Shown here: positions 1 through 64,000 of the stretch, one piece after another
Layout of the letters: every line of letters begins with the position of its first letter
Position numbering within the stretch: position 1 is the stretch's first letter
From: Candidatus Microgenomates bacterium
GTDB lineage: Bacteria; Patescibacteriota; Microgenomatia; UBA8517
Direction: 5' to 3'
Length of the DNA: 64,000 nt
Assembly: GCA_049523135.1 (NCBI GenBank)
Contig: JBEKNE010000001.1
Coordinates: 18,095-82,094, forward strand
Translations under genes and position numbers: made by a program
The notes under the pieces: model-generated
Told to the model about the DNA's origin: nothing
The model's database searches: none
What the model saw: the letters and a program-made list of their open reading frames with translations, nothing else

Positions 1-1149
1 GGTAATTATTTTTTTAAGTTCATCGTTTACTTTTTCCTTGGTCCAGTAGTAGCCGTTAAGATTCTGCACCCATTCAAAATAGCTTACAGTCACACCTCCG
101 GAATTGCTTAAAATATCGGGGATTACATCAATTCCCTTTTCAAATAAGTAATTATCCGCCTCGCTGGTGGTTGGACCATTAGCCATTTCAAAGACGACTT
201 TTGCGGAAACTCTTTCCATATTTTGCTCCGTGATTGCATTTTCGAGTGCCGCCGGAACCAAAACCGTTACAGGAAGTTCCAAAAGTTCGGCGTTGGTAAT
301 CAGTTTGTTTCCGTTTTTGACAGGATAATTCTTGAAGGACCCGCCTTTTTCTTTAAATTCACCAAGAGCTCCAATATCCAATCCTTTAGGATTGTAAATT
401 CCAGTTGAAGAGTCCGACACCGCAACAACTTTAAATCCAAGTTCTTTAGCAATTTTAGCAAAGTAAAATCCGACGTTTCCAAACCCCTGAACCGCCACTG
501 TCGAAGTTTTGATATTAAATTTTTTGGCTTTGGCGTAAGCCTCCAAAACAAATACTCCACCCTGACCTGTAGCCTCAGTTCTTCCCAGTGAACCACCCAA
601 CTCAACGGGTTTTCCGGTAAATGTTGCCGGAGCCTGATGACCGACCTTTTTCTCATAAGCTTCAAGCATCCAGGACATAATCTGCCCATCCGTATTGACA
701 TCAGGTGCCGGAACGTCTTTCCAAGGGCCTATATAAGGAATAATTAGCTTTGCGAAAGCTATAGAAAGATCTTTAAGCTCATCCTGGTTCAATTTTGAAG
801 GATCAACAATAATTCCACCCTTACCTCCCCCGTAAGGAATGCCTGCAACAGCACATTTCAGGCTCATGAGAGTTGCCAGAGCACGGACTTCATCTTCAGA
901 TACGTTTTGGTGAAATCTTATTCCCCCCTTAAAAGGCCCTCTGGCATCATTGTGCTCGATTCTAAAGGCCTGGAAGGTCTTTTTCTTACCATTCTTACCT
1001 TTGATGAAAATCTTTCCTTTAATAACCCTCTGAGGGGTTAATATTGCCTCAATTGCCTTTTTGAATCTTTTTTTGTCGGGATAATCTTCAGAAAGAATTA
1101 AAGAAGTGTCCTTAATTTGGTTAAGCGCAGCTTCAAGCATCGTGTTCAT
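1..1149 (-). CDS. gdhA: Glutamate dehydrogenase (Glu/Leu/Phe/Val dehydrogenase family), C-terminus runs off window start
   Basis: Minus-strand translation gives MNTMLEAALNQ... with the GIPYGGGKGG family signature around 780-850 and a Rossmann GFGNVG motif. The frame stays open to position 1. Confidence 0.85.
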   Translation of the reverse strand, partial: MNTMLEAALNQIKDTSLILSEDYPDKKRFKKAIEAILTPQRVIKGKIFIKGKNGKKKTFQAFRIEHNDARGPFKGGIRFHQNVSEDEVRALATLMSLKCAVAGIPYGGGKGGIIVDPSKLNQDELKDLSIAFAKLIIPYIGPWKDVPAPDVNTDGQIMSWMLEAYEKKVGHQAPATFTGKPVELGGSLGRTEATGQGGVFVLEAYAKAKKFNIKTSTVAVQGFGNVGFYFAKIAKELGFKVVAVSDSSTGIYNPKGLDIGALGEFKEKGGSFKNYPVKNGNKLITNAELLELPVTVLVPAALENAITEQNMERVSAKVVFEMANGPTTSEADNYLFEKGIDVIPDILSNSGGVTVSYFEWVQNLNGYYWTKEKVNDELKKIIT

Positions 1150-1161
1150 AATGGGAAAATA

Positions 1162-1695
1162 TTACATCAAAAAACCCATTATGCAAATAAGAAAAATCAC
1201 TACGCCAAAATATGTTTCCGATTGCCGGAAGTTGAAATTTACCGGAAAAATTCCCTTCCAGTTATCCAGGTTCTTAAGTTCAGTCAAGTCTATAAGCTGA
1301 TCTACCAGAAGATGAAGCGAGAAGGAAAGCACTAAACCCTTACCGAATATTGATACGGATGAACTCATCAACCAGAAAGTCAAAGCCAAAAAAATTACCT
1401 GAAAGAAAATTGTATGAAAAATAAGTCCTTTTCTCTCACTTCTCGTTTCGTAAAGAAGTTCTATAGCTCTCCCCACTTCTTTTTTACCCAACAAAAAGTT
1501 TACTCTCTGAGAAGTCAGATCTTGCGGACTCATAAAAAAAACATAAATAAGGTGATCGATATCGGGTAAAATAACTCCCACTAGTCCCCCAAGCCAAAAA
1601 GGCCAGTAATCAAGAACCAAAAAGCCTCTGACCAAAGAAAGGGCAACAAAAAAGAAAATCCAGAAAGAAAAATGAATAAAGAGGTCTCGTCTCAT
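1162..1695 (-). CDS. Hypothetical multi-pass membrane protein
   Basis: ORF of 177 aa with several hydrophobic helices. No recognisable motif. Confidence 0.45.
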   Translation of the reverse strand: MRRDLFIHFSFWIFFFVALSLVRGFLVLDYWPFWLGGLVGVILPDIDHLIYVFFMSPQDLTSQRVNFLLGKKEVGRAIELLYETRSERKGLIFHTIFFQVIFLALTFWLMSSSVSIFGKGLVLSFSLHLLVDQLIDLTELKNLDNWKGIFPVNFNFRQSETYFGVVIFLICIMGFLM

Positions 1696-1723
1696 GGCAG
1701 TAATTTATTATATATTACTTACC

Positions 1724-1966
1724 TTAAACTTCCTCATACAAACTTGAGACGTTGTGTTTATTACAATGAAGCCGTACCAGATGTATTGGTAAAGGATCTG
1801 AAGTGGCAGGGTCTACTTTTTCAGAATTGCGGGTATCTCTCTCTTCAACAACATCTTTTCCGCACGGAAGATGAATATATCCAAACATTTCCACTCCTAA
1901 CACATTGTCTGCAGCTCTATCTTCTTCCAATCTTTTTTCAATATTTTCCAATTCCGATACAGCCAT
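1724..1966 (-). CDS. Hypothetical small acidic protein (strand call uncertain vs overlapping + ORF)
   Basis: 80-aa ORF with a protein-like charged composition. It fits the minus-strand gene run. Confidence 0.25.
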   Translation of the reverse strand: MAVSELENIEKRLEEDRAADNVLGVEMFGYIHLPCGKDVVEERDTRNSEKVDPATSDPLPIHLVRLHCNKHNVSSLYEEV

Positions 1967-1973
1967 AAAAGTA

Positions 1974-2510
1974 TTATAAACCTCGTGTCAAAAAACGGAG
2001 TTTTTTACTCTTCCACTCCTCCGCATAGCCTATACCCACTCTGGGCAGTTTTTTAATTTTCAGGTCTTTAGATTTGATACCGGTACCCTCAATCCGGATT
2101 TTTTTGCTTTCAGTCAAATCCTCACCGTAAAAAGATTTATCTATCTGCAAATACTTTGTAAGTCTTGCGGGTCCCGTTACTGTATCCAAACCTCTTATTA
2201 AAACCGCCTGCGGATCGCCTTTTTTTGACGTAACAATATTCAGCATCCAATGCATTCCATAAGTAAAATAAACATATACTAAACCCGGTTCTCCATACAT
2301 TACTTCATTCCTCTTGGTTTTTTTCCCTCCAAATGAATGACAGGCTTTATCTTTTACTCCCAAGTAAGCCTCAGTTTCGGTAATAATTCCGCTTAATTGA
2401 TCGCCAGTCGGTAAAATCCTGATTAACTTTTTTCCAAGAAGATCTTTTGCTACAACTTTAGCGTTTCTGCTGAAAAACTTTCTATTCAGTCTTTTTTGCT
2501 TTTGCTTCAT
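1974..2510 (-). CDS. mpg: DNA-3-methyladenine glycosylase (Mpg/AAG family)
   Basis: ETEAYLG...DKACHSF...YVYFTYGMHWMLN motifs are typical of the AAG/Mpg fold. Confidence 0.75.
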   Translation of the reverse strand: MKQKQKRLNRKFFSRNAKVVAKDLLGKKLIRILPTGDQLSGIITETEAYLGVKDKACHSFGGKKTKRNEVMYGEPGLVYVYFTYGMHWMLNIVTSKKGDPQAVLIRGLDTVTGPARLTKYLQIDKSFYGEDLTESKKIRIEGTGIKSKDLKIKKLPRVGIGYAEEWKSKKLRFLTRGL

Positions 2511-2763
2511 TTTTCAATTGCGATAGTTTCCACATAAATAGTCTCCCTTTAGATTTTGCATTTGTAGCATCTTTAACAAAACTTCTGGCACGCTCAAGTA
2601 AAATTCTCGGAGTTTCTTTGGCAAGTTTCATATAAAGAGATTTATGAGGTAAATCGTTTAGTTCCACAGCGAGGTCGTAAGCATATTTTTGAAACTCGCG
2701 GGAAACGTATTTGTCAGTATCGTCTAATTTGTATTTTTGGATAATGTCGCCAATTTTTTGCAT
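2482..2763 (-). CDS. Hypothetical protein
   Basis: 93-aa ORF between pth and mpg with no recognisable motif. Confidence 0.35.
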   Translation of the reverse strand: MQKIGDIIQKYKLDDTDKYVSREFQKYAYDLAVELNDLPHKSLYMKLAKETPRILLERARSFVKDATNAKSKGRLFMWKLSQLKNEAKAKKTE

Positions 2764-3209
2764 ACTTCGCTTATAACACCATCTATAATCTTTTTTTCAT
2801 CATCTGTGAAGTCTTGAAGCACATATTCTTCGCCACTGATATTTGAATCAGTGGCTCTATTCTCAATTCCCACTCTCACTCTCCAAAAATCCTTGGTTCC
2901 CAATTCCTGTTCAACGGAATTAACTCCATTATGAATCTTGGGTCCAATTCCAAATTGAATTTTAAAAGAACCCAGAGGGATGTCCAAATCATCATGGATA
3001 ATGTATAGATCTGAGGGATCGAGTTTATATTTTTCAATCAGGTTTTTGACAAAACTACCCGATTCATTCATATAAACACTTGTTTTTTTAACTACAAAAC
3101 TCTGCGGAGGTTTCATTTTTTGAAACTCTTCCACAACATCGTGTCCAACATTATGTCTTGAGGCAAAATACTTCTCCTCGGGGTTACCCAGTCCTACTAT
3201 TAATTTCAT
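2724..3209 (-). CDS. pth: Peptidyl-tRNA hydrolase
   Basis: N-terminal LIVGLGNPEEKY...RHNVG signature of Pth. Confidence 0.85.
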   Translation of the reverse strand: MKLIVGLGNPEEKYFASRHNVGHDVVEEFQKMKPPQSFVVKKTSVYMNESGSFVKNLIEKYKLDPSDLYIIHDDLDIPLGSFKIQFGIGPKIHNGVNSVEQELGTKDFWRVRVGIENRATDSNISGEEYVLQDFTDDEKKIIDGVISEVCKKLATLSKNTN

Positions 3210-3214
3210 AAAAC

Positions 3215-3535
3215 TTAAACTTTCTTAAGTAGATTCCTGGAAACCTTACCAAGGACCGGTACCTCCCACTCTTCTCCCTGCCATGCCTTATAAATTAAAA
3301 TTAGCCAAAGAACAAAACCAACAAGACCAATTATTGCTGACAAAGGAAAGAGAATAATTGTTATCCCCAAAGCCCACTGAAGTACAAAAAGGATAACAAA
3401 TACTACTGTTGATTGCATTGCATGGAACCTGACAAACGGATCCTTTTCAATAACCAAGAAAAGAATTCCGGTTATCGGACCTAATACGTAAGCAAGTGCG
3501 CCGGCTGTAGTTTTTTTCAAACCTGTTTCTGCCAT
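3215..3535 (-). CDS. DUF4870-like small membrane protein
   Basis: AYVLGPITGILFLVIEKD...VRFHAMQS pattern and two transmembrane helices. Confidence 0.5.
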   Translation of the reverse strand: MAETGLKKTTAGALAYVLGPITGILFLVIEKDPFVRFHAMQSTVVFVILFVLQWALGITIILFPLSAIIGLVGFVLWLILIYKAWQGEEWEVPVLGKVSRNLLKKV

Positions 3536-3593
3536 TAATAATCACCCTCTTTCTAGTAATTTCATTTTTTCACACAACTCCCACTCAGGTCAA

Positions 3594-5282
3594 CTAGGAA
3601 GATTTCTGTAGCCTGAAAAGATCATGGAGTTCTTTCAAGGTTGTTGCACCCTCTGCACTTTTATCGTCTCTGAATTTAATCAAACGGGGAAATCTCAAAG
3701 CTAATCCGGCCGTATGCTTTGGGCTTACTGTTATTTCATCCGCCGCAAGTTCAACTACAACTTCCGGCTCAACCCAAAAATCGGGATGCAAATCACGATT
3801 TACATCATATTCTTTGGGCTTTTCCTTTACTTGTAATTTTGCCAAACGCTTTTTCAATTCCCTAAATTGTTCATCCGTTAAACCTGTCCCAACTTTTGTA
3901 ACGGTCTTAAAAGTATCTCCGTCCTTTACTCCAGCCAAAAATTGTCCCATTCCAAACCCAACTCTTTTTCCTTTACCTACCGTATAACCCATGATTACGC
4001 AGTCGATTGTGTCGGATAGTTTTCCCCGCTTCCCCTCAACTTCTTTCATCTTGACCCAGTTCCACCCAGTGCGTCCGCTTACATAACCGGCATTTGCTTT
4101 TTTAACAACAACTCCCTCGAGTCCCATCCCCAGATATTTCCGATGAAGCTTCTTTATTATTTCCGGATCTTTTGTAACAGTATTTTCATCAACTCTTAGG
4201 ACATTTCCGCTTTCAACAACTTTCTTAAGTATCTCGCGTCTTTCAATATATGGAGTATCTATCAGGCTTTTACCGTTAAAAAGAAGTATGTCAAAAACCT
4301 GAAATTGAAGCGGAATTTCACTCGCATTCTTGGCAATCTCGTGTTTCCGCCTTCTTTGAATTGTTTTTTGAAAATCCAAAAACATCTCACGCTTAGAGTC
4401 AACTCCGATAGCTTCGGAATCCAATATCGCCTCATCTGCATGAATAAATTTACCAACCTCTTTCAATTCCGGAAAAGTATCCAGAGGAATTGCATTCATA
4501 TTTCTGGTAAAAATCTTAATTTCATTAGGTTTTTTAAAGTGGATAAAAATCCTAAGTCCGTCAAATTTCGGTTCCACAGAAACCTCACCCATTTTTTTAA
4601 TCATTTCGGTTATGGAGTTGAGACGGGCTGCAAGCATTGGAACTACCGGCACCCCAACAACGGGTTTTGCAGCTTTCAAATTACCTTCTTTAACCAGTTT
4701 TGCAATATAGCCGATATCGGGTCTGATGTTATATGCTTCCTCAATATCTTTAGATGAAAAATGACTCATAGAGGATAAGGCGTCAATTACGGTCTTTTCC
4801 GAAAAACCAAGCCTGAGGCGCCCTACCGGAATCCGAGAAACAAAACGGACAGACAGCGGATCTAAACTTTTAAGAAGATTCGCAGTTTTTTCCACTTTTC
4901 TTTCCTGACTGCCTTCACCGTTATCCGCTGCAATTTCCAAAAGCTTCTCGTAAACATCCGTAACGGATTTATTATCCCCTCTTCCTGATGCTAGCTTTTG
5001 GGCAGTGTCGCCAACATCGCCTGACTTTTTATATTCGGACTTGACTCTGTCTTCAGGCAAATCATAAGTCTTTGCCAAAACCCTAATCATCATTTTTTCC
5101 GCCAAATTAAGAATTACTCCTTCGTAATTCGGCGCCAAAATTCCAAGAGAAAGATAAGTAACTTTATCTATTTCGGAGGCTGGGGTTTTACCAAAAAGCT
5201 CCGATAAAATCCGCGTTATTTCAAGCCTGCTTGAAGTCTTTTCCAATCTTTCCAAATATGAAGCCAGTTCCTTAAATTGCAT
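3594..5282 (-). CDS. lig: ATP-dependent DNA ligase (archaeal/eukaryal-type)
   Basis: KxDGxR adenylation motif (EPKFDGLRIF), EGVVVK motif, 562 aa. Confidence 0.85.
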   Translation of the reverse strand: MQFKELASYLERLEKTSSRLEITRILSELFGKTPASEIDKVTYLSLGILAPNYEGVILNLAEKMMIRVLAKTYDLPEDRVKSEYKKSGDVGDTAQKLASGRGDNKSVTDVYEKLLEIAADNGEGSQERKVEKTANLLKSLDPLSVRFVSRIPVGRLRLGFSEKTVIDALSSMSHFSSKDIEEAYNIRPDIGYIAKLVKEGNLKAAKPVVGVPVVPMLAARLNSITEMIKKMGEVSVEPKFDGLRIFIHFKKPNEIKIFTRNMNAIPLDTFPELKEVGKFIHADEAILDSEAIGVDSKREMFLDFQKTIQRRRKHEIAKNASEIPLQFQVFDILLFNGKSLIDTPYIERREILKKVVESGNVLRVDENTVTKDPEIIKKLHRKYLGMGLEGVVVKKANAGYVSGRTGWNWVKMKEVEGKRGKLSDTIDCVIMGYTVGKGKRVGFGMGQFLAGVKDGDTFKTVTKVGTGLTDEQFRELKKRLAKLQVKEKPKEYDVNRDLHPDFWVEPEVVVELAADEITVSPKHTAGLALRFPRLIKFRDDKSAEGATTLKELHDLFRLQKSS

Positions 5283-5305
5283 ACCCTATTATATATCGGA
5301 TTTTA

Positions 5306-6370
5306 CTACTTTCCTGCCAGGACGTATTTTGAAGCTTTTGTACTCCCCTCTTTCTTAATTATTCCTTTTTCCATCAGATCTCTGATTTCCCTGAGAATTG
5401 TATCTTCCGAAACCATTGGTAAAACTTTTTTAAGTTCATTCATTCCTCCTGAGCCCTGATCCGAAATGTACTCAATAAGACGCATCTGACGCTCGGTAAG
5501 AGCAACTTGCTCGCCAAATTTAACTTTAAGACGGGAGTCAACTGAAAGCTTCCTGACTTTATCTTTGATTTTGGTTAGCTCTATCGCCACAACCCCAGTA
5601 AAATATTCAAGCCACGGAGTAACTTCTCTTGCACCCAAGTTTGGAGACTGTTGGTCAACTTCACCCAGTGCCGCATAATAAGAAGCTGGGTCATCGTCAA
5701 AGTGTTCCTCAAGAGAAAAGAATTTTTTAATATCATAGCCCTCTCTCATTAAAATAAGTGTTGAGAAAGCTCTGACAGTTCTGCCATTTCCTTCGACAAA
5801 CGGATGGATTGCCACAAGAATATAGTGCGCTATTCCGGCTCTTATAATCGGGTGAATTTCGCGCGCCGAAGGGTCATTAAGCCATTCAAAGAAATCATCC
5901 AGAAGATATGGAACTTCATGGAATGGAGGCGGCTGGAAAATAATTTTTCCGGTTCCTTCTTCTTTAATCACTACCTCTGTAGTTCTAAAAACTCCAACTT
6001 TTTCCGGCATAACAATCCTATCAACCGTAAGCCTATGGATATCCTTAAGCATCTCAGGCTCATATCCTCCCCTTTTAACAGCCAGTTCGTCGAGAAGAGT
6101 CATTACATTTCGGTAATTTATGACCTCTTGAATATCGCGTGCCCTTGCATAAACTTCAGCTCCTTCCAATATTTTTTTAGTTTGATAAAGAGTTAAATCG
6201 TTTCCTTCAATATGGGTTCCGTGATGAATTGTACGAACTTGAGCATCGGATTGAAACTGCTTGGCAAAAGAAGGAACCAATGGAGCATTTTCAATAACTT
6301 CCTTACTGGCCTCAATTGAGCCAATATTCTTGAGAATTTTATTACTGATTACATATTTAGGAGCATACAT
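5306..6370 (-). CDS. Fic/DOC family protein with C-terminal winged-helix
   Basis: Canonical Fic motif HPFVEGNGRTVRA. N-terminal THIEGN resembles the inhibitory motif. Confidence 0.85.
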   Translation of the reverse strand: MYAPKYVISNKILKNIGSIEASKEVIENAPLVPSFAKQFQSDAQVRTIHHGTHIEGNDLTLYQTKKILEGAEVYARARDIQEVINYRNVMTLLDELAVKRGGYEPEMLKDIHRLTVDRIVMPEKVGVFRTTEVVIKEEGTGKIIFQPPPFHEVPYLLDDFFEWLNDPSAREIHPIIRAGIAHYILVAIHPFVEGNGRTVRAFSTLILMREGYDIKKFFSLEEHFDDDPASYYAALGEVDQQSPNLGAREVTPWLEYFTGVVAIELTKIKDKVRKLSVDSRLKVKFGEQVALTERQMRLIEYISDQGSGGMNELKKVLPMVSEDTILREIRDLMEKGIIKKEGSTKASKYVLAGK

Positions 6371-6414
6371 ACTAGTTTATATTAACGCATATTTTGCGGA
6401 AAAAACAATAGCAA

Positions 6415-7245
6415 TTAATCCTGTTTCAGAAGTTCGGGGATTTTGCGGGCTAAATCATCGGCACTGTAAAAAGTACCGACTTTTTCGTATAGCTTGTCTG
6501 CCGCTTCTTTGACTATAAAAGCCGCCGAGGAGGCTGCCAAAAAAGGATCATTCTTTGTCAAAAGCGCAACAGTAAGACCCGCCTGAACATCCCCCGTTCC
6601 TCCTTTGGTCAGCCCCGCATTTCCACCGGCAACGTCAATACAATTATTTGGTGAGCAAACGCGGGCTAGTTGATCTTTCAACACAATCACGCAATTATAT
6701 TTTTCTGCCGCTTTTTCCGGATTCAACTCCCCAAAAAGCATTTTGTATTCCCGCTTATTGGGGGTTAGGATTGCCATATTTGGTATCCAGATAGGATCAA
6801 GAACCTGAAGACTTCCGGCATCAATTACCCATTTTTTCTCCGGAAACTTTTTTAGAAAATCTTCCGTAATGTTTTTTGTTTTTGTTCCTTCGTTATCTAA
6901 TCTCTCGCCCTTCGTTTTTTCCTCTTCACTTTTATATCTCATCATTCCGGATCCGATCAAAACAGCATCGGACTTTCTGATATAATCCTCCGTTTCTTCC
7001 CAAGGAACCCAAATAAAGGAAAAAAGTTTTGATTTTACTTGATCGGCAACCGCGCCTACGCTTGGTTCCGGCGACGCAAAAAAAACCATATCAACAATTC
7101 TTGAAGCAGTTGTCAGAGCAAAAAGTGGAGCACCATGGAAAAGTTTGGATCCGCCGATAATAGTTACCCTCCCGTTTTGACCTTTTGAAGAATTCGGAGA
7201 AGGTATGTAAAGCTTTTTGAGAAAACCGGTATCAAAAACATCCAT
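6415..7245 (-). CDS. nnrD: ADP-dependent NAD(P)H-hydrate dehydratase (YjeF C-terminal domain family)
   Basis: GGSKLFHGAP... and GGNAGLTKGGTGDVQAGL motifs of the carbohydrate-kinase-like YjeF_C fold. Confidence 0.7.
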   Translation of the reverse strand: MDVFDTGFLKKLYIPSPNSSKGQNGRVTIIGGSKLFHGAPLFALTTASRIVDMVFFASPEPSVGAVADQVKSKLFSFIWVPWEETEDYIRKSDAVLIGSGMMRYKSEEEKTKGERLDNEGTKTKNITEDFLKKFPEKKWVIDAGSLQVLDPIWIPNMAILTPNKREYKMLFGELNPEKAAEKYNCVIVLKDQLARVCSPNNCIDVAGGNAGLTKGGTGDVQAGLTVALLTKNDPFLAASSAAFIVKEAADKLYEKVGTFYSADDLARKIPELLKQD

Positions 7246-7254
7246 ATAAAGAAG

Positions 7255-7458
7255 TTAATCGTGACCTATCTTATCTTTTTCCGGAACGCCTCCCTCGGGA
7301 CTCCCTGCCGCCTCAAACTCTTCCGCGGCTTTTTTAATTGCGGCGCTCATTTTATCATTCGCCATTTTTTCTTTTAATTTATTCTTAAAATATTCCATCC
7401 GTTCCCCATATGGAAGTTTATTGATATCCAACTCGTCTGCTTTTTCACTCATAACCAA
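7255..7458 (-). CDS. Hypothetical small protein
   Basis: 67-aa charged ORF upstream of recF. Confidence 0.3.
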   Translation of the reverse strand: MVMSEKADELDINKLPYGERMEYFKNKLKEKMANDKMSAAIKKAAEEFEAAGSPEGGVPEKDKIGHD

Positions 7459-7467
7459 ATATTATTC

Positions 7468-8538
7468 TTAAAGTCTTATTTTTTCAACCTTTTTAAAACC
7501 TGTAATGTGTTCATCTGTTGTTGTAATTATTGTCTGCTGACTATCGACGACTCCTATCACAATTTTTCTATGTCTTTCATCCAGTTCCGAAAAAATATCA
7601 TCAAGAAGAAGCGTCGGGCGCTCGCCGCTGACACTTTCCACAAAAGAAAGTTCCGCCATTTTCAGCCACAAAACCCCCATCCTCTGCTCCCCGCGGCTGC
7701 CGAAACTGGATAGATCCCTCTCAATTTTGAATTTTTTATTTTTAATCCTAAAAAGCATATCATCCCTGTGGGGACCCACCAAAGTTGTTGCCGCAGCAAC
7801 TTCTTCTTCTTTGTAATCCTCAAGACGTCCTTCCGAAATAATCGATTTGTCATACTCCAAACTGTAAATTGTAGAACCAAGTGCCTCCCGGGAATTAATA
7901 TATTCAATTAATTCTTCTCTTTTCCCTGAAATATAATCTCCGTTCTTAATCAAAAGCTGATTCCAAAAAACAAGCTGTCCGGTGGAAATCATTCCCTCGC
8001 GGATTTTATATAAAAGTCTGTTTCTCTGACGAAGTCCTTTTTCATAGGAGAGAATACTTCTTCTATATTCCCTGTCGGTTTGACTTAAAACCGTATCCAG
8101 AAATCTCCTTCTCAAACTGGGAGATGTTGTTACCAAATCAAGATCCCAGGGTCCAAAAATTACAACCTTGAAACTTCCGGCAAAGTCTACCAGTCTTTTC
8201 GGAAGTCCATCCTTGGTAAGTCTTTTTTTGGCAACTTTTTCAGGATGATCACTTCCTATATCAATTAGTCCTCTGGTCAAAGTAACTTCAAGGTCGCTTA
8301 TTTGCCCGTCATATTTAATTCTGGCTTTAACTCTTCCGATATCCTTCCCATAATTAATCATTTCCTGCTCCACTTTAGCCTTGAAACTTTTCCCTGTAGC
8401 AAGAAGTTGCAAAGACTCCAGTATGTTGGTTTTCCCGGAACCGTTCGGGCCGGTTATCACATTTATTCCAGGATTAAACTCAATGAGTTTTTTTCCGAAG
8501 TTTCGGAAGTCTGAGAGCCTTAACTTTAATATCTGCAT
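7468..8538 (-). CDS. recF: DNA replication and repair protein RecF
   Basis: N-terminal Walker A ITGPNGSGKTNILE and C-terminal LLLDDIFSELD signature. Confidence 0.85.
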   Translation of the reverse strand: MQILKLRLSDFRNFGKKLIEFNPGINVITGPNGSGKTNILESLQLLATGKSFKAKVEQEMINYGKDIGRVKARIKYDGQISDLEVTLTRGLIDIGSDHPEKVAKKRLTKDGLPKRLVDFAGSFKVVIFGPWDLDLVTTSPSLRRRFLDTVLSQTDREYRRSILSYEKGLRQRNRLLYKIREGMISTGQLVFWNQLLIKNGDYISGKREELIEYINSREALGSTIYSLEYDKSIISEGRLEDYKEEEVAAATTLVGPHRDDMLFRIKNKKFKIERDLSSFGSRGEQRMGVLWLKMAELSFVESVSGERPTLLLDDIFSELDERHRKIVIGVVDSQQTIITTTDEHITGFKKVEKIRL

Positions 8539-8986
8539 TGGCCAGCCAGTATAATATGCCTCCGACTATAAATCTAGGATAATACTCAAGAGGAATTCCA
8601 AGCCATGGCTCCTGACGATACCATCTGGCTCTTTTCGGAGTAAAGTTCTGCCAACCGTATGCGGGGTTAACCAAAAACCATAAAATTCCTTCAAAAGTTG
8701 TAAAGAAAACATAAAATGAAAGAAGCAAAAATTCTTTTTTTGGAGTCCACTCCGTAAAAAAGAAAGCAAAATGAGGAAGCGTTAAAAGTAAAATCCAAAG
8801 GTAAAGGTGGTAACCTGTCAAAGGCTTGCCGGCATAACCAAACATTCCGAAAAATGAAAACGGAAGAATTTTTCGCCAGGTAGGAAGAGCCGCCGCCCAG
8901 CCCATACGGCCCTCAATCTGAACTTCCAAAAGGGCCATTATAAAGGCAACAAAAAGTGTAAATGCAAAAAACTTTACGTGTTTCAT
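8480..8986 (-). CDS. Hypothetical integral membrane protein (start moved to internal Met MKHVKFF)
   Basis: Hydrophobic 168-aa ORF. The upstream extension would overlap mutM, so the start was moved. Confidence 0.4.
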   Translation of the reverse strand: MKHVKFFAFTLFVAFIMALLEVQIEGRMGWAAALPTWRKILPFSFFGMFGYAGKPLTGYHLYLWILLLTLPHFAFFFTEWTPKKEFLLLSFYVFFTTFEGILWFLVNPAYGWQNFTPKRARWYRQEPWLGIPLEYYPRFIVGGILYWLANADIKVKALRLPKLRKKTH

Positions 8987-9008
8987 TAAATTAGCATACC
9001 AATCGGAA

Positions 9009-9857
9009 TTATTTTTGGCAAATCGGACAAAAGTAAGTTCCCCGCCCGCCAAGAAAGAATTTTTTAATTGTAGCTTTATGACATCTTTCGCAAGGTTCAC
9101 CTATATGTCCATAGACCAAAGTATGATTTTGATATTCCCCTTCCTCTCCATCAGGTGTAACAAATGCCAGCTCGCTCGCTCCACCATATTTTATCCCCGC
9201 TTTCAATACTGACAAAATCGCATCATATAAATTTTTAACTTCTTTTTCTCCCAAACTGTCCGCTTTCTTTTTCGGATTAATACCCGCCAGCCAGAGAGCA
9301 TCATTCGCATAAATATTCCCCACCCCCCCCATTTTGGTCTGGTCCATCAAAACTATTTTGACGGGGCGTCCCGAGCCGGAAAGAATTTCCTTAAACTTTT
9401 CCAAGGTTAAATCTTTAAACGGTTCCGGACCCAATTTACTTATAAACTTTTCTTTTTCAACATCAGGAGTTTTTTCGATCCTGATCCAGCCAAAACGCCT
9501 GACATCGTTGTAGTAAAGCTCCCCACCGCGGTCAAGATTAAAAATAACTAAGGTGTGTGGACCCGGAATGCCTCCTGTAACTTTTGGGGATAAAGCTTTG
9601 GGGTTTTTAAGATTCGGACCCCTATAAATATATTGCCCGGTAAGTTTTACATGAGTCAAAATTGAGTAGTCGTTATTTAAATCTATTACTGAAACCTTGC
9701 CAAACCGCCTTGTACCAGTAACTTTTCCGCCAACAATTTTACCTTCATCTCCCTGAAAAGTTTTGCGGTTTCTAACCTCAACAGAAATGATTTTGTGCCC
9801 CGTAAGGTACTTTTCTAGTTGAAGCCTCATGGTCTCTACTTCTGGTAATTCAGGCAT
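9009..9857 (-). CDS. mutM: Formamidopyrimidine-DNA glycosylase (Fpg/Nei family)
   Basis: N-terminal MPELPEVE and a C-terminal zinc finger CERCH...CPICQ. Confidence 0.85.
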   Translation of the reverse strand: MPELPEVETMRLQLEKYLTGHKIISVEVRNRKTFQGDEGKIVGGKVTGTRRFGKVSVIDLNNDYSILTHVKLTGQYIYRGPNLKNPKALSPKVTGGIPGPHTLVIFNLDRGGELYYNDVRRFGWIRIEKTPDVEKEKFISKLGPEPFKDLTLEKFKEILSGSGRPVKIVLMDQTKMGGVGNIYANDALWLAGINPKKKADSLGEKEVKNLYDAILSVLKAGIKYGGASELAFVTPDGEEGEYQNHTLVYGHIGEPCERCHKATIKKFFLGGRGTYFCPICQK

Positions 9858-10950
9858 ATTTATTTACAAATTCTATTATTTCTTTTTTGAATCTTTCTTT
9901 CGAAAACTTCTTAGCCTGATTAATGCAATCCTCTTTCTTAAATTTCATCTTCTCAAATCTTTTAACTGCAGAGGTTAAAATTTCCACATTAAGTTTGTTG
10001 AAAAATATTCCGGTTTTGCCATCAACTACCGATTCCAAATATCCCCCGCCTTTATAGGCAATTACGGGAATTCCGAAGCCCATCGCCTCAACTGCCGTCA
10101 TACCGAAATCTTCATCTTTTTGCGCCAGAATATACGCTTTAGCATTTGCATAAAGTCTTGTCATTTCGTTATCGCTCACACTTCCCAAAAACTTTATGTT
10201 ATCCATCGCAATTCTTTTTAGATAATTTTCCGACGGACCGGCTCCATAAACCAGTAAAGGCAGACCCAATTTATTAAAGGCTTTAACTATTAAATCAAAA
10301 TTTTTCGCGGCAGTTAATCTTCCACCCGTCAAATAATAAATTTTATTTGATGTTTTAATTTCAGTTTTCGGAAGTTCTACCGGAGGATAAATTACAGTTG
10401 CATCTTTCTTATAAAATCTCATGATTCTTGATGTAACTTCTTTTGAGTTTGCGATAAAGTAATCCACTTTTTGTGCCTGTTTGAAATCGTATTTACGCAT
10501 AAAGCGATTAACAATCAGTCCGTAAAAGCTAACCAACTTTCCGGCAAAACCTTTAAATTTTCTTGAAGTGTCAAAGCCATATAAATATCTTGGAGGTGTA
10601 TGACAATAACAAATTTCGGTAGCACCCTTTTTCTTTTCAAATCCTTTTGTAACAGCCCAACTGGAGGAAGAAATAATTAAATCATATTGGCTCAAGTCAA
10701 AGCTTCCCCAAATAGTCGGCATTAAAAATCTTAGAGGAGAAATTAATCTATCCGCAAATGGAATATATCCAAACCAAGACTGAATAATTTTTATTCCATC
10801 GAATTTATCTGCAAATTTTCCAAGACGGGATTTTCTATAAACGGAGACATAGATGGGGGCTTCTGAATAAATCTCATGAAGAGCCAAAAGTACTCTTTCT
10901 GCTCCTCCGAAATCTATCAAATAATCATGAACTATTGCAATTTTTTTCAT
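9850..10950 (-). CDS. Glycosyltransferase family 4 (GT1-fold)
   Basis: C-terminal GT4 region with EGFGMTAVEAMGFGIPVIA-type motif. Confidence 0.75.
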   Translation of the reverse strand: MKKIAIVHDYLIDFGGAERVLLALHEIYSEAPIYVSVYRKSRLGKFADKFDGIKIIQSWFGYIPFADRLISPLRFLMPTIWGSFDLSQYDLIISSSSWAVTKGFEKKKGATEICYCHTPPRYLYGFDTSRKFKGFAGKLVSFYGLIVNRFMRKYDFKQAQKVDYFIANSKEVTSRIMRFYKKDATVIYPPVELPKTEIKTSNKIYYLTGGRLTAAKNFDLIVKAFNKLGLPLLVYGAGPSENYLKRIAMDNIKFLGSVSDNEMTRLYANAKAYILAQKDEDFGMTAVEAMGFGIPVIAYKGGGYLESVVDGKTGIFFNKLNVEILTSAVKRFEKMKFKKEDCINQAKKFSKERFKKEIIEFVNKYA

Positions 10951-11841
10951 TTAGAAAAGTTGTGTTTGTTTTTCCTGATCAATCGTTTTACCGACTTTTT
11001 TGACTCTCTCCGTTAAGATCTTAAAACCGAATTTTTCAAAGAGTTTAAGAACCTCGGGACTATCGATTTTCCATTTTTCCATCTGCAGAAAATCTATTTC
11101 TACCGGTACATCTTTTACTATGGTTGCAAGCCTATGGAAGAGTATTGCATTATCTTTATTCGCCTCAAGCTTTTGCCTGATTTTCGGATCAATATCAGAT
11201 AAATGAGCATAAATTTTATCTATACTTCCGTATTTTTCCAAAAGCTTCTCGGCGGTCTTCGGACCGATTCCGGCAACCCCCGGGTAGTTATCCGAGGGGT
11301 CGCCAACCAAAGCTTTGTAATCGGGTATCTCTTCTAGGGGAACTCCCATTCTTTCTTTCGCCGCGGCGGCATCATAGAGTTTGGCATTAGTAAGCCCAAC
11401 TACCGGCATATAGAGTTTTACCTTGTCATTAATAAGTTGGAGTATATCCCGGTCCCCCGTCACAATTACCACATCCTCTTTTGCTTTACTTGCAATTGTT
11501 CCGATCACATCATCCGCTTCAAAACCGGGTTTTGAATAAATAGGAACTCCTACAGCTTTAAAAAAATCTTTAGCTTTTCCAAATTGTGAGGAAAGCTCAT
11601 CTGCCATCGGAGGCCTTTGAGCCTGATACTTCTTAAACTCTTTTTGACGAAAAGTTTCCGCCTTCTCATCAAAGGCTACAGCAATTGAATCAGGCTTGAG
11701 ATCCTGCACAACCCTCAAAAACATCGATACAAGCCCATAGACGGCGTTTATTGGCTCTCCGCTTCTTGTAGTGAGTGGTGGCATGGCATGGAAAGCCCTG
11801 TGAAGAATGGCATTGCCGTCAATAATTACAAGCTTACTCAT
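10951..11841 (-). CDS. 5'-3' exonuclease (Pol I N-terminal domain-like FEN)
   Basis: LVIIDGNAILHRAFHAM... and acidic metal-binding clusters of the 53EXO family. Confidence 0.8.
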   Translation of the reverse strand: MSKLVIIDGNAILHRAFHAMPPLTTRSGEPINAVYGLVSMFLRVVQDLKPDSIAVAFDEKAETFRQKEFKKYQAQRPPMADELSSQFGKAKDFFKAVGVPIYSKPGFEADDVIGTIASKAKEDVVIVTGDRDILQLINDKVKLYMPVVGLTNAKLYDAAAAKERMGVPLEEIPDYKALVGDPSDNYPGVAGIGPKTAEKLLEKYGSIDKIYAHLSDIDPKIRQKLEANKDNAILFHRLATIVKDVPVEIDFLQMEKWKIDSPEVLKLFEKFGFKILTERVKKVGKTIDQEKQTQLF

Positions 11842-11860
11842 AAGTGTATTTTACACTAAA

Positions 11861-13744
11861 CTACTTTTTGGGGCCTACAATCTTTTCGAAGTCGTCGCGA
11901 TCCAGAGTTTCTTTATCAATTAAAGTCTTGCTTACCTTATCAAGAAGTTTTCTTTTCTCCTTAATAAGTTTCACTGCCGCTTTATAACCTTCATCTAGGA
12001 TTTTCTTGGTAGCAGCATCAATTTTCTCCATAAAGGCCGGTGAATTCTGAGCCTGTTCGTACCATTCCATTTGTCCAAAATCCCCTAAACCCATATCAGG
12101 TCCTAAATTGATCGGCCCAAGGTCACTCATTCCAAATTCAATAACCATTGCACGGGCAATTTTTGTAGCCTGAGCAATATCATTTGCGGCTCCACTGGTC
12201 ATTTCGTTGAAAACTACTTCTTCTGCAGCTCGTCCTCCAAGCATGGCTGTAATTTGCTCAAGGAGTCTGGACTTTGTTTCGTGAGTCCTATCCCCCACAG
12301 GAGGAATTAATGTGTGCCCCAAGCTCATTCCGCGGGCAACGATAGAGATCTGGTGAACCGGATCTGTTTGCTTCAAAAAGTGTGTAACAATAGCGTGTCC
12401 GGCCTCGTGATAGGCAGTGATTTTTTTGTCTTCATCACTTTGGATTCTCTTTTTAGCAGGCCCGAGTTTAACTTTGGTTGAAGATTCTTCAAGGTCAACC
12501 ATTGTAATTTCACTCTTGCCCTCCCTTGCGGCTCCAATTGCAGCCTCATTCAGCATGTTTTCCAAGTCGGCACCCGAAAAGCCGATGGTGCGATCAGCAA
12601 CTTTACTCCAATCAATTCCTTTAGCAAACTTCTTGCCGCGTGCATGAATATGAAGAATGGCGAGCCTGCCTTCTTTATCCGGCATATCAAGAACAATACG
12701 CCTATCAAATCTTCCGGGGCGGAGAAGCGCCGGGTCAAGAAGGTCTCCCCTGTTGGTTGCAGCAATAACAATTACATTGTCATTCGGAGTAAATCCGTCC
12801 ATCTCAACCAAAATTTGGTTCAAAGTTTGTTCCCTTTCATCATGTCCTCCCATCATTCCACGACCTCTTTGTCGCCCGATTGCATCGATTTCATCAATAA
12901 AAATTATTGAAGGAGCTGCGGCTTTGGCCTGAGCAAAAAGATCCCGCGCACGGGAGGCTCCGACTCCAACAAGCATTTCCATAAACTCGCTTCCGGCCAT
13001 GCTGAAAAACGGCACTCCAGCTTCTCCCGCAACAGCCTTGGCCAGTAAAGTTTTTCCTACTCCTGAAGGTCCAACTAGAAGCGCTCCTTTTGGAGTCCTG
13101 GCACCTATTTTTCTGTACTTCATCGGGTTCTTGAGAAAATCCACAAGCTCTTCAAGTTCTTTCTTGGCATCGTCCACTCCGGCAACATCGGCAAAAGTTA
13201 CATCTTGTTTGCCTTTAGCAAAAATCTTGGCATGACTTCTTCCGAAAGAAAAAATATCCTGTGCTCCTTTATTCTGTGCCCGCATTATGTAATAGAAGAA
13301 GGCAACCATAAGAAGAATTGGTAAAACTACCCCGGCAATATCCCCTGCTACCTTGGCAAAAGACTGATCGACAACTTCGTAATTTACGCTGGCAGGATCA
13401 ATTCCAGAGTTTTTGAGAAGATCGGAAAAACTTTCAGTATCTTCTTTTGTGGAAACTTTAGTACTCCCGTCTTTATAGGAAACCGTCAGTTTAGTACTAT
13501 CTACAGTTACTTTACTGACTTTGCCGGCTTTAATATCAGTCAAAAGCTGGGAAACACCTTCTTGAGAAGTGCTTCCGGCTGTTTGAACCGCGGCAATAAT
13601 TCCCGGAATTACAAAGAAGATAATAAGAACCGTAGCCGCAATAGTCCAGAGGTTAAGTTTTAACTTGAGTTGAAACTGCTTTTTCCCTTTTGCGGTTTTT
13701 TTATTCTTGTTTGAGTCTTGATTAAAAATCTTTGTAGGATCCAT
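11861..13744 (-). CDS. ftsH: ATP-dependent zinc metalloprotease FtsH
   Basis: AAA Walker A GPSGVGKTLLAKA, SRH region and the HEAGHA zinc motif. Confidence 0.9.
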   Translation of the reverse strand: MDPTKIFNQDSNKNKKTAKGKKQFQLKLKLNLWTIAATVLIIFFVIPGIIAAVQTAGSTSQEGVSQLLTDIKAGKVSKVTVDSTKLTVSYKDGSTKVSTKEDTESFSDLLKNSGIDPASVNYEVVDQSFAKVAGDIAGVVLPILLMVAFFYYIMRAQNKGAQDIFSFGRSHAKIFAKGKQDVTFADVAGVDDAKKELEELVDFLKNPMKYRKIGARTPKGALLVGPSGVGKTLLAKAVAGEAGVPFFSMAGSEFMEMLVGVGASRARDLFAQAKAAAPSIIFIDEIDAIGRQRGRGMMGGHDEREQTLNQILVEMDGFTPNDNVIVIAATNRGDLLDPALLRPGRFDRRIVLDMPDKEGRLAILHIHARGKKFAKGIDWSKVADRTIGFSGADLENMLNEAAIGAAREGKSEITMVDLEESSTKVKLGPAKKRIQSDEDKKITAYHEAGHAIVTHFLKQTDPVHQISIVARGMSLGHTLIPPVGDRTHETKSRLLEQITAMLGGRAAEEVVFNEMTSGAANDIAQATKIARAMVIEFGMSDLGPINLGPDMGLGDFGQMEWYEQAQNSPAFMEKIDAATKKILDEGYKAAVKLIKEKRKLLDKVSKTLIDKETLDRDDFEKIVGPKK

Positions 13745-13765
13745 ACGGTTGTCAATTCTACACCA

Positions 13766-14116
13766 TTATCTTACTTTTGTTCCATTGGGAACCTTTTTTT
13801 GAAGCTTGAAAAGAACTGTTGGGGTCTCTTCGTCCTCCGCTGGAACGGCCATAATCATCATTACTTCGCTCATTTCTTTTTCAGGCCCTATTTTTCTGGG
13901 TTCCAGATTGGTAACAAACGGAAACTGCTTTCCAACAAGGTCCTCCGGCTTAAAAAACTTCATTATGCCAGAAAAGCATTTTTTGATTCCAATCTCCCCC
14001 CCCAAATCTACCTCAAGCCTCATTACCCAGTGGCTCCAGGTGGGAACTTCTGCTTTAGTAACCGTTCCAATTCTGATATCTACTTTCTCAAAATCACTGT
14101 AAGGAATCGTGTCCAC
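13766..14116 (-). CDS. tRNA-binding domain protein (CsaA/Myf-like)
   Basis: DIRIGTVTKAE... OB-fold tRNA-binding signature. 116 aa. Confidence 0.6.
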   Translation of the reverse strand: MDTIPYSDFEKVDIRIGTVTKAEVPTWSHWVMRLEVDLGGEIGIKKCFSGIMKFFKPEDLVGKQFPFVTNLEPRKIGPEKEMSEVMMIMAVPAEDEETPTVLFKLQKKVPNGTKVR

Positions 14117-15154
14117 TTATTTAATCAATCCTATTTTATCTTTAACTTCTTTAATAGTTTCTGAGGCAATTTTCTCAGCCTTCTCGGCACCCTCATAGAT
14201 TATCTTACCAACCAAAGAAGGATCGTTTTGATAAATCTTTCTTCGCTCTTGGATTGGCTTCAATTCTTTATAAATCGCTTCCGCAAGTTCCAATTTCAAA
14301 TCTCCATACTTTATCCCGGATCCTTTATAATCTGCTTCATACTTTTTCCTCTTTTCAGTCCCTTCAAAAAGTTCAACAAACTGCAAAAGATTGGTGACAC
14401 CACCTTTCTCGGGAACTTTTTCTCCTTTTCCTGAATCCGTCGGGGCACTTGCCAATTTCTTTTTTATCTCATTAAGACTGTCTGTCAGTGAAATAAAACT
14501 TCCTTCTACGCTTTTACTCATCTTTCCCTCCCCTGTCAGAGACGGAACATATTCGCCCTCTGTTGCAAACCTTTTTGGTTCCGGAAAATCAGTTCCGTAT
14601 TTCGCGTTCATTTTCCTAGCAATTTCTCTTGCAACCTCCAAATGGGGTTCCTGATCAATTCCAACAGGAACAAGGCTAGCTTTATATAAAAGAATATCCG
14701 CAGCCATTAAAACAGGATAATTGAGAAGTGCCATGGTTACACTATCGGGGTGTTGAGCCACTTTTTCCTTAAACGTCGGCAAGTGCTGCATCCTGGCAAC
14801 AGAAATTTCGGATGAAAGAATATGGGCAAAATAAGTATGTTCTGGAATTAAAGATTGAGCCGAAATGATTGACTTTTCGGGGTCAAGTCCGCAGGCAAGG
14901 TAATCTATAATGACATTTCTGGTATTTTCCGCCAATTTCTCCTTATCAAAAGGGGTGGTTATGGCATGCAAATCCATAACCATATAAATGGTCTCATACT
15001 CGGGGTTATTTTGCAGTTCCAAATAACCCTTTACCGCACCCAGGTAGTTACCAAGGTGCAATCTCCCTGTAGCTCTTGTACCGGAAAAAACACGTTTCTT
15101 TTTCATATCTAGAACCAATCTTACTTCAGAATGAGGGAAAAAGGAAGAAACCAA
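14117..15154 (-). CDS. trpS: Tryptophan--tRNA ligase
   Basis: HLGNYLG (HIGH-like) and KMSKS motifs. Class I aaRS of TrpRS length. Confidence 0.9.
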   Translation of the reverse strand: MVSSFFPHSEVRLVLDMKKKRVFSGTRATGRLHLGNYLGAVKGYLELQNNPEYETIYMVMDLHAITTPFDKEKLAENTRNVIIDYLACGLDPEKSIISAQSLIPEHTYFAHILSSEISVARMQHLPTFKEKVAQHPDSVTMALLNYPVLMAADILLYKASLVPVGIDQEPHLEVAREIARKMNAKYGTDFPEPKRFATEGEYVPSLTGEGKMSKSVEGSFISLTDSLNEIKKKLASAPTDSGKGEKVPEKGGVTNLLQFVELFEGTEKRKKYEADYKGSGIKYGDLKLELAEAIYKELKPIQERRKIYQNDPSLVGKIIYEGAEKAEKIASETIKEVKDKIGLIK

Positions 15155-15160
15155 TCACTT

Positions 15161-15421
15161 CTAAAAGATAATTTGCTTCTCAAAATCCTTAAGAATATCC
15201 TTATCGCTCTCTACAACAGTATCCACGTCTGCCCCATTATAGACACAAATGCGAGTGTATCTTTTATCATCATCTTTGATAAAGCCTCTAGGACTAATTA
15301 TTTGGATAAAATTTCCTTCCTCAGCAACTATATCAAACTCTTTATCCAAATACTTTGCCCCTTCTTCATTAATTACTCCAAAATCTCCAACAGCGCGTCC
15401 CAGTTCTGAAATTGATGTCAT
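15161..15421 (-). CDS. Hypothetical small protein
   Basis: 86-aa acidic ORF. Confidence 0.3.
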   Translation of the reverse strand: MTSISELGRAVGDFGVINEEGAKYLDKEFDIVAEEGNFIQIISPRGFIKDDDKRYTRICVYNGADVDTVVESDKDILKDFEKQIIF

Positions 15422-15465
15422 ACAAAGCCATTATATTGAAGGGCTAATCTTTGTCAACAAATTAG

Positions 15466-15539
15466 TAGCAGGGGTGGGGCTCGAACCCACGACCGCCGGG
15501 ATATGAATCCGGTGCTCTACCCAGCTGAGCTACCCTGCC
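15466..15539 (-). tRNA. tRNA(CAU), elongator Met or Ile2-type, intron-less
   Basis: Hand-folded cloverleaf: acceptor GGCAGGG/CCCTGCT, D-arm GCTC-AGCTGGGTA-GAGC, anticodon loop TTCATAT (CAU), T-arm GTGGG-TTCGAGC-CCCAC. 74 nt, CCA not encoded. Confidence 0.75.
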
Positions 15540-16227
15540 TTGAAAAATTTCTACCCGCTTCAGATAAACCCTTAATCAACCCCAGTATTTTATAATAAAT
15601 ATCACTACCTTTCAAAACGGTCACACCCAAAGTCCCATAATGGTTATTAAAGTTGGCATAAACTTTATGTAGCTTCGTTTTTTTAAAACTGGTTTTCCTG
15701 AATCGATCCAGAGGAATTCCCGTAATGTCAGACCAGTACCTTTTAACAATATTTTCTCTATTCCTGTGAATTTCATTTATTCCAACCACAGCTTTTAGAC
15801 GATCAAACCCCACACCATAGAACTTCTTAAGCCATGAGATCATAAAATTAATGAGCTCTGGATCAGAGTTACAGATGTAAAACTCACGTTTCTTTTTCGA
15901 TCCCTCTCCCCAATATAGAGCTATTCCTGCGACAAAAAATTCTTCATCAGAAAGGTTTTCTAATTGATCTCGACCTTCATTCTCCCGTTGTTTTATTAAA
16001 TCCAGCCTTCTATTTTTCTGCATCAGCGATCCTTTCAAACGACCCAATTCTCCACCTTTAATCTTCCTTTTCTTTAACACCTTAAGTTGCTCAACAGACA
16101 AAATCATATCTCTCACCCACAAACTGGCGGTGCTCTTTGTCACACCAACTTTTTTAGCAATTACTCCGACACTCTCACCTTTGGCTCGCATCTCTCTAGC
16201 TTTTATCCTTTGTAAATACTTAGCCAT
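15517..16227 (-). CDS. HTH + LAGLIDADG-like putative homing endonuclease (free-standing). The 3' end overlaps the tRNA(CAU) 5' end by about 23 nt.
   Basis: N-terminal resolvase/sigma-r4-like HTH (GESVGVIAKKVGVTKSTASLW). Central FFVAGIALYWGEGSKKK...INFMISWLKKFYGVG resembles a single LAGLIDADG motif with its following helix. Confidence 0.45.
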   Translation of the reverse strand: MAKYLQRIKAREMRAKGESVGVIAKKVGVTKSTASLWVRDMILSVEQLKVLKKRKIKGGELGRLKGSLMQKNRRLDLIKQRENEGRDQLENLSDEEFFVAGIALYWGEGSKKKREFYICNSDPELINFMISWLKKFYGVGFDRLKAVVGINEIHRNRENIVKRYWSDITGIPLDRFRKTSFKKTKLHKVYANFNNHYGTLGVTVLKGSDIYYKILGLIKGLSEAGRNFSRQGSSAG

Positions 16228-16267
16228 GAATTTATAGTACTTTCATTATACGGAGGTTCGATTATTC

Positions 16268-16296
16268 TTGTCAATAATTCAAATTTGATATATAAT
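16268..16296 (+). promoter_or_regulatory. Sigma-70-like promoter TTGTCA-17nt-TATAAT driving the intron-containing tRNA
   Basis: Near-consensus -35/-10 hexamers with 17-nt spacing, about 18 nt upstream of tRNA position 1. Confidence 0.45.
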
Positions 16297-16313
16297 TCCC
16301 TTTATTAGTTATA

Positions 16314-16581
16314 TGCGGGGTAGTGTACGGCTGCACGTGAGGCTCAAATTGGGCCATTTCTAAGAGATTAGAATGAAATCTGACTGTATCGGTGAAACCT
16401 AAAATTTAGTCATGGCAACGCCGAGGCAATCCACACTTAGTTATGAATGTGGCGAGTCCGTAGAGACTATACGCCAGACTCTGAATAAGATTTCAGGGAA
16501 GACATAGTCCGACACTCCGGGAAACCGGAGAAACGCGAAAAGCATAATCTCGCAGGCTGGGTTCAACTCCCAGCCCCGCAA
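16314..16581 (+). tRNA. tRNA(CAU) gene interrupted by a group I intron (exons 16314-16344 and 16543-16581)
   Basis: Acceptor UGCGGGG pairs with CCCCGCA 268 nt downstream. D-arm GUGU-ACGGCU-GCAC. Anticodon stem UGAGG/UCUCG spans the insertion. Spliced anticodon loop is CU|CAUAA. T-arm CUGGG-UUCAACU-CCCAG. Mature length about 70 nt. Confidence 0.6.
16345..16542 (+). ncRNA. Group I self-splicing intron (~198 nt, IC3-like, no ORF) in the tRNA anticodon loop
   Basis: R-like GUAGAGACUAUA and S-like AAGACAUAGUCC elements can form P7 (GACUAU/AUAGUC). Other stretches (AUGGCAACGCCGAG, GAAACCUAA) recall small bacterial tRNA group I introns. It ends in G before the 3' exon. A P1 is possible between exon GGCU and intron GGCC. 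Confidence 0.55.
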
Positions 16582-16588
16582 CACGAAG

Positions 16589-16978
16589 TTAAAAGAACAG
16601 TTTTTCCCACTTTTTCCAATTAGGATCTGGTAGGGTTTCTTCCTCGGTCGGCTCAGGTGGTGCAAGCTTTCTTAAAGTATCGTCATCCGGCAGAATCACT
16701 ATCGCCTCCCCCCGTTTAACCAAACCTAGCTTATCCCTGATCTGTTTCTCGATATATTCCGACCCTTGGGTCTGGGCAATTTGAGCCTGAAGCGCCGCAT
16801 TATCAGCCTCCATCTTGGAAACCTTTTGCCTCTCCTTTTCAACCTCAGCTCTGATTGCGATTACCTTTTGAATATTCCTAACCGTAGAAAGAAGGAGTAT
16901 GGCTACAAGTACCCATATGGCATACCCTAAGATCTTTTTGCCTTTGAGCCTTAACCCCTCTATTATTTTACCTTCCAT
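16589..16978 (-). CDS. ftsB: Septum formation initiator family protein (FtsB/DivIC-like)
   Basis: N-terminal TM helix followed by a coiled-coil (EVEKERQKVSKMEADNAALQAQIAQ) and a proline-rich tail. Confidence 0.6.
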   Translation of the reverse strand: MEGKIIEGLRLKGKKILGYAIWVLVAILLLSTVRNIQKVIAIRAEVEKERQKVSKMEADNAALQAQIAQTQGSEYIEKQIRDKLGLVKRGEAIVILPDDDTLRKLAPPEPTEEETLPDPNWKKWEKLFF

Positions 16979-17058
16979 AATTAGTTATATCCTGTAATCA
17001 TTTGACTATTTAAAAAAATGCTATATAATAGCCTAGAAATCTTGTAATTAATTTAATT

Positions 17059-17922
17059 ATGACACAAGAACCTATCAAAAATCTGCTTCCGAAGTTTATC
17101 GAATCCCTTAAAGTTAAGGGCCGCTCTCCTGCGACCATTTTAGCCTACAGAAGCGATCTTGAGCAACTCGTGGATTACCTTATTAAAAGGCAAAAAGTCC
17201 TACCTGAACAGGTTCGCCCGGATGATCTCGATAGCTTTAGGGATACCCTTTTGGCTGACAAATATACGCCTAAATCCGTTAGCCGCAAACTAAATGCAGT
17301 TAAAACTTTCTTTAGGTGGATGATTTCGGAGAATATTGTTACTTCCGATGTCTCAGCCTCAGTTGCACATCCTAAGATTGAGAATTCTCTTCCTAAATTC
17401 CTTTCTCAAATGGAATACAGAGCTTTAAGAGATGTAACGCGCAGTGATGTTAGAATCGCTGCAATTATAGAGCTTATTCTTCAAACGGGACTTAGGATTT
17501 CAGAAGTTGCCAGTCTTAAAACCGCCAATGTGGGTAAGGATTCTATGAAAATTGAAGCCTATGCCACACAGCCCGAAAGGACGGTTCCTGTTAATAAACC
17601 GGCCGTAGATGTTCTAGCTGCCTATATGGCAATCCGCCCCAAGGCTGATTCTCCTTATGTCTTTATTAGTAAAAACGGCAAACCCTTGGCTGTCAGAAAC
17701 ATCCGCGCTTCAATTGCCAGATACGTTCAAAGAGCAGAACTTCCGGGTTATTCAGTTAATGATTTGAGGACTACTTTTATTGTCGAAAATCTCAAAGCTG
17801 GAGTTGATATTGTCCTTCTTTCTCAGGTCTCCGGCCATAAGCGCCTTTCTACAACTGAAAGGTATCTTGAGCTTGCCCAAATAACTGAACCCGGCAAAAA
17901 GCAAATCCTTATCGAGCTTTAA
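17059..17922 (+). CDS. Tyrosine site-specific recombinase (XerC/XerD-like)
   Basis: N-terminal SAM-like core-binding domain (ATILAYRSDLEQLVDYL). C-terminal catalytic region LRTTF...HKRLSTTERYLEL with the tyrosine nucleophile. Confidence 0.8.
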   Translation: MTQEPIKNLLPKFIESLKVKGRSPATILAYRSDLEQLVDYLIKRQKVLPEQVRPDDLDSFRDTLLADKYTPKSVSRKLNAVKTFFRWMISENIVTSDVSASVAHPKIENSLPKFLSQMEYRALRDVTRSDVRIAAIIELILQTGLRISEVASLKTANVGKDSMKIEAYATQPERTVPVNKPAVDVLAAYMAIRPKADSPYVFISKNGKPLAVRNIRASIARYVQRAELPGYSVNDLRTTFIVENLKAGVDIVLLSQVSGHKRLSTTERYLELAQITEPGKKQILIEL

Positions 17923-17930
17923 AAATCTTG

Positions 17931-18001
17931 TGGATCCGGATAGAGTCGAACTATCGCTTCGTGTTTATAAGACGCGTATCCTACCGTTAAACGACGGATC
18001 C
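17931..18001 (-). tRNA. tRNA-like gene with anticodon UAU (Ile?). The D-arm is weak, so it may be a pseudo-tRNA.
   Basis: Perfect 7-bp acceptor GGATCCG/CGGATCC and a good T-arm GATAG-TTCGACT-CTATC. Anticodon loop CTTATAA. The D-stem has 3 G-U pairs and the anticodon stem has a C-A mismatch. It lies 9 nt from the recombinase stop. Confidence 0.45.
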
Positions 18002-18027
18002 AATGAGGCAATTATACCAAACTGAAG

Positions 18028-18870
18028 TTACTTTTTCTTGAAAGCCTGGGGCATGTCTTCCCAATCGCGATGTTTCCTAACTTTCAAATTCTCTTCCCAG
18101 ACAGCCTTAAGAGCCGGCATATTAATACCTATTTTCTTGGCCAGACCCAAAATTCCTACCATATCCTTCGGAAAACATGCTTGCCCAAAACCAAAATCCC
18201 CATCCCAACCCGGAACTTTAAGAAAGGTTCCAATCCTAGGATCGGCTTCAACAGCTTGTCTTACCTCATCATAATTAGCACCAACCTTTGCCGCCAAAAA
18301 ATAGAATTCATTTCCCAACATGATTTTACTGGCAAGTAAGAGATTGCTCATATATTTAGTAAGTTCAGCACTAGTCGGATCAACAATAAAATATTTCTGT
18401 TCCTTACTTAAAATTGTTCTGTAAAGCTCCACCACCCTATCGGCCACTTCTTCATCATCAGACCCGATAACTGTTCTCGCAGGGTTTAAAAAGTCAGCAT
18501 TTGCATTCTCCTGGGTTAGAAACTCGGGATTCATAACAAAATTAACCTTCGGATATTTTTTCGACATTTTCTTAATTGTTCCCGGAAGAGAAGTTGATTT
18601 AAGAATCAAGATTTTATCCGTACCTGAAATTTTTGGTGCAACTTCATCAATAACCTCCTCGACAATACTCATATCCATACCTGAATAATCATCAAAAATT
18701 GGGGTTGGAACACATACAAAAACGAAGTCGGAGTTATCGATTACTTCTACTAAAGTATTTTTACTTTCTTTATACTTATCAAACCAAAAGACATTGTTTT
18801 TTGGGTTCGTTACAAATCCCTCTCCAGTTGCCCTGCCCACAAACCCATAGCCGATTATACCAACATTCAT
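18028..18870 (-). CDS. UDP-glucose/GDP-mannose 6-dehydrogenase family protein (short form)
   Basis: N-terminal NAD-binding GIIGYGFVG and catalytic GFGQACFPKD motif. At 280 aa it lacks the usual C-terminal domain. Confidence 0.7.
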   Translation of the reverse strand: MNVGIIGYGFVGRATGEGFVTNPKNNVFWFDKYKESKNTLVEVIDNSDFVFVCVPTPIFDDYSGMDMSIVEEVIDEVAPKISGTDKILILKSTSLPGTIKKMSKKYPKVNFVMNPEFLTQENANADFLNPARTVIGSDDEEVADRVVELYRTILSKEQKYFIVDPTSAELTKYMSNLLLASKIMLGNEFYFLAAKVGANYDEVRQAVEADPRIGTFLKVPGWDGDFGFGQACFPKDMVGILGLAKKIGINMPALKAVWEENLKVRKHRDWEDMPQAFKKK

Positions 18871-18883
18871 AAAAAGTAGAATA

Positions 18884-21217
18884 TCACAGATTCGACCGTC
18901 TTTCCATTTCAGCTTCCACTAGTTTTTCATCACGACCATACTTAAGTCTGCTCATTTCCTTGATTATCTCTGCAACCCTAGGACTCTCCATTGCCTTTAC
19001 TTTATTCAAATCTTTAGTCGTATCCATTGAAAATGGAGGAACCGGTTCGTTACCAACAATTGTCTTGATATAAGCGTGATATTTTTCAACATTCAAAAGA
19101 TCATCTTCTCCAAAAGTCGGGGTGAATTCATGCTGCAGGTAGTTTGCATCGGTTACACCAACTCGGTAGGAAATAATTGTTCCGACATTGCCAAAGACTG
19201 CATTTTTAACTTCTTCTTCAACTTGACCTATAAATTGGTTGGCAACACAAAGACCTAAACGGTACTTTCTGGCTTCGGAAAGAATCGTAGCAAAGTCCGG
19301 TGTGGCAAAATTCTGGAACTCATCAACATAGAAATAGAAATCACGTCTCTGCTCCATCGGAACACTGGCCCGACTCATTGCAGCCATCAAAATACGCGGC
19401 ACAAGAAGAAGTCCCAAGAAATTGCTGTTTTCCTCCCCCAAAGTTCCTTTGGCCAGATTAATAAGGAGAATTTTACCTTCATCCATAACTTTTCTAAAGT
19501 CAAACGAGCTTTGCGATTGCCCAATAATGTTTCTGATTAATTTGTTTGTGACAAAACGACCAAATTTCGACACGGTATAGTCCAGGACCTCCGATTTATG
19601 GAAGTCCGAGGTTTGCGCAATTTGATCTGTCCAGTAGCGTCTGACAATTGGATCGGTGACTTTCGGTAAAAGCTTCTGGACATAACTGGAATCTGTCATT
19701 GCCCTCACAAGCTCAACAAAGGTATTTCCCGGCTCAGCCATAACGGTAAGCATGGCATTTCTGACTCCGTGTTCAAATCTTGGTCCCACAATTCCGGTTT
19801 TATACGGATCAAAAAGTTTATACATGAGGTTTATTATTGATGTTGCCGCAAAGTGCTTTTCATCCTCAGTTTTTGCTTCAAGTAAATTCATTCCGATGGG
19901 TCTTTCTGTATCATTAGGATTAAAATAGATGACATCCTCCGCTCTTTCGGGAGGAATAAGTTTTAAAACATCTTCAACAGCATCACCGTGCGGATCCATG
20001 AAACAAAGTCCCTTTCCTTCTTTAATATCTTGCAAGATCATTGCTTTAAGAAGTTCAGATTTTCCTGTTCCGGTTTTTCCGATTATATAAACATGCCTCA
20101 TTCTGTCTTCATTACCGATATAAACCGGCCTTCTTATACCTCTATAAGCGCTAATACCAAGGTAAAGACCTTCGTTGGGAATTTGGGAGGGAGCGGGTGC
20201 CGTTTTTGAATTCAACCAAAAAATGTGCGGGGTTGTAATTTGTTTATTTGGGAAGTGAAAAATAGTCGCCAACTCTTCTGAGTTAAGAATAGATGAATGA
20301 TTTTTGAAAATATTAAACATCGGCTGATATCTATAAAGGAAATCTTCCATAAAAGCTGCTTTCCTATAAATCTTGCGGCTTTTAATAGTATTTAAATCTC
20401 CCGCAAACTGAGCCAAGGAACTGCCGATATTTGCAACATGGCTTTTGGCCGAATCTTCATCTTCCGATACCGCAATGACTCGAATTGAAGTCTCAAATCC
20501 GGGTTTAGCAATTTTATTTTCAACTGCTTCCAAGGTTTTTGCCGAAGTGGAATATTTAGCCTTTTCAGGATCGCTTTCCTGTTTTTTAATATCACTGATA
20601 AAATGACTTCCTTCTTTTTGCCAGGAGGAGTCCGCCGGAGAAATGAGAATTTGAATAACAGCTGCCTCCCCCGGACCCATCTTGGCCAAGTCTGAAGTAA
20701 TTCCAAGCATCGGGTCAGTTGCCAAATCTTTAAAAGTTTTTAGCGGGTAGAAATTACTTTTACCAAGTTGAAATGATTTGTAAGCAACTCTCCCTTTTTC
20801 GGTAAAAATATTATACTCATCAACTTCAATTATTTCCGCATCCGAATACTCGCCGTTTATCTGTTTTTCAACCAAGTCTTTTAATTTTTTAGGTACCCAA
20901 ACGTAAAAACGTATATCCTCCTGTTTGGCCACAATTTCAAAAGAAATGGCCGGTTGCATAAGAAACTTCTGTTTCCAACCGCTTTTTTTAATGGTATAAA
21001 GGCTCGAAATGAGCTGTTCCATTACATCAATTTTTATTTCGTTATTCCGCGGAACTGCAACTTGTAGAAGAACAGAATCTATCGAACCTTCCTCCCTCTT
21101 CCTGTTTTTGAAATAGATAAAAATGGCATAAGCCAATGCAACCAATAGAAATATAAAAACAGCAATAAAAACAGCTGCCAAAATGATTCCCGTGTAGTCA
21201 ATCGATCCCAAATACAT
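18884..21217 (-). CDS. Membrane-anchored FtsK/HerA/TraG-superfamily P-loop ATPase (VirD4/T4CP- or VirB4-like)
   Basis: N-terminal TM helix, Walker A YIIGKTGTGKSE, MDPHGD motif and Walker B FYFYVDEFQNF followed by RKYRLGLCVANQ. Confidence 0.65.
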   Translation of the reverse strand: MYLGSIDYTGIILAAVFIAVFIFLLVALAYAIFIYFKNRKREEGSIDSVLLQVAVPRNNEIKIDVMEQLISSLYTIKKSGWKQKFLMQPAISFEIVAKQEDIRFYVWVPKKLKDLVEKQINGEYSDAEIIEVDEYNIFTEKGRVAYKSFQLGKSNFYPLKTFKDLATDPMLGITSDLAKMGPGEAAVIQILISPADSSWQKEGSHFISDIKKQESDPEKAKYSTSAKTLEAVENKIAKPGFETSIRVIAVSEDEDSAKSHVANIGSSLAQFAGDLNTIKSRKIYRKAAFMEDFLYRYQPMFNIFKNHSSILNSEELATIFHFPNKQITTPHIFWLNSKTAPAPSQIPNEGLYLGISAYRGIRRPVYIGNEDRMRHVYIIGKTGTGKSELLKAMILQDIKEGKGLCFMDPHGDAVEDVLKLIPPERAEDVIYFNPNDTERPIGMNLLEAKTEDEKHFAATSIINLMYKLFDPYKTGIVGPRFEHGVRNAMLTVMAEPGNTFVELVRAMTDSSYVQKLLPKVTDPIVRRYWTDQIAQTSDFHKSEVLDYTVSKFGRFVTNKLIRNIIGQSQSSFDFRKVMDEGKILLINLAKGTLGEENSNFLGLLLVPRILMAAMSRASVPMEQRRDFYFYVDEFQNFATPDFATILSEARKYRLGLCVANQFIGQVEEEVKNAVFGNVGTIISYRVGVTDANYLQHEFTPTFGEDDLLNVEKYHAYIKTIVGNEPVPPFSMDTTKDLNKVKAMESPRVAEIIKEMSRLKYGRDEKLVEAEMERRSNL

Positions 21218-21218
21218 A

Positions 21219-21557
21219 TTATTCGCTCTTACCTCCAACCTGCCAGCCAAAATGAAATGCCTTTTTAAGAATCCTAAGCCAGAACATCCCTAACCACGTT
21301 ATAGACGAAGAAATGGAACCACTTGACCACTTGGTAAGGGTTACTGTATCTGCAGGGGGTTGAATATTAATAACTTGTGTAGGCGGAGTTTGAATTAAAG
21401 GTTTTCCTTTGTCGTCGTTCACTTGAGCCTTAAATGTTTTTTGAACGACCTGAACTCCCGTTTGTTTTAATGTTTCGGGAACAATAAATTCAGCCTCTTT
21501 GTTTACTTCCTGAAGCTCGGGAACTTCGGGTCTTGGAATTTCGGGTGTGGCAGCCAT
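21219..21557 (-). CDS. Hypothetical protein (Pro/Gln-rich N-terminus, hydrophobic C-terminus) upstream of the ATPase
   Basis: 112-aa ORF with no recognisable motif. Confidence 0.3.
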   Translation of the reverse strand: MAATPEIPRPEVPELQEVNKEAEFIVPETLKQTGVQVVQKTFKAQVNDDKGKPLIQTPPTQVINIQPPADTVTLTKWSSGSISSSITWLGMFWLRILKKAFHFGWQVGGKSE

Positions 21558-21581
21558 ATAGATTTATTGTATATCAGTTAG

Positions 21582-22061
21582 CTACCCTCTCCAAGCCTCT
21601 TCTTTAAAACCGGATTTAAAATTTATTTCTCTTGCTTTTATAAAAAGATAATCCGAAAGACGATTAATGTAAATTAAAATCTCAGGCTTTGATTTTAATT
21701 CCACCAATTCCCTTTCGGCTCTTCGGCAAAGAGCTCTGGCAAAATAGAGCCGGGTTGCTCTTTTGTTACCACTATAAATCAGAAAGTTTTTTTGTACAGG
21801 AAGCTTTCTCTCAAGCCTATCAATTTCCTTTTCCAGTTTACTTGTCGCACTATCCGAAAACTTAATTTTTGCCCCGGTCAGAATTGCATTAATTGTAAAA
21901 AGATTCCGCTGAACTCCGGTAAACCCGCCTATAATTCCCAAAAATGAATTCAGTTCATCGATCGCACCAATTACTTTTATAAGCTTTGAGGATTTGGAAA
22001 CTCTTTTTCCTGAAAAAGTACCTGTTTCTCCTTTATCTCCTGTTTTTGTATAAATAGCCAT
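21582..22061 (-). CDS. ATP:cob(I)alamin adenosyltransferase, PduO-type
   Basis: N-terminal IYTKTGDKGETGT...IGAIDELNSFLG signature. Confidence 0.8.
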   Translation of the reverse strand: MAIYTKTGDKGETGTFSGKRVSKSSKLIKVIGAIDELNSFLGIIGGFTGVQRNLFTINAILTGAKIKFSDSATSKLEKEIDRLERKLPVQKNFLIYSGNKRATRLYFARALCRRAERELVELKSKPEILIYINRLSDYLFIKAREINFKSGFKEEAWRG

Positions 22062-22072
22062 TTACAGCTATT

Positions 22073-24532
22073 CTAACACTCTGAGTGTCCGCAGGCATGG
22101 CACTTGGCGCATCCCTCTTCATAAACCAGTGCCGGACTGCCACAGGAAGGACAAATATCTCCAACCGTTTCTGTTTTTTGCTCAACTTGAACCTTTTCAA
22201 TTTGTTCGGGTATTTGATGAGTAGCTTCGTGACTTTCAAAGCCGAAATGTAGCGATATCGCCTTGGCAACTGCATCCGGTAAAGATCTAATCTTATTCGG
22301 GCCAAACCCAACCGATCTTCCTCCACCAATTCCTCTAAGTTGTTCAACAATCTCGCGGGCTCTTTCAATTGGGGGTTTGTGATTCCCAAATCTGAGAGTC
22401 GTGGAAATCATCCGACCCAAGGCTTCTGCCATTGCAGCAACCTCACTTCCCGCTTTTCCGATTGTTATAAAGACTTCAAAAGGATTCCCCTGACTATCCT
22501 GATTAACGGTTATAAATGCACTACCAAGAGGTGTCACTATTCTATATGTCGCTCCCTCAACTTTCATCGGCCTTTCCATAATTACCTGTGTGGAAGCAGC
22601 AACTTCGCTTTTCGGAGTTTCCTTACTTATACCCAGATTAAGCACCTGCATACTTTTACTTCCATCTCTAAATATAGTAATCCCGTTACAACCACTCTCC
22701 CAGGCCATAAGATAAGCCTTTTTAACATCATCAACGGTTGCATCATGGCGAAGATTTATTGTTTTACTAACGGCATTTTCCGTATATTTTTGGAAAACAG
22801 ATTGTGTCCTTACATGCCAATCGATATCAATTTCGTGAGCAGTCCCAAATATTCGCCTTACATCCTCCGGAATCTCAAGAATATCTCTGACGACACCCTT
22901 CTCGGCAACTTTTGTCATTAGTTCTTCCGACCAAAAACCTTTTTCTTTAGCAATTCTTTCAAAATCCGGGTTTATAAATGACAACTTTCTATCCAGATGC
23001 TGGTCTTTAACAATATGTTGATAAGCTACAGCAAACATTGGTTCAATTCCGCTACTGGCGCCGGCAATAATAGAGATTGTTCCTGTTGGCGCAATTGTCG
23101 TAACCGTTGAATTTCTTCTGGGCGCTTCTTCTCTATAAATAGAAACCGGCCAAAGAAGGAAGGGTCCGCGCTTCTTAGCCAATTCGCGGGATTCTTCAAC
23201 CGCTTCTTTTTCAACCACCTTCATAATCTTCTCCCCCAATTCCATCGCTTCTTCACTATCGTAAGGAATTCCAAGGTTCACAAGTATGTCAGCCCAACCC
23301 CCGATTCCCAACCCGATACGTCTGCTGTTAAAAACAGTCTTCCGTATCTGATCCAGTGGATATGGATTAACTTCAATGACATCATCCAAAAACTTGACAG
23401 CTTGGTGAGTAACTTCTTTAAGTCTTTTCCAATCGACTTCTTTTCTACCTTCATGATCGTTAATAAAATATGTCAGGAAAATGCTTCCAAGGTTGCAGGC
23501 ATCAAACGGGTAAAGAGGCTGTTCCCCACAAGGATTAGTTGATTCAATCGGACCAAGAGCCGGAATCGGATTGGAAGAACCCTTATTAATTCTATCTATA
23601 AATATAAGTCCCGGATCCCCCGTTTTCCAAGCTCCCTCGGCAATTTCGTCAAAAACACGTCTTGCGGAAAGAGTTCCCGTAACTTCTTTTGTTTTCGGAC
23701 TAATTAGTTCATATTCCTCATCTTTGTAATAAGCATCAATAAACTTATCGGTAATGGCAACCGAAATGTTGAAATTTGTTATCCCTCCATTCTCTTTACA
23801 ATGAATAAATTCCAAAATATCCGGATGATCCACCCGAAGTATCCCCATATTTGCCCCTCTTCTTTTTCCTCCCTGTTTAACCTCGTTTGTGGAAGCGTCA
23901 AAAATACGCATAAAAGATATCGGTCCGGACGCGGTTCCCGAAGAAGTCTTCACAATTGAGCCATTGGGGCGAAGCCTGCTGAAAGAAAAACCCGTTCCTC
24001 CGCCGGTCTTGTGAATTATTGCCTGATATTTCAGGGCATCGAAAATTCCTTCCATAGAATCCTCCACAGGCAACACAAAACAAGCCGAATATTGAAGTCC
24101 GTTATCAGTCCCTGCATTCATGAGAGTCGGAGAATTCGGTAAAAACTCCCGCGAAATCATCAATTTATAAAATTCTTTTGCAAGTTCTCCTACATCTTTT
24201 CTTTTCATTCCCCATCTGGATTCAGCAGAAGCAATTTCCCAAGCAACTCTCCAAACCATATCTTCAGGGGTTTCTATCGGACTTAAATTCTCATCCTTTA
24301 CCAAGTATCTCTCATCAAGAACTTTCAGAGCTTGTTCAGTCCAAATTCCTTTGGGAAGATTTTCATCCCTTTCCGGCCGTTTCCCTATCTTCTTTTTTAT
24401 ATCAGAAATTATTTCCTGATAAGACGGAGCAATCAAATCGTTTAGTGTTATTCTTGTTTCACCGTTTTTATAAACGATTTTTCTGCGCTTAACCCTAACT
24501 GCTTTTTTATTATTTATAGTTTGTAATGCCAT
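22073..24532 (-). CDS. nrdJ: Ribonucleotide reductase, class II (adenosylcobalamin-dependent)
   Basis: Active-site STNPCGEQPL motif. 819 aa with a C-terminal Cys-rich zinc-ribbon tail CPSCGS...CAKCHACG. Confidence 0.9.
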   Translation of the reverse strand: MALQTINNKKAVRVKRRKIVYKNGETRITLNDLIAPSYQEIISDIKKKIGKRPERDENLPKGIWTEQALKVLDERYLVKDENLSPIETPEDMVWRVAWEIASAESRWGMKRKDVGELAKEFYKLMISREFLPNSPTLMNAGTDNGLQYSACFVLPVEDSMEGIFDALKYQAIIHKTGGGTGFSFSRLRPNGSIVKTSSGTASGPISFMRIFDASTNEVKQGGKRRGANMGILRVDHPDILEFIHCKENGGITNFNISVAITDKFIDAYYKDEEYELISPKTKEVTGTLSARRVFDEIAEGAWKTGDPGLIFIDRINKGSSNPIPALGPIESTNPCGEQPLYPFDACNLGSIFLTYFINDHEGRKEVDWKRLKEVTHQAVKFLDDVIEVNPYPLDQIRKTVFNSRRIGLGIGGWADILVNLGIPYDSEEAMELGEKIMKVVEKEAVEESRELAKKRGPFLLWPVSIYREEAPRRNSTVTTIAPTGTISIIAGASSGIEPMFAVAYQHIVKDQHLDRKLSFINPDFERIAKEKGFWSEELMTKVAEKGVVRDILEIPEDVRRIFGTAHEIDIDWHVRTQSVFQKYTENAVSKTINLRHDATVDDVKKAYLMAWESGCNGITIFRDGSKSMQVLNLGISKETPKSEVAASTQVIMERPMKVEGATYRIVTPLGSAFITVNQDSQGNPFEVFITIGKAGSEVAAMAEALGRMISTTLRFGNHKPPIERAREIVEQLRGIGGGRSVGFGPNKIRSLPDAVAKAISLHFGFESHEATHQIPEQIEKVQVEQKTETVGDICPSCGSPALVYEEGCAKCHACGHSEC

Positions 24533-24546
24533 TTTATATTAGGTAT

Positions 24547-24993
24547 TTATTCGCTGGTTTTCTCTATCAGCTTTTCAAAATCACTTAAATCCTCAAACTC
24601 AAGGTAAACACTGGCAAACCTGAGCCAGGCAACTTTATCTATTTTCTTCAGTCTTTTCAAAACTGCATTTCCGATTGCCCGGGACGGAATTTCCTGTTTA
24701 TCGCTTCTTAGCATTTCCATCTCTACCTGATCTACAACATCATCAACCAAATCCAAGGATACGGGTCTTTTTTCAATTGCTCTCAAGATTCCCCTTTTTA
24801 CTTTTTCCTTTTCAAAAACCTCCCGTCTTCCATCCTTTTTAATTACCCAAAGAAAACTTTTTTTAACTGCTTCTATGGTCGTAAAACGCTTGCCGCACTT
24901 ACCACATTCTCTCCTTCTTCTTATAGAACCATCCTCAACAGTTCTGCTTTCAAGAACGCTTGTTTCAGCTGTACCGCAAAAAGGACACTTCAT
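24547..24993 (-). CDS. nrdR: Transcriptional repressor NrdR (start at MKCPFCG)
   Basis: Zinc ribbon MKCPFCG...CGKCGKRF and an ATP-cone. It sits 14 nt upstream of nrdJ. Confidence 0.9.
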   Translation of the reverse strand: MKCPFCGTAETSVLESRTVEDGSIRRRRECGKCGKRFTTIEAVKKSFLWVIKKDGRREVFEKEKVKRGILRAIEKRPVSLDLVDDVVDQVEMEMLRSDKQEIPSRAIGNAVLKRLKKIDKVAWLRFASVYLEFEDLSDFEKLIEKTSE

Positions 24994-25094
24994 AAATGTT
25001 TCACATATGTAAAGAAAATACTCTACAAATAGTGATAGCACTGATTTTCAAACACTACCCCTAGACTGTCAACTAGTAAGATTTTATACAAAAT

Positions 25095-25112
25095 ATATCA
25101 CATCAGGCTCGG
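25095..25112 (-). promoter_or_regulatory. Candidate NrdR box upstream of nrdR
   Basis: ACAAAATATATCACAT partly matches the published NrdR palindrome acaCwAtATaTwGtgt. The left half is good and the right half weak. Confidence 0.2.
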
Positions 25113-25217
25113 GGTATGCTTGGGTTTTTAATAATTCCTGAAGTTTTTTGCGGAAATTATTTTTAATGAAGAATTTGAACTTTTAGAAATCATAAAAAAA
25201 TGAAGCGTTTTTGCCAA

Positions 25218-25847
25218 TTAATCCCCATCAAACGGGTTAATTGGTACCGGCAATCCTTTAGAATTTAAACCATCTCTTGCCGCTTTATAAGAATTTTTCG
25301 CGTAATTTTCCGTTTTAATTGCCAAGGGTCTTCCGTTCTCAGGGATTAACGGCAACATATTCTCAATCATCTCACGATGTTTAAGTGAAGCGGTAGCAAG
25401 TTTATTTAAAAAGGCACGGGTATCATACCCTTGCGTTCCGGCTAAAGTTTCATCATTTACGGCTACTTCTAAATATTTCTCCCCTTTCGTTAGAGTTGAC
25501 ATTGCAATGTCGGGTTTACCTTCCTCGAATAAGGTTTGCGCGTAGATAAGTCTTTTATCCGAAAAAAGGAGTGCCAGTTCCGCTTTCTTAAGGGGAGACA
25601 GAGTCAAAACATACCAAATTTTGTCCCTTAAAGCTTTTAATCCCCAAAGCGGGTTATCCGGTAGAATGCCGCCTGCATATTGAAATGTGTAATTTATCAT
25701 CGAAGTTTCACAATTATTGTTAGCCGAGGTGGAAAGGGGTTTAAACGGGGCGTATGAATACGATACGGAAGATGATTCAAAGATGGAGACAAAAAGAATG
25801 GCGAAAGCAAAGACAAAAACACCAAGTCCGAGTAAATATTTTTTCAT
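25218..25847 (-). CDS. Secreted hypothetical protein with signal peptide
   Basis: N-terminal MKKYLLGLGVFVFAFAILFV signal/TM sequence. No motif recognised. Confidence 0.4.
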   Translation of the reverse strand: MKKYLLGLGVFVFAFAILFVSIFESSSVSYSYAPFKPLSTSANNNCETSMINYTFQYAGGILPDNPLWGLKALRDKIWYVLTLSPLKKAELALLFSDKRLIYAQTLFEEGKPDIAMSTLTKGEKYLEVAVNDETLAGTQGYDTRAFLNKLATASLKHREMIENMLPLIPENGRPLAIKTENYAKNSYKAARDGLNSKGLPVPINPFDGD

Positions 25848-25893
25848 TATCGGGTAGCTACCATCCTAGCTCCTATATAAGAACTCTGTCAAG

Positions 25894-26541
25894 TTATCTA
25901 AAAAGAATAATCGGCCATTCCCAAAGGACGTGGAGAATAATTGAACCGCTGATATTTTTGGTCTTGGCAAAGACAAACGCAGACCCAATTCCAAAAATAG
26001 CTGTCAATATCAGATATAAAATCCCTGCCGATAAACTTAATTTCCAAACGAAGAAAGCTATCGGAACATGTATAACCGTCCATAGAATAGTGGAAATAAA
26101 ATTTGCCGACCACTCGTTCATTAAAACCGACCACAATCTGCCGAAAATATATCCTCTGAAAGCAATTTCTTCTGAAATAGCCGTTGCAAAAGAAAGACCC
26201 AAGGAAATTATTAAAGGAGAAGAACCTATATTTGCAGCAAAATTAAAACGCCCATACTTCAAAAAGTTTGTAAGAACCGCTTCCAAAACAAAAATTACTC
26301 CCAGACCCAATGAAAGATATACCGAATAGAAAAAATTCTTAAAAGTAATACCCAGAGAAGAAAAACTAAATCCGTCTCGTCCCGCAAACCAAAAAAGCGG
26401 AAAAAGCCAAAGTACCGGTTTAATTACCAACTCTTCCACTTCGTCAGGAAGTTGAAAAAGGAACCTGTAGAACGCCCAAATCAAAATAAGGTATGTTGAA
26501 TAAACCGTAACGTTTTTTAAAATCTTGAATTTGGCAACCAT
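25894..26541 (-). CDS. CPBP family intramembrane metalloprotease (CAAX protease/Abi-like)
   Basis: EEIAFRGYIFGRL motif (EExxxR) and multiple TM helices. Confidence 0.75.
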   Translation of the reverse strand: MVAKFKILKNVTVYSTYLILIWAFYRFLFQLPDEVEELVIKPVLWLFPLFWFAGRDGFSFSSLGITFKNFFYSVYLSLGLGVIFVLEAVLTNFLKYGRFNFAANIGSSPLIISLGLSFATAISEEIAFRGYIFGRLWSVLMNEWSANFISTILWTVIHVPIAFFVWKLSLSAGILYLILTAIFGIGSAFVFAKTKNISGSIILHVLWEWPIILFR

Positions 26542-26544
26542 TGC

Positions 26545-27060
26545 TTAATTTATTATTTTACATCCTTCAAACGATTCATCAATTGCGCTAACGATCATCT
26601 CAATCCTCTCCCCCGCCTCGGGAAGCGTTATTACATTTTTTTCATTCGGAAACCAATGAAAGGTTAAATTTCTTGAAAGTCTCCAAGTATCCCAAAGCTT
26701 ATCTGCAAGCTTACGCCCCTGACAATGCTCCACTATTTTGTTATAAATACTTTCTTTTTCTAATTCCTTAGGCAAAGACGGATTAAGGGCTTTTCCAATT
26801 CTGAAGTGTTTTCCGTAATAATCTTCCTCTGAAATAAATTTCATATCCAAAAAAAGCTTTTTCAAAAAACCTTCATAAGCTTTTGCTGCAGGAAAAACAA
26901 CAAATGAATAATCGTCAAACTCTTCCTTTCCGCCGGGTAGATCTGCTCCCCAGCCTTCCACAACACGGTAAATAAATTCAGATGTTGCTATAAGTTTTTG
27001 AAGATCCTCACCAAGATATTTCCACCAAGTCTTAGCCTCAAGTGCACTTAATGTTTCCAT
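26545..27060 (-). CDS. Hypothetical protein with HEPN-like Rx4H motif
   Basis: Helical 171-aa protein containing RLSRNLTFHW, which fits Rx4-6H. Confidence 0.35.
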   Translation of the reverse strand: METLSALEAKTWWKYLGEDLQKLIATSEFIYRVVEGWGADLPGGKEEFDDYSFVVFPAAKAYEGFLKKLFLDMKFISEEDYYGKHFRIGKALNPSLPKELEKESIYNKIVEHCQGRKLADKLWDTWRLSRNLTFHWFPNEKNVITLPEAGERIEMIVSAIDESFEGCKIIN

Positions 27061-27124
27061 TACAAATTTATTATAGCAAAAAGATTTGGATTATACTTTA
27101 AATACAAAGTATAATTTAGTTCAG

Positions 27125-29374
27125 ATGAAAAAACTATTTTCTTTCCTATTAGGAAGGATAAAACTTCTCTTTACAACGGCGCATGGAATAAAGTTTTTAA
27201 TATACTGGGGAGTAATTTTAGGAGTCGGTATTTACCTCTTCTGGGGAATTCCCCTACCAACTGCCATTAATGGTGCCAATAACCAGCCTGTATCCACAAA
27301 AATCTTCGACAGAAACGGAAAACTTATTTACGAAATCTATACCGATAAAAAAAGAACCCCTATTTCCCTATCTGAAATGCCCGCTAATTTAAAAAATGCA
27401 ACTATTTCAATAGAAGACAAATATTTTTATACAAACCAGGGAATTTCCATAACAGGAATTGCGAGAGCAATTTTTAATACCATTTTCAAGCGTCAGCTCC
27501 AGGGCGGTTCAACAATAACTCAGCAGTTGGTTAAAAATGCATTTCTAACAAATGACAGAACCGTTAGAAGAAAGGCTCAGGAACTGGTACTGACAATGAT
27601 AACCGAAAGTACTTATTCAAAAGATCAAATACTGGAAATGTATCTGAATACAATTCCTTACGGCGGAACCGCATATGGAATTGAGGCGGCAAGCGAAACA
27701 TATTTCAATAAGTCAGCAAAAGATCTTGATCTTGCGGAGTCAGCACTTCTGGCAGGTCTCCCCCAGTCCCCATCCACTTATTCCCCGTACGGAGCCCATC
27801 CTGAACTCGCCAAGGGGCGTCAGGAGGAAGTTCTTAAACAAATGGTAGACAATAAATATATTACTCAAGACCAAGCAGATCAAGCCGACAAAGAACCTTT
27901 AAACTATGCTGCCATTAGTCCCCCTCAAGCTCCTCACTTTGCTCTCTGGATTAAGGCCCAGCTCGCGGAAAAATATGGAGACAAGATGGTGGAACAGGGG
28001 GGACTCCGAGTTTACACGACTCTTGATCTTGACATCCAAAATTTGGCTCAACAGGCAGTTGCAACTGAAGTAGGTAAACTCAAAAATCAACATGTAGGTA
28101 ATGGGGCAGTAATCGTCACAAGACCATCGACTGGAGAAATTCTGGCAATGGTCGGGTCAAAAGACTACTTTGCAACCGATGAAGACGGAAAGGTAAATGT
28201 AACTCTCGCGGAAAGACAACCGGGAAGCTCAATCAAACCCCTTAACTACGCTCTGGCTTTCAGAGACCAAAAAATCACACCGGCAACGGCCATTGCAGAC
28301 GTACCAACCTGCTTCAATGTTGCCGGACAACGATCATATTGCCCTGTAAATTATGACAACACGTTCCATGGTTTAGTTGAAGCAAGATTTGCATTGGGAA
28401 ATTCATATAACATCCCTGCAGTTAAAGTTCTTGCTCTAAATGGGGTCGAAAATTTTATTAACTTTGCAAAACTCATGGGGATTACCACCCTGACGGATCC
28501 AAGCGGCTACGGACTTTCGGCAACTCTCGGGGGACTTCTTGTCAGGCCATACGATATGGCGGTTGCCTTCGGGGTATTTGCAAATCAGGGAGTTGAGCAA
28601 CCGCTCATTGCCATTACTAAAGTTACGGACTGGAAAGGAAATGTCCTCGAGCAATATGATCCAACTAAAAACGAACTCACTGGAACAAGAGTATTGGATC
28701 CAAGTGTTACATTCTTAATTTCCCACATTCTTTTGGACAATAATGCCAGAACCGCCGCTTTTGGATCCTCTTCTTACTTAAATGTTTCCGGACATCCTGA
28801 AGTCTCGGTAAAAACAGGGACAACAAACGACCGACGTGATAACTGGACAATTGGTTATACGGCAGATGCGGTTGTTGTCACTTGGGTTGGAAATAATGAT
28901 AATACTCCGATGAGCGGTGCCGTTTCCGGAATTTCCGGCGCTTCCCCAATCTGGAATAAGGTTATGAAGGCAGTTTTGAATAAAGCCGAATCAGGAGCTT
29001 ATGATAAAAACGAAACAGGGCATGCATGGCCAAAACAACCGGACGGTGTTGTTGGAGCAACAGTCTGCGCAGATACCGGAGGAGCACCTTCCGCCGATCC
29101 TGCAAATCCAGGCTGCCCGACAAGATTTGAGTACTTTTTAACGGGAACTGTACCGACAACTTCAAATGTTGTTAATCAAGATGTTCAAATAAATAACACC
29201 ACAGGACAACTTGCCGGACCAAATGATACTCCTGATCAGGTACATACGGAAAATAAGCCCACCTATACAGATCCTGACGGAACTATGTATTGTTTGACGT
29301 GTCCAATCGCAAGTGAGTCGGCAACCATAAACTATCCTCTACCCCAAACCTCAACTCCAACTCCGAGTCAGTAA
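27125..29374 (+). CDS. Class A penicillin-binding protein (transglycosylase + transpeptidase)
   Basis: GT51 motifs EDKYFYTNQG, GGSTITQQL. Transpeptidase SxxK in RQPGSSIKP. N-terminal TM anchor. The ATG at 27125 is preferred over the TTG at 27086. Confidence 0.85.
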   Translation: MKKLFSFLLGRIKLLFTTAHGIKFLIYWGVILGVGIYLFWGIPLPTAINGANNQPVSTKIFDRNGKLIYEIYTDKKRTPISLSEMPANLKNATISIEDKYFYTNQGISITGIARAIFNTIFKRQLQGGSTITQQLVKNAFLTNDRTVRRKAQELVLTMITESTYSKDQILEMYLNTIPYGGTAYGIEAASETYFNKSAKDLDLAESALLAGLPQSPSTYSPYGAHPELAKGRQEEVLKQMVDNKYITQDQADQADKEPLNYAAISPPQAPHFALWIKAQLAEKYGDKMVEQGGLRVYTTLDLDIQNLAQQAVATEVGKLKNQHVGNGAVIVTRPSTGEILAMVGSKDYFATDEDGKVNVTLAERQPGSSIKPLNYALAFRDQKITPATAIADVPTCFNVAGQRSYCPVNYDNTFHGLVEARFALGNSYNIPAVKVLALNGVENFINFAKLMGITTLTDPSGYGLSATLGGLLVRPYDMAVAFGVFANQGVEQPLIAITKVTDWKGNVLEQYDPTKNELTGTRVLDPSVTFLISHILLDNNARTAAFGSSSYLNVSGHPEVSVKTGTTNDRRDNWTIGYTADAVVVTWVGNNDNTPMSGAVSGISGASPIWNKVMKAVLNKAESGAYDKNETGHAWPKQPDGVVGATVCADTGGAPSADPANPGCPTRFEYFLTGTVPTTSNVVNQDVQINNTTGQLAGPNDTPDQVHTENKPTYTDPDGTMYCLTCPIASESATINYPLPQTSTPTPSQ

Positions 29375-29424
29375 GATGGATTACTCTACCATTTCGGGTA
29401 ATTTACTGTTACAATTCGCGGCAA

Positions 29425-31797
29425 ATGGGGAAATCTCTCAAACGTATTCTCGCGATAATCGGAAAACCATTCTATTTTCTCCTGTCTCATCTATTAATCG
29501 GTCTTATTGCAATTTCGATTGTAATTAATAAACCCGCCAAAAAAAACAAAAAGAACAAAAAACAAAAAACAAAAATTATCTACAAAAAGGGGTGGGCTCC
29601 GGAGTTAAAACTTCCAAAAATATCTTTCCCTAAAATAAAACTGCCGAAAGTGAGTCCGATACTGAAACTTGAGGAGCTGAAAATAGATCTTTTCGAATTA
29701 AAGATCTGGACCAGAATCAAAAATTCTTTCAAAAAAGCCATTAAATTTATTGCGGACCGCAAATTAAAACACAAAATAAGATTTATTTTAATTACTTTTT
29801 TTGGGTTAGCACTGGTTCTTACTTTTTACTTTTCGATTTTAAAAGGACTACCTTCCCCTAAAGAACTCGAGGTTAGACAACCGGATGTTTCTACCAAAAT
29901 TTATGATAGGAACGGTAACTTACTATATAAAATATATAAAAACCAGAACAGGACTATCGTACCTCTGGATAAAATTCCTACCGATGTCAGGCTTGCGACA
30001 CTCGCTGCCGAAGATGCGGAATTCTATTCAAACCCCGGTTTTTCGGTCAGGGGAATGTTCAGAGCCTCCATTCAGGATATAGAAACAGGATCTCTGCAGG
30101 GAGGTTCAACCATTACTCAGCAACTGGTTAAAAATACTTTACTTTCGCCGGAAAAAACCATAACCAGAAAAATAAAAGAGATAATTTTGTCTGTAGAGGT
30201 CGAGGCGGTTTATACGAAAGATCAAATACTTGAAATGTATCTTAATCAGGTAAGCTACGGGGGAACCGCTTACGGGGTTCAGGAGGCTTCAGAACTTTAC
30301 TTCGGAAAAAATGTTGAAGACCTTGATTTGGCTGAGGCCGCACTTTTGGCGGGACTTCCCAAAAGCCCGACAACTTATTCCCCATTCGGATCAAACCCCG
30401 ATTTGGCTATCCAAAGACAAAGAGAAGTTCTTCATTTAATGGTTGTAAATAAGTTTATCTCCGAATCTCAGGCGGAAGCGGCAGAGCAGGAAAAATTAAC
30501 TTTCATACCCAATAAAACCGCAATTGAAGCCCCCCATTTTGTAATGTATATCAGGCAGCTTTTAGTTGATAAATACGGCGAAGATATGGTTGAAAAAGGA
30601 GGCCTGGAGGTTACAACCAGTCTTGACCTTTCAATACAAAAAACCGCCGAAGAAGTTGTCCAAAGTGAGGTTGATAAACTTAAAGGCTTAAAGGTCGGCA
30701 ATGGTGCGGCTTTGGTTCTTAACCCGCAAACCGGTGAGATTCTGGCGATGGTCGGGTCAAAAGACTATTTCGATTTGGCTGATGACGGAAATGTAAATGT
30801 AACAACCAGCCTCAGACAACCGGGAAGTTCAATTAAAGTTGTTAATTATGCTTACGCACTGGCTAATGGTTACACTCCTGCAAGTATAATTGATGATTCA
30901 CCAATTACTTTTTCCATGCCGGGCACTACCCCTTACTTCCCCGTCAACTATGACGGAAAATATGTAGGACAGATAAGTTTAAGAAACGCACTTGCCCAAA
31001 GCCGAAACATTCCTGCAGTTAAAGTTCTTGCCTCTTACGGTGTAAGCCACATGATTACCGAAGGACAAAAAATGGGAATAACAACGTGGGGGGATCCTTC
31101 AAACTACGGTTTATCGCTAACTCTCGGAGGAGGTGCTGTAACAGCACTGGACTTATCCAGGGTTTATTCAACAGTTGCTGACTATGGCAAACGTCCGGAT
31201 TTACTACCGATACTTGAGGTAAAAGATTACAAAGGCAAAGTTCTGGAAAAAGATACTCCTACAACAACTCAGGCTATTGACCCAAGAATTGCATTTCTTC
31301 TGACAGATATTTTAAAAGATAATAATGCCAGAGCACCCGAATTCGGATATAATTCCTATCTTGTTATAAAAAATCATCCTGAGATTGCCGTTAAAACAGG
31401 AACCAGCAACGACCTGAGGGATAACTGGACTGTCGGATACAATCAAAACTATCTGGTTCTAACTTGGGTTGGAAATAATGACAATTCTCCTATGAGCTAT
31501 GTTGCCTCCGGAGTTACGGGTGCCTCCCCTATTTGGAATAAAATAATGTCGGCGATTCTTTTAAACCAATCTTCAATTGACTGGAAAGTTCCGGACGGGG
31601 TCAGTAAGGTAAATATTTGTTCACTCACAGGGACTCTTCCTTGTGATTCCTGTCCGACACGTCAGGAGTGGTTCTTGGACGAAAACCGTCCTTCAAAATC
31701 CTGCACACCCGACCAAATCCAGCAAATAACAAATCCATCACCAACCCCGGGAGAAAGTATTCTGGAAAACGGAGCCAGCACTCAAATTAAGCACTAA
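29425..31797 (+). CDS. Class A penicillin-binding protein, second paralogue
   Basis: EDAEFYSNPG, GGSTITQQL, RQPGSSIKV. Has a Lys-rich low-complexity insert (KKNKKNKKQKTK). Confidence 0.85.
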   Translation: MGKSLKRILAIIGKPFYFLLSHLLIGLIAISIVINKPAKKNKKNKKQKTKIIYKKGWAPELKLPKISFPKIKLPKVSPILKLEELKIDLFELKIWTRIKNSFKKAIKFIADRKLKHKIRFILITFFGLALVLTFYFSILKGLPSPKELEVRQPDVSTKIYDRNGNLLYKIYKNQNRTIVPLDKIPTDVRLATLAAEDAEFYSNPGFSVRGMFRASIQDIETGSLQGGSTITQQLVKNTLLSPEKTITRKIKEIILSVEVEAVYTKDQILEMYLNQVSYGGTAYGVQEASELYFGKNVEDLDLAEAALLAGLPKSPTTYSPFGSNPDLAIQRQREVLHLMVVNKFISESQAEAAEQEKLTFIPNKTAIEAPHFVMYIRQLLVDKYGEDMVEKGGLEVTTSLDLSIQKTAEEVVQSEVDKLKGLKVGNGAALVLNPQTGEILAMVGSKDYFDLADDGNVNVTTSLRQPGSSIKVVNYAYALANGYTPASIIDDSPITFSMPGTTPYFPVNYDGKYVGQISLRNALAQSRNIPAVKVLASYGVSHMITEGQKMGITTWGDPSNYGLSLTLGGGAVTALDLSRVYSTVADYGKRPDLLPILEVKDYKGKVLEKDTPTTTQAIDPRIAFLLTDILKDNNARAPEFGYNSYLVIKNHPEIAVKTGTSNDLRDNWTVGYNQNYLVLTWVGNNDNSPMSYVASGVTGASPIWNKIMSAILLNQSSIDWKVPDGVSKVNICSLTGTLPCDSCPTRQEWFLDENRPSKSCTPDQIQQITNPSPTPGESILENGASTQIKH

Positions 31798-32452
31798 GTT
31801 CCTTGAAAAGAAGGTAGGAAGGAAGTATGAAAAGTCCGCCCAAAACTACATTGATGACAGATCCAACACCATAAGGAATAATACTCAGGATAACTTCGCA
31901 AACTACCGCAAATACTCCAAAAACAACCAGTCTTCCGAAAATCCTCCAGTAATTTCCTTTTACGAGTTCCTTACTCTCCAAAAATGATTCCTTAATTCCT
32001 GTCCCTTTCTCAATCATAATAAACCTGCTAAAAGCAAACCAGACAACAAATAAGACTCCTGGTACAATCAGTAAAACAAATCCCAACAAGTAGGCCAATG
32101 CCAGAACTATGTTCAGAAGCAAAAAGATCCAATATTTTTTCCATGCGGAGGCAAAAGTTTCCTTTACGGAAAATTTATCACCTTTGATAACTTGACCAAA
32201 GGCAATTATTACGGCTGCTGTGACAAAAACGGTAACTAATAAATAAACTGCTTGTATAAACCACATGCCTCCGGTTAACCAAATTGAACCGGAGCTTCTG
32301 ATAGAACCAGGCAAATAATTTTCGGCTATGGATAATATAGAAAAGAAAACTAAAGGAATATATAGCTCTGCCAGCAAAACAAAATTTTTCTTCTTTGAAT
32401 AAATATCTATGGATTTTTTAATTAAATCGATAGGAGAAGAAAGTTTTTTCAT
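31787..32452 (-). CDS. Hypothetical integral membrane protein
   Basis: 221 aa with multiple TM helices. Confidence 0.45.
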   Translation of the reverse strand: MKKLSSPIDLIKKSIDIYSKKKNFVLLAELYIPLVFFSILSIAENYLPGSIRSSGSIWLTGGMWFIQAVYLLVTVFVTAAVIIAFGQVIKGDKFSVKETFASAWKKYWIFLLLNIVLALAYLLGFVLLIVPGVLFVVWFAFSRFIMIEKGTGIKESFLESKELVKGNYWRIFGRLVVFGVFAVVCEVILSIIPYGVGSVINVVLGGLFILPSYLLFKELSA

Positions 32453-32751
32453 TGATTTTTTCTAATTACTATTGTTTGCTCTCTAAAAATATTCAACGAA
32501 TTTAGATTAAACCTTGGCAAAGACAAATGCAATTTAGTACCGCCGGTTACGCTAAATCCGAGTATAGCGGAAATAATAACAGTGGCAAGTAGTACCACGA
32601 GGACTATAATTCTTTCCCTTTTGCCCCAAGGTTTTTGAGGTTCTTTTCTCTTTTTTTTATTTTCAGGTCTAAGATCTCTAAATTTTTTTGTAAGTGCCGC
32701 ACCATCTTCATCTTCGTACTCTTCTTCTTTGTTTGCCCCGAATATTGCCAT
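32449..32751 (-). CDS. Hypothetical small membrane protein
   Basis: 100 aa: a charged N-terminus, then one TM helix. Confidence 0.35.
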   Translation of the reverse strand: MAIFGANKEEEYEDEDGAALTKKFRDLRPENKKKRKEPQKPWGKRERIIVLVVLLATVIISAILGFSVTGGTKLHLSLPRFNLNSLNIFREQTIVIRKNQ

Positions 32752-32760
32752 AGGAAGTTA

Positions 32761-33747
32761 TTACTTTCTGCGTGTATCCCACACTTTTTCGTCAACCATA
32801 TTTTGAGGTTTAGTGCCGGAAAATGTATCCAGAATTGCGGCAACTGCCTGTTCCCCCATCTTCAGCCTAGCTTCCCATGTGGCACTGGCAATATGGGGCG
32901 TTGTTATTACCCGCTGATTATCTATAAGTTCCGGAGAGATATCGGGTTCGTTGTCAAAAACGTCCAGTGCCGCTCCCGCAAGCTGGGCACTCGCCAGGGC
33001 ATCCACCAAATCCCTTTCATTAACCACCTGACCTCTTGCTGTATTAACCAGGAAAGATCCCCTCTTCATTTTGGCAAATGTATCCTTATTTATCATATGC
33101 CTTGTATCGGGTGTCAGAGGAACATGCAAAGTCACGAAATCACTTGCACCCAAAAGTTCATCCAACGAAGCAAATTTCACCCCAAGCTCACGTTCGGCAT
33201 CGGGATCCGGAGTGTGTTTATTATAAAGAACATTCATTTTATAACCTATCGCACGCCGGGCAACCATTGAACCGATTCTGCCCATTCCAATTATTCCCAA
33301 AGTTTTGCCTATTACATTTATACCCAGGAAAATATCCGGTTCCCAACCTTTGTAGGCTCCCTTCCGGGTTGCTTCATCCGCTTCAACAATTCTCCTGGCA
33401 AGAGCCAAAATTAGCGCCCAAGTGTGCTCCGCCACGGCTTCGTTGACTTCATCCGACGGAGTATTTGTTACGATTATTCCCCTCTTTGTAGCCGCACTTG
33501 TATCAACATTGTCAAAACCTACAGCATAATTGCTTATTATTTTAAGTTGAGGTCCGGCCGCATCCATTACATCTCCGTCAATTTTATCCGTAAGAAGACT
33601 CAAAACTGCGTCCACCCCTTTAATTCCATTTAAAAGTTCTTCGGGTGTTAGCGGTCTACCAAATTCAGAAATAACAACTTCATTTCCGTTAACTTTTAAC
33701 TTTTCAAGAGAGTCTCCAGGGATTTGGCGGGTAACAAAAATTTTCAT
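32761..33747 (-). CDS. D-isomer-specific 2-hydroxyacid dehydrogenase (glycerate dehydrogenase/hydroxypyruvate reductase-like)
   Basis: NAD-binding GKTLGIIGMGRIGSMVARRA and the catalytic R/E/H arrangement. Confidence 0.8.
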   Translation of the reverse strand: MKIFVTRQIPGDSLEKLKVNGNEVVISEFGRPLTPEELLNGIKGVDAVLSLLTDKIDGDVMDAAGPQLKIISNYAVGFDNVDTSAATKRGIIVTNTPSDEVNEAVAEHTWALILALARRIVEADEATRKGAYKGWEPDIFLGINVIGKTLGIIGMGRIGSMVARRAIGYKMNVLYNKHTPDPDAERELGVKFASLDELLGASDFVTLHVPLTPDTRHMINKDTFAKMKRGSFLVNTARGQVVNERDLVDALASAQLAGAALDVFDNEPDISPELIDNQRVITTPHIASATWEARLKMGEQAVAAILDTFSGTKPQNMVDEKVWDTRRK

Positions 33748-33763
33748 TCTATTATTGTATTAA

Positions 33764-34762
33764 TTAAAATTGTACTACATTTACTCCGCTACTTTTACAT
33801 CTTGTGAGCCATGCATCCATTTCATTTTCTTTTAAAAGTCCTTTTTGACTTCCTGTATAACCGATAACTGACGCTGAATTACATGTTCCCCAAAGAAGAG
33901 CTTCATCCAATGATTTTCCGTGGATTAGCGCTGAAAGTGCTCCGCTTCCAAACGCATCCCCCGCCCCTGTTCTTTCATACGCATCAACCGGAAGGACCCC
34001 AACTTTGAAAAACTTGCCATTAATCGAATCGTAGGCAAACGCACCTGCTTCTCCATCGGTAATTACACAAACCTTCGGCCCGAGTTTATTCAGAGCTATT
34101 AAAAGATCCCGTTCACGATTTCCTGATTCTCCAAAATTTGTTAGTTTTTCCGCTTCCTCACGATTTACGAAAATTAAATAGGAAAGACTCATAACATCCT
34201 GAATATCTTTATATTCTGCACGAAGTTGCCAGCTACCCGGATTAAATGCAAGTTTTACAGTCGGATTTATCTTGAGCCAATCAACCATGTGGTTGTAAAA
34301 CGGCCTGAAGCTCTCTCCCATACTTGTCAAATATACCCAAGGGGCAACAGGAAGTTTGACGGGAAATTCATAACTTCTGGGGGCATGATAAACAAAAATC
34401 GTACGTTCACCTGAATAATTTATAATTGTTGAATAATTTGATGAAGTTCCCGGCTGTTGAATAACAAAAGTTGTATCAACGGCTTCATCTTTCAGTCTTT
34501 TTACAACCATATCTCCGACATTATCATCCCCCAAGGTTAAAACTATTCCGGCTGCCACTCCCAATCTTTTTAATCCAACCGCATTATTGGCGGCATTTCC
34601 ACCGATGGAAAACTCCAGATTTTTAACCGGGATTTTGTCACCGTAATTGAAGGCGATCAAACACTCTTTTTTGTCAATCGTGCAAAGCGTTTCACTTTCC
34701 ATTGGAGTCATAAAGACGTCAATCGTTCCGTCACCTATTGATAGTAAATCAAAGTTTTCCAT
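33764..34762 (-). CDS. PfkB-family carbohydrate kinase
   Basis: C-terminal TGAGDAFGSGALSAL signature (GAGD anion hole). Confidence 0.8.
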   Translation of the reverse strand: MENFDLLSIGDGTIDVFMTPMESETLCTIDKKECLIAFNYGDKIPVKNLEFSIGGNAANNAVGLKRLGVAAGIVLTLGDDNVGDMVVKRLKDEAVDTTFVIQQPGTSSNYSTIINYSGERTIFVYHAPRSYEFPVKLPVAPWVYLTSMGESFRPFYNHMVDWLKINPTVKLAFNPGSWQLRAEYKDIQDVMSLSYLIFVNREEAEKLTNFGESGNRERDLLIALNKLGPKVCVITDGEAGAFAYDSINGKFFKVGVLPVDAYERTGAGDAFGSGALSALIHGKSLDEALLWGTCNSASVIGYTGSQKGLLKENEMDAWLTRCKSSGVNVVQF

Positions 34763-35729
34763 TTCGTGCCTGAGAAACCCTTTCTAACCGACTTAAGAAG
34801 GCTTGTTGAGCAACTCGGACATTCTCATCTTTTCCATCCCATTCGGCCATTGCTTCTTCCTGAAGAGCCCTTGCAAAAGAAAATGAAAGTTGCCACGGTG
34901 CATCATCTTTTAATTTCACTATTTCATTTAGATTTTTAGTTGCTTCATCGGGGGTTTGACCACCGGAAAGAAAAACTATCCCGGGGACATCTGCCGGAAC
35001 TGAAGTCTTTAAAGTTCTTAGTGTTGCGTGGGCAACTTCTAAGGGTTCTGCTTTAACCCCGCTTTCTTTACCGGGCAAAACCATGCTTGTTTTTAAAAGC
35101 AGTTTAGTTAAATCGACCTCTCTCGATTTTAATTTATCAAACAAAAGTTTAAGAACTTTCATTTCGATTTCAGCACAGCGTGTGGTTGTATGGTTACCGT
35201 CAAGTAAAATTTCGGGCTCAACTATCGGAATGAAACCATTTTCCTGAGAAATTTTGGCAAACTCCGTTATTCTTCCTAAATCTTCTTCCAAAAAAGCATC
35301 TGTCGGAAAAATGTCCGAAATTTTAATTGCGGCTCTCCATTTAGTAAACTTTAGACCCATTTTGAAATATTCTTTTAATCTATCGCCCAAACCTTCAAGA
35401 CCCTTTGTTATCTGCTCCTCGCCACCATTAAAGGGTTCAAGTCCCCCATCTACCTTAATGCCGGGAATAATTCCTTTTTGAGTTAGGAAGGCGGGGAAAG
35501 AAACTCCATCATCTGTCTTTTGCCTTGTCGTCTCATCAAACAAAATTATTCCGCTCAAAAATTGTTCTATTCCGGGAGTAGTAAAAAACATTTGTCTGTA
35601 TTTACGGTTCAGTTCGGGAGTTGAAGTTAAACCGATTGACTCAAACCTTTTTTCAATCGTGTGAGTGCTCTCATCCGCGGCTAAAAGTCCTTTTCCGGGA
35701 GCAAGAATTTTATTAATTAAATCTTCCAT
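34749..35729 (-). CDS. fba: Fructose-bisphosphate aldolase, class I
   Basis: N-terminal GKGLLAADES pattern and the class I Schiff-base fold. Confidence 0.8.
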   Translation of the reverse strand: MEDLINKILAPGKGLLAADESTHTIEKRFESIGLTSTPELNRKYRQMFFTTPGIEQFLSGIILFDETTRQKTDDGVSFPAFLTQKGIIPGIKVDGGLEPFNGGEEQITKGLEGLGDRLKEYFKMGLKFTKWRAAIKISDIFPTDAFLEEDLGRITEFAKISQENGFIPIVEPEILLDGNHTTTRCAEIEMKVLKLLFDKLKSREVDLTKLLLKTSMVLPGKESGVKAEPLEVAHATLRTLKTSVPADVPGIVFLSGGQTPDEATKNLNEIVKLKDDAPWQLSFSFARALQEEAMAEWDGKDENVRVAQQAFLSRLERVSQARNGKL

Positions 35730-35766
35730 GGCAGTATTCGATCCTATTAGTGTACAATATTTCTAT

Positions 35767-36126
35767 ATGAACCCCCAAGAACCAAAAAACAGCTGGATTA
35801 CAATTTTGAGCGTGGCCATTTTTATTTTGATGGCTTTGGGAATTGTTGCCTATCTTTATTATCAAAACCAAGCGCTTAAAAGTTTATTGAGTAAATACGA
35901 GTCTATTCCAACAGCAACTCCAATTGTTATTTCTGTCACTCCGTCCCCGGTTGCTACAACTTCAGCTTCACCAAAAAGTAAAAGCATAAGTAAATATACT
36001 TGTCCGGCAAGTGGTTATGTAGACTGCATGCCAAGCGGTAATGGGTCAACTAACCCAAATTGTTCAGCTGAAGCAATGGGCTGGTATAAAACAAACTGTC
36101 CCAACTTCCAAGGTGGAGCTTATTGA
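35767..36126 (+). CDS. Hypothetical secreted/membrane-anchored Cys-containing protein (start at MNPQEP)
   Basis: TM helix, Pro/Thr/Ser-rich linker, then a Cys-rich tail. Confidence 0.35.
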   Translation: MNPQEPKNSWITILSVAIFILMALGIVAYLYYQNQALKSLLSKYESIPTATPIVISVTPSPVATTSASPKSKSISKYTCPASGYVDCMPSGNGSTNPNCSAEAMGWYKTNCPNFQGGAY

Positions 36127-37061
36127 TTTTTCCGAAGAATTAATTTCTTCACGGCCTCAATAATATTCTCTTTAGTTAATCCAAATTTTTTCCAGAGTTC
36201 CTGATAAGTTTTGGCTGATTCGCCAAATTGATCACAAACTCCCACAAATTCCATTGGTACTTGGTGCCCCTGAACTACTACTTCGGCCACCGTACTCCCC
36301 AATCCTCCCATTATTTGATGCTCTTCAACTGTAACTATGCTTCCACAAATTCTGGCCGCGTTTGTAATTGCAATATCATCAATCGGCTTAATTGTATGGC
36401 AGTTAATCACCATTGTTTCTATTCCAATATTCGATAGCTCTTCAGCCGCCGACAAAGCTTCGGAAAGAATCGGGCCACAACCGATTATTGCAACCTGAGG
36501 ATCTTTTCCTTCTCTCAAAGTAATTGCCTTGCCGATTTCAAAACTGCCTTTTGAAAAAACCTCAGAATCCTGTCTGGCAAGCCGCAAGTAGCTTGGTTTC
36601 CCATTGTCTGCAATAGCAAATGTAGCTTTTTTAGCCTCCTCATAATCTGCAGGAGATTCAACAACCATGTTTGGAATCGAACGCATAAGCGCAATATCCT
36701 CCAAACTTTCGTGAGTTGCTCCGTACATTGAAGCTCCAAATCCCGCATGAGCTCCAACAATTTTTACGGGAATATTATTAAGAGCAGCTGTAACTTTAAT
36801 TTGTTCAAAAGTTCTTCCCGGAGAAAAAACCGCATAAGAAGTTGTAAAAGGAATCTTTCCGGCTTCAGCCATCCCCGCTGCAACTGTAACAAGTCCTTGT
36901 TCGGCTACTCCAACTTGGAAAAATCTGTCCGGAAACTTTTCGGCAAAGCCGGAAACTCTGGTCGAATCGGCCAAATCAGCCGTTAAAACAACTACATCCG
37001 GGTTTTTCTCCCCCAGTTCAACTAAAGCTTCTCCAAATCCGTCGCGCATTGATTTCATCAT
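36120..37061 (-). CDS. tkt: Transketolase, C-terminal section
   Basis: Pyrimidine-binding and C-terminal domains. Split arrangement with the adjacent N-terminal section. Confidence 0.85.
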   Translation of the reverse strand: MMKSMRDGFGEALVELGEKNPDVVVLTADLADSTRVSGFAEKFPDRFFQVGVAEQGLVTVAAGMAEAGKIPFTTSYAVFSPGRTFEQIKVTAALNNIPVKIVGAHAGFGASMYGATHESLEDIALMRSIPNMVVESPADYEEAKKATFAIADNGKPSYLRLARQDSEVFSKGSFEIGKAITLREGKDPQVAIIGCGPILSEALSAAEELSNIGIETMVINCHTIKPIDDIAITNAARICGSIVTVEEHQIMGGLGSTVAEVVVQGHQVPMEFVGVCDQFGESAKTYQELWKKFGLTKENIIEAVKKLILRKNQ

Positions 37062-37828
37062 TTAAGTTCCTCCATAGCCTTCTTAAATTCTTCTTTGTTC
37101 GGAGCTTTTGCATGCCAATCAGGATTTCCTTCCATAAAACTTACACCCTTTCCAAAAACTGTCTTTGCAAGAATTACTGTCGGTTTTTCTTTACTTTCTT
37201 TGGCTTTGGCAACAGCATCAAATATTTGATTGAAATCGTGTCCATTTATTTCAAGGGCGTTCCAGTCGGAAGCCAAATATTTTCCTTTCAAGTTTCCTAA
37301 AGGCATAATTTCCTCCGTAGTTCCTTCAATTTGAATTCCGTTTTTATCAACTATTTGAATTAAATTTGAAAGTTTATATTTCGCAGCAAAATTAACAGCT
37401 TCCCAATGATTGCCTTCATCGTGCTCCGCATCGGAAGTCTCGCAGTAAATAAATGAATCCTTTTTGATAGCCGCAAAGCCAGCAGCTTGCGCCAACCCTA
37501 AACCAAGGGGACCTGAAGTGTTTTCAATTCCTTTTAACCTTGTTCTTTCCGGATGCCCCTGAAGAACCGAACCGAGTTCGGTATAGGTTGAAAGTAATTT
37601 TTTATCTATCAATCCTTTCTCAGCCATTACCGAGTAAAGAGCCGGACAAATGTGCCCGTTTGATAGGAAAAAATGATCTTTTTCTCCCAGAATTCCAAAA
37701 TAAAGTGCCACCAGAACTTCGACGGAACTGAGAGACCCGCCGGGGTGCCCGTTTCCGGCTTTATAAATCATCTCAACTATGTCTCGCCTTACTTCTTTTG
37801 AAACCGATTCCAACTTTTTTATATCCAT
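37058..37828 (-). CDS. tkt: Transketolase, N-terminal section
   Basis: TPP-binding GNGHPGGSLS motif. Has a 4-nt overlap with the C-terminal subunit gene. Confidence 0.85.
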   Translation of the reverse strand: MDIKKLESVSKEVRRDIVEMIYKAGNGHPGGSLSSVEVLVALYFGILGEKDHFFLSNGHICPALYSVMAEKGLIDKKLLSTYTELGSVLQGHPERTRLKGIENTSGPLGLGLAQAAGFAAIKKDSFIYCETSDAEHDEGNHWEAVNFAAKYKLSNLIQIVDKNGIQIEGTTEEIMPLGNLKGKYLASDWNALEINGHDFNQIFDAVAKAKESKEKPTVILAKTVFGKGVSFMEGNPDWHAKAPNKEEFKKAMEELK

Positions 37829-37837
37829 TTGGAGAAA

Positions 37838-38479
37838 CTAAATTTTAAAAGCTCCGTCCATTGTTCCGTGTCTGTCTGCAGAGTGATCTCTTTGGGTAAT
37901 TTTACCCTCAAACCTGTCAATTGCTTTCAAAACTTCTTCTTTCGTAGAACAAATCTCAAAAACACTCATTTCAGTGCTGTCGATATTCATATTTTTCCTT
38001 AATGTATCCAATATTTCTGCCCAGAAGAGGCCGTAAAGAATAATTGGCTTATGATGTCCGTAGTAAAGTTTAGCAAGTACCCATGCGGTTCCGAATTCGG
38101 AAACTGTACCACTTCCTCCTTTGAAAATTATAAAAATATCCCCGTATTCCAGAAGTTTAAACATACGCTCAATATAATTCGTGGTAACAACTTCAGTATC
38201 AGTTACATTTTTAATGTAGCGCCCTTCATATCCCACAGCTCCAACAGGATCAAAAGTAATGGAAACCGTCTTTCCGCCACCCTTAACTGCCCCACTTGTC
38301 GCCGCCTGCATAACGCCTGGTCCCCCTCCGTCAACTATTACATAACCTTCCTTTGCCAATGCTTCCGCAACATCAAAAGCCTGAACGTAAGTTTCGTCTG
38401 TTTCAGAAATATTAGCATCGCCAAAAAAGGCGATATTCTTAATGTATTTTTTTTCGGAATATTTGTTTGTTTCCTCCAT
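37838..38479 (-). CDS. LOG family protein (Rossmann-fold nucleotide-binding, cytokinin riboside 5'-monophosphate phosphoribohydrolase-like)
   Basis: DGGGPGVMQA...GG...VG signature. Confidence 0.75.
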   Translation of the reverse strand: MEETNKYSEKKYIKNIAFFGDANISETDETYVQAFDVAEALAKEGYVIVDGGGPGVMQAATSGAVKGGGKTVSITFDPVGAVGYEGRYIKNVTDTEVVTTNYIERMFKLLEYGDIFIIFKGGSGTVSEFGTAWVLAKLYYGHHKPIILYGLFWAEILDTLRKNMNIDSTEMSVFEICSTKEEVLKAIDRFEGKITQRDHSADRHGTMDGAFKI

Positions 38480-39595
38480 TTAATGCTTGAATGATAACGA
38501 AATGGGATCCGTTGGAGCGACTCCCCCTTCCAAAGTTCTGCCAACACGTATTACCTGTTCAACAAGGCGATTTGCATATCCCCACTCATTGTCATACCAC
38601 GCAAAAACTTTGACCAAATTTCCCGCAACAACTTGCGTTAAAGGAAGATCAACTATCGCCGATTCGCTTCTACCAATGATATCGCTTGATACCAGATATC
38701 CCTCAGAAATGGCTAATATACCCTTATATATAGGGTTTTTAGATGCTTCAATAAATGCTTGGTTTACCTCATCTTTTGTGACATTTTTCTTAAGAAGAAA
38801 GGTAAAGTCCGTTATTGAACCTGTTGCCGTTGGGACTCTTAAACTCATTCCATCAAACAAATCTTTAAGGACTGGAATTGTTTCCGTTGTTGCAATTGCC
38901 GCTCCCGTAGTTGTCGGAATAATATTCATGGCAGCCGCTCTTGCCCGTCTTAAATCATGATTGGATCCGTCCTGAAGATTTTGATCATCCGTATAACTGT
39001 GAATCGTTGTCATCATAGCCTTTTCGATACCGAATTTCGAAAGCATTACGGCGGCAACCGGCGCCACACAATTGGTTGTACAACTTGCATTGGAAATGAC
39101 CATTCCCTGGAGTTTATCCCCTCCTTTCTCATTAACTCCTAAAACATATGTATTAACATTTCCTCCTTTACTTGGAGCCGAAATTACAACTTTTTTAGCT
39201 CCCCCAATGGCATGTTTTTTGGCCCCTTCTTCATCAACGAAATGCCCTGTTGATTCAATGACTACATCCACCCCATATTTTCCCCATGGAATTTTAGCGG
39301 GATCTTTCTGAGCAAGAACGGGAACTTTAATATTCCTTTCGGGAATAGAAAGGTAACCAATTAAAGGATCTTCATCTGTTGCCTCTTCGGGTTTCTTAAC
39401 CTCCTCCGCAATAATTTCGTAGTTAAACTTGCGGTACATCGTATCGTAATTTGTCAGGTGAACCCACCCGGATACCGGCATACTTCCCGAAGTATTTATC
39501 GCAGCAAATTCAATTTCATCTGAGTGTTTGAGAATTCCTATTCTAAAAGCAATTCTTCCTATTCTTCCGAAACCATTAATTCCAACTTTAATCAT
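38480..39595 (-). CDS. gap: Glyceraldehyde-3-phosphate dehydrogenase, type I
   Basis: VGINGFGRIGR and active-site SNASCTTNC. Confidence 0.9.
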   Translation of the reverse strand: MIKVGINGFGRIGRIAFRIGILKHSDEIEFAAINTSGSMPVSGWVHLTNYDTMYRKFNYEIIAEEVKKPEEATDEDPLIGYLSIPERNIKVPVLAQKDPAKIPWGKYGVDVVIESTGHFVDEEGAKKHAIGGAKKVVISAPSKGGNVNTYVLGVNEKGGDKLQGMVISNASCTTNCVAPVAAVMLSKFGIEKAMMTTIHSYTDDQNLQDGSNHDLRRARAAAMNIIPTTTGAAIATTETIPVLKDLFDGMSLRVPTATGSITDFTFLLKKNVTKDEVNQAFIEASKNPIYKGILAISEGYLVSSDIIGRSESAIVDLPLTQVVAGNLVKVFAWYDNEWGYANRLVEQVIRVGRTLEGGVAPTDPISLSFKH

Positions 39596-39626
39596 GGCAG
39601 TATAGATACATTATATAATATAAACT

Positions 39627-40418
39627 ATGAAAGTTTCCTTAATAATTCCCGCCTACAACGAGGAAAAATATATCGGTAGATGTTTAAAATCCGTTAATAA
39701 TCAGGTAATTCCGGCTGATGAAGTGATTGTTGTCAACAACAACTCCATCGACAAAACCGCAGCGATTGCAAAAAAACTAGGAGCCAAGGTTATCAAAGAA
39801 AAGATGCAAGGCATGATTTATGCCAGAAACAGAGGATTTAATACCGCAAAATACGAAATAATAGCCAGGTGTGATGCCGATGCGATCGTTCCCCGAAATT
39901 GGATAAAAATAATCAAAAAAGATTTTGAAAATCCGAAAGTTGACGGTCTTTCGGGACCTGTCTATTTTTATGATTCTGAAATTCTAAAGTCAGCCAAGGT
40001 AACTCCGTCAAAAATTCTACAGAAATCTTTCAAAGCATTATCAAAAGGGCACGAACATATGGTTGGTCCGAATATGGCAATTACCAAAAAAATCTGGGAA
40101 AAAGTAAAAAACAAGGTATTTTTGGATGAATCAATCGTGCAAGAAGACAGTGATTTATCGCTCAATATAGCTTCTGTCGGAGGCTATATCGAACTTGATC
40201 CTAATCTCATTGTCGGTATTTCCGCCAGAAGAATTATTAAAAATCCAAAATCTTTCTTTCTGATATATCCGACCAAGGTTGTAAAAACTTTCTGGATAAA
40301 TAGAGAGAATTTAAAGAAGAGCTCTTATTCCGGGAAGATTCTTTTTAGAAAGAAATTCCAGCATGGCTCCTCCACCAACCGAAACCCAGTCAAACTTTTC
40401 TGGCAAATTAAGAAGTGA
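39627..40418 (+). CDS. Glycosyltransferase family 2
   Basis: N-terminal VSLIIPAYNEEKYIGRCL pattern and a DAD-like motif CDADAI. Confidence 0.7.
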   Translation: MKVSLIIPAYNEEKYIGRCLKSVNNQVIPADEVIVVNNNSIDKTAAIAKKLGAKVIKEKMQGMIYARNRGFNTAKYEIIARCDADAIVPRNWIKIIKKDFENPKVDGLSGPVYFYDSEILKSAKVTPSKILQKSFKALSKGHEHMVGPNMAITKKIWEKVKNKVFLDESIVQEDSDLSLNIASVGGYIELDPNLIVGISARRIIKNPKSFFLIYPTKVVKTFWINRENLKKSSYSGKILFRKKFQHGSSTNRNPVKLFWQIKK

Positions 40419-41261
40419 TAAGGCTGCTTCAGTATCTCCGCCCCCGGCAATTTTAAAAGCACCCGACTCGGCCACAGCTTTAAACACTCTTTCTGTTCCC
40501 TGCCTATGACCTTCATCTTCATATTTTCCTAAAGGACCCGAAACCACAACCATTCCGGCACTATCAACTTCTTTTTCAAATCTCTCAATTGTATTAAGAG
40601 TTATATCTTCTTTATCCATCACAAGGTTTCCGATAATTACCTTCCCAGTTTGAGTTCTCACACTTTCAAGTGCTTTATCACCTAAAAGCTCGGGAAGCTT
40701 CCCTCCAACAAGCACTTTGTCCGCAAATTTCTCGAATTCACCAATAAAGGAAAGTTTATCCTCCTTTGCTCCACTCATGATAAAAACCAAAGGCCGTTTG
40801 GGTTCAAAAACGTTGCTTAGATTTTCAATCTCAGCAATAAAATGAAATCCGGCCGCATGGGGCAAAAACTTCGGCACCCCAACAATTGATGCGTGGGCTC
40901 TGTGGGAACTGGCAAAGGCTTCGTTTATGTAAACATCGCCCCAAGAAGCAATTTCGTGGGCAAAACTTTCATCATTTGCTTCTTCTCCCGGATTAAAACG
41001 CAAATTTTCCTTAACTTCCGCACCCCAATACGAAAAAAGTGGTTCAAACGGCTTCAGACTCAGGCTTTCATTAACTTTTCCCTCCGGACGGCCTTTATGG
41101 GCAATAATAATTATTTTTGCTTTTTGGGAATAAAGAAAATCCAATGTTTCTTTTGAAGCCTTAATTCTTAAATCGTTTTCGTCCGGTTTGGTATCAAGAT
41201 CAAGCCTGAGAATCACTCTTTTTCCGGCTACATCTAAATCGGTAGGTTTGGGCAGAGTCAT
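40311..41261 (-). CDS. pgk: Phosphoglycerate kinase (compact, 316 aa)
   Basis: RLDLDTKP (RxDxN-like), NEAFASSHRAHAS and C-terminal GGGAMLEFL...LPGI motifs. Confidence 0.8.
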   Translation of the reverse strand: MTLPKPTDLDVAGKRVILRLDLDTKPDENDLRIKASKETLDFLYSQKAKIIIIAHKGRPEGKVNESLSLKPFEPLFSYWGAEVKENLRFNPGEEANDESFAHEIASWGDVYINEAFASSHRAHASIVGVPKFLPHAAGFHFIAEIENLSNVFEPKRPLVFIMSGAKEDKLSFIGEFEKFADKVLVGGKLPELLGDKALESVRTQTGKVIIGNLVMDKEDITLNTIERFEKEVDSAGMVVVSGPLGKYEDEGHRQGTERVFKAVAESGAFKIAGGGDTEAALSLLNLPEKFDWVSVGGGAMLEFLSKKNLPGIRALL

Positions 41262-41263
41262 CT

Positions 41264-41713
41264 TTAATTATTTGCTTCAATTTCCTTAATTTCCTGAAGT
41301 CTTCTTTCATATTTTTCCTTACCTGCAAATTTGGTTTCCAAAAAAGCAATTAACATTGCCTTTGCTTCTTTCTCCGTTGTAAAATCGGCTGCTATGACCA
41401 AAACATTCATATCGTCATCATTTCTCCCCATTTCAATTTGCCCCACACTTTTACCAATTGAGGATCTTATTCCGTCAAATTTATTGGCAACAATATCCAC
41501 TCCGACCCCGCTTCCACAAAGAAGCACCCCGCGCGCTCCTTCCGTTGAAACAACAAGAGAAGCAACCTGTTCCGCATATTTTGGATAATTGTCATTTGGG
41601 TCATAATGAGTTGCACCTAAATCCTGATAGGCATATTCCATCTCAAAAAGCCACTTGCCAATTTTATTTTTTAACTCATATCCCCTATGGTCTGCTCCTA
41701 GAAAAATTTTCAT
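41264..41713 (-). CDS. rpiB: Ribose-5-phosphate isomerase B
   Basis: MKIFLGADHRGYELK signature of the RpiB/LacAB fold. Confidence 0.85.
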   Translation of the reverse strand: MKIFLGADHRGYELKNKIGKWLFEMEYAYQDLGATHYDPNDNYPKYAEQVASLVVSTEGARGVLLCGSGVGVDIVANKFDGIRSSIGKSVGQIEMGRNDDDMNVLVIAADFTTEKEAKAMLIAFLETKFAGKEKYERRLQEIKEIEANN

Positions 41714-41717
41714 AATA

Positions 41718-42377
41718 TTATTTAAATCCTTCCGTTAATTCTAACAGTTTTGCTCGCGGATCGGGAGCTTTAACGATTGCCGTTGCAACAGCAACTCCCA
41801 CCGCCCCAAGCTGCAAGCTCTTTTTAACATCTTCCATTGACGAAACTCCCGCCCCAACTATCAAAGGTTCCCCGCCCAATCGGGCTACTTCGGAGGCTTC
41901 TGAGATAATTCCGGGTTGAGCTCTGGCAACAGAAGTTGTGGTTGAGCCCACAAGTTCAGGCGGCTCATAGGCAACATATGTCGGAGCAAGTTCGGTTACC
42001 TTTTTAAGTTCATCTATCGTTCCCGCAAAAATCAAAGTCTTAAGATTGGCGGACATTGCTCTTTCGTTGGCTGTGTAGAGCGCATCAAAACTGTCAAACT
42101 TATGCTCCGAATGGTTTAAAAAGACTCCGGAAACCCCAATTTTTGCCGCTTCTTCCGGCAAAGTCCAGCCCGTATGGGCCCCGTAATTTAGGGGGTCAAC
42201 ATGCTGAATCCAAACTTCCAATGTAGTGGAAGGAATGACCATCTCGGCATCAATAATTTGGACTACGGGAATAATTTTCACCTGACTATCATGAGCGACT
42301 TCTTCCAAAATTTTAGTCAAAGCGATAGCCCTCGGCCCCGAAGCTTCCTCATAAGTCTTGTAATTAACAAAAATCAT
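41718..42377 (-). CDS. tpiA: Triosephosphate isomerase, archaeal-type short form
   Basis: 219 aa with a VAYEPPELVGS motif typical of archaeal TIM. Confidence 0.75.
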   Translation of the reverse strand: MIFVNYKTYEEASGPRAIALTKILEEVAHDSQVKIIPVVQIIDAEMVIPSTTLEVWIQHVDPLNYGAHTGWTLPEEAAKIGVSGVFLNHSEHKFDSFDALYTANERAMSANLKTLIFAGTIDELKKVTELAPTYVAYEPPELVGSTTTSVARAQPGIISEASEVARLGGEPLIVGAGVSSMEDVKKSLQLGAVGVAVATAIVKAPDPRAKLLELTEGFK

Positions 42378-42628
42378 TCCTTTAAACCCAAAATGGTATT
42401 AATTTTCCCTTTGTCAAAACCGATCACCTTTTCCTGCGTATCGTTATCTAAAGTGATTATTGTAAAAGGCACTCCCAAAAATCCTCCTGAAGAAGCCTCC
42501 AGTTCCCCCTTTGCCGCCTCATCCATATCTACAAATTTTTCTGTAAAGGAAAATTTTTTTTCTTTCAGATAACCTTTAAGCATTCTGCAGTAAGGACAAG
42601 TTGTTGTGGAATAAATAGTTATAGTCAT
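42374..42628 (-). CDS. Glutaredoxin-like protein (NrdH/YruB-like)
   Basis: CPYC redox motif near the N-terminus in an 84-aa thioredoxin fold. Confidence 0.7.
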   Translation of the reverse strand: MTITIYSTTTCPYCRMLKGYLKEKKFSFTEKFVDMDEAAKGELEASSGGFLGVPFTIITLDNDTQEKVIGFDKGKINTILGLKE

Positions 42629-42674
42629 ATGAAAGACTCTAATCGTTATATTAGCTCATCGGATGGCTTCAAGT

Positions 42675-43133
42675 CTAGAAAGAGCCTTCGAGAATGTGTT
42701 TGGTCCCTACCGAAACAATAATTTTATTGTAATTCGGATATTTTGAAGAATCGTAATTTAATATCCAGCCGCCTTTTTCCATTGTCAAGTTTCCAAGCAG
42801 AATCATTTGCCCGGACGAATTCTCCAGAAGTCCCCTATAAAATTGTCCTTTAGGTAGGGCGGGAAGATCCGCCAGAATCTCACTTCTTGTTGCAATACCC
42901 ATGCCATTTCCACCAGATACGTCAACCAAATCAATATGTTCCGTATCCTCCGGAATAGTTAGACCCCTAAATTTGCTTTCAATCTGTTGCTCTATGCTTG
43001 GGGTGGCTATAGGCACGGGAAGATTGTTAACTCTGGATTTTCTATACAAAATGAGAACTCCCGCAATAATTAAGACTAAGGCTATAAAGGTGATTACAAT
43101 TTGTTTTGTTGTCATCTTGAGCGAAAATAACAC
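42675..43133 (-). CDS. Hypothetical membrane-anchored protein
   Basis: N-terminal TM helix. No motif recognised. Confidence 0.4.
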   Translation of the reverse strand: MLFSLKMTTKQIVITFIALVLIIAGVLILYRKSRVNNLPVPIATPSIEQQIESKFRGLTIPEDTEHIDLVDVSGGNGMGIATRSEILADLPALPKGQFYRGLLENSSGQMILLGNLTMEKGGWILNYDSSKYPNYNKIIVSVGTKHILEGSF

Positions 43134-43204
43134 CTGTAGGAGCTAATGTCAAGTTTTTATAATTAACTAATTACCGCAAATTTACCGCAGATTTCCCGCT
43201 GGGC

Positions 43205-43393
43205 TCAGCCCTGCTTCAAATAAATTCCGAAAAGCGCTAAAACCGCAGCCACAAGCAGCCACTGAGTTGAAGCTAACCAAATGTCCTGCCCTACCCAACC
43301 GATAATTGAAAACAAAACCGCAATAACTGCACCGTAGATCAAAACTTTGGAGAATATTTCCTTATTTTTCTTATCAAATTTCATCTTTCTCAC
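43205..43393 (-). CDS. Hypothetical small membrane protein
   Basis: 62 aa with two hydrophobic helices. Confidence 0.3.
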   Translation of the reverse strand: MRKMKFDKKNKEIFSKVLIYGAVIAVLFSIIGWVGQDIWLASTQWLLVAAVLALFGIYLKQG

Positions 43394-43527
43394 CCCCTCC
43401 TCTTAATACTACCACTTGACCAAGATTCTTTTTAAAAGTAAATTAAACCGATTGCCAAAATACGGTGGAATTCCGTAGATGTGCCGCAACTGTATATCCA
43501 GAGCCCAGAAAAAACCCGAGCAGGAAA

Positions 43528-43932
43528 ATGAAAAAATACACAAAAATAATTGTCGCCTCGATAGGAACTCTCCTTCTTGGATTTATGCTCTGGCAGGTCA
43601 AAACACATTACTTCAGAGTTAATATTCAAAATGAAAAAATTGCTCAACAGATTTCAACAAGCTTGGAAATTGATGGAGATGGTCCCGTCACTTTTGACAT
43701 TTCAAGTTTTGTCGGCAAGACGGCCCTCAAAGCAACAGAATCTAAAGCTAAAATAGTGACAAGTGGTACGGGGACAAACGCATTTATAACATCAATAAAC
43801 GGACGAACTGCCGATGCAAGCAAACACGAATTTTGGGAACTCGACGCCAACGGAAAAGAAACCGAAGTCGGGGCAGGAAGTTATATCATACAAAAGGGAG
43901 ACATAATCTTATGGCATATAAATACTTACTAA
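43528..43932 (+). CDS. DUF4430 domain protein (secreted, B12-uptake-associated family)
   Basis: Signal/TM sequence then KIVTSGTGTNAFITSINGRTA...WELDANGKE...IQKGDIILWHI, matching the DUF4430 pattern. Confidence 0.6.
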   Translation: MKKYTKIIVASIGTLLLGFMLWQVKTHYFRVNIQNEKIAQQISTSLEIDGDGPVTFDISSFVGKTALKATESKAKIVTSGTGTNAFITSINGRTADASKHEFWELDANGKETEVGAGSYIIQKGDIILWHINTY

Positions 43933-44465
43933 AATTAAAACAGTTATCTAATAAGTTGGCCACACCCATAACTTTTATACTTATCGGGGCCGTGGCAAGA
44001 GTCATTCCCCATTTACCCAATTTTGCCCCAATTGGAGCAATGGCACTATTCGGTGGGGCTTACATGAGTAAAAAACAGGCTTTAACTTTACCAATTTTAG
44101 CAATGGTACTTTCCGATTTCATAATTGGTTTTGATAGTTTACCCATGAGACTCGCTGTCTACGGAAGTTTCCTCTTAATAGTTTTAATGGGTATGTTTAT
44201 TAAAAAACAAATAAATGCCAAAAATGTTATTTTTGCATCTTTCTTGGCTTCAATTCTTTTCTTTATAATAACCAATTTTGCAGTCTGGGAATTTGGGCAC
44301 CTATATTCAAAAACCATTGAGGGCTTAATGCAGTCGTACTTTTTTGCAATTCCTTTCTTCCGAAATACGGTTTTTGGTGATCTTTTTTACAACGGAATTT
44401 TCTTTGGAGCTTATAATCTACTTCTTAATATCTCTCACCCTTTGGCTTTGGAACAAAAGGTCTGA
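43911..44465 (+). CDS. ECF-transporter S-component-like membrane protein (possibly cobalamin-specific, CbrT-like)
   Basis: Multi-TM protein whose gene overlaps the DUF4430 gene by 22 nt. It has a VARVIPHLPNFAPIGAMALFGG motif. The S-component assignment rests on this pairing. Confidence 0.45.
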   Translation: MAYKYLLKLKQLSNKLATPITFILIGAVARVIPHLPNFAPIGAMALFGGAYMSKKQALTLPILAMVLSDFIIGFDSLPMRLAVYGSFLLIVLMGMFIKKQINAKNVIFASFLASILFFIITNFAVWEFGHLYSKTIEGLMQSYFFAIPFFRNTVFGDLFYNGIFFGAYNLLLNISHPLALEQKV

Positions 44466-45039
44466 TTGCCTCCATTTCTTTGGGTTTTTGTTTGTAAGTA
44501 AAAAGAATTTTATCAATATAGTTGCCTAAATCTTTGTAATAATAGACATCTTTAAGCTCAATATCATCCGCATCAACCTCTCCCGGAATATGTTCATTTG
44601 GTCTGGCCGGAGTTCTGGCATGGACAACGACATTACCAATTGCTAATTGTTTCCAAATAGCATTTGGGGGGTAAGTTTTGACTTTAACGACCTCGTCCCA
44701 AGTAAGCGACCTTGGGTTTGTGGCAAAAAGGGTTGTCGGTTCAAAACGCATTAGTCTCCTATCCGTAATGTAGGCCATGTCGCGCTTTTGATAATCCGTA
44801 ACAACTTTTGTGCCAACTACTGCAATAATTATTGCTATCACAATTCCGCTAAACAAAAACAAATTTAATAGAACCAGTTGAGTACCCAAAATCGCCAAAA
44901 CAACAAAAACAGCAAGAGCAACAAGATATACCTTAAGAAGTTTAAAGCTAAGCGACAAAGGGTGGGGTGTTACCACATAGAGAATTCTTTCCCCTTCCTG
45001 CTTGCCGAAAAAATCCGTTTCGGAATTATGCATTGACAT
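44425..45039 (-). CDS. Membrane protein with bacterial PH (bPH_2/YdbT-like) domain
   Basis: Two TM helices followed by a PH-like domain. Confidence 0.45.
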   Translation of the reverse strand: MSMHNSETDFFGKQEGERILYVVTPHPLSLSFKLLKVYLVALAVFVVLAILGTQLVLLNLFLFSGIVIAIIIAVVGTKVVTDYQKRDMAYITDRRLMRFEPTTLFATNPRSLTWDEVVKVKTYPPNAIWKQLAIGNVVVHARTPARPNEHIPGEVDADDIELKDVYYYKDLGNYIDKILFTYKQKPKEMEAIRPFVPKPKGERY

Positions 45040-45103
45040 AAACTAACTGATTCTAAGATATTCCGTCAATTTTTGCTATTATTATTTACATATATTTCCT
45101 AAC

Positions 45104-46210
45104 ATGGCAAAGAGAGAATCAAAAATAGGCAAACTTATCAAAACTTTAGTGGTACTAATCCTTATCGTCATTATTGGTGCAATAATTTTTATTAAATTTA
45201 ACACAGGTGCGGCGGCGGAGTTTACGGACAACTATCTCCGCCCCTTACTCGGAAACACTTTTGTCGGATTTCTGGAAAAAACATATTTCAACACAAGCGA
45301 TAAAATCCAACAAATAACCAACTACAACGGTCTTGAAAATGTTCCTCAATTTCTTGATCAGGGAATAGAAAGTTCAACCTCCACACCCATTCCCATAAAT
45401 AGCAATCTTCCAAGGGTTACGGGTGAAGGTATCTGGCATAATCGTCCATTAAAGCTTTTTCCGAATGAACAAGTAATGGCCTACACATTCGTGAGACCCG
45501 ATCCGACAAGACCCTTTGCATACGTAACCCTGGTACAACTGGATATGACAAAATTGAACATTATGGCAGTTGCCGGTACAAAGCAACCCGGCGGTCCGAT
45601 CGGAAACCCCGGACCGGGAAAAATTCCACAGGATATTGTTCAAAACGGAAGGCTGGTGGCTGCTTTTGACGGTGGTTTCCAATACCGCGACGGAGAATAT
45701 GGAATGATTGTCGGTAATAAAACCTATGTACCACTTGAGCAGAATATCGGAACTTTAGTCGGATATAATGACGGCTCAATAAAAATTGTTAATTATACCG
45801 GTCAGGACTTAGGTAAAGATGTATCTTTTATCCGCCAGAATTGCCCTATTTTAATTGAAAACGGACAAGTATTTGTGTCTAACGAGAACAACAAAAAACT
45901 CTGGGGTAGAACTTTTAATGCAAATATTTTTACATGGCGGAGCGGAATCGGAATAACGGCACAGGGAAATTTAATTTACGCTGTCGGAAATAACCTCTCC
46001 CCAGAAAGTCTGGCAGAAGCTCTCAAAATGGCAGGGGCACAAAATGCTATTCAACTTGATATAAATCCGTTTTGGGTAAGATTTAATATTTTTGATTCTG
46101 AGGGAGACGGAAAATATAAAATCTCAACTTTAACAAAAGATCTCAAAGACGGCTCCAAAGACTACCTGAACGGATATTCAAAAGACTTCTTCTATATTTA
46201 CAATAGATAA
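45104..46210 (+). CDS. Phosphodiester glycosidase family protein (NAGPA/DUF2233)
   Basis: N-terminal TM anchor. FDGGFQYRDGEYGMIVG and AVGNN...AIQLDINPFWVRF motifs. Confidence 0.65.
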   Translation: MAKRESKIGKLIKTLVVLILIVIIGAIIFIKFNTGAAAEFTDNYLRPLLGNTFVGFLEKTYFNTSDKIQQITNYNGLENVPQFLDQGIESSTSTPIPINSNLPRVTGEGIWHNRPLKLFPNEQVMAYTFVRPDPTRPFAYVTLVQLDMTKLNIMAVAGTKQPGGPIGNPGPGKIPQDIVQNGRLVAAFDGGFQYRDGEYGMIVGNKTYVPLEQNIGTLVGYNDGSIKIVNYTGQDLGKDVSFIRQNCPILIENGQVFVSNENNKKLWGRTFNANIFTWRSGIGITAQGNLIYAVGNNLSPESLAEALKMAGAQNAIQLDINPFWVRFNIFDSEGDGKYKISTLTKDLKDGSKDYLNGYSKDFFYIYNR

Positions 46211-46231
46211 GAAAATATCTTTTTATAATAA

Positions 46232-46915
46232 TTAATCAATTTTAAAAATCTTTCCAATCACAAAACCAATAAAGGCAGCTCCCATTCCGATTAGGAACAT
46301 CTGGAGTCCACTTTTCCACCACTTTCCCACATAGTTTTCTGCTTTATAAACTCCGACTCCAAAAAGAACAAGCCCACTCAAAATTAAACTATAAATTAAG
46401 GCTTCGCGGGGTTGAAAAATGAAAAAAGGTGAGACGGGAATTACTGAACCAACAACTGTAGAAAAACCTACCAAAAATGATGACTTGAGAAGCTTGTCTG
46501 TTTTGATCTCCTGAGAATGCAATTCTTCCTCCATCATAATGTTTACCCAAACATCCTTGTTTTTTGTAATAATCTCTGTAACATTATCAAGTTCCTCACC
46601 GCTAAATCCTTTTTTCTTGTAAATTTCATAAACTTCACGCCTTTCTTCCTCCGGATATTTTTCTATCTCGTTATATTCAGTCTCTTTTTCCTTCTCATAA
46701 TGATCTTTCTCCGCCAAAGTTGAAGTATAATTGACTGCCCCCATCGAAACAGCTTCAGCAAAAGCCGCAGCGAGTGATGCGGCAATAATGACGGGGTGGG
46801 TTCCGTTAGCTGCAGTAACACCCAAAATTATTCCCAAAACATTAACAAGTCCGTCTTGTCCGCCAAGAATCAGCTCACGTATCCACGAATTTTCCTGATG
46901 AAGACTTTTCGCCAC
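46232..46915 (-). CDS. VIT1/CCC1 family iron/manganese transporter
   Basis: GGQDGLVNVLGIILGV signature and a C-terminal membrane domain. Confidence 0.75.
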   Translation of the reverse strand: MAKSLHQENSWIRELILGGQDGLVNVLGIILGVTAANGTHPVIIAASLAAAFAEAVSMGAVNYTSTLAEKDHYEKEKETEYNEIEKYPEEERREVYEIYKKKGFSGEELDNVTEIITKNKDVWVNIMMEEELHSQEIKTDKLLKSSFLVGFSTVVGSVIPVSPFFIFQPREALIYSLILSGLVLFGVGVYKAENYVGKWWKSGLQMFLIGMGAAFIGFVIGKIFKID

Positions 46916-46935
46916 AATTTATTTTAACACACCAA

Positions 46936-47502
46936 TTATTTAACTCTCCCGAGGTATTCGCCAGTCGTGGTATCGAGTTGTACTTTCTCCCCGACTTTAA
47001 TAAATAGAGGAACCTGAGCTTCAATTCCGGTTTCAAGTTTGACTGTCTTCTTGGGGGCATTCATCCTGTTTCCTGCAACATCATTCGGAGATTCCGTAAC
47101 TTGCAGAGTAACATGCGTCGGAAGGGTTGCCCCTATTGCTTTCCCTTTATACCAAACAATCCAGCAACCCAGGTTTGGAGTAAGATAACCAAACTGATCT
47201 TCAATTAAGCTCATGGGGATATTAACCTGATCAAAAGATTGCGGATCCATGAAGACAAGCTCATTACCACTTCTATAAAGATAATTCATTTCCTTCTTTT
47301 CAATTTCCGCCACCTCTACCGTTTCAGCGGTTTTGTAGGTAAACTCACCCGCCGAGCCTGTTTGAACATTTTTAAATTTGACTCTCATGACAGGAGTTCC
47401 TTTCCCAGGAGACATAAACTCCGCCTTGGTTATAAAAACCGGAGCCCCTTTAAAAATAATGAAGCTGCCTTTTGTGATGTTGCCGGCATTAATTGTATCC
47501 AT
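46936..47502 (-). CDS. efp: Elongation factor P
   Basis: KPGKG-like loop (SPGKGTPVMRVKFKN) and the three-domain length of EF-P. Confidence 0.9.
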   Translation of the reverse strand: MDTINAGNITKGSFIIFKGAPVFITKAEFMSPGKGTPVMRVKFKNVQTGSAGEFTYKTAETVEVAEIEKKEMNYLYRSGNELVFMDPQSFDQVNIPMSLIEDQFGYLTPNLGCWIVWYKGKAIGATLPTHVTLQVTESPNDVAGNRMNAPKKTVKLETGIEAQVPLFIKVGEKVQLDTTTGEYLGRVK

Positions 47503-47530
47503 AACTCGTGTATTTTACGCCAAATCGAGC

Positions 47531-48511
47531 TTATAAATCAAACAATTCTTTTCCGGGGAAAAATAAAGTGTCCGAGATTGAAGTAGCGTCTTGGGCCAAC
47601 ATAATAAGTCTATCAACCCCCACTGCAATCCCCGAAACTTTTGGTAAACCCGAAGCGAGAGCTTCAATTAAGTCCTCATCAATCGGGTAAATAGTCTTAC
47701 CCATTCTTTTTCTTTCTGCCAAATCCGCCTCAAAACGTTTTTTCTGTTCGGCGGCATCAGTAAGCTCCGAAAAGCAATTTCCTAGTTCCACCCCCGCCAG
47801 AAATACTTCAAATCTTTCAGCAAATCTCAGATCCTTCACCGGTTTAGAAAGAGATGCCTGGCTTAGCGGATAATCATAAATAAAATACGGTTTTTTCATT
47901 TCCTTTAGCTTTGGTTCAATCTCATTAAAATAAATCTTGTAAAAATCGTCATCACTTACTTTCAGCACATCCCATCCTGCGTATTTTTTAAAAATATCGG
48001 CAATTTTGAATCTTGGCCACGGCATTGTCAGATCATATATTTCCCCCTGATATTCCCATCTCGATAAATCAGATTCGGGATTGACCTTTTTAATAATCTC
48101 GCAAAACAGTTTCTCAAAATCCTCCATCACATTTCGGTAAGTCGCATTAATTCTGTACCACTCAATCATGGTAAATTCCGGATTATGAAGCGAGCTTACT
48201 TCTTCCTCGTTTCTGAAACATTTTGTAATTTCAAAACAATTCCCGATTCCGGCAGCCAGAAGTTTTTTTATTGAAAATTCAGGACTCATAATTAAAAATC
48301 CCTGCCGCCTTTTACCAAGAGAGGTTCGAAGTTCCGTTTCAAAAACCTCCAAGTTAGGTTCAATCGAAGGAATTGGAACCAAAACCGGCGTAAAGACTTC
48401 ACGGAAACCCCGTCCTTTAAAAAAGGCACGAATAGTGTCAATTACTTTTTCTCGAATCAAATATTGATTCAATATCTCCGGATTATTTTTGATTCTTTGC
48501 CATGTTTTCAT
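47531..48511 (-). CDS. epmA: EF-P lysine aminoacylase (EpmA/PoxA/GenX, LysRS-like)
   Basis: Class II aaRS catalytic core without an anticodon-binding domain. Directly upstream of efp. Confidence 0.8.
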   Translation of the reverse strand: MKTWQRIKNNPEILNQYLIREKVIDTIRAFFKGRGFREVFTPVLVPIPSIEPNLEVFETELRTSLGKRRQGFLIMSPEFSIKKLLAAGIGNCFEITKCFRNEEEVSSLHNPEFTMIEWYRINATYRNVMEDFEKLFCEIIKKVNPESDLSRWEYQGEIYDLTMPWPRFKIADIFKKYAGWDVLKVSDDDFYKIYFNEIEPKLKEMKKPYFIYDYPLSQASLSKPVKDLRFAERFEVFLAGVELGNCFSELTDAAEQKKRFEADLAERKRMGKTIYPIDEDLIEALASGLPKVSGIAVGVDRLIMLAQDATSISDTLFFPGKELFDL

Positions 48512-48532
48512 TTCACGCTATTATACATTTAT

Positions 48533-48913
48533 ATGCGCAAAAATATCATTATCAGGAGGGTTGCCAAAAAGGGCCGCGGGGTTTTTGCGGCACATGATTT
48601 TAAGACTGGTGAAGTTATCGAAAATGCGCCGGTTTTAATCTTTACTCCAAAGGAAAGAAAGCATTTGGAAAAAACCTTACTTAATTACTACATTTACCCA
48701 TGGCGAAGCACCCGCGGAGCGTCTTTAGTTCTTGGCTATGGCTCAATATATAATCACTCCTTCTCCCCCAACGCAGACTGGAAACAAAATTTCAAAACCC
48801 AAAGCATGGTTTACCGAGCCATAAAACCGATTAAAAAAGGTGAGGAAATTACCGTTAACTATAACGGTGAACCGGACGATAATACTCCGATAGATTGGTT
48901 TGAAATAGCCTAA
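48533..48913 (+). CDS. SET-domain protein (putative lysine methyltransferase)
   Basis: GRGVFA...NHSFSPN...EEITVNY motifs. Start at the ATG 48533. Confidence 0.7.
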   Translation: MRKNIIIRRVAKKGRGVFAAHDFKTGEVIENAPVLIFTPKERKHLEKTLLNYYIYPWRSTRGASLVLGYGSIYNHSFSPNADWKQNFKTQSMVYRAIKPIKKGEEITVNYNGEPDDNTPIDWFEIA

Positions 48914-48953
48914 CGGAAAACTGCTTTAGGTAATAAGGGCAAAGTGTGCTACA

Positions 48954-49451
48954 ATGAAAACTATGGGAAATTATGACAGAAACGACAGATCCTCAGGAGG
49001 ATTCCATCGTGGTGGCTTCGGACATGGCGGAGGCAGGAATTTCGATAGAGGCGGAAGACCTTCTTTTGGTGGCGGTAGAGGCGGAGACAGAGAAATGTTC
49101 AGTGCCGTCTGCAGTAACTGCGGAAAGGAATGTCAGGTACCTTTTAAACCAACCGGAAGTAAGCCGGTCTATTGCAGTGACTGTTTCGAAAAAATGGGTG
49201 GAGGAAGAAACGATTCAAGAAGGTTTGATGATAGGAGTCGCTCTCCCCAAGCTCAGAGTGGTCCAGATCTAAGCGCAATTAACGCTAAACTGGATAAAAT
49301 TTTAAATATCTTGGAGCCTAAAGTTGTTGCCCCTACTGTTCAAGCTCCGGTTGTTAAGGAAGAAAAAATTGTTGAGGAAATTAAACCTGAAAAAGTAGAG
49401 AAAAAGGCTAAAAAAACCACAAAGAAAGTAGCCTCGGAAAAGAAAAAATAA
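48954..49451 (+). CDS. RGG/Gly-Arg-rich protein with CxxC...CxxC zinc ribbon and Lys-rich tail (putative nucleic-acid-binding)
   Basis: GGFHRGGFGHGGGRNFDRGG repeats, then CSNCGKECQVPFKPTGSKPVYCSDCF, then a KKAKKTTKK tail. Confidence 0.5.
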   Translation: MKTMGNYDRNDRSSGGFHRGGFGHGGGRNFDRGGRPSFGGGRGGDREMFSAVCSNCGKECQVPFKPTGSKPVYCSDCFEKMGGGRNDSRRFDDRSRSPQAQSGPDLSAINAKLDKILNILEPKVVAPTVQAPVVKEEKIVEEIKPEKVEKKAKKTTKKVASEKKK

Positions 49452-49772
49452 ATTACTTCATTTAATAATTCCGCGGAATTTCTAAATCAAAATATTCAAT
49501 ATAAAGGCAATTGTGAAGAAAACCGCCCCGCCAAAACAAGGACTTAAGAACGGATTTTTAACATTTAACGGATAACCTCTTTTGCATTTTTTACCCTGTC
49601 TCCATGCAATAAACTCGCTCAGAAAGTTATACCATGCATAAAGGGTTTCGACTAAAAGTACATAAAAATTGAATCTTTACGATTGACATGATTTATGTAT
49701 ATCACGACTTCGGCACTTCAAAATATCTTTAAATTATATTTAATCGAGAAGAATTTAATACTAAAAACTAGG

Positions 49773-49970
49773 TCAGAGCCCGTTTCTTAAATGGATGTAA
49801 GCATAAATTCCAATTGCCACTAATTCTATGAGACTAAACAAAAACACTATTAAACCAACTGAATGTATTCTTGAATGTATTCCGTCATTTTTAATGGTGT
49901 AATACAACGCGAAATTATTAACGGATATAACAATTGTGGCAAAAATAACAAGTTTGGCTGCGGGGTTCAT
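49773..49970 (-). CDS. Hypothetical small membrane protein
   Basis: 65 aa with two TM helices. Confidence 0.3.
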   Translation of the reverse strand: MNPAAKLVIFATIVISVNNFALYYTIKNDGIHSRIHSVGLIVFLFSLIELVAIGIYAYIHLRNGL

Positions 49971-50043
49971 ATAAATATCTACTTACAGATACATTATCCC
50001 CCATTTCAAAAAGTAGTCAATTTTTGAGAATAGAGATACAAAA

Positions 50044-50232
50044 TTACTTTTTTAAAAAATCTATGAAAGGCCTAACTCCCAAAACCAACGCAATCACCAA
50101 AAACCAAGCCCAATGAATGTTCATTACCAAATTGGCAAATGCCGGCCAAGCGGAAACTACAAATAAAGTAAAAAACAGCACCGACCATTTTGTTAAACCC
50201 ACATCCCAAATTCCAAAATGCTTAAGTTTCAT
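50044..50232 (-). CDS. Hypothetical small membrane protein
   Basis: 62 aa with two TM helices. Has a 4-nt overlap with the next ORF. Confidence 0.3.
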   Translation of the reverse strand: MKLKHFGIWDVGLTKWSVLFFTLFVVSAWPAFANLVMNIHWAWFLVIALVLGVRPFIDFLKK

Positions 50233-50510
50233 TTTTCACCCCCTTTCCACCCAGCAGCTCGCATTGCGATAAACATAACAAGCATTCCAATAAGATAGCC
50301 CTTACAAGTTGCAACAAACTCATTAAATTGCGCCTGGCTACCGGTAAACCATGCAAGAGGCAACAAAATAGCCCACACCACAAGGATTAGCAGTACGAAG
50401 GGCCACAACGGATATTTCTTTTTCGGAAATCCCCTTCGCCACCAATTGATAAAACTTAAGAGTCCAAGGATAACAAATATTAGAGCGACTATTTGTGCTG
50501 GTGAAGCCAT
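50229..50510 (-). CDS. Hypothetical small membrane protein
   Basis: 93 aa with three TM helices. Confidence 0.3.
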   Translation of the reverse strand: MASPAQIVALIFVILGLLSFINWWRRGFPKKKYPLWPFVLLILVVWAILLPLAWFTGSQAQFNEFVATCKGYLIGMLVMFIAMRAAGWKGGEK

Positions 50511-50827
50511 ACGTTAAATATATACCCGATAAATTATGGCATCAATGATAATTGAAATACATAATGCTAACTAGCTCCCCTGTGGGATGCGATCTGCACA
50601 TTTGGCCTCCATTCTAACAGATTCATCGCGTAATCTTTGGAGATCTGAAAATTGGTAAATGTTTGACAGAAATCCGTTAACAATCAATACTTAATTGTTA
50701 CCAATTTGTAACTTAAATTGTGACAAGTTTTATAAGGAAAACAACTAGGATAACAACGAAATTTCTAACACCACTACTCATCGTTTTGACGCAGTTCTTT
50801 TTTTTGTTGTTCCATTAGTGGTTTTTA

Positions 50828-52099
50828 TTGATATTTATGAAGATTTTAACCAAAATTGTAGTACCTATATTGGTATTAGTTATTGCCGTAATGATCTTTG
50901 TTTTTATCAATGTAGTCAAAATACAAGCAGTGACACCACCAGACCGCGGGCTTGGAGCAGCAGATAGCTATGGCGTTTTTGGCAAAAATGGTGTTACAAA
51001 CTCCGGAGCCTCGACTCACATCTGGGGGAATGTCGGTGCTGATTCCTCTGTAAGCGGACTAATCCCGTCGCAAGTTGATGGAACTATTAATACTGGAGCG
51101 GGAGTTGCGGGAGTTCAAACAGATGCTTCATCAACATATGATAGCCTAATGTCGGCTACCCAGGGGACATCGACAGGTTTGGACTTAGCCGGAACCAACA
51201 CTATTACGCCTGGCGTCTACGATGTCGGTGCAAGCACATTAAACGGTACACTAACTCTTAATGGCGCCGGGGTTTATATTTTCCGCAGCTCTTCAAGCAA
51301 TACCACGAGTGGAGGAACAATGAACTTGATTAATGGCGCTTGTGCCAGCGATGTTTTCTGGGCGGTCTCTGCTTCAATGACTATTGGTTCTGGTTCACAT
51401 GTTGAGGGTACGATTATTGCTCAAACTGGCCTTATCTCGCTCGGAACTAATGCGAGTTTGGTGGGTAGGGCTATTTCACTCATTTCTCAGGTAACATTAC
51501 TTAGTAATCAAATTACCCAACCTGTTTGTGGTACACCAACACCCACACCTACAGCCACTCCGACACCAACACCTACACCCACATCAACGCCGACTCCTAC
51601 TCCCGCGGCTACTCTAATATCAACCCCGACACCAACCACATTTGTTACCACGTCATCGGGTGGTGTTAGTTTTGCAAATTGTCCAGCTCTTAGTGATCAG
51701 ATAGTTCCACCCAATATTATTGATTCAAAAAGAGTTAGCCCAACGAGCATCTTTATTAGTTGGGCGCCATATTCTGGAACAAATACTTTTAATGTTGAAT
51801 ATGGTACTACAGATGGAAACTGGGCATATAATACTGATGTAACAGGCTTTTCGACAACCCTTGGTTCTCTCCCGGCTAATGTCCCAATTTGGGTTCATAT
51901 TGCGGCAAGAAGTGATTGTAGAATAGGGAATTATGGTCCGGCTAAGCTTACTGGAGGTCCAGGCTTGCCAGATACTGGTTTTGCGCCTGATAAAAATAAT
52001 ATTTTATTGTATTTGGCGGCAGTAATTTTTGTAGGAGTTATGGTTTTAACCGTTTTGATTGAGAAAAAATACAAAGCCGATAATGGTACTTTTAAGTAA
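50828..52099 (+). CDS. Cell-surface protein: DUF3494 (ice-binding-like) domain + Thr/Pro linker + FN3-like region + LPXTG sortase anchor
   Basis: Signal/TM sequence. DVFWAVSASMTIGSGSHVEGTIIAQTGLISLG pattern of DUF3494. TPTPTPTATPTPTPT repeat. C-terminal LPDTG followed by a hydrophobic helix and KKYK. Confidence 0.7.
   Translation: MIFMKILTKIVVPILVLVIAVMIFVFINVVKIQAVTPPDRGLGAADSYGVFGKNGVTNSGASTHIWGNVGADSSVSGLIPSQVDGTINTGAGVAGVQTDASSTYDSLMSATQGTSTGLDLAGTNTITPGVYDVGASTLNGTLTLNGAGVYIFRSSSSNTTSGGTMNLINGACASDVFWAVSASMTIGSGSHVEGTIIAQTGLISLGTNASLVGRAISLISQVTLLSNQITQPVCGTPTPTPTATPTPTPTPTSTPTPTPAATLISTPTPTTFVTTSSGGVSFANCPALSDQIVPPNIIDSKRVSPTSIFISWAPYSGTNTFNVEYGTTDGNWAYNTDVTGFSTTLGSLPANVPIWVHIAARSDCRIGNYGPAKLTGGPGLPDTGFAPDKNNILLYLAAVIFVGVMVLTVLIEKKYKADNGTFK
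51533..51612 (+). repeat. Thr-Pro dipeptide repeat-encoding tract (ACNCCN)n inside the surface protein gene
   Basis: acacccacacctacagccactccgacaccaacacctacaccc... This is a coding low-complexity linker. Confidence 0.6.
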
Positions 52100-52112
52100 C
52101 CGCTGTGTTTTG

Positions 52113-52231
52113 ATGGAAGGCATCCTGCACATGTATGTGCCCCAGCTCATCGACGCTCTGGTCGACGACAAGGAAGTCGCCGAAGAAGCCAAGAGCTTTC
52201 ACAAAGAAGCGATGGACGCTTCCCGCAAATG
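52113..52231 (+). other. GC-rich 39-codon ORF remnant (MEGILHMYVPQLIDALVDDKEVAEEAKSFHKEAMDASRK), likely a foreign gene fragment
   Basis: Its local composition is conspicuously more GC-rich than the surrounding AT-rich genome. It has a coherent helical peptide but no upstream coding continuation. Confidence 0.3.
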
Positions 52232-52507
52232 AATTGCAAAGAACCTGAAGCAGATTTGACCCTCAAAAGTCATTTCGTAAGCCTTCAGGTTTTTTGTTGG
52301 GGAAAACCTAGGCGTAACCATCTATCACCGATGGTAAAATACGGATTTCAGGCATGCATTGATCGTAACTTTGTACGGATCAAAAACGACTGGCTCGAAT
52401 CATGGGACTCGTATCGAAAAGTAGATTGGATCAACGAGATCGAATACCCAGAGCTAACTTACCAGGAAACACAAAAGTTTTTATCAACAAAATTCCTGAG
52501 CAATTAA
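52229..52507 (+). CDS. Hypothetical protein in a compositionally atypical segment
   Basis: 92-aa ORF with no motif. Lies in the same atypical block. Confidence 0.3.
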   Translation: MNCKEPEADLTLKSHFVSLQVFCWGKPRRNHLSPMVKYGFQACIDRNFVRIKNDWLESWDSYRKVDWINEIEYPELTYQETQKFLSTKFLSN

Positions 52508-52532
52508 GTTACACCACCACCTAGCTCACGAC

Positions 52533-53285
52533 TTATTTGACTTCCTCTTCTTCTATCAACAGAGTTGGGTCTTGATTCGTATAGCCCCCATCAACAGTTA
52601 ATACTTGACCATTTATGTAGTCTGAATCATTAGACAGTAAGAATTTAATTGTATTCGCAATATCTTCAGGATGAGCAATCCTTTCAAGTGGGTTAGTTTC
52701 TGCCAGCCTGTCATAGAAGCTCTGGCTATTACCCTCGATCATAGGAGTAGAAACCCAACCAGGAGCAATTGAGTTAACCCTTATTTTCTTATCTCTAAAA
52801 AGCAATGAAAGCGATTTCGTCAAGGAATTGACACCCGCCTTGCTTGCTGCGTAGCTAGCCGTCACAGAGCCACCATAGTAAGAATCTGTGGAGCTGATCA
52901 TTACAAAGCGACCGTTGTGAGCCAAATTGTCGGATAAGAGTTTGGCTAAATAGAAGTTGCTGGACAAATTGACGGCAATGGTTTCATTCCAGATTTGAAA
53001 GTCCTCTTCGTTGTTCTTTCCTTCAAACCTAACTATGCCCGCACAGTTCACCAAAGCATAAATCTCTTCGCCTTTCAGCGACTGAGTAAACTCTTTAATT
53101 GAAGCAAGATCGGAAATATCAAGGCTAACCTCCTTAAAGTTAGTATTCTTTTGAAGTTCAGTAGCTTTGGTAGAGTTATTATGGCTAGTCCCAATAACAA
53201 AGTATCCCTCACTTAACAAGGTCTCTGCAACTTTGATACCTATTCCACCTGAACAGCCGATGACAATTACTTTTCTTTGTGACAT
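52533..53285 (-). CDS. SDR family oxidoreductase
   Basis: N-terminal VIVIGCSGGIG and a YxxxK catalytic motif (YAASKAG). Confidence 0.8.
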   Translation of the reverse strand: MSQRKVIVIGCSGGIGIKVAETLLSEGYFVIGTSHNNSTKATELQKNTNFKEVSLDISDLASIKEFTQSLKGEEIYALVNCAGIVRFEGKNNEEDFQIWNETIAVNLSSNFYLAKLLSDNLAHNGRFVMISSTDSYYGGSVTASYAASKAGVNSLTKSLSLLFRDKKIRVNSIAPGWVSTPMIEGNSQSFYDRLAETNPLERIAHPEDIANTIKFLLSNDSDYINGQVLTVDGGYTNQDPTLLIEEEEVK

Positions 53286-53295
53286 AGTAATAAAC

Positions 53296-53805
53296 CTATT
53301 TTACAACACTATAATGCAACTGAGTTAGACCCTCGCCTAACTCCTTCTGGTCAATAAATCTAAGTTTTAGATCAGTTTCAACACCCCCGAACAATTTAAT
53401 GCCATTTCCAAGAATCAGAGGGTGAACACTTAAAAATACCTCGTCAATCAGATTTTCTTTTATAAATAAACCATTTGTAGTTCCTCCCCCTATCAAAAGA
53501 GCTTCATTGTGACCTCTACCCTGAGCCAGTTTAACTGCTTCGCTTGGTGATTGAACATAAATAACATTATCATTTTGCGATTTAAGCGAAAGGTCAGATG
53601 TCAAAACGATGTTAGTTACACCTTTAACTGGATAGAGGTCTCCTTGATACTGATCAAAAGTCCTACGACCAACAAAGATACAGCCCTTTTCTTTTATCTT
53701 GTGCTCGAAGTTGACGGAATCTACAGGAGAAACCCAGTCAGAATCACCATCTTTCTTGGCGATAAAACCGTCAATAGAAACAGCCATGTAAAGTGTTATC
53801 TTCAT
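53296..53805 (-). CDS. Dihydrofolate reductase-like protein (RibD C-terminal domain family)
   Basis: MKITLYMAVSIDGFIA...GGG...L.DE pattern of the RibD_C/DHFR fold. Confidence 0.7.
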   Translation of the reverse strand: MKITLYMAVSIDGFIAKKDGDSDWVSPVDSVNFEHKIKEKGCIFVGRRTFDQYQGDLYPVKGVTNIVLTSDLSLKSQNDNVIYVQSPSEAVKLAQGRGHNEALLIGGGTTNGLFIKENLIDEVFLSVHPLILGNGIKLFGGVETDLKLRFIDQKELGEGLTQLHYSVVK

Positions 53806-54131
53806 AACTCCTCTTCTGATAATAAAGGATAAATATCAAAAGCTACTTCCTCATAAGGATGAACCTTTTTAATAGCAGCTATCACCATTTTAGCTTTATT
53901 TCTGTCACAAACGCATTCAACTCTTTCTTCAATCACTTCTTCAAACTTGCCAACCTCACCAATGAAAGGTTTAGCGCCTTCTGTTGGCTTGTATCTTCCA
54001 AATCCATCTATCGAGAAACTGCAATGGCTATAATTCCCAATTTTCCCAGCCCCCGCATCACCCATCGCTTGTCTTACGACATCAGTGTGAGTTTTAGGAA
54101 CAAAGACGACAATTTTTACAAGTTTACCCAT
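53802..54131 (-). CDS. Hypothetical small alpha/beta protein (CutA/PII-like HPYEE motif), start at MGKLVK
   Basis: 110 aa. KIVVFVPKTH... and C-terminal KVHPYEEVAFDIYPL. The start was chosen to abut the upstream SDR stop. Confidence 0.35.
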   Translation of the reverse strand: MGKLVKIVVFVPKTHTDVVRQAMGDAGAGKIGNYSHCSFSIDGFGRYKPTEGAKPFIGEVGKFEEVIEERVECVCDRNKAKMVIAAIKKVHPYEEVAFDIYPLLSEEEL

Positions 54132-54132
54132 A

Positions 54133-54876
54133 TTAAGTGTGATAACCCTCGTAGGGTTCTTTCCCTTTCTTGATAACAAAAACTTTACCAGTAATTCCAC
54201 TTGCTTCCTCTGAACACAAAAATACTGCATATTTACCAATCTCACTTGGATCGATGGCTTCTCCAAGATACTGGGGAAAATACTTTTTATAAGCCTCTGT
54301 AGCGGTATCAGAAGGAGAGATGGCGTTGACTTGGATGTCTTTATCTTTAAGTTCTTCGGCAAGCCCTATGGTTAAATCTTCAATGCCCTTCTTAGAAACA
54401 AAATACGGTAACCAGCCTTTTGCTCCATTTTCAAATGTCCCAGAGATGTTGATAATCTTTCCTCCTTTTGGCATTAGGGGAATAAAAGCGTGCGCAAGAA
54501 GCGTTGGCGCAGTTAAACCAACTGCGTAAGTATCAAGAATAACTTGTTTAGAAAAGGACTCAAAATCTTTACCTGCATAGACCTCATCCTTGCCATGCCA
54601 AATACCAGCTACATTCACCAGAATATCAACCTTATCCGTCCTCTGTTTTATCAGGGCAACAAGAGCTTCCAACGAATCAGGCTTAGTAAAATCCCCTAAA
54701 AACACTCCTGCTTGACCACCATTCTCAGCAATCAAACTCTTCGTTTTCAACAGCTTATCTTGAGTTCGACCAGCCAAAGCAATGAAGGCGCCTTCTTTGG
54801 CTAACTCAAGGGCAATTGCCTGACCAATACCAGTAGAAGAACCTGTAACAATAGCAAACTTGTTTTTCATTTTCAT
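54133..54876 (-). CDS. SDR family oxidoreductase
   Basis: AIVTGSSTGIGQAIA Rossmann motif and the catalytic Y/K. Confidence 0.8.
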   Translation of the reverse strand: MKMKNKFAIVTGSSTGIGQAIALELAKEGAFIALAGRTQDKLLKTKSLIAENGGQAGVFLGDFTKPDSLEALVALIKQRTDKVDILVNVAGIWHGKDEVYAGKDFESFSKQVILDTYAVGLTAPTLLAHAFIPLMPKGGKIINISGTFENGAKGWLPYFVSKKGIEDLTIGLAEELKDKDIQVNAISPSDTATEAYKKYFPQYLGEAIDPSEIGKYAVFLCSEEASGITGKVFVIKKGKEPYEGYHT

Positions 54877-54948
54877 AATTTAATACACCAATTTTACCAA
54901 GTTAAGTATAACTCTTTTAGCAGAAAAATTGTATAATTAAGTTGAGTT

Positions 54949-55143
54949 ATGCCGAAGAAAAACACGACCCTACCAAAGTTGTTAACTATCCGCCAGGCAG
55001 CGGAGATTTTGAATGTCCATGTGGAGACACTGAGACGGTGGGATAAGGCTGGAAAGTTAAAAGCTATAAGAGTGAATGAGCGTGGTGACAGGCGTTACGA
55101 TCCAAAAGACATTGAGGCAATTCTGAAAAATAAGGAGTTGTAA
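54949..55143 (+). CDS. Excisionase-family helix-turn-helix DNA-binding protein (MerR-type HTH_17)
   Basis: LLTIRQAAEILNVHVETLRRWDKAGKLKAIR pattern. 64 aa. Confidence 0.65.
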   Translation: MPKKNTTLPKLLTIRQAAEILNVHVETLRRWDKAGKLKAIRVNERGDRRYDPKDIEAILKNKEL

Positions 55144-55144
55144 T

Positions 55145-55471
55145 ATGGAAGATTTACAGCAAAAAATTGATGTTATCCTAAATGAAGAAAAAAGAGCATA
55201 TTCAGCCAATGGTCGCAGAGGTGGTCATTTAGGCAGTTTCAACATCGACATTGGAGATGGCTGGACTGATGCTTATCCGAAAGCTGGAGCGTATCCACAA
55301 CTTTTAGCAATCCCCGCAAACTTAGATGCCATACAGTCACCACAGGCAACCGTATTACTAAAACTTTATTCTTCAATCAACTCAGAAGACAAAATACAAT
55401 TTAAAAATACCCTGCTTTCTTACCTCTCCAAAAACACCTCCTTTTTTGAAATCTTTTCATATTCAACTTGA
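55145..55471 (+). CDS. Hypothetical protein
   Basis: 108-aa ORF starting 2 nt after the HTH gene stop. Confidence 0.35.
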   Translation: MEDLQQKIDVILNEEKRAYSANGRRGGHLGSFNIDIGDGWTDAYPKAGAYPQLLAIPANLDAIQSPQATVLLKLYSSINSEDKIQFKNTLLSYLSKNTSFFEIFSYST

Positions 55472-55662
55472 CGACTTTCGTCAATTTCTAAAGGAGATAA
55501 CAAATAATTCTGTAACATATATTCAGCAAGTTCTTTCGTGGATGTCCCTAAAATCTGGGAGGAGGATAGAGAGTTTATATCGTTTTGAACTGCTTTTTCA
55601 GCAGCTAGATAGTAATCACTGAATGTGGGGGTGCCAAAAGTTTGAATCGATTGAATTTTCAT
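55420..55662 (-). CDS. Hypothetical protein (convergent, overlaps previous ORF end)
   Basis: 80-aa ORF of weak support. Confidence 0.2.
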   Translation of the reverse strand: MKIQSIQTFGTPTFSDYYLAAEKAVQNDINSLSSSQILGTSTKELAEYMLQNYLLSPLEIDESRQVEYEKISKKEVFLER

Positions 55663-55771
55663 TTTAATTACTTATTTCCTTACCTGGATTATATTCCTTC
55701 TGACAAATGTTTATAAATGCTTGGAAGTTGCTATATAATACGCTTAGTTAGAGACCTAAAACTTTATAGTC

Positions 55772-56551
55772 ATGGTCAAAAAGCCTCAGTGGGTAAAAGC
55801 TCGTCATCAGAGCTTCTCACTGAGGTCGTGTCTCGAAAGGGACATGGGTAGTCGAAAGACTGCCACTGGTGGCGAGCTTTTTCGTGGTAATAAGCTCCCA
55901 AAAAATAAAATCATGCTTACAAAAGAACAGAAATTAAAAATAAAAGAAGAGGAGAAATTCAGGGCTCAGGTTAGAAATGAGCAAGAGCAGAAAGAAAAAC
56001 CCAATAGAGGAAAAGGTTGTCTGGTTGTAATTGCTATATTTATTGGTTTGGCTATCGTGATGGGAATTACCCAAGGATTATATCGAGCTTCACTCCCCAA
56101 GCCTACTCCTTCGCCAACTCCATCTGCAAAATTTATGTCAGACCTCTCAGATTTATTCTGTCTAAGCAGGCAGGGAATATATGCCTATGAAAGTTTTATT
56201 TGCATGGGTTGTGCAAACCTTGACGATATTCACAGTTTTCTTAATAGCTCTGAGCCTGTAACAATCAACAAAGCTGAAAAAGCTCCCACAAAGGAATCCT
56301 GCAACAATGTCGCCAGTGATTGCGTACAAAGATGGGATGAAAAGACCTGTATAAATATCGCAGCTCAAAAATACTGGCTGGGAATGACAAAAGACCAGTT
56401 AATTACCTCACTTGGCCTCCCCAATCAACAGAATGATACTGTTGGAAGCTGGGGATTTCATACTCAATGGGTCTATGGGACTTATGGCCCATATATTTAT
56501 TTGGAAGGAACAGACAAAGACCATTTAAAGGTAACAAGTTATCAGGATTAA
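55772..56551 (+). CDS. Hypothetical membrane-anchored protein with Cys-rich extracytoplasmic domain (start uncertain, possibly Met at ~55907)
   Basis: Lys/Glu-rich segment, a TM helix, then a domain with several Cys. Confidence 0.4.
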   Translation: MVKKPQWVKARHQSFSLRSCLERDMGSRKTATGGELFRGNKLPKNKIMLTKEQKLKIKEEEKFRAQVRNEQEQKEKPNRGKGCLVVIAIFIGLAIVMGITQGLYRASLPKPTPSPTPSAKFMSDLSDLFCLSRQGIYAYESFICMGCANLDDIHSFLNSSEPVTINKAEKAPTKESCNNVASDCVQRWDEKTCINIAAQKYWLGMTKDQLITSLGLPNQQNDTVGSWGFHTQWVYGTYGPYIYLEGTDKDHLKVTSYQD

Positions 56552-57003
56552 AGTTCTGATTTTGGTAAGACATTTTTTGTAATAACTAATTTAAAAGAGT
56601 TTTGAATTAGAAATGGTATACATACCTGTTTTGTTCATGAACGGCTTTAAAATGACGTTTGAGGCACTTACACTCAATTTTAAGAGGGCTATTAGACAAG
56701 TTTTTATTCACAAAATCGAGGCCAGATTCTATAGTTTGATATAGTATAATAATTTTATTATATTTAGGCATAACCAATCGCTGTTGAACAGTGGTTTATA
56801 GGGGGTTAAAGAGGGGCAAATCACTAATTAATAGAGGTCAAGTAATCATAAATAAATTCCTTAATGCCTAAAGGGCTAGTGAAAGGCGTCTTCGTCTTCA
56901 TTTTTTTATTTAACTTAATTTGATAGCCCCACCCCCACCACCTTTCTAATAGCCACCCCTAGTTTTGGCATATTACTCCTCTCGAAAAATATGTACATAT
57001 TTT

Positions 57004-57055
57004 TTGACTTTAAGTGTAATTTAGACTATTAATTTCCCAAAAATTGTGTTATAAT
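57004..57055 (+). promoter_or_regulatory. Putative promoters in long non-coding region (TTGACT-17-TATTAA and extended -10 TGTGTTATAAT)
   Basis: Hexamers read directly from the sequence. Confidence 0.35.
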
Positions 57056-57111
57056 GTAGGCATTAGACAGGCATCTGGATTTTCCAGATAATACCAACCA
57101 CTAATCATGAG

Positions 57112-57150
57112 TTGAGCCTCAGCAAGTTATTGCTGGGGTTTTTTAATGGC
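57112..57150 (+). terminator. Rho-independent terminator-like hairpin + U-tract
   Basis: CCTCAGCAA-GTTA-TTGCTGGGG followed by TTTTTT. Confidence 0.45.
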
Positions 57151-57291
57151 AAAAGACTTCAGCCAAGCGTCAACTCATGAAAAAGGAAATTAAAAACAAA
57201 GAGGAGGCTTCAATCGACATGGCAGTCCAAGCGTGGTTTGACATTGTTTTTATGACCATTCAAGCACAGAAGGAAATGAAAATTAAAAAAG

Positions 57292-57543
57292 ATGAAAAAC
57301 TACACCACTAAAGATTTATATTTGGCCTCCTTGTTATTTGCTCAAGGCAGGAGCTTGAAAGGACTTCAAAAGGTAGGAAGAGATTATTGGTTCCAGTTTG
57401 ATGAATGCGATTCTTGCAATCAAACAATTTCAGATTATTGGAAAGGAATAGTAAGTGTTGATGCCAGAAAGTTTGTGGATTCGATAAAAAACCTAAAAAG
57501 CATGATTTTTTCTGAGATGGAGAAAGAAAAGCTAACTAGTTAA
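57292..57543 (+). CDS. Hypothetical small protein (mobile-element-associated; N-terminus TKDLYLASLL resembles DUF5659-like proteins)
   Basis: 83-aa ORF. The family assignment is tentative. Confidence 0.35.
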   Translation: MKNYTTKDLYLASLLFAQGRSLKGLQKVGRDYWFQFDECDSCNQTISDYWKGIVSVDARKFVDSIKNLKSMIFSEMEKEKLTS

Positions 57544-57563
57544 GAAAAATAAAAGAAATTAAT

Positions 57564-58154
57564 ATGAAAATTGAAAAGGTACTCAGAAAATTAAATAGTA
57601 GTTTTCAAAAGACTGAACGCAACAGACACATATTTGCACGTATTTTAAAGTTTTCTGATTCAGAATATCGACTTTACGACCTATATCTAGCCCTCTATGA
57701 CTGGGACAAAAAACATATTGGAACTTATGGCACTGTGGAAATAACAGACGAGGAAGTTGGATTTATTCTCTTTTGGTCACCTGCAAAAGTTTGCAGAATC
57801 AGGAACAAACTTTTAAATAAAAACCTAATTATACTTATCGGCAAAAGTACCTACAAAATATCCATCCTCCCAGAACCACCTATCAACGACAACCCAACAA
57901 TGTTGAAAGTTGAAGTTGCACCAATGAAAGAACCAGTTTCATACAAGCAAGAAAAACTTGCACCATTGCAAGAAAAAGAAGCCTACAAAGCCCCACCTTC
58001 TTTAGTTTCTTATAAGGATAATTACGTTTCTTTGAGGAGTGATAAGCAGTATGAGGATATGTGGTTAAGTATGGGTAAACCTAACAACTTTACTCCTGAC
58101 GATATGAAGTTTATCGACAACTCAGTTTATGAATCAATGGGGATAAAACCTTAA
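57564..58154 (+). CDS. Hypothetical protein
   Basis: 196-aa ORF directly upstream of the serine recombinase. Confidence 0.4.
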   Translation: MKIEKVLRKLNSSFQKTERNRHIFARILKFSDSEYRLYDLYLALYDWDKKHIGTYGTVEITDEEVGFILFWSPAKVCRIRNKLLNKNLIILIGKSTYKISILPEPPINDNPTMLKVEVAPMKEPVSYKQEKLAPLQEKEAYKAPPSLVSYKDNYVSLRSDKQYEDMWLSMGKPNNFTPDDMKFIDNSVYESMGIKP

Positions 58155-58201
58155 AAGTTTGAGAAAGAACATATAATTAATACTATAGGAAATATATTAA
58201 T

Positions 58202-59731
58202 ATGAATAACAAAAAGGCAATCATATATAAAAGGGTTTCAGACCCAGGACAACTTAGTGGTCTATCCTTAGATGTTCAGGAAGAAATATGCCGAAAGTGG
58301 GCTAAGGAAAATGGTTATGATGTAGTGGATGTTTTTGAAGATGGAGGAAAAACTGGAACTAAAACTGTTGGCAGACAGGGATTGGAAGACTCAGTCAATC
58401 GTTGCAAACAGAAAGATATTGATGCAATCCTAACTATTGATACTGACAGATTTGCCCGTAATGAACTTGACCACTATCTCTTAAAAGATGAACTTAATAA
58501 ACTTGGTACTCAGGTTATTGCAGTCAATCAGCCGATGATTGATGGCTCTCCAGAAGGTATGCTCTTAGAAAATAGCTTGATTGGCTTAAATGCTTTTTAT
58601 AGTCGCCTTATTGGAAGAAAAGTAAGAAAAAGTTTGGAAAAGAAATGGAACGATGGAGTTTATCCATCATGGGCTCCTTTGGGATATAAAAACGTCAATA
58701 TTGGAACGAAAGATAAGCCCAATCGAGTTATCAGAAAAGACCCTAAAATAGGCCCACTTATTACTGAACTCTTTAAACTTTATTCGACAGGAAGTTACAC
58801 ATACTTCAAACTTTGTGAGGAAATGCAAACAAGAGGTCTTCTGGCAAGGGGTGGAAAGATGCTTTGTGATAGTAGCGTCCAACAAATCATTTCCAACACC
58901 TTCTATTATGGATGGATGAAGTGGTCAGGAAAGGAAAAGATGGGAAAACATAAGCCTTTAATTTCCAAAGACTTATTTGACCAATGCCAATTTGTGGCGG
59001 CAAAGCACAGACAGTTCTTAACAAGGGAAAGGAAACACGACTTCTTATTAAGAGGGATTGCATATTGCCCAGTTCATAATTCAAGGCTAACTGCTGAATG
59101 GCATTATTACCATAATGACAAATTTAAGAAACCTAAAATTGGTTATTATCACTGCTACGCTCAAGGTGGATGTCCAACTTCATTTATTGAGGTGCCCAAG
59201 CTCGAGAGAAAGGTATCAAACCTCCTCAAAAACTATCAATTTAGTGAAAAGTTTATAGATTTAGTTGTGCAAAAGGCTAAAGATAATCTAAACGAAAGCA
59301 GAAAAAGCCTCAAGTTTAAAAGGCAGGGAATCATAAATAAACGCAGGGCCGTCGAAAAAAGCAGAAATAACCTTGAAGATTTGTTGACTGACAAAACGAT
59401 TGATAGAGATGTTTATTCAAGACAACATTCAAAGCTTGAGGCAGAGATTTTGGATTATGACAACCAACTATCCAAACTTGATAGTCAACAAAGCGTTGAC
59501 GTAGGCCTGATTGAAGAGGTGCTGTTCTTTAGTAGAAACATTTATAAAACTTATATGGAAGCTCCTACCTACCTCAAGAAGCATTACCTCAGATTCTTTT
59601 TTGAAACTATATATGTCAAAAATAAGCAGATTTCCAAAGTCGTTGAAACGCCCATTTTTGCAGCCTTGCGTAGGCAGAACTACATTATAATAAAGTTAGC
59701 TTTGCTCCGGCGACAGGATTCGAACCTGTAA
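58202..59731 (+). CDS. Large serine recombinase (resolvase/invertase catalytic domain + recombinase domain + zinc ribbon + coiled coil)
   Basis: N-terminal IIYKRVSDPGQ with the catalytic Ser. DTDRFARN. The recombinase domain carries a Cys/His cluster (CPVHNS...CYAQGGCP). The 3' end overlaps tRNA-Asn. Confidence 0.85.
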   Translation: MNNKKAIIYKRVSDPGQLSGLSLDVQEEICRKWAKENGYDVVDVFEDGGKTGTKTVGRQGLEDSVNRCKQKDIDAILTIDTDRFARNELDHYLLKDELNKLGTQVIAVNQPMIDGSPEGMLLENSLIGLNAFYSRLIGRKVRKSLEKKWNDGVYPSWAPLGYKNVNIGTKDKPNRVIRKDPKIGPLITELFKLYSTGSYTYFKLCEEMQTRGLLARGGKMLCDSSVQQIISNTFYYGWMKWSGKEKMGKHKPLISKDLFDQCQFVAAKHRQFLTRERKHDFLLRGIAYCPVHNSRLTAEWHYYHNDKFKKPKIGYYHCYAQGGCPTSFIEVPKLERKVSNLLKNYQFSEKFIDLVVQKAKDNLNESRKSLKFKRQGIINKRRAVEKSRNNLEDLLTDKTIDRDVYSRQHSKLEAEILDYDNQLSKLDSQQSVDVGLIEEVLFFSRNIYKTYMEAPTYLKKHYLRFFFETIYVKNKQISKVVETPIFAALRRQNYIIIKLALLRRQDSNL

Positions 59732-59776
59732 TCATCTCCTTAACAGGGAGCCGCGATACCGTTTCGCCACGCCGGA
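59705..59776 (-). tRNA. tRNA-Asn (GUU)
   Basis: Cloverleaf: acceptor TCCGGCG/CGCCGGA, D-arm GCGA-AACGGTA-TCGC, anticodon loop CTGTTAA, T-arm ACAGG-TTCGAAT-CCTGT. Confidence 0.8.
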
Positions 59777-59828
59777 ATAAAATACTTACGAGGCTAATTA
59801 TAGCATTTATATTTGCATTGCCAAAGAC

Positions 59829-61022
59829 ATGAGTTATAATCTTGTCATGGCCACAACCGATTGGGCAGTAAAACAAATTGAAGAGCTCAAGGGGCAACAC
59901 CTCTATAATAATATTCTGGTTTTGGAAAGTGCAGTTGGGCCGGAGGTAAAAATAAACGGAAAAAAGCTTCTGAATTTCTGCTCAAATAACTACTTAGGAT
60001 TGGCTAATAATCCTGAAATGAAAAAGGCGGCTATTGAAGCCATTAAAAAATACGGAATTGGCCCCGCGGCCGTAAGAACCATTGCCGGAACAACCGTTCT
60101 TCATAAAGAACTTGAGGCGGTTCTTGCCAAGTTTAAAAAAGCCCCGGCAGTTATCACCTTCCAAAGCGGATTTTCAGCAAATATTGCAGTTATTCCAGCA
60201 CTAGTCGGTGAGGGAGATTTAATTTTTTCCGATGAATTGAATCATGCCAGCATTATTGATGGCTGCAGGCTAAGTAGGGCCACTGTTATCAGATATGCTC
60301 ACACCGATCCTAAAGATTTGGAGGAAAAACTTAAAGCCGCCGATTCGAAAGTCAAAAGATTGGTAATTACTGATGGAGTTTTTTCAATGGACGGCGATAT
60401 TGCTCCGCTTGATAAAATTTATGCGGTTTCAAGCAAATACGGTGCAATGCTTATGGTTGACGACGCTCACGGAGAAGGAGTATTGGGAGAAAATGGCCGT
60501 GGAATTGTTGACCACTTTAAACTCCACGGAAAAGTTGATGTTGAGGTTGGAACCATGAGTAAGGCTTTTGGAGTTGTAGGCGGAATGGCCGCAGGAAAGA
60601 CTGAAATAATTGAGTGGCTATCACAACGGGGCAGGCCATTTCTTTTTAGTTCCGCTATGACAATTCCGGATGTTGCAGCCTGTATAGCCGCCGTAAAACT
60701 TCTGGAAAAGTCAGACAGTTTGGTTGAAAAACTCTGGAAAAATGCAGACTACTTGCGAACCGGACTTAAAAAATTAGGCTTTGATACAGGCACTTCCATC
60801 TCCCCTATTATTCCTTTGATGCTCGGAGATGCAAAGCTGGCACAAGATATGAGCAAGGAACTTTTTAACGAAGGTCTTTTTGCAAAAGCAATTGCCTATC
60901 CAACAGTTCCCCAAGGTAAAGCCAGAATCAGAATTATGAATTCGGCAGGCCATTCAAAAGAACAACTTGATAAAGCTCTTAAAATCTTTGAAAAAGTTGG
61001 TAAAAAACTAAACATAATATAA
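59829..61022 (+). CDS. kbl: 2-amino-3-ketobutyrate CoA ligase (glycine C-acetyltransferase)
   Basis: PLP-dependent AOS family. The PLP-lysine region is TMSKAFG. Paired with tdh. Confidence 0.8.
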
Positions 61023-62038
61023 TGCTTCAGGCTCTTGTTACAGGAATTTCGGGAGAGGTCGGACATGGTCTTATCAAGGCCTTATCTGCCTCCGAAGAGT
61101 TTGAAGTTTCGGCAGCCGATATTAAAAACCCGGATGAGGCAATTTCCGGAAATTTGAAGAACTTTTTTGAATGCGACGTTTCGGATTCCAACGCCGTAAA
61201 CAAGATTTTTGAGAAAGAAAATTTTGATATTATCTTTCATTTGGCCTCAATCCTTTCAACAGGAGGTGAAAAATCCCCGGAAAAAGCCATTGACGTAAAC
61301 ATTAAAGGAATCATAAATTTGCTTGAGGCGGCTACTAGTACAGCAATAAGATGCAAAAAATCCGCCAAGTTTATTTTTCCCAGTTCGATTGCAGCCTATG
61401 GTTTACCGTCTTTAGAAGAAAAATCAAAAAATAAAAGAGTTACTGAAGAACAATTCTTAAACCCAATAACAATTTACGGCATTTCCAAGCTCAATGGTGA
61501 AAAACTCGGCAGATATTTTTCCGAAAACTATATGCTGCTATCCGATCTGGACAGGAAAAATTTAATCGATTTCAGATGCGTAAGGTTTCCAGGACTTCTC
61601 TCCCCTGATACCGTTCCTTCAGGAGGAACCAGCGATTACGGATCCGAAATGATTCATGCCGCAGCCCAAGGACAAAGTTATGAATGCTTTGTAAGACCGG
61701 ATACAACAATTCCATTTATGGCAATGGCGGATGCCGCTGGGGCACTTCTGAGCCTTAGCAATACCTCAAAGACAAGTTTAACAACACGGATTTATAATGT
61801 CGCGGGGTTTAGCGTCTCGGCAAAAGAAATTGAAAATGAAGTTAAAAAGTTTTTCCCTAATTTTAAAGTCAGTTACAAAATTAATGAGGCCAGACAAAGG
61901 ATTGTTGACTCGTGGCCCATGGATATTGACGACTCCCTAGCGCAAAAGAATTGGGGCTGGAAGAAAAAATATGATTTCGAAAAGACTTTCTCCGAATATC
62001 TCGTTCCAAAAATTAAGGAGAGATATCAGTCCAAATAA
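61022..62038 (+). CDS. tdh: L-threonine 3-dehydrogenase, NAD-dependent epimerase/dehydratase (SDR-extended) type
   Basis: N-terminal [11 protein letters not shown] Rossmann motif. Its start overlaps the kbl stop. Confidence 0.75.
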
Positions 62039-63105
62039 TCCTGAAGTTTCTTTCTACGGCTTGGGTGTTTTAGTTTTCTGAGTGCTTTTGCTTCAATTTG
62101 ACGAATACGCTCACGGGTCACTCCAAATACCTTTCCAACTTCTTCAAGAGTCATCGCCTTGGTTCCTTCCAAACCAAATCTAAGCTTAAGAACTTTTGCT
62201 TCCCTTTCGGATAGTGTTCCCAAAACTTCTTCCAAATGATCTTTAAGCAGTTGCTTACTTGCCTGATCAACCGGCGAAAGTGTTGTTTCATCAGGAATGA
62301 AATCTCCCAAGAAACTTTCCTGATCCTCTCCGACAGGAGCTTCCAGAGAAGTGGTTTCCTGGGCAATTTTAAATATTTCTCTAATCCTATCTCCATCCAT
62401 TTCAAGTTCTTCTCCAATCTCTTCGGGGGTTGGCTCGCGTCCAAGTTCCTGCATAAGCCGCCTGCTGGTTCGATAAATTTTGTTAATTGTCTCAACCATA
62501 TGAACCGGAATTCTAATGGTTCTAGCCTGATCGGCAATCGCACGGGTAATCGCCTGCCTGATCCACCAGGTTGCATACGTAGAAAACTTATAACCCTTTC
62601 TCCAATCATACTTTTCAACCGCACGAATAAGTCCTTGATTTCCCTCCTGAATAAGATCAAGGAGAGAAAGACCCCTGCCGATATATTTCTTGGCGATTGA
62701 AACGACAAGTCTGAGGTTACTTTCCGTTAGTTTATCTTTTGCCCGCTTGTCTGCCTTTTCATATCTTTTGGCAAGCTCGACTTCATCCTCAGCCAAAAGA
62801 AGGGGAACTCTTCCGATCTCCCTTAAATATTGCCTGACAGGATCTGTTGATTCAATTCCTTCAAGTTTTGTAAGAAGTTCTATCTCGCGGTCAAGTTTTT
62901 CTTTGGCTTTTTCATCCGTCTCAATTTCCCCCGGAGTTACAGACTCAAAAACATCAATTCCTTCAGCAAGAAGTTTTTCATATAAATCATCAAGTTCAGG
63001 GACTCTTTCTTCCGCATCAGGAAATACCTCCATTATTTCCTCTTGTGTCAGGAACCCTTGATCACGACCTTTTTTAATTAAATCGAGTACTGGTTTTCGT
63101 ATCAT
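62026..63105 (-). CDS. rpoD: RNA polymerase sigma factor RpoD/SigA
   Basis: Region 2.4 motif [28 protein letters not shown] plus regions 3 and 4. Confidence 0.9.
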
Positions 63106-64000
63106 TGTTCATTGAGTATCACACCACTACCGTTTTCCTCTTCGTAACCGGAAAGTGATTTGGCGAGTTTATTAAATTCATTTTGAGCTTTAAGTAGCTT
63201 ATCTTTATCGCCTTTTTCTTCCGTATCCCGCATTTGAGAGGCTAAAACCTTTAACCTTTCTTTTACAGTATGTATTTTAAGCTCTTTTTTGACTAAATCC
63301 AACTCCCTCTTAAGTTCATCGGGATTTTCCATTAAATCCTGGTTGTCGGTAAGAACCATTTCGGAAAATGCCTGAAAAAGTTCAGCCGGCAATTTACTCC
63401 CAAACTCGGTTACGTTAAACGCCTTATCGGTAGGATATTTTGTATATTCTTCAACTAGCCTTTTATATATTGGGAGTGAAATAAGTCCGGCAGACTCTTT
63501 TGAAAGAAGATTCTTCGGATCGGACTGAAAAACCAAGGCTAAATATCTTTCTTCCAAAAGATCTCTTTTGTTTTTTTCATGCACTTCTTCCGGAATTTCA
63601 GTGGATTTGGCGGTAAGAACTTCAGCTGATTTTCCGATTTCTTCGGTAACCGCCTCCAGAGGTACCCCAAGCCTCCCCGCCACAATATTTGCGTAGTGCG
63701 ACTGAACAATCTTGTCACTTATTTCTCTAAGGATCGGAATAATTTCTTTAGAAATCTTTGACTTTCCGGCACCACTCTCTGAATTAACCCGCGCAAAAAC
63801 AGAGTCAATAAAGAAATCGTAAATTCCCTCTGCTGCAATTAAGTCTTTTTTATAGCTTTCCAGGTTTCCGCGAGCAGCATCATCAGGATCTTTATATCCA
63901 CTTATTTTTGCGACTTTTACTTCTACCCCAAGATCGCTGGCAATTTTAATTCCGCGCCTGTCTGCTGCATCCCCTGCCACATCACTATCGAGTGCCAAAA
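63102..64000 (-). CDS. dnaG: DNA primase DnaG, C-terminal part (gene continues beyond window end)
   Basis: Toprim motif [12 protein letters not shown] and the C-terminal helicase-interaction region. Classic dnaG-rpoD order. Confidence 0.8.

Follow-up and report, generated by a model that had tools for sequence, protein, structure and literature searches.

Group I introns in the tRNA genes of Patescibacteria have been catalogued recently, with 22 found in 19 of 95 complete genomes (Nakagawa et al., mSystems 2026, PMC13011429; preprint 10.1101/2025.07.03.662931); with three divergent tRNA-Thr introns included, Table 1 of that paper comes to 25 rows. There are no IC introns among them, homing endonuclease genes are confined to introns of more than 500 bp, and in vitro self-splicing has been demonstrated only for the introns of tRNA-Asn and tRNA-Asp (PMC13011429). 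Two Microgenomatia genomes, GCA_001029755.1 and GCA_013426185.1, carry Met(CAU) introns between positions 33 and 34 (PMC13011429, Table 1/S3), and for one of these two a miscall by ARAGORN, as Leu(CAA) with the intron at 36/37, is documented in the same paper. The 33/34 site in tRNA-fMet is described there as well characterised, and fMet.2Ug belongs to the four tRNA intron types counted as classical in bacteria (Williams 2020, 10.1101/2020.01.27.920355). The classical tRNA-fMet 33/34 introns (fMet.2Ug, IC3) are found in Cyanobacteriota and, according to Table S5 of PMC13011429, also in Desulfobacterota, Nitrospirota and Omnitrophota.

The locus described here lies at 16314-16581 on the plus strand of the window, by which we mean the whole stretch of 64,000 nucleotides that was analysed. 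It is very probably a tRNA(CAU) gene, from a bacterium of Woesebacteria type (Microgenomatia, Patescibacteria/CPR), in which an ORF-less group I intron of 198 nt separates U33 from C34, and its transcript is predicted to splice. The intron is an ordinary, commonly mis-annotated member of the family published in 2025-2026. The original prediction had called the 33/34 site atypical and a tRNA group I intron in a CPR genome unusual; given the listings in Williams (2020) and PMC13011429, neither the site nor the CPR occurrence is new.

The two Microgenomatia Met(CAU) introns interrupt the same tRNA gene, with exons 97% and 89% identical to those of the window. They resemble the window intron in the U33|C34 site, the IGS UGGGC, the P1-P9 layout without an ORF and a close size (190-216 nt), but they come from different genomes and the introns themselves are only 64% and 70% identical to that of the window. 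The classical tRNA-fMet introns share with the window intron the site, the (G)GGCU|CAUAA context, the U·G / omega-G chemistry and the kind of internal guide. They are 245-283 nt long, however, and carry an extended 3' domain (CCACAAAC...GGCAGCGAAAGCUGUAGUGGUAAG), which the window intron lacks; some encode PD-(D/E)XK endonucleases, whereas the window intron encodes none. The window-family profile gives them 24-51 bits, whereas IA3-type and Patescibacteria introns reach 61 bits.

A tRNA-Ile2(CAU) group I intron of the Azoarcus type (Ile2.5Ug, IC3) was reportedly described by Reinhold-Hurek and Shub in 1992. At ~200 nt and with a compact P2-P9 it is like the window intron, and the solved structure of the Azoarcus intron has a GAAA loop in L9 with an 11-nt receptor in P5, a combination matched in the window intron by its GAAA loop in L9 and its receptor-like P5. 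The Azoarcus-type intron is inserted after U36 (36/37) of another tRNA, whereas the window intron follows U33, and the two are unlike in J3/4-P4, P6 and J6/7. The introns of Patescibacteria tRNA-Asn and tRNA-Asp (subgroup IA) come from the same phylum, have a similar core and are mostly without a homing endonuclease gene, but they occupy different tRNAs at a different site (35/36 rather than 33/34).

Of the likeness to small IC3 tRNA introns that had been proposed from the sequence, one part stood. The stretch AUGGCAACGCCGAG is shared with proteobacterial tRNA introns, AUGGCAACGCCGAG and GUAGAGACUA both being common to the window intron and tRNA(CAU) genes of Rhodocyclaceae, Dechloromonas and Propionivibrio. 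The motif AUGGCAACGCCGAG...GUAGAGACUA is present in tRNA introns of many phyla, and BLAST found no full-length similarity to the window intron outside Patescibacteria. An affinity to IC3 as such was not established. In a small labelled sample the window-family profile scored best on an IA3-labelled intron (61.1 bits) and a Microgenomatia tRNA-Asp intron (60.6 bits), compared with 38.9 bits for an IB3 intron and 18-51 bits for IC3 introns. Because of these scores, and because IC introns are absent from the set in PMC13011429, the assignment leans away from IC3, the nearest labelled intron being IA3.

Gene layout and intron boundaries

The first exon (16314-16344, 31 nt) comprises the 5' strand of the acceptor stem, the D-arm, the 5' strand of the anticodon stem, C32 and U33. 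The second (16543-16581, 39 nt) opens with the CAU anticodon (16543-45) and A37 A38 and continues through the 3' strand of the anticodon stem, a 4-nt variable loop, the T-arm and the 3' strand of the acceptor stem to the discriminator A. The acceptor strands UGCGGGG (16314-20) and CCCCGCA (16574-80) pair, the D-arm (16323-36) reads GUGU-ACGGCU-GCAC and the T-arm (16557-73) CUGGG-UUCAACU-CCCAG, and the two halves of the anticodon stem, UGAGG (16338-42) and UCUCG (16548-52), flank the intron (16345-16542). CCA is not encoded, the trailer being CAC. Every element on which the original prediction was built, from the acceptor stem, D-arm, T-arm and split stem to the P1, P7 and terminal G of the insert, lies where it had been placed. 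When the intron is removed in silico the anticodon loop becomes CUCAUAA and the sequence folds as tRNA(cat) in ARAGORN. The predicted 70-nt spliced RNA is matched at every position by two genes that have no intron, L043:438-507 and L102:3714-3783 (100% identity); both pass the tRNA model RF00005, at 46.6 bits where the gathering score is 29. Pairs 27:43 and 28:42 of the anticodon stem covary among the orthologues (U:A, U·G, C:G, G:C, A:U).

A search with the Rfam group I intron model RF00028, proposed as a check in the original prediction, established the homology of the insert. The match at 16293-16531, at 60.9 bits, is above the gathering score of 50 and far from anything due to chance (E = 5.5e-13 over the whole window), and the introns of L105 and L148 also exceed that threshold (58.2 and 52.8 bits). 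It is extremely improbable that the segment is some other structured RNA (tmRNA, riboswitch, sRNA), or that it codes for protein. No Rfam family other than RF00028 was found with E ≤ 1 in 16200-16700 and ARAGORN found no tmRNA, so that the better fit to tmRNA or another RNA family, named at the outset as a way in which the intron could fail, did not appear. A 74-codon ORF does lie on the minus strand at 16441-16665, but no gene stands at the locus in the public annotation of four identical contigs, whose tables cover protein-coding genes only.

The exact boundaries of the intron are fixed by intron-less alleles. Public metagenome contigs were scanned with a 22-mer of exon 1, GCGGGGTAGTGTACGGCTGCAC (positions 2-23), which returned at least 119 stretches; taking the metagenome matches, genome loci and the window together, this 22-nt core is identical in at least 121 occurrences. 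Among the matches listed, at least 65 genes are uninterrupted and read GGCU·CAUAA, as expected from the predicted loop CUCAUAA, and at least 30 are interrupted by 182-266 nt exactly at the GGCU|CAUAA junction. A looser pattern raises the number of intron-bearing orthologues among these matches from 30 to 35; the remaining exon-1 occurrences run off a contig end or are followed by a variant exon 2. Every insert follows U33 and all of the 35 intron-bearing orthologues among the matches listed have the terminal G. Judged from the window alone, boundaries 0, 1 or 2 nt along would all yield CUCAUAA, and one 3 nt along would yield CAA. The ambiguity of 0-2 nt disappears because several of the inserts start with A or U. 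Thus, the junction and the insert ends across the orthologues place the intron between 33 and 34 and give the anticodon as CAU. The window intron (198 nt) has no endonuclease ORF and is too short to hold one; the orthologues measure 182-266 nt.

A shift of 3 nt is what ARAGORN proposes. In default mode the program did not detect the split tRNA in the window; in intron mode (-i) it reports the split tRNA and a 198-nt intron, with the boundary 3 nt downstream, and calls the gene Leu(CAA). A cloverleaf with the loop CUCAAAA is formally equivalent and can be drawn, but we give virtually no credence to a tRNA-Leu(CAA) gene with its intron at that place. [quoted passage not shown] Bacterial tRNA-Leu has a long variable arm, and the 4-nt variable loop seen here is unlike it. 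The same ARAGORN miscall is the one documented in PMC13011429. With the tRNA(CAU) gene missed or mislabelled by standard tools, the genome seems short of one of its two CAU tRNAs.

Upstream of the gene is a promoter-like site on the plus strand (16268-16296; TTGTCA, a 17-nt spacer and TATAAT), recognised by consensus match only (11/12 positions), which ends 18 nt before tRNA position 1. On the minus strand a 12/12 match to the promoter consensus (16274-16245) overlaps this site and faces the divergent gene. TrpRS, encoded in the neighbourhood on the minus strand (14117-15154), shares 82-83% identity with proteins of Candidatus Woesebacteria / Microgenomates, and DNA identical to the window is present on a 640,746-bp JGI contig. 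The intron-containing L148 and the intron-less L102 and L145 are syntenic with the window at ~75% nucleotide identity, so that a single locus is polymorphic for the presence of the intron. Alleles that lack it and have identical exons stand in syntenic contexts, and about one third of the orthologues sampled via the exact exon-1 match, among the matches listed, carry the intron.

Ribozyme structure and predicted splicing

The Rfam alignment assigns P1 and P2 to upstream sequence that is not part of the intron and was replaced by a manual model; P1 and P2 as given here therefore rest on that model and on comparative counts. The structure was derived by hand from the sequence and its pairs were counted over 34 distinct orthologous introns, aligned with MAFFT and without fitting to any structure. 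Over the whole model 88.8% of the cells are paired, a share that falls to 33-47% if the 3' partners are displaced by 1-3 columns. Double changes occur at 25 pairs, and the observed covariation score was reached by none of 500 shuffles, a procedure that ignores kinship among the sequences.

All elements are on the plus strand. P1 is formed between GGCU of the exon (16341-44) and GGCC of the intron (16352-55); it is 98.5% paired and has U33·G at the 5' splice site in 34/34 introns. The P10 guide UUG (16349-51) pairs with CAU of exon 2 (94% paired), the third pair being U×U in the window and A:U in 28/34. The P2 hairpin (16358-16373) reads UUCUAA-GAGA-UUAGAA with a GNRA loop; a hairpin is present at the same place in 34/34 homologues, with unrelated sequences and in most cases a GUAA loop. 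Since MAFFT misaligns P2 (~50% paired), these observations come from per-sequence folds only, in which the P2, P6a, P8 and P9 hairpins each form in 34/34 homologues. P3 (UCUGAC 16379-16384 / GCCAGA 16473-16478) is 97% paired, with compensatory changes at 4/6 pairs; the window has one A×C mismatch at a position that is G:C or A:U in relatives. P4 (UCGGUG / CGCCGA within 16389-16424) is 99% paired and shows covariation. It encloses J4/5 AAA and the P5 hairpin (16398-16415), whose CCUAAA...CAUGG resembles the 11-nt GAAA-tetraloop receptor.

P6 and P6a follow at 16425-16459, P6 (GG/CC) being 100% paired and the P6a hairpin (CCACA...UGUGG) present in all homologues. The strands of P7, G-A(bulge)-GACUA (16463-69) and UAGUCC (16505-10), form six pairs that are invariant in 34/34 introns and cross P3 in the group I pseudoknot. 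By analogy with group I introns of solved structure, the pair G16465:C16509, beside the bulged A, would be the guanosine-binding site. Since P7 and P1 are invariant, neither provides evidence from covariation. The P8 hairpin (16479-16498, CUCUGAA-UAAGAU-UUCAGGG) is 76% paired with changes on both sides at 7/7 pairs, and J8/7 (16499-16504, AAGACA), part of the invariant core, stands directly before the 3' strand of P7. The P9 hairpin (16515-16530, CUCCGG-GAAA-CCGGAG) is 97% paired with compensatory changes at 5/6 pairs. The omega G at 16542, the terminal guanosine at the 3' splice site, is preceded by an 11-nt tail.

Covariation extends to a tertiary contact. A GAAA loop in L9 is accompanied by a CCUAA...AUGG-type P5 in 20/20 introns, and GUAA or GCAA in L9 by a plain P5 helix in 14/14 (Fisher p = 7e-10, with kinship among the introns ignored). 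The association would reflect the known specificity of the GAAA tetraloop for the 11-nt receptor. On the sequences of its members the family is made up of two structural sub-families, told apart by this co-varying tetraloop/receptor pair. The GCA_013426185.1 intron is, like that of the window, of the GAAA-L9 / receptor-P5 sub-family, and the GCA_001029755.1 intron appears, judged from its sequence and its similarity to L106, to be of the GUAA-L9 sub-family. The covariance model, the intron-less alleles and the covariation agree on the central claim of the original prediction, a group I intron in the anticodon loop of a tRNA(CAU) gene at 33/34.

A few features of the window copy could suggest an intron that has decayed and no longer splices, leaving a tRNA pseudogene: the A×C mismatch in P3, a weak P10 of 2 bp and the lack of a homing endonuclease gene. 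We regard this as improbable. The nearest relative, L105, also has A×C in P3, no core segment is damaged or departs from the family consensus, the RF00028 score is above the gathering threshold and the exons are 100% identical to intron-less genes that look functional. Genomes of this class also appear to hold only two CAU tRNAs, and the gene should therefore be essential.

An intron that splices would be expected to do so as follows. The gene would probably be transcribed from the TTGTCA-17-TATAAT site 18 nt upstream, and the intron would fold into a compact P1-P9 ribozyme with the P3/P7 pseudoknot and the P4-P6 and P3-P8 stacks, the GAAA loop of L9 docking into the receptor-like P5. Pairing of the end of exon 1, GGCU, with the internal guide GGCC would put U33 in a U·G wobble, and an exogenous guanosine held in P7 would attack after U33. 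G16542 would then enter the G site, with a short P10, CA(U) with (U)UG, aligning exon 2. Attack of the 3'-OH of U33 after G16542 would join the exons, giving the loop CUCAUAA and releasing the intron. The tRNA would be completed by RNase P, 3' trimming and CCA addition.

Role of the interrupted tRNA

The orthologues of the interrupted gene are labelled 'Met (CAT)' by Nakagawa et al. (PMC13011429), and this label arose because tRNAscan-SE calls the intron-less homologues Met. The gene may be an elongator tRNA-Met as published, with a separate initiator elsewhere in the genome, a reading that has a real chance of being right, if somewhat less than an even one, and that leaves the intron as described. 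We lean, without great confidence, towards the interrupted tRNA being the sole, non-canonical initiator tRNA of the Woesebacteria lineage. A literature search on initiator tRNA in Patescibacteria found nothing relevant.

Three initiator hallmarks are absent from the interrupted tRNA, which favours the elongator reading. The three consecutive G:C pairs of the anticodon stem are missing, positions 29-31:39-41 being A29:U41, G30:C40 and G31·U39 and invariant in 108/108 orthologues among the matches listed. The tRNA of the window has U11:A24, not the initiator-type A11:U24; its D-loop is 6 nt. The 1×72 mismatch is missing in 94% of the orthologues. Among the matches listed, A72 is found in 108/108 and A73 always, and position 1 holds U in 101 orthologues, C in six and A in one, with no compensation at 72. 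The U1:A72 of the window is a weak pair, and C1 or A1 with A72 is a mismatch.

Against an elongator stand the constant A72 opposite an uncompensated position 1, the invariance of pairs 29-31:39-41, next to the loop, beside the covariation of the distal 27:43 and 28:42, and the remainder of the acceptor stem. G2:C71, C3:G70, G4:C69 and A73 of the interrupted class are as in E. coli tRNA-fMet, the whole of GCGGGG/CCCCGC with A73 being identical to it, and in E. coli G2:C71, C3:G70 and A73 are determinants for the formyltransferase. As a class the interrupted tRNA is nearer the fMet references. The other CAU tRNA, of which there is usually one per locus, is nearer the E. coli elongator Met than fMet, being identical to the former at up to 62 nt; this class has a paired 1:72 (G:C 61, G·U 26, A:U 3) and an ordinary D-arm.

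The gene complement also argues against a separate initiator. Complete Microgenomatia genomes have only 1-2 'Met' genes each by ARAGORN, which labels every CAU tRNA Met, and 2 'Ile' genes (Table S2, PMC13011429). A tRNA-Ile(UAU) accompanies the loci, in at least 54 copies, and lies at 17930-18001 in the window, so that an Ile2(CAU) seems unnecessary. From the 1-2 'Met' genes and the tRNA-Ile(UAU) it follows that two CAU tRNAs seem to supply both the initiator and the elongator.

The window intron is a further instance of a documented pattern, in which CPR bacteria with reduced genomes retain small ORF-less group I introns in essential RNA genes. Should the interrupted tRNA prove to be the initiator, the label 'Met' used in PMC13011429 would have to be corrected, and the niche of the classical fMet 33/34 intron would extend to CPR, filled by a different, IA3-like intron lineage. 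About one third of the organisms of the lineage would then initiate all translation via protein-free ribozyme splicing.

Surroundings of the interrupted tRNA(CAU) gene

The region immediately upstream of the interrupted gene (window 16314-16581, + strand), at 16245-16296, carries two promoter-like sites that are divergent and overlap, with a hexamer region common to both. The site on the (-) strand, TTGACA-18-TATAAT (12/12), faces the ORF at 15517-16227, and that on the (+) strand, TTGTCA-17-TATAAT (11/12), faces the interrupted tRNA.

About 800 nt from the interrupted gene, the (-) strand encodes another tRNA(CAU), at 15465-15539. Its first acceptor pair is G1·U72, its D-arm is ordinary, its anticodon loop reads UUCAUAU, and A31×C39 is mismatched. 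At least 61 related loci among the matches listed likewise pair the interrupted gene with one additional CAU tRNA of this kind, and judged by its sequence this class resembles elongator tRNA-Met.

Between the tRNA genes is a tyrosine recombinase (17059-17922, +) with Phage_integrase and SAM-like N-terminal domains. Its synteny is kept in relatives, so it is more likely to be a Xer-like protein than to belong to an integrated element. Further away in the window, 55753-55864 (+) matches the LOOT RNA motif (RF03000) with a score of 78.6 bits, where the gathering score is 46.4.

tRNA-Ile(UAU) and the decoding of AUA

A tRNA-Ile with the anticodon UAU, which is uncommon among bacteria, is located at 17930-18001 (-). 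It adjoins the tRNA(CAU) locus in at least 54 related contigs among the matches listed, and its presence there suggests that in the lineage of the window AUA is read without a lysidine-containing tRNA-Ile2.

Variation among related tRNA genes and their introns

Position 55 of tRNA is almost universally U (pseudouridine 55). In some orthologues of the interrupted tRNA (loci L042, L046, L088, L121, L123, L124 and L136) the T-loop is UCCAACU or UCCGACU, which places C at this position, and T-loops of this type also occur in the neighbouring CAU class of some contigs.

On a Ca. Saccharibacteria contig (L039), two intron-containing tRNA genes are found ~1 kb apart, at 560-847 and 1917-2206. One is Asp(GUC); the other is called Leu(CAA) by ARAGORN and is probably another CAU gene split at 33/34.

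The longest orthologous introns (L083:3641-3922, and the 266-nt intron of L135) contain an extra ~50-70 nt directly 3' of P2, which folds into an additional hairpin, possibly a P2.1. Across the alignment of 34 distinct orthologous introns, those with a GAAA L9 loop and receptor-like P5 and those with GUAA and a plain P5 are both hosted by each anticodon-stem type (GUGAGG, GGAAGG and GCGAGG). This distribution would fit a polymorphism of long standing, or else lateral transfer of the introns between Woesebacteria.

Follow-up and report, generated by a model that had tools for sequence, protein, structure and literature searches.

Successive integration of large serine recombinase elements as the probable origin of an island at a tRNA-Asn gene of Candidatus Microgenomates

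In a 64,000-nt stretch (the window) of a Candidatus Microgenomates genome, which is Woesebacteria-like, a gene for a large serine recombinase (LSR) ends inside a tRNA-Asn gene. This arrangement raises the question of what kind of mobile element lies here and how far it extends. The original prediction described an integrative element with the recombinase at one end and an excisionase-like helix-turn-helix gene at the other, possibly reaching to ~50.5 kb. The region from 49.5 to 59.7 kb is read here as a composite island of successive LSR-element integrations at the 3' end of tRNA-Asn(GUU), with a probability of about 0.8.

The recombinase, LSR(A) (58202-59731, + strand), is a full-length protein of 509 aa with the catalytic Ser13 in the motif R11-V-S13-D-P-G-Q17, as predicted. 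It matches Pfam Resolvase (E 2e-25) and Recombinase (3e-13), the PHROG category "integrase" (E 1e-79), and, in PDB, the catalytic domain of TP901-1 integrase (E 2.6e-11); Zn_ribbon_recom scored below the Pfam threshold (20.3 bits vs the cut-off 25.3). The conserved residues are kept in the family alignment A1, and the named ones of its 317 homologues are nearly all from Patescibacteria. Judged from its sequence, LSR(A) is intact and typical of its kind. The convergent tRNA-Asn gene (- strand, anticodon GUU/gtt, no intron) was placed at 59704-59776 by ARAGORN and at 59705-59776 by Rfam (64.7 bits), and thus the overlap, also recognized originally, is 28 or 27 nt. The final eight codons and stop of LSR(A) (L-R-R-Q-D-S-N-L-stop) run in antisense through the 3' strand of the acceptor and the T arm. 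On the tRNA-Asn side, a promoter-like TTGGCA-16-TG-TATAAT is present at 59824-59797 (11/12 in the promoter scan).

This overlap is a family trait. A readable C-terminus is available for 70 related LSR loci, and in 37 of them the LSR gene runs antisense into tRNA-Asn: in 29 metagenome loci the LSR 3' end overlaps a tRNA-Asn(gtt) that ARAGORN places on the opposite strand, and in a further eight the overlapped tRNA-Asn carries a group I intron. Because it recurs in these 29 + 8 loci, the overlap is not due to chance. Other tRNAs are used by only four related loci, and the protein tails of the family (..N-W/L-L-P-R-x-D-S-N..) are the antisense of CCA, the acceptor stem, and the T arm. The tRNA-Asn gene is the integration target and corresponds to the B' arm of attB.

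The right edge of the element was defined by comparison with a sister strain. In strain B (L173/L180/L174/L181), a different 9.8-kb segment replaces 55450-59703 of the window strain (strain A), while the flanks are 100% identical; the LSR of strain B shows 26% identity to LSR(A). The prediction of an LSR-borne integrative element at the 3' end of tRNA-Asn is supported. Element-specific DNA stops at 59703, and from 59704 rightward the strains with different elements are 100% identical. This breakpoint fixes the right edge of element-specific DNA, not the exact crossover. The attR junction, TTTG/CTCC (59701-59708; the slash marks the junction), is indicated by the A/B breakpoint and by related attL/attR pairs. 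GCTC(C) is the sole sequence common to the attL/attR pairs of six related loci, and the family-wide crossover core is likely to be GCTC(C) at 59704-59708, which covers tRNA nt 73-70 and a single trailer base; it measures some 4-6 nt, with GCTC at tRNA positions 71-73. Since the core is only GCTC(C), at most 2-3 nt of the tRNA plus the trailer are element-derived, and beyond these few bases there is no support for a tRNA terminus supplied by the element.

The family attP contains a GGTTATAWTA dyad centred on GCTC(C), with for example 11/14 and 10/14 matches (P<=2e-4). At its 3' end LSR(A) carries the motif ATTATAAT (59684-59691), 12 nt before the core, and this end would double as the P arm of attP. 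The canonical attR of the newest element is intact, and a dyad scan with its own P arm located no P' in the window. The second att repeat sought originally is absent: the tRNA 3' segment is unrepeated window-wide, with chance-level 10-mers only. Such a repeat is not required for a serine integrase.

The island is variable among relatives. Related Woesebacteria have 0.9-3.8 kb at this position vs 10.3 kb in the window (49.5-59.8 kb). In L003, a zn-ribbon gene is followed by ~0.35 kb, an intron-containing tRNA-Asn, and Kbl; synteny with the window breaks after the zn-ribbon gene (ends at 49451) and resumes at Kbl. The whole stretch from ~49.5 kb to the tRNA is therefore missing in L003 and is non-core, in agreement with its supposed non-housekeeping nature. 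The 3.8 kb at the island position in L009 includes two fossil P' sites. In strain C (L178/L187), 50611-57330 (6.7 kb) is gone between 11-nt repeats (ATTTGGCCTCC) with 100% identical flanks, and this loss is a microhomology deletion. The suggested comparison with related genomes thus revealed relatives that lack the island, but no look-up yielded an empty attB. No excised circle was found, nor any circular contig among the contigs checked. The A/B difference could have spread via homologous recombination in the flanks, not by fresh integration in the present lineage.

The best model is a stack of three elements: R1, the oldest; R2; and the newest, an element of 4.25 kb at 55450-59704, which contains the intact LSR, orf196, a DUF5659 gene, orf44, a membrane protein ORF, and a LOOT RNA gene. 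Its composition is distinct from its surroundings (GC 0.36 in 55442-59704 vs 0.40-0.41 in the flanks). Directly upstream of the LSR is the conserved accessory gene orf196 (57564-58154, +). It is related to the c49 family (27% identity, E 3e-10), which occupies the same position in L140, L143, and L145, and in other elements this slot contains HTH_36, DnaD_N, or RepL-like proteins; orf196 is a candidate replication initiator or directionality factor. The 83-aa DUF5659 protein (57292-57543, +; Pfam E 1.4e-7), already suspected from the sequence, belongs to cluster c1, the commonest accessory gene of the family, found 0.9-1.9 kb upstream of the LSR in 19 loci. The different element of strain B also has a DUF5659 gene (L180, 5985-6242). 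The 740-bp non-coding region described earlier was located at 56552-57291, but its truly non-coding part is ~625 bp, because the 44-aa orf44 (57177-57311, +) inside it has tblastx matches in two close relatives (L171 and L087). The remainder (56552-57176) contains promoter-like sites and a palindrome with 13-nt arms (56982-57007), shows no Rfam family at the gathering threshold, and may be a control or origin region. To its left, orf235 (55844-56551, +), present in the ORF list and the JGI gene call, is a predicted single-pass membrane protein with a C-terminal homologue in L089 (E 1e-21) and no Pfam or PHROG match.

The LOOT RNA gene (55748-55869, +) scores 78.6 bits against Rfam RF03000 (gathering score 46.4). 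A promoter-like site (55710-55739) precedes it and a terminator hairpin (55860-55874) followed by a T run ends it. The fold z-score of the window copy is -6.9, and covariation was observed at 16/31 pairs in four copies. With the covariance model, copies were detected in 10 LSR loci and in 0/7 empty host loci. In these 10 related elements LOOT is a promoter-to-terminator unit on either strand, 2.3-4 kb upstream of the LSR.

At the left junction (55445-55450), A/B strain identity ends at 55449, and this breakpoint falls within a gene of which strain B has the complete version (337 aa). The junction is crossed by an orphan ORF, orf80 (55420-55662, -), without a homologue among 5.8 billion clusters; its last ~10 codons lie in the neighbouring element, and therefore it may be a truncated or fused gene. 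The left junction is more likely to be the scar of a deletion than an intact attL, and the left end of the newest element is probably deleted. It is also conceivable, if unlikely, that the newest element has its full length with 4.25 kb and a true LSR crossover as its left junction. The core would be TTTG or TG (55445-55448 and 59701-59704), the target a pseudo-attB in the 337-aa gene or an attB allele ending ..TTTTTTG/CTCC, and the attP junction ..GCTTTG/AAATCTTTTC... The 4-nt TTTG is indeed common to both junctions, P-P' joining leaves the LSR frame open for 57 codons (ORF 55446-55622; chance ~2% in this composition), and total dyad matches are 14/30 (P 0.013). However, a TTTG crossover into the pseudo-site would leave a 1-nt discrepancy with strain B, as the attB deduced from strains A vs B differs by one G, and a crossover left of GCTC is excluded by the related pairs L116 and L112. 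This reading also calls for another deletion at the right end, one that stops exactly at the tRNA. In the sister-strain element and in many family members, the LSR ORF goes on past the junction into an extension of 36-45 aa whose sequence comes from the opposite end of the element, and therefore integration would swap the C-terminal tail; for LSR(A) no conserved extension was demonstrable, the 57-aa candidate having no relative among 1.84 billion representatives. Moreover, a length of 4.25 kb is half that of any family element whose ends have been mapped.

To the left, R2 (52397-55449) corresponds to the leftmost 3.05 kb of a B-type element and is 100% identical to L173 up to 55449; the 12.8-kb element is intact in the sister strain (L173/L180). 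R2 encodes an SDR (52533-53285, -), a RibD_C/DHFR-like protein (53296-53805, -), a 109-aa ORF (53802-54131, -), a second SDR (54133-54876, -), an HTH_17 protein (54949-55143, +), and orf108 (55145-55471, +), a truncated form of the 337-aa gene that reads across the 55449 breakpoint in strain B. The sequence TGGCTC at 52391-52396, the attL core of the B-type element, is identical to the attR core beside the tRNA in strain B. In the attP reconstructed from the P arm of L180 and the P' arm of the window, the LSR(B) frame is open for 36 more codons. Immediately to the left lies an LSR 3'-end fossil (52256-52390, +; ..LKSHFVSL..FQACIDRNFVRIKNDWL), which marks the right end of R1. In tblastn with 16 queries, the LSR tails P0062 and P0041 match 52346-52417 (E 7e-4 and 1e-3); with the family C-terminus HMM alone, the fossil is not significant. 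R1 (from roughly 49452 to 52390) encodes an Ice-binding-like protein (50828-52099, +; Pfam Ice_binding E 2e-26), which has a PT repeat and an LPDTG signal, and also contains three small membrane ORFs (49773-50510, -).

That 49.5-59.7 kb is one 10-kb element with one LSR, and the SDR, DHFR-like, and Ice-binding genes its cargo, agrees with the absence of the entire block from L003 and with the size of related elements (8-12 kb), which carry cargo such as restriction-modification genes, KAP NTPase, and methyltransferases. It is nevertheless quite improbable: at the internal junction 52391-52396 an LSR 3' fossil is followed by the P' of a different element, strain B shares 44133-55449, yet a different LSR and different content follow to the right, and GC is unequal between layers. 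The extension to ~50.5 kb was thus right for the island, but the island is composite.

A single discrete element from HTH_17 (54949) to the tRNA, with the HTH as its excisionase and the tRNA 3' part supplied by the element, is highly improbable. The HTH_17/MerR (E ~1e-12) and PHROG "excisionase and transcriptional regulator" (1e-11) matches confirm the excisionase-like identity, HTH_17 genes (cluster c3) are found in 18 related LSR loci, the genes switch strand at ~54.9 kb, and the GC drop begins near 55.1 kb. Yet 54949-55449 is 100% identical in the strain bearing a different element and LSR, and for this reason HTH_17 does not mark the other end of the newest element; it is an internal gene of the older 12.8-kb B-type element with its own LSR, left in the truncated R2. 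In strain B the gene next to the HTH has its full 337 aa, but in the window it is cut short; 54877-54948 contains no att-like repeat, and strain-specific DNA ends at 59703, hence the tRNA is common to the strains.

Although serine integrases are best known from temperate phages and the LSR has a PHROG "integrase" match, a prophage or phage satellite can be given scarcely any weight, as Pfam and PHROGs revealed no capsid, terminase, tail, or lysis gene in the newest and related elements, 2.9 million IMG/VR contigs yielded no family member (best matches 23-28% identical), the cargo is defence- and metabolism-like, and the HTH_36/RepL-like genes suggest plasmid-type replication.

Under the composite-island model, an incoming circular element would bring attP at the 3' end of its own recombinase gene and recombine with the tRNA end via the 4-6-nt core GCTC(C), the antisense of tRNA nt 71-73 plus trailer. 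The recombinase gene would thereby be set beside the tRNA, reading into it, and the earlier occupant displaced away from it. Older elements would shrink by deletion; deletions cannot enter the tRNA, and therefore LSR 3'-end fossils would remain. Similar arrangements were found in related loci: L166 has a tandem array of a truncated LSR, 9 kb, and a second LSR with tRNA-Asn, and L107 combines an attL that has the native hairpin B arm with an LSR after which comes the P' of another element. The left part of the newest element and 9.8 kb of the adjoining B-type element were probably lost in one deletion, and thus the newest element may no longer excise.

The family resembles the serine integrases of phages and ICEs (TP901-1 Int, A118/LI Int, Bxb1 Int, phiC31 Int) in the N-terminal resolvase domain with its Ser nucleophile, the recombinase domain, and the zinc ribbon, in an attP that adjoins the integrase gene, in minimal att-site homology without long flanking repeats, and in dyad-symmetric binding motifs, here predicted, in the attP arms. 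In contrast, its target is not a protein-coding gene but the very 3' end of a tRNA gene; it also lacks phage genes and resides in Patescibacteria. Its attP sits within the recombinase ORF, at the 3' end, which means that the conserved C-terminus V-I-I-R-x-N-W-L is encoded by the P half-site; the LSR stop codon comes from whatever adjoins across the junction.

An attP inside a gene, with the product altered by integration, is known from SSV1-type integrases and from mycobacteriophage integration-dependent immunity. The replacement of the LSR tail, as predicted from the ORFs of many family members and the sister-strain element, would be comparable, but the exchange is confined to the tail and leaves the catalytic protein whole, and the enzyme is a serine, not a tyrosine, recombinase. 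The tyrosine-integrase tRNA islands (P4-like, pSAM2-type AICEs) share the tRNA 3'-end site, the integrase gene adjoining the tRNA, serial accretion with the youngest nearest the tRNA and older layers decaying, and defence and metabolic cargo. They use another enzyme family; the 15-76-bp tRNA 3' repeat was searched for and is absent in the window, where the tRNA stays essentially host-encoded.

Serine recombinases at tRNA genes, described as "rare", have been reported for Mycobacterium AICEs (tRNA-Leu) and the filamentous phage phiRSM1 (tRNA-Ser) (Ghinet et al. 2011, PMC3218068), and the window case therefore has precedent. It differs in the phylum, in the use of tRNA-Asn, and presumably in the recombinase clade, and also in that the recombinase ORF itself overlaps the tRNA, with dozens of loci alike. 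As for LOOT, the window copy passes the curated threshold and folds like the family. To our knowledge, it is an orphan motif seen in metagenomes only and without an assigned function. It was described in the survey of Weinberg et al. 2017 (PMC5737381), and it gains a genomic context here via the LSR elements. The novelty is modest: a tRNA-targeting LSR family in Patescibacteria, and an orphan RNA as its repeated passenger.

The tRNA-Asn locus is a stack of three layers of large serine recombinase (LSR) elements with continuing turnover and decay. The layers are an oldest one (R1, ~49.5-52.39 kb), the left stump of an element of the type found in sister strain B (R2, 52397-55449; the B-type element), and the newest element, A (55450-59704). 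The core of the original prediction, an integrated serine-recombinase element at tRNA-Asn, was right. The tRNA-Asn(gtt) gene was located with ARAGORN at 59704-59776 on the minus strand (Rfam, 59705-59776, 64.7 bits). The recombinase of the window, LSR(A), is encoded on the plus strand (58202-59731, 509 aa) and contains Resolvase, Recombinase and weak Zn_ribbon_recom domains in Pfam. The resolvase catalytic domain (PF00239, residues 6-153, E 2.3e-25) includes Ser13 within Y9-x-R11-V-S13..Q17, a motif nearly invariant among 34 homologues, and the catalytic domain of TP901-1 integrase in PDB matches LSR(A) with E 2.6e-11. PF07508 was detected with E 2.5e-13. PF13408 reached 20.3 bits, under its cut-off of 25.3, and is precomputed in most homologues; Cys262, Cys289 and Cys324 are invariant in the homologue alignment. 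The PHROG category "integrase" matches with E 1e-79. With its catalytic serine, recombinase domain and zinc ribbon, LSR(A) is a large serine recombinase by domain content. The predicted run of this RVSDPGQ-bearing recombinase into tRNA-Asn was borne out: the overlap is 27-28 nt, and the final codons, L-R-R-Q-D-S-N-L-stop, read the acceptor 3' strand and T arm of the tRNA in antisense.

The exact LSR(A) protein is on record from a 766-kb contig of "Candidatus Microgenomates bacterium". There are 317 homologues at E<=1e-10, and the named ones are nearly all from Patescibacteria. More than half of the 120 homologues listed carry the tail ..N-(W/L)-L-P-R-x-D-S-N.., which is the antisense of CCA, the acceptor stem and GGTTCGAATCC. 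With the LSR family alignment, 80 metagenome loci (L-numbers below, with related-genome loci) were retrieved, 70 of which include the LSR C-terminus. An opposite-strand tRNA-Asn(gtt) recognized by ARAGORN overlaps the LSR end in 29 of these 70 loci; in 8 further loci the LSR adjoins a tRNA-Asn(GUU) whose nt 35 and 36 are separated by a group I intron, and 4 loci have other targets (tRNA-Tyr, Leu, Gln or Arg). The overlap of LSR and tRNA-Asn is a family trait, not an accident.

Several side observations concern these tRNA genes and their neighborhood. The tRNA-Asn(GUU) genes interrupted at nt 35/36 by a group I intron are frequent among Woesebacteria-like genomes (L003 ~9395-9670 and L009 ~9680-9950, both on the minus strand; L087, L089, L101, L113, L137, L140, L156, L162) and are overlooked by ARAGORN in default mode, so that the target of an element can be concealed in annotation. 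At such genes the LSR ORFs cross the 3' exon into the intron, with tails such as ..SYNSPSVTKRIGLSHH.. The window has a second intron-containing tRNA at 16293-16582 (+), with an Rfam group I intron at 16293-16531; ARAGORN with introns allowed gives tRNA-Leu(caa) at 16314-16582 with a 198-nt intron. A tRNA-Ile at 17930-18001 (-) has the anticodon TAT, an uncommon bacterial means of reading AUA. In six loci (L088, L096, L104, L136, L152, L155), the LSR end is followed by the first 22-27 nt of the tRNA in antisense, corresponding to the acceptor stem and part of the T arm, and then by unrelated DNA; it looks as if a second element type with a T-loop crossover was inserted between the LSR element and the tRNA. 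A small ORF of 110-166 aa with only a resolvase domain, ~30-35% identical to the LSR N-terminus, lies immediately upstream of the full LSR in L098 (4673-5074), L101 (10001-10384), L112 (10001-10321), L121, L129, L147 and L171 (6313-6813). Defence-type genes are abundant among the cargo of related elements and include type I restriction-modification (HsdM, HsdR), C5 cytosine methyltransferase, KAP NTPase, CHAT-domain protein and LexA-like repressor (accessory-gene clusters c7, c18, c23 and c24 of the L041 type; L001 3015-6296).

Related Woesebacteria loci were collected with the neighboring Kbl protein as a query. In L003 the order is lysyl-tRNA-synthetase-like, SET and zn-ribbon genes, ~0.35 kb, intron-containing tRNA-Asn, and Kbl, while in the window 10.3 kb separates the zn-ribbon gene (ending at 49451) from Kbl (starting at 59829). 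L009 has 3.8 kb between the zn-ribbon position and Kbl, with two fossil P' sites (P' is the element end opposite the LSR gene; the LSR-gene side is the P arm). L001, whose Kbl is 87% identical, has another LSR element at the same tRNA-Asn, with an LSR 66% identical. The island is thus a tRNA-linked element, situated at the tRNA-Asn 3' end and absent from relatives. The empty site proposed for such a comparison was found in part: the island is absent in L003, but L003 9380-9400 (+) retains GTAAGAACAGCTAGGCTCCCC beside the tRNA, which matches the family P arm AGAAGCAACTGGCTC at 11/15 positions and is probably the footprint of a lost element.

The breakpoints in sister strains were obtained by exact-protein look-ups (SDR2, Kbl, orf196) followed by blastn. 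Three configurations with 100% identical flanks were found. Configuration A, that of the window, is present in at least 3 samples. Configuration B (L173/L180, L174/L181, L175) shares 44133-55449 and 59704-64000 with the window at full identity, with 9.8 kb of unlike DNA in between; this DNA encodes a 534-aa recombinase, LSR(B), just 26% identical to LSR(A), along with proteins of the DUF5659, HTH_36 and HTH_3 families and cargo of the hydrolase, glyoxalase and cupin types. In configuration C (L178 and L187, two samples), 50611-57330 (6.7 kb) is lost between two copies of the 11-nt repeat ATTTGGCCTCC (window 50600-50610 and 57320-57330; L178 7492-7502), joining the membrane-gene region to a truncated DUF5659 gene. 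The two recombinases enter the tRNA in the same register (..A-L-L-R-R-Q-D-S-N-L* in LSR(A), ..I-W-L-R-R-Q-D-S-N-L* in LSR(B)). The presence of different elements at one site with flanks identical between strains is indirect evidence, from which attP x attB recombination by the LSR is predicted. As for a free circular form, no contig with terminal overlap was found, and the exact look-ups of orf196, SDR2 and Kbl returned integrated forms only.

The B-type element explains the HTH gene at 54949-55143. It was identified as HTH_17/MerR in Pfam and as "excisionase and transcriptional regulator" in PHROG, and genes of this type occur in 18 related LSR loci, which indicates that it is element-borne, though of the B-type element. 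The ORF after it is an unbroken 337-aa gene in strain B, whose first 101 codons are orf108 of the window; the left A/B breakpoint falls inside this gene. The B-type element therefore reaches left of the HTH gene. Its left end falls at 52391-52396: the remains of an LSR C-terminus (..FQACIDRNFVRIKNDWL) found there match the tails of the LSR homologues P0062 and P0041 (tblastn, E 7e-4 and 1e-3). The following TGGCTC is the same as the six bases preceding the tRNA at attR, the tRNA-side junction, of strain B, and joining the LSR(B) P arm to the sequence right of 52396 leaves the frame open for 36 codons (ESWDSYRKV...FLSN*). With these ends, the B-type element is 12.8 kb in strain B, and the window keeps only its left 3.05 kb (52397-55449), in which lie two SDR genes, a gene resembling RibD_C/DHFR, a 109-aa ORF, HTH_17 and what is left of the 337-aa gene. 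The reading of the HTH protein as the excisionase of the LSR(A) element thus stands in its family assignment but fails in its location inside B-type DNA. Nor does the gene mark the other end of that element, as its DNA is common to a strain with a different element and the adjacent 337-aa gene is truncated. As an annotation warning, an "excisionase" near an integrase may stem from a different, older element. In the oldest layer, 50828-52099 (+) encodes a protein with an Ice-binding-like domain, a linker of (T/A)PTP repeats and, at the C-terminus, an LPDTG sorting signal ahead of a membrane anchor.

The A-specific DNA spans 55450-59703 (4.25 kb). The composition check separated the layers only in part: the newest element is low in GC (0.36, for 55442-59704 as well, versus 0.40-0.41 in the flanks), whereas the older layers are host-like (0.40). 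From left to right, the newest element includes orf80 (-), which crosses the left junction and had no homologue in searches; the LOOT RNA gene (Rfam RF03000, 55748-55869, +); orf235, a membrane protein whose C-terminal part has a homologue in L089; a non-coding stretch of ~625 nt that holds promoter-like sites and a palindrome; orf44, conserved in L171 and L087; the DUF5659 gene at 57292-57543, confirmed with Pfam as predicted (AlphaFold model, pLDDT 59); and orf196, just before the LSR gene. The orf196 protein and the c49 family, found in the same slot, share 27% identity; in other elements this slot is occupied by HTH_36/DnaD_N/RepL-like proteins.

The attR of the newest element has the family register. 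Its left end does not seem to be an intact attL, the distal junction, because its neighbor is a truncated gene, the element reaches only half the length of relatives whose ends are mapped, and the HTH_17-LOOT adjacency of L098 and L122 is missing. The accessory genes were too mosaic to give the left boundary from the closest LSR relatives (L170, L171, L087, L001), and no attL was identified for L001. In the simplest history, element A would first have integrated at the tRNA, right of the B-type element, and a deletion would then have removed the right 9.8 kb of B together with the left part of A. Comparable deletions are seen directly in configuration C. A less likely alternative is a genuine crossover at the left junction, at the TTTG common to both junctions; LSR(A) has an open in-frame extension of 57 codons across the left junction. 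This crossover conflicts by 1 nt with strain B and also with the core positions in L116 and L112, and the extension has no relative in the loci, its sole match among 1.84 billion representatives being a repeat protein. Integration followed by deletion is thus preferred to a crossover at TTTG. The segment 55438-55449 was also rejected as attL (CTCC core with an LSR fossil at left), as it is coding sequence of the 337-aa gene intact in strain B, and the similarity of the fossil left of 55449 was never significant (E 0.7-9) and is spurious. A prophage is very unlikely, since PHROGs gave integrase and excisionase categories only, with no virion, packaging or lysis genes, and two scans of IMG/VR contigs found no member of the LSR family and nothing closer than 28% identity. 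No relaxase, coupling protein or type IV secretion genes were detected by Pfam among the window ORFs and scanned cluster representatives.

Searching the loci with a profile of non-tRNA LSR tails revealed, in L140, L106, L134, L116, L107 and L112, stand-alone tail copies that share the strand of the LSR and lie 7-10 kb upstream of it. These are attL sites and give an element size of ~8-12 kb. Within a locus, attL and attR have only GCTC(C) in common (GCTCC in L116, GGCTC in L112, TGCTCC in L134). Where P and P' are contiguous, GGTTATAWTA flanks both sides at 13-22 nt in inverted orientation, and the dyad center is the last C of GCTC. The dyad matches are 11/14 in L138, 10/14 in L140 and 9/14 in L118, L132 and L009 (P <5e-5 to 0.004 relative to nulls derived from the window). 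The LSR family thus has a short core, non-identical att arms and dyad symmetry of the attP arms. The att pairs and the dyad place the crossover inside tRNA positions 71-73 or the first trailer base, so at most 2-3 nt of the mature tRNA-Asn would be element-derived. The right A/B breakpoint is the tRNA 3' end; the tRNA sequence is therefore common to both configurations and essentially host-encoded, contrary to the original prediction that the element supplies the tRNA terminus. The predicted second att repeat is likewise absent: the tRNA-Asn 3' segment matched only chance 10-mers, both within 48-60 kb and across the entire window. It is also not needed, a direct repeat of this kind being typical of tyrosine integrases. 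Two sets of candidate repeats were rejected: GAACCTGTAA at 54839 lies inside the TGSSTGIG motif of an SDR gene and has no tRNA-like flank, and the T-arm-like motifs seen farther upstream in seven related loci are due to chance.

The tRNA-side sequence at attB is ..GCTCCGGCGACAGG, and the reconstructed B-type attP would be ..CCCAATCTGGCTC|GAATCATGGGAC. For element A, the P arm is ..AAGTTAGCTTTGCTC and the candidate P' at the 55449 junction is AAATCTTTTC. Scanning for the dyad with the window's own P arm did not locate its P' partner, the scan being non-discriminating in AT-rich DNA; the top match, at 57032, overlaps a promoter-like site, TGTTATAAT. A promoter-like site of this sequence, upstream of the orf44-DUF5659-orf196-LSR genes, is overlapped by GTTATAATGTAG (57049-57060), which in inverted orientation matches the LSR P-arm motif CTACATTATAAT (59680-59691) at 11/12 positions, a match at chance level in AT-rich DNA. 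Its location would suit autoregulation. A palindrome with 13-nt arms (56982-57007) lies 50 nt to its left. In L140, the attL of the 10.7-kb element contains, at 850-876, an exact duplicate of the terminal 27 nt of the element's LSR gene (11476-11502) ahead of the GCTC core, so attL resembles a complete attP; this duplicate could be functional or a relic of an earlier, identical element. In two unrelated contigs (L134 ~2225-2260, L107 ~67-130), the same hairpin-forming sequence, GCTTGCACTGAGCTTGCCGAAGTGCTCC, is found left of attL, and it may represent an unfossilised B arm, being the native terminator that follows tRNA-Asn.

The RNA of the newest element belongs to the LOOT family and has its secondary structure. 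Rfam scored it at 78.6 bits against the gathering threshold of 46.4 (55753-55864) and detected LOOT also in L098 (2857-2990), L087 (117-238) and L001 (6913-7035, minus strand). Among these four copies, 16/31 pairs show compensatory change, and the fold of the window copy has z = -6.9. It is preceded by a promoter-like TTTATA-18-TATAAT ending at 55739 and followed by a terminator hairpin and T run (55860-55880). A search with a covariance model of these four copies detected LOOT in 10 LSR loci, on either strand and 2.3-4 kb upstream of the recombinase gene (further loci: L136, L171, L122, L110, L112, L146), and in 0/7 empty host loci. LOOT is a recurring passenger of LSR elements. No published genomic context for LOOT was found in the literature, and this orphan RNA gains a genomic home.

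The left copy of GGTTATAWTA codes for the conserved V-I-I-R of the LSR C-terminus, the coding sequence of which is the P half-site GGTTATAATAAG. The right copy codes for N-I-T inside a conserved ~40-aa extension (..N-I-T..F-x-D-F-R-L-V-x-Q-I-R-E-E-I..), which includes the P' half-site CTAATATAACC. Many extensions end in ssrA-like tails (..ALAT, ..ALAIA, ..PAYA, ..GAAA; also ..ALATI, ..VAAI), as in P0066, P0119, P0104, P0090, P0106, L128, L124, L140 and L170 (3215-3300), and resemble the tmRNA tags of related genomes (..YAVAYA, ..YALAYA). This patescibacterial LSR family targets tRNA-Asn via an attP embedded at the end of the recombinase gene. A tentative proposal, to which a joint probability of about 0.3 is given, is that the extension is fused to the LSR only in a free element or in one followed by another element, and that integration at the tRNA swaps it for a few tRNA-antisense codons. 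Given these swapped tails and the ssrA-like ends, the two LSR isoforms could differ in stability or directionality. As part of the same proposal, LOOT might be a dedicated element RNA, possibly acting in replication or copy control or regulating the recombinase.

Mobile elements of Patescibacteria (CPR) are poorly described, and this locus and its sister strains show the exact gain and loss of DNA at one tRNA. They define a sizeable serine integrase family with a conserved, very short target at the tRNA-Asn end. Serine integrases are used as genome-engineering tools, and att sites readable straight from genomes are of practical interest. The locus also raises the testable idea that integration state and the recombinase C-terminus are linked. 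Integration of serine recombinases into tRNA genes is regarded as rare, with precedents in phiRSM1 (tRNA-Ser) and a group of Mycobacterium elements (tRNA-Leu) (Ghinet et al., PMC3218068), and nothing was found in the literature on LSR elements at tRNA-Asn in CPR bacteria. If the proposed exchange of tails is true, the family would provide a serine-recombinase analogue of integration-dependent switches.
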